Source: a virus
Direction: 5' to 3' (one strand)
Length of the DNA stretch: 45,497 nucleotides
Virus genome (UHGV): UHGV-0106598
Made by a program: the position numbers and the translations under genes. Positions within the stretch are counted from its first letter, which is position 1; every line of letters begins with the position of its first letter. Positions 1 through 45,497 of the stretch are shown here, one piece after another. Below the pieces are notes generated by a model. The model saw nothing but the letters and a program-made list of their open reading frames with translations, searched no databases and was not told where the DNA came from.

Positions 1-30
1 ATAAAATCAAAGCAATAAGCAGTGTCGTGA

Positions 31-53
31 AACCACCTTCGGGTGGTTTTTTT
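31..53 (+). terminator. Rho-independent terminator-like hairpin (AACCACC-TTCG-GGTGGTT followed by a T-run), plausibly ending a transcript entering from the left
   Basis: Seen in sequence: 7-bp GC stem, 4-nt loop, then TTTTTTT on the + strand. Confidence 0.5.
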
Positions 54-116
54 GTATTTTATTTTTCATTTCCGAAGATGCGTCCGAAGATGATTTTTCT
101 CTGGACGCATCATCAT

Positions 117-1163
117 TCATTTTCTCTGGCCACCAACTACGGGCACTACTTTAACTTTTCGGTCATAGGCAGCTGTCTGTCGTGGGTTCTTATGCCCGGA
201 AATTGCTTGCTTCTCTTCCAGGCTGCCTTCCAGATCAGAGATACCTTTTGCTTTCAGATCATGAAATGTGAAGTCTATTTGCAGATGAGGATATTTTTCC
301 TGTGCTGCCGCTTTGACATCACGCCAACGAGAGTTAAAACCATCACGGGTATACTTGCCACCGGTAGTTTGATGAATCACAAACAGGCTACTGATTCCCG
401 TTTTTAATGGCAGAGAACGAGCCAGAGCTATCGCTTTCTGCAGACGAGGCGACCAGGCTTTGATTTGCTTAACGCCGGTTTTTCCCTGACGAATGTAGAT
501 CCCGGAATCGAACAGCTGGTCTTTCTGCAATGAAAGTACATCACTCTGTCTGGCCACGCATAAGTAGGCAATCTCCATTGCTACGCGAACAACATCAGGA
601 GACACTTCATAAACGGCCTGATATTCTTCATCCGTAATATAGCGTTCGCGAGCTTTCTCTTTAAACTGTTTAACTCCCTGACAAGGATTCCTCTGAACAT
701 AACCTCGTTCATAACCCCAACGGAATACCCGGGACATAAAGCTTTTTTCCCTGTTTGCCTGAGTTCGGCTTGATAAACCGCGTTGATCCATATAGCGCCG
801 AATATGTTCAGGTTTGATTTTATCCGGGTCGATCTTCCCGAAGACAGGTAGAACTTTTCCGGAATATTTTGTGTAGTCTTTCCTGGTTTCGACTGCCAAA
901 TCCATAAAATCAGGGGAGGTCATGAATTGTTCCGTGAGCGCCTGAAAAGTATTTCTTTCTTTTTCGTCACCGACCGCTTTTTCATATGCCAGCCATACGG
1001 CTGATCGTGGCGCATCCAATGCGCACAGGCGTATCGCTTTGTTATCTTTATTCCTGAATTCGTAGGCCGCTTTGCCCTGGTAAACACGAGGCGGCATCCA
1101 GTTATCTGCTGGGTTCTTTCTCTTTCCGGCCATTAAATATTGCTCCAAAATCAGGTTCATCAT
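117..1163 (-). CDS. int: Tyrosine-type site-specific integrase
   Basis: 348-aa ORF; C-terminal HDLKAKGISDL ... SGHKNPRQTAAYDRK matches the recalled catalytic H-x-x-R / G-H ... Y region of lambda-Int-like recombinases; sits at the prophage end. Confidence 0.9.
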   Translation of the reverse strand: MMNLILEQYLMAGKRKNPADNWMPPRVYQGKAAYEFRNKDNKAIRLCALDAPRSAVWLAYEKAVGDEKERNTFQALTEQFMTSPDFMDLAVETRKDYTKYSGKVLPVFGKIDPDKIKPEHIRRYMDQRGLSSRTQANREKSFMSRVFRWGYERGYVQRNPCQGVKQFKEKARERYITDEEYQAVYEVSPDVVRVAMEIAYLCVARQSDVLSLQKDQLFDSGIYIRQGKTGVKQIKAWSPRLQKAIALARSLPLKTGISSLFVIHQTTGGKYTRDGFNSRWRDVKAAAQEKYPHLQIDFTFHDLKAKGISDLEGSLEEKQAISGHKNPRQTAAYDRKVKVVPVVGGQRK

Positions 1164-1365
1164 CTTTTCGCGTCGTCACCTCCTGTAAATTGCGAAATTT
1201 TATTGGGTTCATGAAATGGCCCCAGGTTATTTTTGGGTGTCCGTCAGCCCTTTCCATGAAGAAAATTCCAGCCCGGCGAAGAGCCTCACATTGCTTTGAT
1301 TTAAGTGGGCTTCCCGTCAGCTCGACCATTTCTTCTCTGGTGATTATGTCGTGATCGCTTTTCAT
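1102..1365 (-). CDS. Excisionase-like small DNA-binding protein (DUF4224-like)
   Basis: 87-aa ORF just upstream of int and overlapping its start; ITREEMVELTG...ALRRAGIFF...ADGHPKIT resembles the recalled DUF4224 pattern. Start may be an internal Met. Confidence 0.55.
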   Translation of the reverse strand: MKSDHDIITREEMVELTGSPLKSKQCEALRRAGIFFMERADGHPKITWGHFMNPIKFRNLQEVTTRKDDEPDFGAIFNGRKEKEPSR

Positions 1366-1525
1366 GGTCTTTCCTCATTATGTAGCTTATTGCGTCATCT
1401 GCCACATGGCAGGCACGGGCAATATCAGACTCGGTCAAAGTCTGTTTCCTGACGCTGGCCGAGAGTCGGCCAATTTTGATATCAAATGCGGAGAGCAGAG
1501 TTGCTCCCGGTTGCCATCGCAGCAT
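1301..1525 (-). CDS. Hypothetical small protein
   Basis: 74-aa ORF co-oriented with the early-left operon; overlaps the excisionase-like ORF; no recognisable motif. Confidence 0.3.
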   Translation of the reverse strand: MLRWQPGATLLSAFDIKIGRLSASVRKQTLTESDIARACHVADDAISYIMRKDHEKRSRHNHQRRNGRADGKPT

Positions 1526-1574
1526 TGTGATCCTCCGGTTACTGGTGAATCGTAATGCTAGCGATGGTGAGTTT

Positions 1575-1757
1575 TTATTTCTGATTAGGCGTAATCAGTT
1601 CTGGTGGGGGGAATGCCGATTTCTCCCGCGTGACCTTAATGTTTTCTGGCAGGTGTAGCCCAAGTTCGCAGCGGCTCCGTGCTTCAATAATGCCATTGGT
1701 ACCATCGGCAAGTACCAGGTGAACCGCGTCACCACGCTTTAATGTGAGTTTAAGCAT
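1575..1757 (-). CDS. Hypothetical small protein
   Basis: 60-aa ORF directly downstream of the Gp157-like gene (stop/start adjacent), same strand. Confidence 0.35.
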   Translation of the reverse strand: MLKLTLKRGDAVHLVLADGTNGIIEARSRCELGLHLPENIKVTREKSAFPPPELITPNQK

Positions 1758-2326
1758 TAGCGTACCCTCAGCGAACGTTCGCCGCGTTCCAGATGTGCGC
1801 CTGGTACCGGGTTAAGTAATTCGGCAGGTGGTGTTTCTCCACGCGCCATTATTTCTGCGGCAACCGCCTCCGCAGATTCAATCACTTCTTTAATGGCTCG
1901 CTTGTTTGGTGTAATAACCGTTTCTACTTCAACAAGTGACACGCCTTCATACTCGTCCGGGATCTTATCTTTGCTATCGATAATTACCCGGATAGCCCCC
2001 TGTGCATCAGTAAATGTGTTTTTAGCAGTTTTCAATTTATCCAGGCCAGCAGCTTGCAGGCAGGCGAGCATATGCTTCCGAATTGCTTTTTCCTTGCCTT
2101 CAAAGGACGTCTTACGGGTAGCCAGGCGAGACATTTCTTCAGCGCAGGTACTGGCATTGCCCTGTAAATTGCGGCAGATGACCATCATGGCGTCCAGTTT
2201 GTCTCCCAGTTCTCCTTCCATACCTTCAAGCGTGTCGGCGATCATCTCTGGCGTCAGTTCGTCGGAGGTTTCCAGCAGGTCAATCAGGCTGGCATATTCT
2301 TTTGCAATAGCGATAGCGGTGCTCAT
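1757..2326 (-). CDS. Siphovirus Gp157-like protein
   Basis: 189-aa ORF; overall pattern resembles recalled Gp157-family proteins that accompany phage annealing proteins; start overlaps the upstream gene stop. Confidence 0.55.
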   Translation of the reverse strand: MSTAIAIAKEYASLIDLLETSDELTPEMIADTLEGMEGELGDKLDAMMVICRNLQGNASTCAEEMSRLATRKTSFEGKEKAIRKHMLACLQAAGLDKLKTAKNTFTDAQGAIRVIIDSKDKIPDEYEGVSLVEVETVITPNKRAIKEVIESAEAVAAEIMARGETPPAELLNPVPGAHLERGERSLRVR

Positions 2327-4539
2327 GCGGTTTGCTCCTGTGCAGCGGTGAGGGCGGCGAGGCGTTCAGTTTTGATGTCGGTGATACGGCGCAGGCGCGA
2401 TCCCAGATACGATGAATATTCTTTATCGCCTTTGGCTTCTGCTGCTTTTCGGTGTACATCCACTTCGCGGGCGATGAGGCCAAATACCTTGTTTACTTCG
2501 TTGGTGGTTACCGCGGCGGCCAGCGTATTGGCAACGTTGATCAGCTTCTCATCCAGTTCCTTACGAAGACGGGTAGCATCTTCCGCATTCTCGCTGGCAT
2601 TCTTGATATCAAACTCAGCTTTATTCCTCTGGCGGTATTCCGGATTGTCGTACAGGCCCATGAAAATATCGGCGCTGAATCCGAGAGGGGATAGCGCTTT
2701 CTTAACAGCATCCGTCCAGGATTTCTTCGGCGCTTCGCCGTCGCTTGTTGGTCCATGTTTAGTATCGTAGATGTACGGAGTGCAACCGTAAGCCGCAGAC
2801 TCGCCGCGCACCCCATTCAATATGTACCAGACTCTCACTTTCATGGTGTGGTGCATTTCACATAGGTACCCGCCAACACCGTCGTGAATCAGATCCCATT
2901 CTATTTTTTCACCAACCTGTTTTTTGCGAACTATCGGTGCGCCTTTATCAAAGCGCTCCTCCAGCACCTCTACACCCCAGCCAATACCAAACGGCCCAAA
3001 TTCGCGAGTCGCTTTCATCGCTATATAAGTGCCGTTGATGGATGTGCCGCCGCCATTCTGAGAGAAAGCACTGGTGAAGCGCTCATCGGTTTTGAATACG
3101 TTCTTCCACAATGCCAGATTATCCGTGTCGTCGGAGTCCTTTAACTCCGTTTCGATAGCTGAGATTGCATTCTGCCGCTTGTGCTCTTCGGTATGGATCC
3201 GCTCAACCAGCGCGTCAACGTTCTGCACCAGATCCTTTACCTGCTCGCTAAGTTTTTCTTGTGGAGGAGTCTCTTCTGCCGGGGTAATAGCTGCAGGTTC
3301 CCTCTGTGATACGGCGTTATTTTCAGGTACGTCATACACATGGCGAGGCGTGACAAACTGCTCACGCAACTGCTGCAAACTACGTTCTCCAGCATTTGCT
3401 GCTTCGCTTTTTTCGCCCTGATTTGAGGGTGTTTCTGACATCATCCCATCAATTGAGAATCGTCCGCCGCCGTGGTTGGTGACTTTTACATCATCCTTTG
3501 GTGCTGCTTCCTTTGGCTTCTCTTCAACAGCATTTGCATCACGCTGCCCGTTAGCTTGCAGCCAGTTGTCGATGTGACTGCGCAGGGATTGTGGGAAGTG
3601 GTACGTGTCTTTTGCGGGGGCGCTCTGAATAACACCGAATACTGATGCGCGGTCATAGGCAAGGATCTGATCCGTTGTGCGCAAGGCCATTGACCAGCGT
3701 TTAAAATCTTCCCTGTCCTGACTGATTATTTCGTCTGCCGCTTTCAGGATGCTGGGGGTGATTTTTTCCGGGGCAACAGGTAACAGGGCGCAGGCAATTT
3801 CACGATCCAGTGTGGCGTGAGTCTGTTGGTAAGGACGTGCGGATGCTGTTTGTGGTTTTACCTCCGGCAGCATTTCATCGCGTTTACCGGGATTCTCTAC
3901 CCATTTTTTTATAAATTTGGAGATAGTCCAACTGGTCGGGTTTTGTTCCTGGGTATCGCAACTTGCCAAAATTGCATGTACCAGATTATTCAATCCAGCA
4001 ATATGCATGTACTCAATGGGCTTACACGCTACCATGGCATCGAGGACGATGCGGTTAAACGCGTCAACCTCATCCTCACTGTTAGTATCACTGTTGTCGA
4101 GCATCTCCAGGTATTCACGCGTCTGCGCAAGCAATTCACTGTCGACTTCGTTGGCGTCGTGGCTGAACAGCAGGACGGCGGCGAAGCGTTCACGAGCAGG
4201 CAGTTTCATCAGGTCGTTAACCTGTGCGATATCTGCTGAACCGCTATCTGAATCAGCGGGGGGGTTAACTACCCATTTTTCGCCATCAAAACTGTGTTCT
4301 GTGGCAAACGTCTCATCAAACTCACCGACGCCTGGGCGCGGTTGGCCTGGGGCATCCTCCCAGATTTTAGGTTTGAAATAGTTGTCGCCGTGGTCAGGGT
4401 AGGCTTCCCACAATTTGCCGATGATGATGTTCTCGGCAACTTTTTTGTTAGGGGCGTCGATGGCGATGGCCAGCGCCGGGATCGCACCGTTTTTGAGCGC
4501 GCCTTTTTTCGCTTCTAACAAGCCGTTAAAAATGGTCAT
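2323..4539 (-). CDS. Large recombination protein: about 480-aa N-terminal region of unknown function fused to a C-terminal Rad52-like single-strand annealing domain
   Basis: 738-aa ORF; C-terminal REFGPFGIGWGVEV ... KKSWTDAVKKALSPLGFSADIF ... DNPEY parallels recalled Rad52-family motifs (EMFGYNGW ... TDGLKRAL..FG...DKDY); start preceded by GAGGAAAGACCA-ATG. Confidence 0.6.
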   Translation of the reverse strand: MTIFNGLLEAKKGALKNGAIPALAIAIDAPNKKVAENIIIGKLWEAYPDHGDNYFKPKIWEDAPGQPRPGVGEFDETFATEHSFDGEKWVVNPPADSDSGSADIAQVNDLMKLPARERFAAVLLFSHDANEVDSELLAQTREYLEMLDNSDTNSEDEVDAFNRIVLDAMVACKPIEYMHIAGLNNLVHAILASCDTQEQNPTSWTISKFIKKWVENPGKRDEMLPEVKPQTASARPYQQTHATLDREIACALLPVAPEKITPSILKAADEIISQDREDFKRWSMALRTTDQILAYDRASVFGVIQSAPAKDTYHFPQSLRSHIDNWLQANGQRDANAVEEKPKEAAPKDDVKVTNHGGGRFSIDGMMSETPSNQGEKSEAANAGERSLQQLREQFVTPRHVYDVPENNAVSQREPAAITPAEETPPQEKLSEQVKDLVQNVDALVERIHTEEHKRQNAISAIETELKDSDDTDNLALWKNVFKTDERFTSAFSQNGGGTSINGTYIAMKATREFGPFGIGWGVEVLEERFDKGAPIVRKKQVGEKIEWDLIHDGVGGYLCEMHHTMKVRVWYILNGVRGESAAYGCTPYIYDTKHGPTSDGEAPKKSWTDAVKKALSPLGFSADIFMGLYDNPEYRQRNKAEFDIKNASENAEDATRLRKELDEKLINVANTLAAAVTTNEVNKVFGLIAREVDVHRKAAEAKGDKEYSSYLGSRLRRITDIKTERLAALTAAQEQTA

Positions 4540-4569
4540 TGGTCTTTCCTCATTACAGGTCAGTGGTCT

Positions 4570-4899
4570 TTAGTAGGGGATTTCATCGGTATCTGGCGTG
4601 TATTCGATGCAAAGTAACTGCTGGATTTCGTCATCGATAGCAGCAATACGCTGTTGGGCGTCGGCGACTGTTTTCTGTTTTTGTTCACGCAGTTGCTCGA
4701 CCTGTAAACCGATGATGTCGATTGGCTGGGGCTGGTTGACGGTAATTTCAATTTCGCGGCTTTCCAGAAGGATGTACCTGTCTGGAAAACCTTTAGACAT
4801 ATCAACGGTTGCAACTAAGATTTCCCCAGGACAGAAAGTTGAGGTTGGGAATGCATAATTTACATATAGCTTTACGGGGATAGTGGTGCGCGCTTCCAT
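4570..4899 (-). CDS. Hypothetical protein
   Basis: 109-aa ORF with AAGGAG-like ribosome-binding site 6 nt before the ATG; first clear gene of the leftward early operon. Confidence 0.45.
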   Translation of the reverse strand: MEARTTIPVKLYVNYAFPTSTFCPGEILVATVDMSKGFPDRYILLESREIEITVNQPQPIDIIGLQVEQLREQKQKTVADAQQRIAAIDDEIQQLLCIEYTPDTDEIPY

Positions 4900-5129
4900 A
4901 GCGACTCCTTGGTGATGTATACTCGGGACCGATCAGCGAATATTGATCAGCTTCCATAGCGTCAGTGTCGTTGGTCTTTCCTCATCACAAGTTTGGTCAC
5001 TTGTGATAAATCCGAATGGTTTGGTCGCCGTTCGGGGTAACTGGCCCGCCTTGTGCGGGTCTTTTGCTATCTAAAGGGTGCCGGTTACGTTTCCGGCGTC
5101 GTTATGTTTCCATCACGACCGTACGGGGC

Positions 5130-5183
5130 TGGTCTTTCCTGTTTTGAGCTGGTCAGGCTCATGGTCAACGCTGGTCAGGCGTG
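5130..5183 (-). repeat. Degenerate minus-strand copy of the CCACGCCTGACCAGCGT ... AGGAAAGACC cassette, without ATG or ORF
   Basis: Seen in sequence: reverse complement of 5164-5180 is CCACGCCTGACCAGCGT; AGGAAAGACCAGCC follows about 28 nt downstream on the minus strand. Confidence 0.6.
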
Positions 5184-5749
5184 GTACTTCCTCCGGTCTT
5201 TCCCTGGTGTCACGCTGCGGGTTTGGCCTCTCCTGTTGGGGACTCAGGCACAGCGATAAAACCTGGCTGTGTGAAAAAATGGCCCATCGTGCGGACTGGG
5301 CAAAGACTAAACACAGCAAATTGATGATGGGCGCCCGGAATCGAACCGGGTAACGGGCAGGGAGTTCCCGTTAAACACCTGTTCACCACAACCGGGAGCG
5401 CACTCCGCCATTTCAAAATTTAACGACAAAGCTCAAAGTTGAGTCGATGAAGTGCGCTCTCGTGTTGTAGCCAGGACTCTTCCCTGGTGGTCACACCGTA
5501 TCGCCTTGATGGTGAATCAATCGCTCATACCTGGCTGTGGCTTGCACATTCCGGCTACCTGCTATGGAGACAACGCGTTAAGGCTCCGCTTCCATCCAGA
5601 CCGCTTCGACACATGTGCCATATGCCGGCGAAGTCTTTCCCTCTGTCATCGTACTGGCGCCGACGCGCAAAATTTGGTGCCGTCTTTCCGGCTGTCAGAA
5701 CTTGTTTCTGAACAACTGCCGCTGGGTAAGCGTTGTTGATGGAAGTGAC

Positions 5750-5811
5750 TTTACAATTTGTATTTGTAATGGTCAATGTATTTTTAAAAAATAATTTGTA
5801 GTTAGGGGCAA
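5750..5811. promoter_or_regulatory. OL-like operator/promoter region with repeated TTTGTA motifs
   Basis: Seen in sequence: AATTTGTATTTGTAATGG and ATAATTTGTAGTTA on the far side of the repressor gene, mirroring the motifs in the cI/cro intergenic region. Confidence 0.45.
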
Positions 5812-5895
5812 AAAAATATTCACTGTGTAAAGGTGTTTTTGTGTTAGGGGGAAAGTTGCATGCCAGCAGCGGCTGGCCTGGAAATTTGAACTGAA

Positions 5896-6324
5896 CTATT
5901 TTGTCTGGTTTTTGGCTTCAAGTAGTTCTTTTAGCAGTAGATCGAAGTGCTCTCTTTTTTCTTTTAGCTCATTGATTAGTTTATTTTTTTCGCTCTCAGG
6001 CAGTCCTCTGAATAGTTGCAGTAGAGCCTGTTCTTGTGGGGTTAGTTCTTGATTGTAATTACCGGGGTGTAGCGTGGATTCATCCAAATATTCTCCTTCA
6101 TTCATGAAGAAAAAATGAACAGGGTATCCGGTCACTTTTGCTAGCTTGTCTAATTTATCTTTTCTTGGCGTTACCCCATTACACCATGCCTGAACTGATT
6201 GAGCTGTAACCCCAATATGGCGAGCTAACTCAGATTGAGACCAGCCTAAGTCTTTTAGAATCCGTTGTAGTCGGCTAGCAAAAGCCATGTTTTTCGTTTT
6301 TGTGTTCATACCGTAAGGATACAA
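5896..6324 (-). CDS. Phage repressor, CI-like HTH (XRE-family) DNA-binding protein with no recognisable LexA-like S24 peptidase domain
   Basis: HTH segment GWSQSELARHIGVTAQSVQAWCNG; divergent from a Cro-like gene; C-terminal half is helical/charged, lacking the Ser/Lys peptidase signature. Start codon ambiguous (three candidate Met). Confidence 0.7.
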   Translation of the reverse strand: MYPYGMNTKTKNMAFASRLQRILKDLGWSQSELARHIGVTAQSVQAWCNGVTPRKDKLDKLAKVTGYPVHFFFMNEGEYLDESTLHPGNYNQELTPQEQALLQLFRGLPESEKNKLINELKEKREHFDLLLKELLEAKNQTK

Positions 6325-6325
6325 G

Positions 6326-6387
6326 GTTTAATTGTAGGGAGCATTGCAAATATAATTTGTAATTACAGTTATGATTTGTAATGATGG
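6326..6387. promoter_or_regulatory. OR-like operator/promoter region between divergent repressor and cro-like genes
   Basis: Seen in sequence: TTAATTGTAGGGA, TAATTTGTAATTACA and TGATTTGTAATGATGG repeats in a 57-bp divergent intergenic region. Confidence 0.5.
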
Positions 6388-6407
6388 CGCGGACACAAGG
6401 AGTCCAT

Positions 6408-6638
6408 ATGGATAAACAACTGCAAGACAAAATTCTTTCCGTAATGAGTCAATCCGAGTTAGGTCGGCGATTAGGGAAAAAACCACAAACTGTGAGCCTC
6501 TGGTTCAAAGGACGGGTTCCCGGTGAAGAGGTTTTGCGCACATCTGAAGCTCTTGAATGGCGCGTGACCCCTCATGATCTTAGACCGGATCTTTACCCAA
6601 ACCCAGATGACAGCTTGCCTAAAACGGAAGCAGCTTAA
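6408..6638 (+). CDS. Cro/YdaS-like HTH regulator
   Basis: AAGGAG 5 nt upstream of the ATG at 6408 (the longer track ORF from 6381 contains this ribosome-binding site); motif SQSELGRRLGKKPQTVSLW; divergent from the repressor. Confidence 0.65.
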   Translation: MDKQLQDKILSVMSQSELGRRLGKKPQTVSLWFKGRVPGEEVLRTSEALEWRVTPHDLRPDLYPNPDDSLPKTEAA

Positions 6639-6696
6639 CTGTTGGTGAGCCCCAAATCTGATTAAGCGTAATCAATTTTTAGCGACAGGAGACGCT

Positions 6697-7173
6697 ATGG
6701 AAAACCCAGAGGAATTACAAAAAGAGATTTTGACCTGGGCGGCAAGGGCAGGGCAGGAACTCGTCACGATTGAAATCTGCCGGGCCTGGTTCAGTCAGGG
6801 ACGCAATGATGAGTTGAGACTACATGAATTTGAGGACACGGACGGCAACGTGGACTGGAGAGCCATCAACAACAACCGGCAGAAAATCTTTCGCTGGTTA
6901 CGTGGCGAGACAACGGCGGCGCGCCGAAAAACTCAGGTGCTGGCCAGTGTGATGAAAGCCGTGCTACCCGCAGAACGGCGGGCGCGTCTGGAGTCGCCGG
7001 GCGATCCTGTTTTGCTGGCAACGCTGGCGGCAAAAGAAGGTGTGGAGGCGATTAACGCTGTACATCTCCACTTCGCGCCAGAGTTAACTATTCAGGAAAT
7101 TGACGAAGCAATAGCGGCGCTGGTAGCGACGCGAGGGGCAGTGATAAGCACTGCGCAAGGCCACCATGCATGA
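6697..7173 (+). CDS. YdaT/CII-like regulatory protein
   Basis: 158-aa ORF after cro-like gene; NNRQKIFRWLRGETTAARRK resembles recalled YdaT (NQQNIFHRWLKGET). Confidence 0.5.
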   Translation: MENPEELQKEILTWAARAGQELVTIEICRAWFSQGRNDELRLHEFEDTDGNVDWRAINNNRQKIFRWLRGETTAARRKTQVLASVMKAVLPAERRARLESPGDPVLLATLAAKEGVEAINAVHLHFAPELTIQEIDEAIAALVATRGAVISTAQGHHA

Positions 7174-7175
7174 GC

Positions 7176-7212
7176 GCCTGACCAGCGTTTAACTTATACC
7201 GAGGAAAGACCG
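7176..7212 (+). repeat. Conserved cassette copy 1: GCCTGACCAGCGT-N10-CCGAGGAAAGACC-G immediately before the ATG at 7213
   Basis: Seen in sequence; starts right after the stop codon of the upstream gene. Confidence 0.75.
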
Positions 7213-7437
7213 ATGTTAAGACATATTGACCGCATTACCTGGCGTAACGGCTGGCACCTGAATGGGCTCCCGGCACATGTTGCAGAGATCCGCCCCATAT
7301 TCGATGGCCGCGTCGCAGCTGCACGTTCTGTGTGGGAAAAGTACGAAGAAGAAAAAGCGAAACTGCGTGAGCAAAATCTCTCTGGCGCTGCCTATGAGGC
7401 TGGCTGCCGCGTTCTCTCAGAGGCTTTGGGCATATGA
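7213..7437 (+). CDS. Hypothetical small protein
   Basis: 74-aa ORF immediately preceded by the conserved cassette. Confidence 0.4.
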   Translation: MLRHIDRITWRNGWHLNGLPAHVAEIRPIFDGRVAAARSVWEKYEEEKAKLREQNLSGAAYEAGCRVLSEALGI

Positions 7438-8444
7438 ACATCCTCCCGTTACTTGATAGACCCATAGCCTTCCAGAGAAGTTTTATCCGTCTTGAAATTG
7501 GCGTGACTGCCGCATTGTTTCTGTCGCAGTTGACGTACTGGACAAACAGAACAACTGACGACGGCTGGGTATATAAAACCCAGGATGAGTGGGAAGAGGA
7601 AACAGGGCTTTCACGATACGAGCAGGAGGGCGCACGCAAAAAACTACGTGGTCTCGGCATCTTGCTGGAACGTAAACAGGGCTTGCCTGCCAGGCTATAC
7701 TACAAAATCGATAATGATGTGTTGTGCCAGCTACTTACGTCCGCACACAAGGATGCGGAAAAACCACATACAGGTGAGGGGAAAACCACCAGGCCTGTAC
7801 GTGGAAAACCAACAAACATTCTTACAGAGAATACAACAGAGAATACTACAGAGATTATAGATCCCCCTAACCCCCAGGGGGGAGACGGCGACGAGACCAT
7901 TCTCGCTGATGCTCAAAAAGCACTGGCTAGTTACAACGAGCAAACCAACACGCGTTGTCGCGACGTTAAACCGTTCGTTACGCTGCTGACTCCGACAAAA
8001 ACGCGAACCGGTTATACCGTCGCGGAAATCGAACTGGTGATCCGCTGGGTGTTGGCAACGTGGCACCGTCGTAGCGGTAGTATGCCCAAAATCGCAAATA
8101 TTTGCCGTGTAGGACGCTTTGATGGCTACTTGGCTGACGCTGAGGTCTGGGCTGTCGCTGAGGCTGCTGTAGACCCCTCTGAGGTCGTTAACGGCTACAA
8201 CGAGATTTTCGCTGATTTACTGCCTGAGGCTGAAATCGACACAGACCGCCGCCGGGCGATCATGAAACTACTGGCACACATGCGGTCGCAAACTCTCGGG
8301 GCGTTCCTGGGGTATTTCGAAAAATTCCGTGATACCGCACCTGAATTTTATTTCGGTGGTGAGGATCGCGACGGCTGGCGGGCAGGGTTTGATTACCTGA
8401 TGAAACCGGAAACGCTGCGTAAAACCAGGGAGGGGGCATTATGA
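7434..8444 (+). CDS. Replication initiator / replisome organizer (lambda O-like winged-helix N-terminus)
   Basis: 336-aa ORF upstream of and overlapping the helicase gene; N-terminal winged-helix-like region; internal iteron-like repeats. Confidence 0.55.
   Translation: MNILPLLDRPIAFQRSFIRLEIGVTAALFLSQLTYWTNRTTDDGWVYKTQDEWEEETGLSRYEQEGARKKLRGLGILLERKQGLPARLYYKIDNDVLCQLLTSAHKDAEKPHTGEGKTTRPVRGKPTNILTENTTENTTEIIDPPNPQGGDGDETILADAQKALASYNEQTNTRCRDVKPFVTLLTPTKTRTGYTVAEIELVIRWVLATWHRRSGSMPKIANICRVGRFDGYLADAEVWAVAEAAVDPSEVVNGYNEIFADLLPEAEIDTDRRRAIMKLLAHMRSQTLGAFLGYFEKFRDTAPEFYFGGEDRDGWRAGFDYLMKPETLRKTREGAL
7824..7859 (+). repeat. Three tandem 12-bp iteron-like repeats (TACAGAGAATAC / AACAGAGAATAC / TACAGAGATTAT) inside the initiator gene; candidate replication origin
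   Basis: Seen in sequence; encodes TENTTENTTEII; followed by the G/C dyad CCCCCAGGGGGG. Lambda ori lies inside the O gene in the same way. Confidence 0.5.
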
Positions 8445-9832
8445 ATCCGGAAGAACTGGAAGCGATCGTTCTCGCTGGTCTGATTAACGGTGGCGCGACG
8501 CCTGACGCGTTTGATGTGATTGCCACCACTCCGGAGGAAGCCTTCAGCATCGTGTTTCACCGCCACGCTTTCAGCGAAATCAAAAAGCAGGCACTGGCGA
8601 ACGGCATGATCGACATATTGTTTATCAGCGAAGCGCTGGGCGGCTCCAGCCTTGCGGATCTGTCTCAGATATCCCGGATCCCGGCGACGGTACCGAATCT
8701 GAAAGGCTATGCCGGGAAAATGGTGCAGGCCTGGCGGAGCCGCAAAATGGCGGCATTGTTGCAATCTGGCGCGGACGGTATTCGTAACGCTGTAAACCAG
8801 AGTCAGCGTGATGAGGTTATTGAATCTCATGTTGCTCAGGTGCTGGATATGAGCGCCGCTACTGGCACAGCCCAGCCGGTACACATCAAAGAGCTGTTAC
8901 CGCTCTACATTGACACCGTTGATAAACGGATGTCTGGCGACGCGCAGGAAATGATGCTGAAAACCGGAATCGAGGATCTGGATGTCACCCTGGGCGGTAT
9001 CAACATGACTGACCTTGTTGTGGTTGCCGGTCGTCCAGGCATGGGGAAAACGGAATTTACCCTGAAGATTATCGATGGCGTTACCGCAGATGGCGGCGGC
9101 GCACTGTTTTTCAGCATGGAAATGGGCGCTCAGCAGATTGTTGAACGTACCGTTGCCGGGGCTGGGAATATGTCCTCATCGCGTCTGCGTAATCCAAAAG
9201 AAATGGACGATGAGGACTGGTCGCGATTAACCGCTGCGCTGGAGACTATGCAGGATCGCGATATCTGGATTGTTGATGCCACTGATTTGACGATTGAGCA
9301 GATCCGCGCCATTGCAGAGACTCATAAACGCCGTTATCCGCACCTGAAGTTGATTGGTGTTGATTACATGGGCCTGATCAAAAAACCGAAGGCCGAGCGC
9401 CACGATCTCGCTGTGGGGCATATCTCCCGCAACATGAAGACTATGGCTATGCGTCTGCATACCCCTGTTTTTGCTCTTAGCCAGCTTTCCCGCCAGGTGG
9501 ATTCTCGACCTGCTGGCCAGCGTCGCCCGGTGATGTCGGACCTGCGCGATTCCGGCAGTGTTGAGCAGGACGCTGACAGCATTTTGTTTTTGTACCGCGA
9601 TGAAGTTTACACACCTGATTCACCTGCAAAGGGTATCGCCGAGGTGATTATCGGTAAAAACCGTTCTGGCGGGGCAGGTGAAATTATTTATCAGGAATTC
9701 AGGAATGGGCATTTCCTGCCAGTTGATCAACACGTAGCACGCGAAAAATTACGCATCCAGAAGGAGGCAGAACAACCGAGAAAACGTGAAAAACGGTATT
9801 CAAACAAAAACTTTAATACGGACCCCTTTTAA
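8441..9832 (+). CDS. DnaB-family replicative DNA helicase
   Basis: 463-aa ORF; Walker A GRPGMGKT, Walker B-like LIGVDYMGLI, SQLSRQV motif typical of DnaB-type helicases. Confidence 0.9.
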   Translation: MNPEELEAIVLAGLINGGATPDAFDVIATTPEEAFSIVFHRHAFSEIKKQALANGMIDILFISEALGGSSLADLSQISRIPATVPNLKGYAGKMVQAWRSRKMAALLQSGADGIRNAVNQSQRDEVIESHVAQVLDMSAATGTAQPVHIKELLPLYIDTVDKRMSGDAQEMMLKTGIEDLDVTLGGINMTDLVVVAGRPGMGKTEFTLKIIDGVTADGGGALFFSMEMGAQQIVERTVAGAGNMSSSRLRNPKEMDDEDWSRLTAALETMQDRDIWIVDATDLTIEQIRAIAETHKRRYPHLKLIGVDYMGLIKKPKAERHDLAVGHISRNMKTMAMRLHTPVFALSQLSRQVDSRPAGQRRPVMSDLRDSGSVEQDADSILFLYRDEVYTPDSPAKGIAEVIIGKNRSGGAGEIIYQEFRNGHFLPVDQHVAREKLRIQKEAEQPRKREKRYSNKNFNTDPF

Positions 9833-9833
9833 C

Positions 9834-9870
9834 CACGCCTGACCAGCGTGAAATAACCGAGGAAAGACCA
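9834..9870 (+). repeat. Conserved cassette copy 2: CCACGCCTGACCAGCGT-N7-CCGAGGAAAGACC-A immediately before the ATG at 9871
   Basis: Seen in sequence. Confidence 0.75.
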
Positions 9871-10281
9871 ATGACCACCACTCCAGGCAAATTAGAGTAC
9901 CCGTCGGACAAAGGACACATAGACGACGGTAAAAACTATCTCGACGTCATTTTGTGGAATATGAACGTCGGGCCACGTGCGCGCACTCGTGCGGTTTTTG
10001 TGCCAAGACCTAAAGCAGGCAATTTTTCAACCCCTGCTAAGCCTGCCCGTCAGGCATCCGTAGCCGCAGCGCCAGCAGTGAAACGTAAGGGCAAAACACA
10101 CACCGGGATCGCAATTCGCAGAAATGGTGAGCGGCAAGTGAAACTCCACGAAACAGCGACAACCTGGTGTGCTTCACCGCATGAAACTTACGACAAGATA
10201 ACCGGGCAGCGCATTGGTGCGCCTGGTCGCTGTCGCCTGCTGTTGAGCTCCATCACTCCGATAGAAAAGAAAGGGGCGTGA
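9871..10281 (+). CDS. Hypothetical protein (nin-region-like)
   Basis: 136-aa ORF immediately preceded by the conserved cassette. Confidence 0.4.
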   Translation: MTTTPGKLEYPSDKGHIDDGKNYLDVILWNMNVGPRARTRAVFVPRPKAGNFSTPAKPARQASVAAAPAVKRKGKTHTGIAIRRNGERQVKLHETATTWCASPHETYDKITGQRIGAPGRCRLLLSSITPIEKKGA

Positions 10282-10282
10282 T

Positions 10283-10519
10283 ATGACCGGGCAATCAGAT
10301 TACCTGCCGCCCGGCTTACCACACAACCGCGCCAAATGGCCCCAGGAATACCAGCTTAAAGAGCACTACGACATGCGAGCGGCGGCGCTGATCCGCCAAC
10401 TCTTTGAGAAACGTATTCCGAGGGGAAGCGTGATTGAGCAAATCGGAATGACGCCGGATACGTACCGGGAATTTTTCAGAGAGCGTCTGAACTACTGGAG
10501 AGGGGTGATGGAGCAATGA
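10283..10519 (+). CDS. Hypothetical small protein
   Basis: 78-aa ORF tightly packed in the + strand operon. Confidence 0.35.
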   Translation: MTGQSDYLPPGLPHNRAKWPQEYQLKEHYDMRAAALIRQLFEKRIPRGSVIEQIGMTPDTYREFFRERLNYWRGVMEQ

Positions 10520-10827
10520 AATACAAACGGTGGGTGCGTGCGGAAGTCGTAATCATCAAACAATGTGCGGGCAGCATGACAGTTGAACGTATAGGGCAGC
10601 TTATTGGCAGAACCGGTGCAGCGGTACGCACAAAAGCGCGCGAGCTGAAAATCTGTATGTATCTGCGGGGTAATTATCACCAGTCAGCAAAATACTGCCA
10701 GGAGGATATCGAGCTGGCAAGGGAATTACATCAGTCGGGTATTAATCGCCAGGATATCGCAGAAAAACTCGAAATGCCGATCGGAGCGGTGAATCAGTTT
10801 GTTTATTTTGAGCGGAGGATTTCATGA
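10516..10827 (+). CDS. Putative DNA-binding protein with two HTH-like segments
   Basis: Segments MTVERIGQLIGRTGAAVRTKA and INRQDIAEKLEMPIGAVNQF look like helix-turn-helix units; overlapping start and stop with neighbours. Confidence 0.4.
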   Translation: MKYKRWVRAEVVIIKQCAGSMTVERIGQLIGRTGAAVRTKARELKICMYLRGNYHQSAKYCQEDIELARELHQSGINRQDIAEKLEMPIGAVNQFVYFERRIS

Positions 10828-11048
10828 AAGAACTTTTTCTGGCATTTGTGCCCCGGTTTATTAATGACCAGATCGCACTGACTGATAATGGTGAACAATA
10901 TGAAATTGCCTGCAGCATGGTGGATGTGAATCCGGGCGAACGGTATGACGCGATGTGTGACCTGAAAATATTCACCTGGCTGGGTTGGGCCATTCCGTGT
11001 GGAGAACCAACAAATATTCGCCCGTTTGAGGGCAGGGAGGCTGTATGA
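10824..11048 (+). CDS. Hypothetical small protein
   Basis: 74-aa ORF, translationally coupled to neighbours. Confidence 0.35.
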   Translation: MKELFLAFVPRFINDQIALTDNGEQYEIACSMVDVNPGERYDAMCDLKIFTWLGWAIPCGEPTNIRPFEGREAV

Positions 11049-11235
11049 GTGAATTGAAAATACGTCGCAAGGCAATAGCACGCGTTAAAAATCCATTACC
11101 AGTGCCCGCCGAATGCCATTTTTGTGGTGGGAATGTACGGATTGGTACGTATGTATGGTGATTGCGGAGTGACGTAAAACGAATCGTTGTGGGTGTAATA
11201 TCGTCAATATCATTGGTTTCCCGGAGGGAAAGGAC

Positions 11236-11457
11236 ATGTTTGGCGATAAACTGGAGTTACCACGGAACGGGCGGATAGTGCTCTATATTTCAGATTACAA
11301 AGTAACCAGGGCTGAGGTGTTGGAACCGGAAAAACATCTGGTCACGTTACCGGACATTATTGAGTTGTATAAGCGGGTCGGATATGTGGACTTGCATCGC
11401 GATGATGTTCCCGTTGAGTGTATGGAATGTGAACACCGGAGGTTTGAAGTTGATTGA
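11236..11457 (+). CDS. Hypothetical small protein
   Basis: 73-aa ORF with GGAGGGAAAGG upstream of the ATG. Confidence 0.35.
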   Translation: MFGDKLELPRNGRIVLYISDYKVTRAEVLEPEKHLVTLPDIIELYKRVGYVDLHRDDVPVECMECEHRRFEVD

Positions 11458-11667
11458 ATTGACTTAGAAAAAGCCCGGGGCTATAGTTTCCGCGCAGCCG
11501 CAAAATCGGTTGCCGGGATTGCAACCCCGGATATCTAAGTGACGCATAGCCGCGTTAGCGGTTTTTTTATGCGTAAAGTACAGCTACATCTAAATTATGG
11601 TGGGCTGGGCAGGGCCATCGTAAGATGGGCCGGTTTCACTTAGGCCGGTTGTTGCAACCTTGTCCAG

Positions 11668-11710
11668 CTCACCACCCAATGATTGCAACCTGACGGTGGT
11701 GAGTTTTATC
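11668..11710 (+). terminator. Terminator/attenuator-like hairpin (CTCACCACC ... GGTGGTGAG, about 18-nt loop, then TTTTAT) just upstream of the ORF6N-like gene
   Basis: Seen in sequence: perfect 9-bp inverted repeat followed by a T-run; the same intergenic region has repeated TTGCAACC motifs. Confidence 0.45.
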
Positions 11711-11729
11711 ACTAAGTGAGGTCAATATC

Positions 11730-12524
11730 ATGACAACTCAAATTTCCGCACAAACTCTTTCCCCAATCTCTCATCAAAATACGCTTGTCATCACCACCGA
11801 ATTGCTTGCACAACTGTATGGGACTGAACCAGTCCGAATTCGTCAAAACTACTCTCGTAATGAAGGGCGGTTTGTTGAAGGGAGACATTATTTTTTGGTG
11901 GAAGGCGATGAACTACGGGAGTTGAAACGCAAAGTATCTCAAAGCTACTCTGTGAAAATTGCCAAAAATGTACGTACTATCATTCTCTGGACAGAACGCG
12001 GCGCAGCTCGCCATGCCAAAATGCTGGAAACAGAACAGGCCTGGGAAGTTTTCGAAAAGCTTGAAGATTGTTATTTTAGCCAGCGTCCAGAGAGGCGGAG
12101 TACAACTACCGATTACCGTACTCCCTTACGTGATGCCGTTAATATGCTGGTCGGTAAGAAAGGCATGATGTATCCCGATGCCTACACCATGATTCACCAA
12201 CGTTTCGCCGTCTCTCACATAGAACAACTGTCACAGACGCAAATGTTAGAGGCGATTGAATACATCCACTGCCTGCTACTCGATGAAAATCAGCCAACCA
12301 TTCCAGATTTTTCTTTTATCACCACTATCAAAAATGGAAAAGTGACCGGGATGCGCCATGTTGCCAAAGGCGAACATCTGATGACCTTTGACGCTTTCAA
12401 AGAGATCGCTGAGCGGGCAGGGTATCTGGTGATCCACAGCGACAATCTGCGAAGTATGACACTGGATAAATTGATGGTAATGGGGAAAAAGTCGGCTATA
12501 TCCGTTGCTAATTCAGCATTTTGA
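11730..12524 (+). CDS. ORF6N/KilA-N-like domain protein (possible antirepressor-type regulator)
   Basis: N-terminal LVITTELLAQLYGTEPVRIRQNYSRNEGRFVEGRHYF ... ILWTERGAARHAKMLETEQAWEVFEKL resembles the recalled ORF6N pattern; own leader with a hairpin. Confidence 0.45.
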   Translation: MTTQISAQTLSPISHQNTLVITTELLAQLYGTEPVRIRQNYSRNEGRFVEGRHYFLVEGDELRELKRKVSQSYSVKIAKNVRTIILWTERGAARHAKMLETEQAWEVFEKLEDCYFSQRPERRSTTTDYRTPLRDAVNMLVGKKGMMYPDAYTMIHQRFAVSHIEQLSQTQMLEAIEYIHCLLLDENQPTIPDFSFITTIKNGKVTGMRHVAKGEHLMTFDAFKEIAERAGYLVIHSDNLRSMTLDKLMVMGKKSAISVANSAF

Positions 12525-12903
12525 CAGGTTGTTTGGGGCGGAAATACTCTATTTGCGCTTAGGATACTTGTTAGCTACTTCCACTTTTGTCACAAAGCGG
12601 ACTATCTGGCTGAGCTGAGGGTCCGCAGTGAGTGAGGATCGAATATTTAAGCGTCGGTACTGATGACGGATTTGAGGTATTTAAAATATTACAGGAGCTA
12701 GTGTGGATGTGACAGACATAAAAGTGGATGCAGTCAGAAAAGATATATGTATAGCAGGCTTCTTCGAGGACTAGATCAATCAATAAGATTTAGATAAAAT
12801 TGCAGTGTTAAATAAAAAGACTAGTAGTATTTAAACTTTAAGTGCGTTAGTAAAGTCGTGCAATTATATAAAACTAACGTTTTCTGAATGTTTGGAGAGT
12901 AAA

Positions 12904-13599
12904 ATGTTAGAACCGCCAAAGAATTATAATGAAATGTTACCCATGCTCCATAAGGCAACTTTTATTACTACATTTATATTTTACCTATCATTGGTTATTT
13001 ATGGCTACATACCATTGGTTGGCATTAATGCCAAGTACATTCCACCAATCAAAGACTACGAAGAATTTATTAAGTGGATATTAACATTCGGCATATTACC
13101 AATTGCATTCTCAATTTTTTGGTCTGTGATTAGTGGGGCTTTAGATCTACATAATAACGTGGCAAAAATTCTTGGAATAAGAAAAGCATGGGATAATTAC
13201 TTGATTGTTAAACCATTGGCGCAAGTTGCAGGCATTACAAGAAAATTAACTAGTGATGAATCCTCCAAAGTAATGAACAAACTGTATTACCCAGAAGTTA
13301 ATGAGTTAAAAGATAAACATTATGTTGAGCTCTTCTGGAATAAGGTTTATTACTTTTGGGTTTTCTTTGAACATACTGTGATTGCATTTATTACTGTTTT
13401 AGTAATAAGTTTTGCTAAAATAACCCATTTACTCTCTGTAACCGGTTCTTTAAAAAATCTTTGGTTGTGGGTTATTTTTATTGTTGTCTTTAATTTTCTT
13501 ATTTTTATTGCATCCGTTAAACCCAGAACTGAAGGCCAAGTCAGACAAATACCTGATGATAAGATAAAGGAATTTTTTAATAATAACAGTATTTTTTAA
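12904..13599 (+). CDS. Integral membrane protein (about 4 predicted transmembrane helices), unknown function
   Basis: GGAGAG ribosome-binding site before the ATG at 12904 (track ORF starts at an upstream non-ATG codon); four long hydrophobic segments; AT-rich codon usage; stop adjacent to the next gene's ATG. Confidence 0.5.
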   Translation: MLEPPKNYNEMLPMLHKATFITTFIFYLSLVIYGYIPLVGINAKYIPPIKDYEEFIKWILTFGILPIAFSIFWSVISGALDLHNNVAKILGIRKAWDNYLIVKPLAQVAGITRKLTSDESSKVMNKLYYPEVNELKDKHYVELFWNKVYYFWVFFEHTVIAFITVLVISFAKITHLLSVTGSLKNLWLWVIFIVVFNFLIFIASVKPRTEGQVRQIPDDKIKEFFNNNSIF

Positions 13600-14265
13600 A
13601 TGAGGTTAGTTTTGAATTACAAAATAAATGGAATGACTATACGTTCAGAAAATGCAGCAAAACCGCATACTATGCCATCTAACTATCTCTGTAACCATAT
13701 TGAAAATTCTGTTAAAAATGGCATGGCCCTTGATTTCGGATGTGGAAAGCTTAGATATTCAGAACAATTAGTAAATAAATTTGAAGCTGTGACATTTTTA
13801 GATTCCAGAAAACAGTTAGAAAGAGTGCAAATTATCAGAGGCGTACAAACCACAATTCCAGAGTATGTGGCTAATAATTATAAAAATGCTAATGTTGTCC
13901 CTTTTGAAAGTATAGATAAAATAAAAGATAATTATGATTTCATACTTTGCGCAAACGTGCTTTCCGCAATTCCATGCAAATCAACAATTTACAAAATCAT
14001 CAATGAGATTGGGAGATTATTAAAAAATGATGGTGAAGCAATTATTGTTAATCAATACAAAAGCTCTTATTTCAAAAAGTATGAGACTGGAATTAAACAT
14101 TTGCATGGATATATATACCAAAACTCTCGCAATGCTTTCTATTATGGCTTATTGGATGAGAATATTGTAAGTAAAATTTGCTTAGATAACAATTTAGCAG
14201 TAATAAAGTCATGGAGCAAAGCTGGCAGTTCATATGTGGTTGTTGGTAAAAATAAACATAATTAG
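13600..14265 (+). CDS. Class I SAM-dependent methyltransferase-like protein (small-molecule/RNA/protein type, not a typical DNA methyltransferase)
   Basis: Motif I LDFGCGKL, acidic residue about 17 aa later (FLDS), motif DFILCANVLSAIP; no DPPY/NPPY-type DNA methyltransferase motif seen. Confidence 0.5.
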   Translation: MRLVLNYKINGMTIRSENAAKPHTMPSNYLCNHIENSVKNGMALDFGCGKLRYSEQLVNKFEAVTFLDSRKQLERVQIIRGVQTTIPEYVANNYKNANVVPFESIDKIKDNYDFILCANVLSAIPCKSTIYKIINEIGRLLKNDGEAIIVNQYKSSYFKKYETGIKHLHGYIYQNSRNAFYYGLLDENIVSKICLDNNLAVIKSWSKAGSSYVVVGKNKHN

Positions 14266-14592
14266 TAAATTTAAAAATAATATTAGAGGGTGCCATTTTC
14301 TTATTACTTATTAACTCGCTGGGGTAGGGGCAACACGCCCCACCTCATCAAGTTACTGCAGGATTATAGACTTTTGTCAAAACGTTGGAAAAATTCAGTA
14401 CAAACTTTTCCATGTTTTTCCTAATCATAGATAATGATGCTCACTTATGTTAACAACTTCTTGTACATAACGGTCTTCTTCAACAGGACAGCTATAAGTG
14501 AAGAAATAAAGTCGATAAACAATAAAGAGGCTCCAAATAAATATTATTCAATGAAGCCTGCTGTTTATTATTTGTTATTATTAAATCGCTAC

Positions 14593-15492
14593 TTATAATT
14601 CAACAATTTTTAGTATTATATCAATATTATTTAGCCTTGCAATCTCTGATGAATCGTTTGCAATTTTATCTTTTAAATTATCAATGTTAATCATATCTTC
14701 AGAGCTAATACAAACCATATCACCTTGGTTAACTTTTGATTTGTTCACTATGGCTTGAATAACAGACAGATCGTCCATTACACCTCTCAGGAATTTAACC
14801 ATGCTTTGATCCTTGAAATCAGATATCGATTTTGAACGTTGCTTACGTTGGATTGTTCCTTTTGTAATTATTTCGTTAATTTCTTTTAAACCGGCAAGCA
14901 TATCAGATATGCTTCCTTCGCAACTCATCCTGTGTTTAATAGCATTGCGATTAATAACATTGAGTATTATTTCGAGTGAATCTCTATCATCCCATGGCGA
15001 TAATAATGTATAATCCTGATGGCGATGAATGGCATCAAGCATATCAAGGATCATATTTTCATCTGCTTTATCGCAAAGTTCATTTACAAAATAGCTGGGG
15101 TCGATTACTTTACAATAACTTGGAACTGAGCATTTTGAGCTTTTACAAAACCCAAAAATATATAAAAAAGGGTATATGTCTTTTAGACTCTTTCCTGATT
15201 TATTTTCTTTTTCAAAGGCTGCGATTGTTTTTTTAATTTTTGCCGGGGTTGCTTTCGTTGTAACTTGAACTGCTATCATGTTTTTATTGTCAGCTAAATC
15301 AATGGCGGGAAAGTTAACTTTAATCTGATTCATGTTTTCCAGTCCCCCCATTTTCAGTGCGCGAAACATATAAATGGTCAATGACTCAATCATTCTTTCC
15401 ATGTCATGAAAGCCAGTCTGTTTGCGTTGTTCGATATAAAGCTGAAGTAGCGCAATATCTTTCTGTAAGTTACTAATAACTGGGGCAATCAT
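14593..15492 (-). CDS. Hypothetical protein with an Rx4H (HEPN-like) motif; candidate abortive-infection-type RNase
   Basis: 299-aa ORF with AAGGA ribosome-binding site; RNAIKH at residues 182-187; N-terminal NFPAIDLADNKNMIAVQVTT region resembles what I recall of SMEK-type N-terminal domains (tentative). Confidence 0.45.
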   Translation of the reverse strand: MIAPVISNLQKDIALLQLYIEQRKQTGFHDMERMIESLTIYMFRALKMGGLENMNQIKVNFPAIDLADNKNMIAVQVTTKATPAKIKKTIAAFEKENKSGKSLKDIYPFLYIFGFCKSSKCSVPSYCKVIDPSYFVNELCDKADENMILDMLDAIHRHQDYTLLSPWDDRDSLEIILNVINRNAIKHRMSCEGSISDMLAGLKEINEIITKGTIQRKQRSKSISDFKDQSMVKFLRGVMDDLSVIQAIVNKSKVNQGDMVCISSEDMINIDNLKDKIANDSSEIARLNNIDIILKIVEL

Positions 15493-16025
15493 AGCTAATA
15501 ATCCTTTTCAATTAAGTAGGGGATGTGTTTGAGCTTCTTTATTTGACTGTTAGTTTAATTTCTTGTTTTCATATTAACAAGCTCTACAATTTTATCAAGA
15601 TTTCTCAAAAACTAATCCTCCGTGTAAATCCACTAACTATGCTGAATTTATTCCGCTGTAAAACATGTCCGCTCATGGCTGTGAGTTCAACGGGTCGATG
15701 CAACGCCATCCACTCAGTAAAATTGTGTAATTCCAGTGAGCAGGCGAATCTTCAGTATGCTCTAGTTTCTTACTCACACCTGCTTATGCTTTAACTAGGT
15801 ACAATGTAGATAAACTCTCATGTTGATTTATCGCCATGATCACATTTCCGGAAGAAAAATTTTGTTTGTAACCTTGCTAGATGAGACAGTATAGATATCA
15901 TTACATATGAAACAGTACATTAGGGAACACTGAAGGCCGTAACTTTAAAAAATATAATTAATTGTACATAATTTTATAACAATCAAGATGGTGGCAATTA
16001 TATAAGTAATAATAAGGGGTGATTA

Positions 16026-17378
16026 ATGATTAAATTCACAGAAAAGGAAATACAAAATTACATATGGGAAAATAGGAACAATTTTCCCGAACTGCTTATT
16101 GAACCTGCAGGTCTTGAAGTACTTGAATTCAACGAAGATCTCTCTGATGTAACAGCACAACTGCTAATAAAAAACAGAATAAATAGTAAACTATCCAATC
16201 TTCACTCTAAGCTTTATGGACTGGAATTTATCGGCTGCGAAGTTCCTTTAGAACAAAATTCAAACTCAACAATTAGAGCCGATTTTTTGGCTATATTCTG
16301 TGATGATACTGGGCTTGCTGTCATAGAGCTTAAAAAAAGTGAACAAACTGAAAGGCAAGCATTCACTGAATTGTTAGCATATTCAAACCATATGACAACA
16401 TTATTTCCATCCATGACGAAAAATGACAGTGTGTATATTTTAATATCACCAATGGAAACCAGAATAGCACGTGATGCTGTCATCCAAAGTTTAATATTTG
16501 ACAATAGGGATATCATTGCTTTAATTCCAACATTCTCTGATCCTCTTGATATTACCTCTCTTAAACTTGAATTATGGATTCCAGACCAAACAGAGTTAGC
16601 GACTTTCTCAAATATTGCATTTAGAGAAGATAATTTTAGTGTCTGTAAATTATCCTGGGAGTATGACGCAGAGCGATGGGATGCAGCTAGAGGAGAAGAA
16701 CTTTTACATTCATTTGTTAGTCAATTTGATAACATTTCCTGCCTTGCAGCTCAGTATATGGAAGAATCTGGAGTTCATGGTTTTACTTATTGCTCTCAGT
16801 TATGGCCTGAATTATCTCAGGCATTACCTTTTACGAATTCATTAGTACTAGTTGGCATGAATCCTTATGCTGTCGGGAGTGTCCAGCATTTATCCACAGA
16901 AGACGACAACTATGATGATATTCCAGACCCAAATTCTTACACTCCTCACATATCTGAATTAATTGGTAAACTAGGTGAAGGAGAACTATATGAGGCTAAT
17001 ATTGATGTCCTAAGTGGTTTACATTGTACATGGATCTCTCAATTATATCGTATAGGTAAGCAGGTAATTGAACTCACCACTAGAAATACAGATGGGAAAT
17101 ACGTCCACGTTGAATATGGCTTTATGAATTGGGAAATCTATCAAAGGTCTCTACTTGAGGATGTTTTCTGTAATAACTTCGCTATTAGGTCTACAGGTTT
17201 AATACGACATCTCTATACTGACATTCTTAAATTAGATTATGATTTTTGTAAGAATAACGGATTGGAAAACCACCCTCTTCATGGAGACATGCCATACTTA
17301 GGCGTCAATTTCCTTAAATCCCACCAGCACTTTAGAAAATTTATTTTGCGAATGTTCTATGCCGAAATAGATGCGTAG
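16026..17378 (+). CDS. Hypothetical protein with N-terminal PD-(D/E)xK-like nuclease motif and about 340-aa C-terminal region of unknown function
   Basis: 450-aa ORF with AAGGGGTGA ribosome-binding site; E72 ... D86 ... E101-L-K103 in IRADFLAIFCDDTGLAVIELKK fits the restriction-endonuclease-like fold motif. Confidence 0.4.
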   Translation: MIKFTEKEIQNYIWENRNNFPELLIEPAGLEVLEFNEDLSDVTAQLLIKNRINSKLSNLHSKLYGLEFIGCEVPLEQNSNSTIRADFLAIFCDDTGLAVIELKKSEQTERQAFTELLAYSNHMTTLFPSMTKNDSVYILISPMETRIARDAVIQSLIFDNRDIIALIPTFSDPLDITSLKLELWIPDQTELATFSNIAFREDNFSVCKLSWEYDAERWDAARGEELLHSFVSQFDNISCLAAQYMEESGVHGFTYCSQLWPELSQALPFTNSLVLVGMNPYAVGSVQHLSTEDDNYDDIPDPNSYTPHISELIGKLGEGELYEANIDVLSGLHCTWISQLYRIGKQVIELTTRNTDGKYVHVEYGFMNWEIYQRSLLEDVFCNNFAIRSTGLIRHLYTDILKLDYDFCKNNGLENHPLHGDMPYLGVNFLKSHQHFRKFILRMFYAEIDA

Positions 17379-18107
17379 TGAGATTTTTTAATTTATCTCT
17401 GCTGGAGAAAATTCATGGGTGAGGAAAGAGATAGATAATATTGAAAATAAAATCTTCAAAAGATGTGGAAATAAAAACATGATCTAAATTTTTTTGGCAT
17501 TCATTTCATATGAAACAGTCCTTCTAAAAAACTATACAGGCATGGATGATATTTTTTATGATTTTTTAGTTGTAATTTATCTTTACTATATAATATATGG
17601 GGGGATTGTCGCCAGCTATTCACCGACTATCAAATATCAATAACTCCTGGCTGTTCTGTAAGGTATAGACATACAAATCGGCCTGAAGATTACGGATAGT
17701 TTCTTAAGGTCCGTTCCTGGCACAAAGTGGACTGTCAAATTAAATTCGGCTCCACGCCATAGATGTGTCAGCTCATATCTTATCTAATACACACAATAAT
17801 TCTCTCATTCTTAGAGAATTATTCTTTTTAGGCTAGATGTTGACGTTAGAACAAAAGAATAGATATTTTTGATATTTATTACATTGGAGCTAAAGTACCG
17901 CCCATGTACAACTGGAGCGTTTGCTGATGGTATCGCATTATCTTGCAGAGGACGCACGCAGGTTAAATAAAACAAGCATATGTGCCTGGTTTTTGTAATA
18001 TTGGGTATAACATATGCTTTATAGGGGCGAGCTCAATGACCAACCGAGAAAGAATCTCCTGCCAGATACAGTTATTTTCACCCTCTCCATAACATAAGGG
18101 AGTTTTT

Positions 18108-18656
18108 ATGTCGGAAGTGAGTATCGTAGAAGACGACCCACGGCCAGTAGTCGCCGAATTGGCAGATCTGTTACAAGCACGACCATTTCATCAGAATCAA
18201 TATGATAACTTATGTCGCTTTATGATTTATTTTTCCTTGGCTGAATCAAAATTAACATCAATGGCTGCTGGCCTTGGTGGAACTGACGCACTGGCACAGG
18301 AACTAGTTGTGCATAACGGTATGGACAGTCAGGCCATAGATGATTGCTATCGTTATTTTATACGACGCTATCGAGACAGCCCTGATAGCGATTACCGCTT
18401 CAATAAACTAGCCCCACCTGAGTATGTTAAGAATGCAATCAGAGGACGCTTTGTTACGCTACTTCAGATACAGTCTCCAACAATTGAAGATAAAATCAGC
18501 TTTGTGTTCAAAGTGATTTTTAGGTTACGGCATAATCTTTTCCATGGAGAAAAATGGTCTTACAACCTTGAAGACCAGGAAGCTAATTTTTCACATGCTA
18601 ACAATGTACTACTATCCTGTTTGACTCTTACTCGCGGGAATATGTGGCACCCTTGA
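18108..18656 (+). CDS. Hypothetical protein with Rx4H motif (possible HEPN-like)
   Basis: 182-aa ORF with strong AAGGGAG ribosome-binding site; RHNLFH at residues 141-146. Confidence 0.4.
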   Translation: MSEVSIVEDDPRPVVAELADLLQARPFHQNQYDNLCRFMIYFSLAESKLTSMAAGLGGTDALAQELVVHNGMDSQAIDDCYRYFIRRYRDSPDSDYRFNKLAPPEYVKNAIRGRFVTLLQIQSPTIEDKISFVFKVIFRLRHNLFHGEKWSYNLEDQEANFSHANNVLLSCLTLTRGNMWHP

Positions 18657-19013
18657 ATCCTGGATGGATATTACGCATCGTCTGATAAGGGGTATCCAGA
18701 TGTGGCTTGCAAAGAATTCCTTAGCATGCCTGTTATCGTAGAGGCGATCCTGCGCAAGCAGCCAGCGGAGTACCTGCATCTAGCGCAGACCAGTTGCACT
18801 CAAACCGACTTCATTATCAAACACTATTATTTTTAGCGACTACTTACTACATCTAGTGGTAGTCGAAATATAATAACCTGCATATAGTGATTTTCGTTGT
18901 TTAAGTGCTTGACAATTCTGCACATGGCATTTAACGGTGTCTGTGGTAAACTATCCACAGAATAGTAAACAGTGTTGGATTGTGGATAATCGTCGGATAT
19001 ATGGGGAGGATAA

Positions 19014-19208
19014 ATGGCTAAATATGAACTTCGACCACTGTCAGATAGCCGTAAGGCTGACATTGCTCGCAGTGCATTAGCACAAAATAGAGCCCCTGCT
19101 AAGCCTGCTGTTTCAATGTCTTCTGGCTCGGCTTCAATACAGAGATCACGAGATACTGCGCGAGTAATGATGGATCGTGCATTCAGGACAGTTGTAGCCA
19201 AAGGATAA
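19014..19208 (+). CDS. Hypothetical small protein
   Basis: 64-aa ORF with GGAGG ribosome-binding site and a clean terminator directly downstream; DnaA-box-like sequences upstream. Confidence 0.45.
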   Translation: MAKYELRPLSDSRKADIARSALAQNRAPAKPAVSMSSGSASIQRSRDTARVMMDRAFRTVVAKG

Positions 19209-19227
19209 TTTTACTTTAGTTGATTAA

Positions 19228-19252
19228 AGCGCCTTTTTCTGGCGCTTTTTTA
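19228..19252 (+). terminator. Rho-independent terminator (AGCGCC-TTTTTCT-GGCGCT followed by TTTTT)
   Basis: Seen in sequence, just after the stop of the 64-aa gene. Confidence 0.6.
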
Positions 19253-19267
19253 TTGCGGATAAACCAA

Positions 19268-19948
19268 ATGGAAAAGCTCTGGGTTTTTACTCAATTAGTT
19301 ACAGGGAAAGATGACACCTCTGGCTTTTTGGCTTACTCGCTTTATAAGCACGACAAAAATGAATATGCCGAGAAGTTGCGCAGTAGTGGCGAATATACAG
19401 AAGACTATATTAACGCCCAACTGAAGATCTTTCATGAGCAGACAGTTAACTCGCCAGGCCGAATTGAGTCTTACAAAGAAAAAGCAGAAGACATCGTCAC
19501 AAACTTAACAGACCAGATAGATGCTGACATCCGGCTTGAGTACGATGCACAGTTAGCCGGTGCTAACTTGCAGGATGTTGAAATAGAACGGCTGAAAGCA
19601 GAAATACAGGCTATGAAAGCATCACGTGAGAACGAGTTAAGGAAGGCTGGAGAGGATGCTATTCTCAATTTTCATCGCATGGTTGAAATCACCCAGGCAC
19701 GCAAACGTGGGCGCGTTTCCCGCTCGTTAGGATGGTACTGGAATGGGTTTGCCAGCATTTTCGCCACAATAACCTTCGCTGTTATTGTCTATGGTATTTG
19801 TACTTGGGCATTACCACAAAAATCCAGAGACGACATTGTGGATGGGGCGTTTAAAAATCTGCAGGGATCGTTATTCCAGCAGCCAAACATTCAGTTTAAT
19901 AAAGACAAAAATGAGAACGCTCAGCAACCTAACACAATTGCCGAATAG
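19268..19948 (+). CDS. Hypothetical membrane-anchored protein (coiled-coil region plus one C-terminal transmembrane segment)
   Basis: Start taken at the internal Met (MEKLW) because the upstream part of the track ORF overlaps the terminator; hydrophobic segment FASIFATITFAVIVYGICTWAL. Confidence 0.4.
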   Translation: MEKLWVFTQLVTGKDDTSGFLAYSLYKHDKNEYAEKLRSSGEYTEDYINAQLKIFHEQTVNSPGRIESYKEKAEDIVTNLTDQIDADIRLEYDAQLAGANLQDVEIERLKAEIQAMKASRENELRKAGEDAILNFHRMVEITQARKRGRVSRSLGWYWNGFASIFATITFAVIVYGICTWALPQKSRDDIVDGAFKNLQGSLFQQPNIQFNKDKNENAQQPNTIAE

Positions 19949-20084
19949 TATCTCCGCGATGCCCCGAAGCCTCACCTTTTCGCGGGACTTTCCTTTCCTG
20001 GTGATTGACATAATTACCAATTTCTGAATACCGTTTTCAACGGTACCGGACACCCAGGTGACGGTGAAACGTGAAGTAAAGGTG

Positions 20085-20103
20085 AAACCCCTCAGAAGAG
20101 GGG
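20085..20103 (-). terminator. Hairpin (CCCCTC-AGAA-GAGGGG) between convergent genes, likely terminating the minus-strand gene
   Basis: Seen in sequence; modestly T-rich tract follows on the minus strand. Confidence 0.4.
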
Positions 20104-20109
20104 CTACTC

Positions 20110-20343
20110 TCACTTCTGCAGTATCTCGCCAATACCTGCCAGATTCTCGTCCATCTTGTCACCGTTTTCGATAAGGATGGAGTTGAGCCGATTCAGTTGC
20201 ATAGCAATTTCAAGTTTGATTAAGGTATCCACCGATACACCAGTTTCTTTCGCTAACTTAGTAAGAGCCGCAGCTCGATTGGCTAAATTAAAATCATCGA
20301 ACTCATAACGACTTCTGCACGGCTGGTTGCCTAACGTACCCAT
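20110..20343 (-). CDS. Hypothetical small protein
   Basis: 77-aa ORF with GAGGAA ribosome-binding site; hairpin after the stop. Confidence 0.4.
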   Translation of the reverse strand: MGTLGNQPCRSRYEFDDFNLANRAAALTKLAKETGVSVDTLIKLEIAMQLNRLNSILIENGDKMDENLAGIGEILQK

Positions 20344-20586
20344 AGTGATTCCTCATGATATAAAGACCCAACAATATAAATTACCAGGCACATCATAAGA
20401 TAGGGTTCCAGCCCATATTTTCAAATATTTGCAAGTATCACCGTTCAGTCTAAAAAGTTGGATGATGATTTAACGAGCCATAACAAAACCCTGCCTCGGA
20501 GGTTTTTTCTTTTTTATAGAACTCAGCGGCGTGAAAACGAATAATAAATTGTGCAAATAATGCAATTTTTATTATTCGAGGTAATT

Positions 20587-21228
20587 ATGAAAACCTTCTA
20601 TGAGGGCTGGCCTGAAACTTTCGTTAGCCGGTTAGATATGTTACGGGCGTTGGATGATCGCGGTTCGACCCGGAGGCTCTATCTTGAGCGGACCGGAGCA
20701 ATATTTGACGCTCTGGCAGAAGAGATACGTACAGCCGTTGCCGGGCACCCTGAAATCGATGTGAGTAAACTCGATATCGGGCCGCTGTATCGCTATTACA
20801 AACGTGGAGAAAAGGGGAATTCGCTGGCTGACTTACTTATTAATTTGGCTCCACCAACCTGTAAACGAGTTCGTATATCCCCTGAAGTGTACACAATCCC
20901 GTATCTGTTTTTTGCACTGTTGATAGCGCAAGGCGCTGACAACGATGCCCGCGATTTTTTCAATATGATGATGCGACCGTTAATCATTGCTTACCGTTTC
21001 AAACAACTGGCGCGCTACCTTGGCACGAAGGGCGGAGGACGGCCACAGCACAGATTAAAAAGCGAAGCCATTGAACTGGCTGATCGTTTTTTTACTGAAA
21101 ACCCGACAGCGCCATTATCGCGTGGTGTGCAATACATATCCGGTATTTTTGTGGCGAAATACTCTGACCCACCTGCAGCGTCGACGATTAGAAAATGGTT
21201 AATTTCAATTTACAGGAGTGATAAATAA
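20587..21228 (+). CDS. Hypothetical protein
   Basis: About 213 aa from the internal Met (MKTFYEGW); no recognised motif. Confidence 0.4.
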   Translation: MKTFYEGWPETFVSRLDMLRALDDRGSTRRLYLERTGAIFDALAEEIRTAVAGHPEIDVSKLDIGPLYRYYKRGEKGNSLADLLINLAPPTCKRVRISPEVYTIPYLFFALLIAQGADNDARDFFNMMMRPLIIAYRFKQLARYLGTKGGGRPQHRLKSEAIELADRFFTENPTAPLSRGVQYISGIFVAKYSDPPAASTIRKWLISIYRSDK

Positions 21229-21341
21229 TGACCATAAACGGTTTAATCCCCTATAAAACCGTTTAATAAAATTCACGACGTGAATATAATTGTTCATTAT
21301 TCCCTCATTGTATCTGGCGTTATGACAAATGCCATAAAATA

Positions 21342-21357
21342 CTGTATAAATATACAG
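21342..21357. promoter_or_regulatory. LexA (SOS) box CTGTATAAATATACAG overlapping a sigma70-like promoter (TGACAA - 16 bp - TATAAA)
   Basis: Seen in sequence: perfect CTGT-N8-ACAG palindrome with AT-rich spacer, 22 bp upstream of a small ORF. Confidence 0.6.
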
Positions 21358-21379
21358 GTTATAGCATTAGGGGGAAGAC

Positions 21380-21559
21380 ATGAATATTCAAGAATCTATA
21401 GGCGAACTACCGGAAACATGCCGGGCTGTTATCAAGCGTAAGGACGGACACATCGTTGGTGTGCGTGTTCTGACCGATGATGAGCGGATTGCCAGCCTGA
21501 TGGCGTTTCTCGAGTTGGCAGAAATAGCTGGATATACTATTACACCCCCTGACGCGTAA
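21380..21559 (+). CDS. Small protein (59 aa) behind the LexA-box promoter; candidate SOS-inducible antirepressor-type gene
   Basis: ORF MNIQESIGELPETCRAVIKRKDGHIVGVRVLTDDERIASLMAFLELAEIAGYTITPPDA, below the 60-aa cutoff of the supplied track; GGGGGAAG ribosome-binding site. Function is inferred from context only. Confidence 0.4.
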   Translation: MNIQESIGELPETCRAVIKRKDGHIVGVRVLTDDERIASLMAFLELAEIAGYTITPPDA

Positions 21560-21636
21560 AACACGGTATAATATCGGTGCTGGATTGAACACCCGGCACC
21601 ATTTTCTGAACACTGCCGCGCCACCTGGAGTTAACC

Positions 21637-22233
21637 ATGGCGCAGCATTCATTTATCAGGGTATCCGGCGGTTCGCTAATACCCGCGACACCAGACACGC
21701 AACGCTGGTTGACTGAACGAGTCAAACCAGGTGCTGTTGTGTATGCAGATTTCAAACAGGCACGCAATCCCGCGTTTCACCGTAAATTTTTCTCACTTCT
21801 CAACCTGGGCTTTGATTACTGGCATCCGTCCGGAGGGGCTATTTCTCCTGCGGAGCGCGAACTGGTTCACGGCTACGTTAAGTTACTGGCGTATTACGGT
21901 GGACACGGTGATGTCATGGCAGAGCTGGCTGATCAGTATCTTCTCGATGAGTCGGAAAAGCGCGCGGGGAATATCAGTGCGGTGAAGTCGTTCGAGGCGT
22001 TTCGCGCATGGGCGATTATGGAAGCTGGGTTTTATGACGTTCATCAGATGCCAGACGGCAGTTTGATGCGCGTACCTCGTTCAATCTCGTTTGCTGCGAT
22101 GGACGATCTTGAGTTCGGTCAACTGTATTCAGCCGTTTTAGATGTGCTGTGGAATTATATTTTGTTCCGCACGTTTGCCTCTCAGGAGGCCGCTGAAAAT
22201 GCTGCCGCGCAGCTGCTGGATTACACATCATGA
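21637..22233 (+). CDS. DUF1367-like lambdoid phage protein
   Basis: 198-aa ORF at the nin-region position before the YbcO-like and Q-like genes; family assignment from recalled pattern only. Confidence 0.4.
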   Translation: MAQHSFIRVSGGSLIPATPDTQRWLTERVKPGAVVYADFKQARNPAFHRKFFSLLNLGFDYWHPSGGAISPAERELVHGYVKLLAYYGGHGDVMAELADQYLLDESEKRAGNISAVKSFEAFRAWAIMEAGFYDVHQMPDGSLMRVPRSISFAAMDDLEFGQLYSAVLDVLWNYILFRTFASQEAAENAAAQLLDYTS

Positions 22234-22523
22234 AAAAAATCGACCTGAGAAAAGCTGCACGTGGTCGCGCTTGTACTGTGCGTATCCCCGGTGTGTGCAA
22301 TCACAATCCTGAAACCAGCGTACTGGCTCATTATCGTCTCGCCGGAACGTGCGGCACAGCCATCAAACCTCACGATATGCAGGGCGCTATCGCCTGTAGT
22401 GCGTGTCACGATGCCATCGACGGACGTACAAAAACGGATTACGGGCACGACTCATTGTTGTTGATGCACGCTGAGGGAGTTTTCAGAACACTGGCTATCT
22501 GGCGCGATGAGGAGTTTATCTGA
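22230..22523 (+). CDS. YbcO-like (DUF1364) putative nuclease with Cys/His cluster
   Basis: KAARGRACTVRIPGVCNHNPETSVLAHYRL ... IACSACHDAIDGRT closely matches the recalled YbcO sequence. Confidence 0.6.
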   Translation: MKKIDLRKAARGRACTVRIPGVCNHNPETSVLAHYRLAGTCGTAIKPHDMQGAIACSACHDAIDGRTKTDYGHDSLLLMHAEGVFRTLAIWRDEEFI

Positions 22524-23194
22524 TGAGTAACGAGTATTTATTGGAATATACCCGCATAAAACTGCGCGCTGCATTGCGGGATTTATCTGGTGGTTCTAAG
22601 GGGCAACTGGAAGCATTGTGTGAGCACCCACCGGCAGACAAAAACGCATACCCACGCAAACATATTCACCGTGTGCAGCTGGAGGACCGGACCGTTGATG
22701 CTCTGGTTACGCCAGTTTACGCTCTGGAAAGTTTCAGCAGACGTCGCCCCGCGCCGCCGATGAGTGATTTTGAATTTGCTGATTCATCCTGGCGGCGTTC
22801 TGTGAACTCGCTGGATGCAAGTCAGCAAGCGTGGTTGCGTTATTGCTACGGTGGTAACCTGGCATTCAAACACCAAACAGCTATTTGTGAGGCTGTCTGG
22901 AGTCGCTATAAAGGAAACATCCCCGCGTCAACTCAGAGAAAAGTAGTTAAGCGCCTGCTTTCGTTGGTGTGGTTGTCCGTGCAGGCGGTCGCAGCATCAA
23001 ATAAACGCGAGGATTTTAAGGAGATGGCCGGATCTGCGCTAGCTGGAATGTTGTCTGTTTCTCGTTCCACCTGGTGCGAAACATACTCCCCGCACTGGGC
23101 AGGAATGAAAGAGGCGGTGAGAGCACTTGATGAAGTGGCACTTCTTGCAACTTTGCATCATTATCAAAACCATTTAGACGACGTTTGCGTATAA
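22523..23194 (+). CDS. Putative late-gene antiterminator (Q-like) by position
   Basis: 223-aa ORF immediately upstream of the lysis cassette; no motif verified. Confidence 0.4.
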   Translation: MSNEYLLEYTRIKLRAALRDLSGGSKGQLEALCEHPPADKNAYPRKHIHRVQLEDRTVDALVTPVYALESFSRRRPAPPMSDFEFADSSWRRSVNSLDASQQAWLRYCYGGNLAFKHQTAICEAVWSRYKGNIPASTQRKVVKRLLSLVWLSVQAVAASNKREDFKEMAGSALAGMLSVSRSTWCETYSPHWAGMKEAVRALDEVALLATLHHYQNHLDDVCV

Positions 23195-23306
23195 TGCTTG
23201 CAAAACCGAACAAAATAGGCCATATTTAACGCTAATTTGGTATATTGCCAAATTTCTAAGAACCTCGCCACGGCGGGGTTTTGTCGTTTCTGAATCAGGA
23301 AAAATC

Positions 23307-23690
23307 ATGTCTGAACCTCTAACCGCTGGCGTTGCTGCTGGCTCGGCGGGGGTGACGTTTGCTGCGTTATTTCCTGAGGCAACACCTGCAGTGATGATCT
23401 GTGCGCTGGCAGGCGCAGCTCTCTATGTGTTGTCATCCGGGCAGCATCGATTCTGGAAGCAGGTTATTTTCGCACTCATTTCGTTTGTTGGCGGTGTGTA
23501 TTGCGCTGAGACAGCGTCAGCAATCATTACCGGTATTCTGAACGCGGTGCTGAGTCACCTGAACCCTCCCGTAACAGTAAAAGTCTCTCCCGCCATTGGT
23601 GCACTGGTTGCATCAGTAATCAGCGTTACATCACTGTTGCGGATCATGTCACAAGCTCGTTTATGGAAATCAGATAAGGGGATGAAATAA
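23307..23690 (+). CDS. Holin-like membrane protein
   Basis: 127-aa ORF with multiple hydrophobic helices, first gene of the lysis cassette. Confidence 0.5.
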   Translation: MSEPLTAGVAAGSAGVTFAALFPEATPAVMICALAGAALYVLSSGQHRFWKQVIFALISFVGGVYCAETASAIITGILNAVLSHLNPPVTVKVSPAIGALVASVISVTSLLRIMSQARLWKSDKGMK

Positions 23691-23962
23691 TGACCCTGCA
23701 CTCTGTCCTCATCAATGCCAATGCAATTATCTGTCTGATGCTGGCACTGCGGTTAATGTTTTTTCAAAAAACAGGCCGCTATCGTTTTTTCATCTCACTA
23801 ACTGCTTACCTGGCGATTCTGTCTGCTGCGTGGATAGCCCTACGAATTTTTTACGGGAAATATACGCAGGTTGATCCCGCAGAGTTCTTTCTCAACCTCA
23901 CCATCTGTATTGCTGTCTGGCGGGCACGAGGGAATATTTCAAAAATAACAGGAGACAGGTAA
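23690..23962 (+). CDS. Second small membrane protein of the lysis cassette (holin/antiholin-like)
   Basis: 90-aa ORF with about 3 hydrophobic segments, coupled to the neighbouring genes. Confidence 0.4.
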   Translation: MTLHSVLINANAIICLMLALRLMFFQKTGRYRFFISLTAYLAILSAAWIALRIFYGKYTQVDPAEFFLNLTICIAVWRARGNISKITGDR

Positions 23963-24441
23963 TGACCGATCCTAAATGGCTAATTGAGGCTCGAAAAAAC
24001 CTCGGCATTCGGGAAATGAAAGGGAAGCAACATGCTGCGGAAATTGTGCAGTACTGGAAAGATATCAAACGCGGCGGCATTAAGGATGACGAAACACCGT
24101 GGTGCGCTGCTTTCACCGGGGCAATGCTGGAACGTGCGGGTATTCGCTCAACGCGTTTTGAGTCTGCGAATTCTTATCTCGATTGGGGTAATGAACTGAA
24201 GGAACCCGCCTATGGATGCATTGCTATTCTGTCTCGGTCTGGCGGTGGTCACGTCGGCTTTGTTGTCGGGAAAAATGCCGCCGGGGATTTAATGATTTTG
24301 GGGGGCAACCAGGCAGATGAAGTAAATATCAAAGCTTTTCCTCGTTCCCGCGTAACAGGCTACCGCTGGCCAGCAGGTCAAACGGATGTTCCACAATCAC
24401 TTCCATTGGTGAATGCTGAGAAATCTATCTCAGAAGCGTAG
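23962..24441 (+). CDS. Endolysin, CHAP/NlpC-P60-like peptidase type
   Basis: ETPWCAAF (catalytic Cys context) and GGHVGFVVG (His context) as in CHAP-like amidases/peptidases; lysis-cassette position. Confidence 0.5.
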   Translation: MTDPKWLIEARKNLGIREMKGKQHAAEIVQYWKDIKRGGIKDDETPWCAAFTGAMLERAGIRSTRFESANSYLDWGNELKEPAYGCIAILSRSGGGHVGFVVGKNAAGDLMILGGNQADEVNIKAFPRSRVTGYRWPAGQTDVPQSLPLVNAEKSISEA

Positions 24442-24448
24442 GTAAAAC

Positions 24449-24643
24449 GTGAAAAAACTTCTCTTAGCTGTCGCGTTCTTCACGCTGGCAGGCTGCACAC
24501 ATTCGACATACACCGAAGCGACTCGCGCTGACGGCAGCAGTATTAAACACGTGATGATCGCGCCGGGTACGAAGATTACTACTGCGAACGGTGGTTGTAT
24601 TGATTCAACCGGGGCAGAGGCTTCATGCCTTGGTGGAAAATAG
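24449..24643 (+). CDS. Small lipoprotein, possibly an outer-membrane spanin component
   Basis: Signal peptide with lipobox LAGC; 64 aa; directly after the endolysin. Confidence 0.45.
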   Translation: MKKLLLAVAFFTLAGCTHSTYTEATRADGSSIKHVMIAPGTKITTANGGCIDSTGAEASCLGGK

Positions 24644-24702
24644 GGTAATTTACTTTAACGAGAGGCCGCCTTTTTGTTTTAAGGCGGCACACATTCAACA
24701 GA

Positions 24703-24963
24703 TTAAGGTAACTGATTTGACCATTTTGTTGCGCGCCAGTTGTTCTGAACCATAATCTTCTGAAGTATCTCATCTGAAGGCTCTGCTTCGCCGCTTAGCC
24801 ATTCTCTTAAAGTTGAACAATTTAGATAAGAGGAGTTCGCACGATAAAAAGATACGATGGCGTCCTCTGATAACTTCTCAGGAAACTTTTTTGGGTCAGC
24901 TTCTTTTAATATTACGCTCATTAAGGCTTCAATTTTTTCTCTGTTCATTTTTTGCGTTCTCAT
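24703..24963 (-). CDS. Hypothetical protein on the opposite strand between lysis and packaging modules
   Basis: 86-aa ORF in a locally AT-rich patch; a GC stem-loop lies between it and the lipoprotein gene. Confidence 0.3.
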   Translation of the reverse strand: MRTQKMNREKIEALMSVILKEADPKKFPEKLSEDAIVSFYRANSSYLNCSTLREWLSGEAEPSDEILQKIMVQNNWRATKWSNQLP

Positions 24964-25316
24964 GGTTGTTGTTTTTCTGTAATGATATCAATAAGTTCAA
25001 GATATATACATATATGGAAAACTTGTTCGGTAGTCTATCGATACAGCACAAAAGGATGGCTCGCTGCCAAAGTGAAAGCTTACGCTGATAATCAGATACA
25101 CAAAGCTGATGTATGCAAACAAGTACGCCGCGAGGCTACAGTTGAGTTTGATGAACCTGATGCGAGCCCCTAATTCCTGTCCTGAAAGGGAGATAGCCCC
25201 CTGGTCGCGGGTCCTTTCCGAAATCCAAAACACCGAGGGTCGGTAGACGCGCAAAAACTCACTCATTTTTAGTATTTTTTCATTTTGGGTATTTCCGGTT
25301 CCGGTGAGGATTTTTA

Positions 25317-25883
25317 ATGGCAAGTCAGGCTGAGGTCGCAGCACATTTACTGCTATCTGATCGTCGTCTGCGCGATCTCGCAAAACTTCCGGGAGCTCCA
25401 GTCCCACAGGGACGTGGCGATTGGGACCTTGATGCCTGGCGCCATTTTTATATTCATTATCTCCGGAGTAATAGACGCGACACAATTGGTACTGACGAAC
25501 CGGAAGTGGGGGACAATTCTCCCGAAAAAAATCGCGAGCAGTGGCTGAAAAATGAGGAACGACAGGAGCGAATCCTGATGGCACGAGTAAAACGCCGCAT
25601 TCTCGCTAAACGCTACGCGCCAATTGAATTAATTAGCGTTGCTGTATCTCGCGTCGCCGTTGAATTACGTACCCGCGTCGAGTCGTGGCCACCACGATTG
25701 AAAAAGGTGTGGCCTGAAATGCCGCAGGAGGCGAGCAGTGTATTACGAGAGGAGCTGGCGATAGCCCTGAATGAACTGGCAGACATACGAGTCGACTTCA
25801 GCGATTACGATGTCAGCGATATCGAACGCGATCTCGACAGGGTTGAATCCCTTGCGCGTGACGATACCGATGACGGGGGTTAA
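25317..25883 (+). CDS. Terminase small subunit (Nu1-like by position)
   Basis: 188-aa ORF immediately upstream of and overlapping the large terminase; GAGGA ribosome-binding site; N-terminal HTH-like segment. Confidence 0.55.
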   Translation: MASQAEVAAHLLLSDRRLRDLAKLPGAPVPQGRGDWDLDAWRHFYIHYLRSNRRDTIGTDEPEVGDNSPEKNREQWLKNEERQERILMARVKRRILAKRYAPIELISVAVSRVAVELRTRVESWPPRLKKVWPEMPQEASSVLREELAIALNELADIRVDFSDYDVSDIERDLDRVESLARDDTDDGG

Positions 25884-27732
25884 GTGGGCTGATAAATATT
25901 TTTATCTCCCTGAGGGCTCCAGCCACATCGCTGGCCACTGGACGACTCAGCCGGTCCAGGTAGTGATGCTCAATATGATGACTAACGACGCGATAAAAAT
26001 CGTGTCTGTTCGCAAATCAGCTCGTCTCGGTTATACAAAAATACTCGTCGCGGCGCTGCTCTATTTCGCTGAGCACAAAAAACGTAGTGCCGTGGTCTAT
26101 CAGCCTATCGATGACGAATCGGATGGATTTGTCGCCGATGAGGTTGACCCCGCTATCGCCGAAATGCCGGTGATTCAGAAAATTTTCCCCGACTGGGATA
26201 AAAGCAACGAGCGTAACAATCTCCAGCGTAAAGAAATGAACGGCGCGATTATTGATTTTCGCGGCGCGAGTACGCCAGGAAATTTCCGGCGACTAACGAA
26301 ACAGGTTGTCGAGGGTGACGAAGTTGACGGCTGGCCGCTGGAAGTTGCCAAAAAAGGCAAAGGCGAGGGCTCGCCCATCGAACTGGCGCTCGTTCGAATT
26401 AAAGGGGCAGCGTACCCGAAGGCGATTTTCGGTTCGACACCGACAGTCACCGGTAAAAGTCATATCGAAATGTTGGAAGACGCTGCTGATCTGACATTTC
26501 GTTTTTACCTGAAGTGTCCGCATTGTAGCGAGGAGCAGACCCTGGTATTTGGTTTCGACGGTATCGAATACGGTCTCAAGTGGGATGACAGCCTGCAGAC
26601 CAACGAGTCGAAATCGTCGTCCGCGTATTACCAGTGCTGCCACTGCCCGGAGCATTTTTACTATCGCGATCTCGAAAAAATGGAGCTCGGGGGGCGCTGG
26701 ATAGCCGAGGACTGCACCTGGACCCGAGACGGAATCCATTTTTTTGATCATGACGGTGGCGTCGTTCGCGCGCCGAAACACGCGGCGATCGTGATAAACG
26801 CCCTGTATTCACTGAATCTCGACGGCTGGGGCGAGATTGTCAGCGAGTGGCTGAAAGCGAAGGGCGAACCACTCAAAGAAAAAACGTTTCATAACACTAC
26901 GCTCGGCGAACTCTGGAGCGAAGTGGCCAGCGAGCAGCTGGAACACGATATTCTCGTTAATCGCCGGGAAAGATACGCCAGCCAGGTTCCTGACGGTGTT
27001 GTTTATATAACTGGCGGCATCGACTCTCAGACGTCCGGGCGCTACGAGTGTTACGTGTGGGGCTGGGGAGCCGAGGAGGAGTGCTGGCTGATTGATAAAA
27101 CAATCGTCCTCGGTCGCTACGACGAGGAGGATACGCTGCAGCGCGTCGACGGCGTGATTCGCAAACAATACCGGCGCAGCGACGGGACCACAATCGGCGT
27201 CAGTCGCTGGGCGTGGGATACCGGCGGCATAGATGCGCAGGTCGTTTATAACCGCTCGCTGAAACTCGGTCCGCTGTGGGTCATTCCAATCAAGGGCGCG
27301 AGCTCATACGGCCAGCCGGTCGTAAATATGCCTCGTACCCGTAACGCGAATAAAGTGTATTTGTCGTTGATTGGGACAGATACAGCGAAAGACCTGCTCG
27401 CAATGCGCCTGCAGCTGGAACCCGACTCCAAATCGGCGACACCAGGTGCGATTCATTTTCCCAACGACGACGAAATATTCAGCACGACAGAGGCAAAACA
27501 GCTCGTCTCCGAGGTTCTGATCCCGAAACTCATTAACGGTCGCGTCGTTTATCGTTGGGACAACCAGGGCCGGCGAAATGAGGCGCTCGACTGCTGGGTG
27601 TACGGACTGGCAGCGCTGCGTATCAGTAAAATTCGTTTCCAGCTCAATCTCGAGACGCTCGCTGAGCAACGGAAAAAATCACAAAACAAACTGTCTCTCG
27701 AGGAGATGGCCAGAATGCTCGGAGGGAGCTAA
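25771..27732 (+). CDS. Terminase large subunit, lambda gpA-like
   Basis: VKWADKYFYLPEGS ... VSVRKSARLGYTKILVAALLYFAEHKK aligns with recalled lambda gpA (VEWADANYYLPKES ... KSARVGYSKMLLGVYAYFIEHKQ), with further C-terminal matches. True start may be an internal Met at about 25810 or 25870. Confidence 0.9.
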   Translation: MNWQTYESTSAITMSAISNAISTGLNPLRVTIPMTGVKWADKYFYLPEGSSHIAGHWTTQPVQVVMLNMMTNDAIKIVSVRKSARLGYTKILVAALLYFAEHKKRSAVVYQPIDDESDGFVADEVDPAIAEMPVIQKIFPDWDKSNERNNLQRKEMNGAIIDFRGASTPGNFRRLTKQVVEGDEVDGWPLEVAKKGKGEGSPIELALVRIKGAAYPKAIFGSTPTVTGKSHIEMLEDAADLTFRFYLKCPHCSEEQTLVFGFDGIEYGLKWDDSLQTNESKSSSAYYQCCHCPEHFYYRDLEKMELGGRWIAEDCTWTRDGIHFFDHDGGVVRAPKHAAIVINALYSLNLDGWGEIVSEWLKAKGEPLKEKTFHNTTLGELWSEVASEQLEHDILVNRRERYASQVPDGVVYITGGIDSQTSGRYECYVWGWGAEEECWLIDKTIVLGRYDEEDTLQRVDGVIRKQYRRSDGTTIGVSRWAWDTGGIDAQVVYNRSLKLGPLWVIPIKGASSYGQPVVNMPRTRNANKVYLSLIGTDTAKDLLAMRLQLEPDSKSATPGAIHFPNDDEIFSTTEAKQLVSEVLIPKLINGRVVYRWDNQGRRNEALDCWVYGLAALRISKIRFQLNLETLAEQRKKSQNKLSLEEMARMLGGS

Positions 27733-27965
27733 TGACGTCGCGCGAGGTTTTAACAGAACGACTGCTGGAAGCGGAAATCGCTCTGCACAAATTATTAACG
27801 GGTAAATCGACCGTGTCGCTGTCTCACGGCGATTCAGCAGGAAATAACCGGAGCTATCAATACTCGCAGGCGAGTATTGAGCAGCTCCGAACGTACATTA
27901 TCGAGCTGAAATCACAGCTCGGTCTGAGTACGGGACGCCGTCGGCCCGTGGGAGTTCGATTATGA
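27732..27965 (+). CDS. Head-tail joining protein, lambda gpW-like
   Basis: 77-aa ORF; LHKLLTGKSTVSL ... EQLRTYIIELKSQLGLSTGRRRPVG parallels recalled lambda W. Confidence 0.8.
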   Translation: MTSREVLTERLLEAEIALHKLLTGKSTVSLSHGDSAGNNRSYQYSQASIEQLRTYIIELKSQLGLSTGRRRPVGVRL

Positions 27966-29536
27966 CTGCTCCGCAGCAGCTGCTCGGGCCTGACGGTAAA
28001 ACGCCACTACGCCGTTACGCGGGGTATAACGGCGGCGGTCCCGGTTTCGGTGGCCAGCTGATTGACTGGAACGCACCACAGCAGAGCGCCGACGCAGCAC
28101 TGTTGCCGAATTTTTATCGCGGTAACGCGCGAGCAGACGATCTCGTTCGCAATAACGGCGTCGCGTCGAACGCCGTGCAGCTGCACCAGGATCATATCGT
28201 CGGCAATCTGTTTAAGTTGAGTTATCGCCCTAACTGGCGTTACCTCGGCATATCTCGCGAGGACGCCAGGGCGCTGGCGCGTGACGTCGAGGTAGCGTGG
28301 ACTGAATACGCCGAGGACCCTCACTGCACGATTGATATCGAGCGGAAACGGACGTTCACAATGATGATCCGCGAGGGCGTGGCTACTCACGCTTTCAACG
28401 GTGAAACCTGCGTACAACCAGTCTGGGAGAGTAGTGCCGGCAGCGTTTTTCGGACGCGATTCAAAATGGTCTCACCGAAACGGATTCGAAATCCGGGTTA
28501 CGCAGCTGACACTCAATTTCGCCGCGCCGGTGTTGATATCGATAAAAACGGGGCCGCGGTCGGGTACTGGATAGCCGAGGATACTTACCCTCTCGGCGGA
28601 GTCGGTAAATGCCGGCGTATCCCAGCATAGCTCAGCAGCGGCAGACACGCATTCATCCACATATTCGAGCCGCTCGAGGACGGACAGACCCGCGGGGACA
28701 ATATTTTTTACAGCGTCATGGAGCGCCTGAAAATGCTCGACACACTGCAGCAAACACAACTGCAGAGCGCCATTGTGAAGGCGATGTATGCCGCGACAAT
28801 CGAATCAGAGCTCGACAGCCAGCAGGCGTTTGAATATATCGCCGGCGCGGGTACTGATATCGACTCGAACCCGCTGAATTCGTTTATTCAGAGTTACGTG
28901 ACGTACTACAACGGCGCAAATATCAAGCTCGGTGGTGTGAAAGTTCCCCACCTGCATCCCGGCGACAAACTCAGTTTACAGACCGCTCAGAATGCTGATG
29001 CTGGTTTTAGTTCACTGGAAAAATCACTCCTGCGTTACGTTGCAGCTGGCGTTGGCGCGTCATACGAAGAACTTAGCCGGGACTACAGCCAGGTCAGTTA
29101 CTCCAGCGCCCGGGCCAGTGCTAACGTCAGCTGGCGATTTTTCATGGGGCGTCGACGTTTTATCGCCGCGCGACAGGCGTCGCTGATGTTCTGCTGCTGG
29201 TTTGAAGAGGCGCTGGCACGCGGAATTATCACCCTGCCACGCTCAGCTGTCCGGTCGTTTTATGAGGCGCGGAACTCCTGGACGAACGCGCTCTGGATCG
29301 GCGCTGGTCGCATGGCGATTGATGGGCTGAAAGAGGTTCAGGAGAGCGCCATGCGCATCACAACTGGCCTCAGCACGTATCAGAACGAACTGGCGCTGCA
29401 GGGACAGGATTACGAGGAGGTTATGGAGCAGCAGGAATACGAAATTCAGCGCCGGCGTGAAATGGGGCTGAGCGAACCGTCATGGTCTGTATCTCACCCC
29501 TCAAATACCAACGATAACGGCTGGGGAGGTAACTGA
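27962..29536 (+). pseudogene. Portal protein gene (lambda gpB-like) interrupted by one in-frame TAG at 28628-28630
   Basis: Track ORFs 27962-28630 and 28718-29536 are in the same frame; translation right after the TAG continues LSSGRHAFIHIFEPLEDGQTRGDNIFYSVMERLKMLDTLQ, matching recalled lambda gpB (FIHVFEPVEDGQTRGANVFYSVMEQMKMLDTLQ) with no other stop. Confidence 0.85.
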
Positions 29537-30843
29537 TGCCGTGGAACAATTTTCCGCACCTCGCCGCCAGGGCGTTCAATCAACCGCTTTTGCTGGAGCC
29601 CACCTACGCGCGGGTATTTTTTTCGGCGCTGAGCGACCGGTTCGGTACCGGGCGACTGATTGATACAGCGTCTGGAGAGGTAATGAACAGCGACGAAATG
29701 AACGCGCTCGCGATGGGGTGGGACAGCAGCGAGCGAACACGCCAGAAATCGTATCGCGTGGAGCGTGGTATAGCCGTTCTGCCGGTTACCGGGACGCTGG
29801 TTCATAAATTGGGTTATATCAACCCAGTTAGCGGGATGAGCGGTTACGACGGAATCGCAAAACGCCTGCAGCAGGCGATTTCTGATCCCGATGTAAGAGG
29901 GGTCCTGCTTGATATTGACTCCCCTGGCGGTGAAGTCGCCGGCGCGTTTGATACTGCTGATTTAATCGCCCGGGCGCGAGAGCAAAAACCTGTGTGGGCG
30001 CTGGCCAGCGATACGGCCTGCAGCGCTGCCTATTTGCTGGCGTCAGCGTGTTCGCGCCGGCTGATAACGCAGACAGGCACAGTTGGTTCAATCGGTGTCC
30101 TGATGGCTCACCGCTGCGTCGAAAAAGCGCTGGAGATTGCTGGCGTCGACGTGACGCTGATTTACGCCGGCGCGCACAAAGTTGACGGGAACCCGTATTC
30201 CCAGCTGCCAGGCGACGTTCGCGACGAATTCCAGCTGAGTATTAACAGCACGCGCGAGCAGTTCGCGCAAAAAGTCTCGGATTATACCGGGCTGAAAAAA
30301 TCCAGGGTGCTGGCCACGGAAGCTGCAGTATTTATCGGCGCGGACGCGATTAAATCTGGTCTCGCTGATCAACTCGTTAATTACGCGGACGCTATCGCAG
30401 TGATGGCCGACGCACTGAAACCAAAAATGGAGCGCTTTATGTCTGGTACAGAAACCACGGCGGAGACCACGACCACAGAACAAACCGCGACCACGACTAC
30501 TGTCGCGCAGGTTGAGTTTAACACGGAGCAGATTCGCGCGGACGCCGCATCAAGCGAACTGGCGCGTGTGATGGCCATCATCAATTGTCCCGAAGCTGTT
30601 GGGCGCGAGGCGCAGGCAAAAGCGCTCGCTGGCGTCCCCGGGATGACGGTCGGGCAGGCGCAGGTAGTCCTCGCTGCAGCACCTAAAACGGCGCAGGCGC
30701 GGACAGAAACGGCGCTCGATACACTAATGAGCACTGAATCACCAGCGACTATTCAGGATGCTGGCAGTACTACGGCAACAGGAACAACCGCAAACGTCTC
30801 GATGCTGGTTGCTGCAGGGCGTTCAATTTTAGGGGATGAATAA
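29536..30843 (+). CDS. Head maturation protease / scaffold (lambda gpC-like, S49/ClpP-type peptidase)
   Basis: 435-aa ORF after the portal gene; peptidase-like core (LLDIDSPGGEV ... SAAYLLASAC); lambda head gene order. Confidence 0.8.
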   Translation: MPWNNFPHLAARAFNQPLLLEPTYARVFFSALSDRFGTGRLIDTASGEVMNSDEMNALAMGWDSSERTRQKSYRVERGIAVLPVTGTLVHKLGYINPVSGMSGYDGIAKRLQQAISDPDVRGVLLDIDSPGGEVAGAFDTADLIARAREQKPVWALASDTACSAAYLLASACSRRLITQTGTVGSIGVLMAHRCVEKALEIAGVDVTLIYAGAHKVDGNPYSQLPGDVRDEFQLSINSTREQFAQKVSDYTGLKKSRVLATEAAVFIGADAIKSGLADQLVNYADAIAVMADALKPKMERFMSGTETTAETTTTEQTATTTTVAQVEFNTEQIRADAASSELARVMAIINCPEAVGREAQAKALAGVPGMTVGQAQVVLAAAPKTAQARTETALDTLMSTESPATIQDAGSTTATGTTANVSMLVAAGRSILGDE

Positions 30844-31172
30844 TGACTACAGAAACGTATAGCCCGGACGATTTTATTCTTGGGCCTGACCTTGTTGTCA
30901 CGACCGTCGGTCATTTTCAGGGCGGGATCAACGTACCCCGGCTGACACCGATTATGCTCGACGCTACTGTCGGGACGTTTAAGGTTTGGGACGGCTCAGT
31001 CGGTAAAGCTATTGGCCTCACTGCCACCGCAGTTAATACTGGCTCCAGTTCTGCAGACTGCTCGTACTATAAATCAGGCTCGTTCCGTTACACGGCGATT
31101 AACTGGGGTACGGTTACCGACGTAGCTAAACGCAAATCAGCATTTGCGGGTACGCCGATCAGCGTCGGCTGA
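30843..31172 (+). CDS. Head decoration protein, lambda gpD-like
   Basis: 109-aa ORF; MLDATVGTFKVWDG ... YYKSGSFRY ... KRKSAFAGTPISV parallels recalled lambda D. Confidence 0.8.
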   Translation: MTTETYSPDDFILGPDLVVTTVGHFQGGINVPRLTPIMLDATVGTFKVWDGSVGKAIGLTATAVNTGSSSADCSYYKSGSFRYTAINWGTVTDVAKRKSAFAGTPISVG

Positions 31173-31191
31173 TAGCAAAAAACTCAAAACA

Positions 31192-31214
31192 AGCCGCCTC
31201 CGGGCGGTTTTTTT
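31192..31214 (+). terminator. Rho-independent terminator-like hairpin (GCCGCC-TCCG-GGCGG followed by TTTTTTT) between the decoration and major capsid genes
   Basis: Seen in sequence. Confidence 0.55.
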
Positions 31215-31230
31215 ATAACAGGATATATAA

Positions 31231-32265
31231 ATGAGCGATTCGTTTACTACGTCAGAACTGATTACCGCGACACAGCAGGTATTTAAGTTCAATCCGTTGT
31301 TTTTAAAGCTGTTTTTCCGTGAGACCTACACGTTTACGAGCGAAGAGGTTTTTCTGGATAAAATCCCGGGAAAAGTGAACATGGCCGTGTACTGCGCGCC
31401 GATGATCACCGGCAAAGTTGACCGCACTCGCGGCTATTCAACGAACCATTTCAAACCGGGTTACACGAAACCCAAGCACACGATCAATCCGAATATGAGC
31501 ATCAAGCGCGCAGCCGGTGAGCAGATTGGCCAGCCGGAAACGCCGGTCGAACGTCGTGCAAAAATCATCATGCAGAACCTGCTTGATGAGGAACTGAGCA
31601 TCAGCCAGCTCGAAGAGTTCCAGGCGGTACAGGCTGTTCTGTACGGTAAATACACTGTTTCCGGCAGCAATATCGAGACATATGAGATCGACATGAGCCG
31701 CAGCGCGACGAATAACGTCACTCAGTCCGGTTCGACAGCCTGGTCGACTCAGGACGCGGAAACGTATGACCCGAGCGACGATATTGAATCCTACGCGGAC
31801 CTCGCCTCCGGTGCGGTTAACGTGATCATCATGGATGGTAAAGCCTGGAAGCAGTTGAAGCGTTTTAAAAAATTCTGGACGGCACTGGATACGCGCCGTG
31901 GCTCAAACAGCCAGCTCGAGGTCGCGCTGAAAAACCTGGGCGACGTTGTCAGCTTTAAAGGCTACTACGGCGACACTGCGCTGTTTGTCTACAAAGGGCA
32001 ATACCTCGACCCGGTAACAGATACTGAAACGCGTTATATGCCGGATAACACGATGATCCTTGGCAACACAAAAAACCGCGGGCTCCGCACTTATGGCGCA
32101 ATTCAGGACGAAGACGCGCTGAAAGAGGGTATTTCCGAAGCGACGCGCTATCCAAAAGTCTGGACCACTACCGGTGATCCGGCAGTGACGCAAACAATGA
32201 CGCAATCCGCGCCAGCAATGGTCCTCACGGACGCCGACGCGTTCGTTGTCGTAAAAATCGCGTAA
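31231..32265 (+). CDS. Major capsid protein, lambda gpE-like
   Basis: 344-aa ORF aligning along its length with recalled lambda E (FKFNPLFLKLFFRE ... KPKH ... DTRRGSNSQLE ... GLRTYGAIQD ... RYPKVWTTTGDP). Confidence 0.9.
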   Translation: MSDSFTTSELITATQQVFKFNPLFLKLFFRETYTFTSEEVFLDKIPGKVNMAVYCAPMITGKVDRTRGYSTNHFKPGYTKPKHTINPNMSIKRAAGEQIGQPETPVERRAKIIMQNLLDEELSISQLEEFQAVQAVLYGKYTVSGSNIETYEIDMSRSATNNVTQSGSTAWSTQDAETYDPSDDIESYADLASGAVNVIIMDGKAWKQLKRFKKFWTALDTRRGSNSQLEVALKNLGDVVSFKGYYGDTALFVYKGQYLDPVTDTETRYMPDNTMILGNTKNRGLRTYGAIQDEDALKEGISEATRYPKVWTTTGDPAVTQTMTQSAPAMVLTDADAFVVVKIA

Positions 32266-32299
32266 GAGTCGAAAGGCTCTTTTTTGTTAAGGAATCAAC

Positions 32300-32719
32300 A
32301 TGAGCACAAAAACAGAATTGCTGGCGCGTATTGACGATATGAGCGCTCAGCTCGGTCGCGAATTACCGCGCTGCGGGACTATTGCGGAACTGGAATCAAT
32401 CGTTGCCGGCGCTGAGTCAGAGCTCGATATTCTGAACGAGCAATCCGGTGACGCGGGAGGCATCGAGATTACAGTGAATACTGCGTCCGGGACCGATAAT
32501 GAACTCGCTCAATCAATCGCGAGCGCTATCGTTTCACAGTCACAAGAGCAGGAGCTCGCACCGGCTACGCGCCGCGTCAAGTTGCGTAACACGCTGGACG
32601 TTTATCACTACGTGAACGGGCGTCGCGTTCGCGAGATTGTTGCCGCAGGCCGTGAAATTGTTGTTGATTCACCGGAGGTCGCAGACCTTATCGCAGCTGA
32701 TCACGTTTACGCTCTATGA
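32300..32719 (+). CDS. DNA packaging/head protein, lambda gpFI-like
   Basis: 139-aa ORF; N-terminus MSTKTELLARIDDMSAQLGRE resembles recalled lambda FI; conserved position after the capsid gene. Confidence 0.5.
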   Translation: MSTKTELLARIDDMSAQLGRELPRCGTIAELESIVAGAESELDILNEQSGDAGGIEITVNTASGTDNELAQSIASAIVSQSQEQELAPATRRVKLRNTLDVYHYVNGRRVREIVAAGREIVVDSPEVADLIAADHVYAL

Positions 32720-33096
32720 GCTACTACGATGACCTCCGGGCCGGCGACGAGGAGATGATCCGTGAGTGGGGACGGCCCGTTAAATTACGCGGTAAAACCG
32801 ACCCCATTATCGCTATTTTCAACGAGCCTTACGCGCGCGTTGACGTTCCTCACGCTGGTTTTATTACCGGTACAGTAACGAGCCTGACGGCGCTCTCGGA
32901 CGACGTCGCTGGCGTTGTTGCGCGTGACGTCGTCCAGGTTCCAAAGCAGCGCAGCATCGAACCTGACGGCTCTGTTACCTGGTCTGGCTGGACCGATTAC
33001 GTGGTTAAAGAGCCTCAACCTGATGGCACAGGGCTCACGAATATTTTTTTAGAGCCTCACACGTCCAGCGAAAACAGCGAGTATTCAAAATACTAA
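32716..33096 (+). CDS. Head completion / head-tail joining protein (FII-like by position)
   Basis: 126-aa ORF overlapping the upstream stop; position after the FI-like gene. Confidence 0.4.
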   Translation: MSYYDDLRAGDEEMIREWGRPVKLRGKTDPIIAIFNEPYARVDVPHAGFITGTVTSLTALSDDVAGVVARDVVQVPKQRSIEPDGSVTWSGWTDYVVKEPQPDGTGLTNIFLEPHTSSENSEYSKY

Positions 33097-33127
33097 GTGG
33101 GACCTCGGTCCCACTTAAGGGGGAACC

Positions 33128-33808
33128 GTGGCCGATTTACGTAGTAACGCGCAGATGTTCGATATCGATGTTTCGGCGCTGGAGCAGCTCAGAGTCGAAA
33201 TCAGCGCGACGCAACATCAAATGTTAATGGTATACAACAGGGCGCTGAACCGAACTGCAAAACATATGCACCGAATTTCAGCAGGAATGATTTTGACTGC
33301 ACTGGCAGCTAAAAATCATAAGGCCGTAGATAAACGAATCAAGCCGTTCATTAAGCGCCGTAATTTTACAAAAGAAGGGGCAGGAGACCTGAGCAGCGCC
33401 AAGCTCTGGTACGGTCTGAATGATTTCCGGGTATCTGAGCTAAAGGGGCGATTACAAAATCCACGGAGGCAAAAACAGCCTCGCGATCTTGAGACCGGCC
33501 TGTTTTTGAAAACCAAAAAAGGCGCTAGAGGGGCAACTTTTACACCCAAAAGTGCAGGGCTGGCGATGATGAGTTGGCCCGATTCATTCGTAGCGAAACG
33601 CTACGGTGCGAAAAGTGTCTGGATTCGACTGGATCGCGGAGGAATCGAAGAGGCTCGCGTACCTGTGCACGACGCGCTGGAGGATGCTATCGATGATTAT
33701 ATTTTTGAAAACATTGGCCCTGTTTTTATGGGCTTTTTTGAGAAAGATTTGCGCGGTCGCGTGAAAGGTAATGTCCACGTAGACCCAAAAACAGGTAAAC
33801 GATTATGA
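33128..33808 (+). CDS. Hypothetical virion protein at the head/tail junction (adaptor or tail completion candidate)
   Basis: 226-aa ORF between head and baseplate modules; no motif recognised. Confidence 0.3.
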   Translation: MADLRSNAQMFDIDVSALEQLRVEISATQHQMLMVYNRALNRTAKHMHRISAGMILTALAAKNHKAVDKRIKPFIKRRNFTKEGAGDLSSAKLWYGLNDFRVSELKGRLQNPRRQKQPRDLETGLFLKTKKGARGATFTPKSAGLAMMSWPDSFVAKRYGAKSVWIRLDRGGIEEARVPVHDALEDAIDDYIFENIGPVFMGFFEKDLRGRVKGNVHVDPKTGKRL

Positions 33809-34341
33809 GCGGACTGGATGCATTTGACGAATATCTTGATCGCGTTAAAGGCGCGGTTTTACAAATACCGTTCATCAAAACATTCGGAATTTATCCGGAA
33901 ATTCCGGCTGGATTTGAAACGCCAGCTCTGTTCCTGGAAATCAGCAACTGGTCACAGAGTGACGAATCGGTTCCAGGCTCAATTCAGTCAGTCGAGCTGT
34001 CGTGTAATTTGTATTTGCTGCGTGAATTTGCAGCTGATCAGTACGGACTGAAATCGCAGAATGCAGCGCTCTATATGACGAGCTGGATCAATGGGCGAAT
34101 GTTCGGTCCCGGAACTAAACCGGCAAAATTCAGCGACGCGGAACCGTGCGACTGGATTAAAAACGGGCAGTCAGTCGGTTCGCATTCAGTTCAGTGCGTG
34201 TCGTTCACGCAGGTTGTAGGCGTTGGTCCAGATATTTTCGATTATCCCTCACAGGGGACCCTGAAAAATATATACGTCGGAATAGCACCAGATATCGGCG
34301 CAGAACATGAGGGCGACTATTATGGCCCAATCGGACGATGA
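33805..34341 (+). CDS. Hypothetical virion protein at the head/tail junction
   Basis: 178-aa ORF overlapping neighbours; position only. Confidence 0.3.
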   Translation: MSGLDAFDEYLDRVKGAVLQIPFIKTFGIYPEIPAGFETPALFLEISNWSQSDESVPGSIQSVELSCNLYLLREFAADQYGLKSQNAALYMTSWINGRMFGPGTKPAKFSDAEPCDWIKNGQSVGSHSVQCVSFTQVVGVGPDIFDYPSQGTLKNIYVGIAPDIGAEHEGDYYGPIGR

Positions 34342-35224
34342 ATATGCTGCAGCGGAGAACGCGCGCAGGCTGCGTGACGCAGTTAAACGCGGCACGATAG
34401 CTGCAGTTAAAATGAATCCTCCACGCTGCCGAGTCTCATTTGGTGGCGAACACCAGTCAGGCTGGCTGCAGTGGTTTACTCACGCCACCTCAGAACGCGT
34501 CGACTGGAGCGCACCATCAGTGGGCGATCCCGTTACTGTTGTTTCTGAGGGTGGGGATACGCGGAACGGTGTAGTTATGCTCGGGCTGCACATTGACGAC
34601 AAAGCTCCGCCAAGCAATGACCCCCATGATCATGTCACTGCATACTGTGACGGGGCTACGATGACGTATAACACAAAAAATCACACTCTGACATGGCAGG
34701 GCGTACCGGACGGCGTGGTAAAAATACTCGGTGAGTCTGAAATAGAAATATTTGGACGCGCAGATGTTACTATTAATAGCGAAAATGTAGTTAATATCCA
34801 TGGTGGGAAATTAATTAACGCAGACGCTGATATTATTAATGTCACAGCGACAGATACAATTAACGCACATGCTGATTTAGTGAACGTTATAGCAACGAGT
34901 TCTGTTAGTGTTACTGCTGCGAACAGAATATCGCTGACAGCTCAAACAATCAGCGCGTGGGCTCCGGGTGGTATAACACTAGCTGGTCCAACGCATATTA
35001 CCGAGACATTAGTAGTAGATAAATTAGCGACATTCCGTAACGATATTTCTGTCACTGGAGATAACGGTGGAACAGGTAATATCACAACTCGCGGTAGTGT
35101 GTTAGCAGGGCAAGAGGTGCAGGACCGACAAGGCACAATGACTGAGGTCCGCACAACGTACAACGGACACACTCATATATGTCCGGACGGGGAAACACAA
35201 CAACCGAACCAACCAATGGCGTAA
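34307..35224 (+). CDS. Baseplate central spike protein (P2 gpV-like)
   Basis: 305-aa ORF; N-terminal gpV-like region, repetitive beta-helix-like stretch and C-terminal apex YNGHTHICP. Confidence 0.7.
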   Translation: MRATIMAQSDDEYAAAENARRLRDAVKRGTIAAVKMNPPRCRVSFGGEHQSGWLQWFTHATSERVDWSAPSVGDPVTVVSEGGDTRNGVVMLGLHIDDKAPPSNDPHDHVTAYCDGATMTYNTKNHTLTWQGVPDGVVKILGESEIEIFGRADVTINSENVVNIHGGKLINADADIINVTATDTINAHADLVNVIATSSVSVTAANRISLTAQTISAWAPGGITLAGPTHITETLVVDKLATFRNDISVTGDNGGTGNITTRGSVLAGQEVQDRQGTMTEVRTTYNGHTHICPDGETQQPNQPMA

Positions 35225-35226
35225 AT

Positions 35227-35568
35227 ATGCTTGGAATGGACCGTAACACCGGTAAGCCTTTATCGGGGACTGATCACATTTGTCAGTCTATCGTTGATAT
35301 TTTAACGACCCCGCTGGGAACCCGTGTAATGTTGCCGGAATACGGCAGCAAATTATTTGACCTCGTTGATAATCCCACTGATCCGTCGCTTGCTATGAGA
35401 ATAATAATGGAAAGTGCAGGAGCAATAGCACGCTGGGAACCACGCGTCAGAATTGACAGAATAAATGTGTTAGCAGTGGACATCGGGAAAATAACAATAT
35501 TAATTATCGCAACAGATATCGAAACACAACAGCGATTAGAGTTTAATAATATGGAACTGATATTTTGA
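35227..35568 (+). CDS. Baseplate protein (P2 gpW / gp25-like)
   Basis: Start taken at the internal Met (MLGMDRNTGK); conserved order V-W-J-I. Confidence 0.65.
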   Translation: MLGMDRNTGKPLSGTDHICQSIVDILTTPLGTRVMLPEYGSKLFDLVDNPTDPSLAMRIIMESAGAIARWEPRVRIDRINVLAVDIGKITILIIATDIETQQRLEFNNMELIF

Positions 35569-45442: not shown

Positions 45443-45497
45443 ATTTAAAATCCCTCGGCGTTCGCGCTGTGCGGGTTCAAGTCCCGCTCCGGGTACC
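45443..45497 (+). tRNA. 3' portion only of a tRNA-Leu-like gene (anticodon loop onward); probable attR core
   Basis: ATTTAAAATCCC (anticodon-loop-like, TAA anticodon), T-arm GCGGG-TTCAAGT-CCCGC and 3' acceptor strand TCCGGGTACC(A) present; no 5' acceptor strand upstream. Matches my recollection of enterobacterial leuZ. Confidence 0.6.

Follow-up and report, generated by a model that had tools for sequence, protein, structure and literature searches.

Introduction

Can a prophage that otherwise looks complete still form virions when the reading frame of its portal gene is interrupted by a single amber codon? The question is raised by a stretch of 45,497 nucleotides, all of it analyzed here and referred to as the window, in which a lambda-like head module carries such a stop in the gene for its portal protein. 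The answer reached below is that the window is very probably a complete-looking 45.5-kb temperate prophage of an O83:H4/ST4456-related lineage of Escherichia coli, which has been disabled by the portal amber and is now inherited passively. The lesion itself is already known: PGAP/RefSeq annotate the gene as a pseudogene, and it is an ordinary knockout of a prophage by a point mutation.

The portal gene and its amber codon

A single frame of 525 codons extends from the ATG at 27962 to the TGA at 29534-29536, and translation of 27962-29536 reveals a sole internal stop, at codon 223. The TAG at 28628-28630 lies in the context ...CCA GCA TAG CTC AGC..., in frame with the ATG at 27962. When the stop is read through, BLASTP aligns the product with lambda gpB at 321 of 505 positions (64% identity) with 0 gaps. 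The first-pass annotation, made from the letters of the sequence, had held that the two open reading frames on either side of the TAG are one frame, collinear with gpB over its full length, and the alignment bears this out. With the stop entered as X, the amber position falls on the Glu of lambda IPRELPGGR, which is encoded by GAG in lambda. The Glu of PRELPGG that had been placed opposite the stop is therefore correct for lambda, but in the phage family of the window the residue was ancestrally Gln (CAG).

The profile of the portal family PF05136 (Phage_portal_2), for which the gathering cut-off is 32.9 bits, is matched by the N-terminal half from profile position 3 to 189 of 354 with 140.5 bits and by the C-terminal half from position 216 to 354 with 120.7 bits. 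The repaired protein covers positions 3-354 in one run, with 305 bits. Both halves thus belong to the same family, and the possibility, raised earlier, that they might align to different proteins falls away. The solved structure of the lambda portal, 8k38, also matches the portal product (phmmer, E = 6e-220), as do 8k39, 8xot and others. By family, then, the gene is a portal gene, as judged from PF05136, its collinearity with gpB and its position in the head cluster; what it lacks is an uninterrupted frame for the whole protein. Because of the TAG at codon 223 it is regarded as a pseudogene of the PF05136/gpB family rather than a functional member.

The nature of the change is clear from comparison with an intact allele. 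The uninterrupted portal gene of ON470604, 1575 nt in length, is identical to the window copy at 1574 nt, with no indels, an agreement that lies far outside chance. The sole difference is T for C at 28628, which turns CAG (Gln) into TAG. A point nonsense change without decay by indels had been proposed at first reading, and exactly one mismatch to the intact gene is what is found. One substitution relative to an intact allele, 0 indels and recurrence across independent assemblies make this a simple nonsense pseudogene. Deamination at a Dcm hotspot was considered as the cause of the C-to-T change and rejected: the context, CAGCA[C]AGCTC, is without CCWGG, so the change is not at a classical methyl-cytosine amber hotspot.

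Distribution of the TAG allele

A 71-nt probe centered on codon 223 was searched against 5426 complete E. coli genomes. It matched 425 of them, with CAG exact in 415 and TAG exact in four, A42, EC28, ECO20 and ECO21. These four were independently sequenced and stem from three studies and two continents; in each of them PGAP has labeled the gene ‘phage portal protein, internal stop’. ECO20 and ECO21 belong to ST4456, O83:H4, and are hybrid Nanopore and Illumina assemblies (PMC11184858). The window has T at 12644, where A42, EC28, ECO20 and ECO21 all have C, and so represents a fifth copy of the TAG prophage.

An exact-match search for the truncated product of 222 aa placed it on 335 contigs, drawn from NCBI, ENA and Logan (579 index blocks). 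Among them are an ENA metagenome scaffold (L012) and an NCBI draft genome (L013), both with TAG. A pattern scan of metagenome contigs carrying the portal found two, one with TAG (L024) and one with CAG, and a pattern scan of IMG/VR found the portal on five viral contigs, with CAG in all five. Since TAG recurs in independent assemblies, it is not a read error, and since CAG is nearly universal among the relatives, conserved recoding is excluded. Exclusion of a sequencing error and comparison with related prophages were two of the checks proposed with the first-pass annotation; the codon came through the first, with four independent complete assemblies, the window and hundreds of contigs in agreement, and the second yielded the 415 CAG and four TAG genomes among 425. 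The C-to-T nonsense mutation in the portal gene is real and inherited.

The prophage around the portal gene

The prophage is integrated between glyW-cysT-leuZ and yecA (Table 1). It is flanked by a direct repeat of 89 nt, which after one mismatch extends for a further 35 nt, and the attL copy of this repeat begins 69 nt before window position 1. In the early half, the integrase is followed by early genes, repressor and Cro-like regulators, RepO and helicase, an accessory region, Q, holins and endolysin. The head module contains, in order, small and large terminase, W, portal, S49 peptidase, D, E, FI and a gene like FII. The tail module is of the P2 contractile type and comprises baseplate genes V/W/J/I, fiber, sheath, tube, E, tape measure, U, X and D.

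By annotation the integrase, the att repeats and the genes for replication, Q, lysis, terminase, capsid and tail are intact, and PGAP reports no second pseudogene inside the prophage in A42, EC28 and ECO20, the copies without an insertion. With the rest of the prophage unbroken, the case for a defective prophage rests on one suppressible codon. The amber may have a further effect within the head operon. The TGATG overlap between the end of the portal gene and the start of the next gene suggests that translation of the S49 peptidase may be coupled to that of the portal, and a stop 900 nt upstream may then lower the coupled translation of the peptidase gene.

Table 1. Features of the prophage and of its interrupted portal gene, in window coordinates.
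Feature	Position	Strand	Basis
Whole prophage, between tRNA-Leu (leuZ) and yecA; lambda-like head, P2-like contractile tail	1..45497	.	
Tyrosine integrase, left prophage end, intact	117..1133	-	converted from L007 39291-40307
Large terminase ORF (gpA-like), intact	25771..27732	+	PF05876 and PF20454 in the identical locus L012
gpW-family head-tail joining gene; stop overlaps portal start (ATGA)	27732..27965	+	
Portal gene (lambda gpB family), a pseudogene through a single amber codon	27962..29536	+	frame, gpB alignment, PF05136, PGAP
N-terminal portal ORF, 222 aa, product expected without suppression	27962..28630	+	ORF list, PF05136 3-189
Amber codon TAG, codon 223, from CAG (Gln) via C-to-T at 28628	28628..28630	+	sole mismatch to ON470604
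C-terminal portal remnant, predicted ORF, same frame, 272 aa	28718..29536	+	ORF list, PF05136 216-354
S49 peptidase (lambda gpC-like); ATG overlaps portal TGA (TGATG)	29536..30843	+	
Head decoration and major capsid genes (gpD-like, gpE-like), intact	30843..32265	+	
attR copy of 89-nt (+35-nt) direct repeat duplicating 3' part of tRNA-Leu	45443..45497	+	

Probable consequences of the lesion

One mark of a defective prophage is that a gene needed to form virions has been inactivated, and the nonsense codon in the portal is a lesion of this kind. From established lambda-type head assembly we infer a loss of virion production, along the following lines. A single C-to-T transition has made codon 223, once CAG (Gln), a TAG. 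Where the host has no suppressor, translation would end after 222 of 524 residues and more than half of the portal fold would be gone, with the stem, clip and crown presumably among the lost parts. If no portal dodecamer forms, DNA would not be packaged into proheads and tails would not be joined to them. The prophage would probably still excise, replicate and lyse the cell, but would release no infectious particles. The TAG allele probably arose once, in an ancestor of this prophage variant, and has been carried passively with the chromosome thereafter. The prophage would then be at the earliest stage of decay, in which reversion of one base, or marker rescue by a related phage, could restore function. 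It had been stated at the outset that without a portal no heads can be made unless the amber is suppressed. That would follow, and no suppressor was present where one was sought, in the window and at glnV/glnX of A42 and ECO20.

Suppression and read-through

The alternative that survives best is that the amber is leaky or conditionally suppressed, by a suppressor tRNA or through read-through by a near-cognate tRNA-Gln, with a virion yield that is lowered and not abolished. It is unlikely, although a number of observations would fit it. Att sites, integrase and the remainder of the prophage are unbroken, only 12 portal subunits are needed per head, and the allele, with its 335 contigs, is widespread. 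The base at +4 after UAG is C, not the termination-enhancing U. The ancestral residue, Gln, is the one inserted at UAG in suppressor-free E. coli, according to the title of a paper on the subject (Nilsson and Ryden-Aulin, 2003, cited in PMC5289835).

A source of suppression was sought in both phage and host. ARAGORN found no tRNA genes in the 45,497-nt window, and hence no phage-borne CUA suppressor. The glnX-glnV operon was located by synteny in A42 and ECO20; both tRNA-Gln(CUG) genes are wild type, with the CTG anticodon, and a supE-type suppressor (glnV or glnX with CUA) was thus not found in the two hosts checked. An exact supE allele is present in 155 complete genomes, of which the matches listed are K-12 laboratory strains. 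Megablast detected no second lambda-family portal in A42; with one megablast-detectable portal only, this host has no close paralogue that could complement the broken gene. Background read-through of UAG is usually well below 1%, and the classical lambda B amber mutants leak so little that they can be used as conditional lethals, both of which argue against a productive leak. The five viral contigs of IMG/VR, all with CAG, also count against a leaky amber, though even together with the two metagenome contigs they are too small a sample for a conclusion on viral particles.

Age and spread of the allele

When the window, A42, EC28 and ECO20 were compared, nine variable sites were found in 45,497 nt, with pairwise differences of two to six. 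It follows that the allele was already present in their common ancestor and is not brand new. If typical E. coli substitution rates apply, its age may be roughly estimated as decades to centuries. The view that the gene had been inactivated recently, put forward on first inspection, needs qualifying to this extent: the allele is fixed in a lineage that has been sampled in Australia, in China and in a metagenome, and its copies have come to differ by up to 6 SNPs per 45.5 kb. Among those copies the ratio of non-synonymous to synonymous changes is 4:3.

The four complete TAG genomes have the same prophage at the same leuZ-yecA site, in related backgrounds of the O83:H4 type with a common fliC allele. 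Among complete genomes, the combination of this early region with this late region occurs only in these four. The late module alone (21.5 kb) is found at 99.9% identity in genomes outside the exact-TAG four, and at 97.5% in many ST131 genomes. Single copies have acquired later lesions, as expected for a dead element: ISKox3 is inserted in the ECO21 prophage, the portal of EC28 carries an R137H change, and the prophage of the draft genome is interrupted by the satellite described below.

The divergence of prophage and host bears on whether the amber phage has moved between hosts. Between A42 and the Chinese strains, host DNA sampled to the left of the prophage, to its right and 1.2 Mb from it has diverged by 0.32%, and the prophage by 0.013%, a contrast of about 25-fold on raw SNPs. 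Between EC28 and ECO20, flank and prophage divergence are equal, at about 0.012%. The raw contrast suggests that the prophage is younger than the split between the hosts, and the much lower divergence of the prophage in A42 versus EC28/ECO20 would be in keeping with a leaky amber. Were leaky spread true, it would account for the roughly 25-fold lower divergence between a marsupial isolate from Australia and clinical isolates from China. The host SNPs are strongly clustered, however, a pattern left by imports through recombination. Counting SNPs that lie less than 1 kb apart as single events, a crude correction for recombination, left 26 host events in 133 kb against 6 prophage events in 45.5 kb (p = 0.26), and the contrast was gone. 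The divergence data were accordingly not counted in support of horizontal spread of the amber phage. Vertical inheritance in a recombining clonal frame is not rejected by the collapsed counts and is taken as the default. The location of all four complete-genome copies at one chromosomal site, in related hosts with the same fliC allele, also runs counter to the leaky amber.

Selection, error and recoding

The loss of heads might itself have been beneficial. A domesticated prophage of this kind could release free contractile tails, in the manner of a tailocin, or the 222-aa fragment could poison the heads of superinfecting phages, in which case the Q protein of related superinfecting phages would switch on the late operon of the prophage. 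The P2-like tail module is complete, and the allele persists with no other lesion in three of the five copies. A divergence of 6 SNPs or fewer in 45.5 kb nevertheless leaves too little time for a lack of decay to signal selection, and the 4:3 ratio of non-synonymous to synonymous changes is uninformative. Apart from the portal, the head genes are as intact as those of the tail, which the tailocin model does not predict. Selected domestication is accordingly very unlikely. It is likewise distinctly unlikely that the amber phage is alive through Gln read-through or a host suppressor and spreads inefficiently among related E. coli lineages, or else persists as a headless, tailocin-like source of tails.

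An error of sequencing or assembly, with CAG as the true codon and the gene intact, would be in keeping with a single-base substitution and with CAG in 415 relatives, but the chance of it is close to nil when the identical TAG stands in four complete genomes, the window, the ENA scaffold, the NCBI draft and a metagenome contig, when its product occurs on 335 contigs, and when two of the genomes are hybrid assemblies of Nanopore and Illumina reads (ECO20 and ECO21; PMC11184858). Programmed recoding, with UAG as a conserved read-through or regulatory stop of this portal family, has nothing in its favor beyond the in-frame stop itself and can be given practically no weight: 415 of the 425 complete genomes have CAG and lambda has GAG, an Rfam scan gave no match to any element in or near the portal gene, and E. 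coli uses the standard code.

A satellite in the same portal gene

The draft genome L013 has an amber-bearing portal gene that is also split at about codon 275-277, roughly position 240 of the Pfam profile. The insert resembles a PICI and carries integrase, AlpA, Bro-N, primase, SSB, capsid, decoration and Nu1-like genes. A lambdoid prophage of APEC O2-211 shows the same portal junction, and related junctions are present in dozens of complete genomes. The integration site, at about 28786-28790 in the window, falls within 28652-28804, the only part of the gene with DNA-level conservation across about 2500 genomes. Helper-embedded PICIs (HE-PICIs) are known to integrate at site B:Phage_portal_2:241 (Tommasini, Mageeney and Williams, 2023; PMC10111431). 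The L013 satellite was considered as a new element and this was rejected, for it matches the published class at that site; the junction is known biology.

Significance

As part of a defective prophage, the lesion matters little beyond annotation hygiene. It does illustrate that a prophage called intact by gene-content tools can be disabled by one base, so that inducibility is not readable from gene content alone. The lesion persists in a lineage sampled across two continents, although a single reversion, or recombination with one of its 99.9%-identical relatives, would be enough to give a live phage. If the amber phage were transmissible after all, it would provide a natural leaky nonsense allele that tunes virion yield, which would be of moderate interest to phage biologists.

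Comparison with known systems

One intact allele of the same portal is that of ON470604, ‘vB_EcoM-720R5’, which shares 1574 of 1575 nt of the portal gene and differs in having CAG at codon 223. This and similar GenBank ‘phage’ records were considered as evidence for inducibility and set aside, as they are computational prophage predictions from clinical isolates rather than phages that had been isolated. Genomes of ST131 O25:H4 have intact alleles of the same portal, again with CAG at codon 223, and over the 21.5 kb of the late module the prophages with intact alleles show 97.5-99.9% identity.

Phage lambda is more distant. Its gpB has 64% identity over 505 residues, and the gene order terminase, W, B, C (S49 peptidase), D, E, FI is shared. 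The window differs from lambda in that its portal frame is broken at codon 223 and its tail is of the P2 contractile type, in contrast to the siphovirus tail of lambda.

The HE-PICIs interrupt the same gene by other means. Their site is unoccupied in the window, where the lesion is a nonsense codon 160 nt upstream and not an insertion.

With cryptic prophages in general the window shares a lesion in one structural gene, vertical persistence, and hits by an IS element and a satellite in some copies. It differs in being at a very early stage, with one lesion that is reversible by a single base.

A laboratory counterpart is the classical lambda B amber (Bam), a conditional lethal in which one amber codon likewise lies in the portal gene. 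Such a codon is predicted to block head assembly and DNA packaging but to leave tail production intact. As with Bam, supE is predicted to rescue the window portal, here by insertion of Gln, which would restore the wild-type sequence exactly. Unlike Bam, the window allele is natural and fixed in a wild bacterial lineage with no evident suppressor host.

Satellites in the portal gene

In a draft genome whose prophage carries the TAG-bearing portal gene (locus L013; NCBI GCA_903975365.1), this gene is additionally split by a satellite, inserted 160 nt downstream of the TAG. The satellite, estimated at about 11 kb by comparison with that of E. coli APEC O2-211 (L016), encodes an integrase, AlpA, Bro-N, a D5-type primase, SSB, an E-like capsid protein, a D-like decoration protein and a Nu1-like small terminase. 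It fits the published class of helper-embedded PICIs (HE-PICIs), site B:Phage_portal_2:241 (PMC10111431). The counterpart of the insertion site in the window is free of any insert.

A segment of about 150 nt, which encodes ...LDTLQQTQLQSAIVKAMYAATIESELD..., is the sole part of the portal gene matched by megablast at 82-86% identity in approximately 2500 other E. coli genomes, and the HE-PICI attachment site falls within it. A closely related satellite is present in APEC O2-211 (NZ_CP006834.2), with 93.5% identity over the junction; there a true lambdoid prophage has its portal gene cut by the satellite, leaving two partial pseudogenes in the annotation. The portal/integrase junction appears to be present in dozens of complete E. 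coli genomes, with 48 records matching at 90-95% identity; some of the 42 records at 95-99% identity possibly have it as well.

Divergence of prophage and host

The prophage of A42, from an Australian marsupial, differs from those of EC28 and ECO20, from Chinese patients, at 4-6 of 45,497 sites, whereas the sampled host DNA differs by a mean of 0.32%, with strongly clustered SNPs. The comparison set the whole window against the host flanks (loci L007, L008, L010, L011, L015 and L017). Once SNP clusters were collapsed the gap was not significant, and the history of the prophage may be horizontal or vertical.

Changes in single copies and database records

Two changes are each confined to one copy. 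An ISKox3 element (ISL3 family) lies within the accessory region of the ECO21 prophage, and is a secondary hit to a defective prophage. EC28 has a further non-synonymous change, R137H, in a portal gene that is already stopped.

The PGAP annotations of the large terminase differ in start site and name among A42 (624 aa), EC28 (585 aa) and ECO20 (640 aa), the longest ORF being 653 aa; the sequences are identical, and the discrepancy is one of annotation. Four GenBank records of about 20-27 kb (ON470596, ON470604, ON470624 and ON470627; L001), named 'Escherichia phage vB_EcoM-...' and labelled complete genomes, are prophages predicted computationally from clinical isolates (bioRxiv 10.1101/2022.06.29.498070). 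They contain odd product names, such as 'ATP synthase F0 sector subunit b' for gpW.

Coordinates of the features discussed
Feature	Sequence	Position	Remark
isrK Hfq-binding RNA	window	11494-11568	Rfam
C4 antisense RNA	window	11593-11679	Rfam
Accessory region	window	12904-21228	~8 kb, between replication genes and Q
SMEK_N-domain protein	window	14593-15492	opposite strand
ISKox3	L006 (ECO21)	11504-12724	window ~21350
Large terminase	window	25771-27732	
R137H	window	28371	EC28
Conserved portal segment	window	28652-28804	
Counterpart of insertion site	window	~28786-28790	
Split portal gene	L013	10829-20669	
Portal gene split by related satellite	L016	15305-27803	

Accessory region and regulatory RNAs

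The accessory region may carry defence or moron cargo. It encodes a SAM-dependent methyltransferase and a SMEK_N-domain protein whose N-terminal domain fits the PADLOC model of an Argonaute-associated effector; five other proteins encoded there had no match in Pfam or PADLOC. Elsewhere in the window, a gene for an ORF6N-domain protein lies directly downstream of the isrK and C4 RNAs, an arrangement that resembles the immI-type antirepressor control module of P1 and P7.
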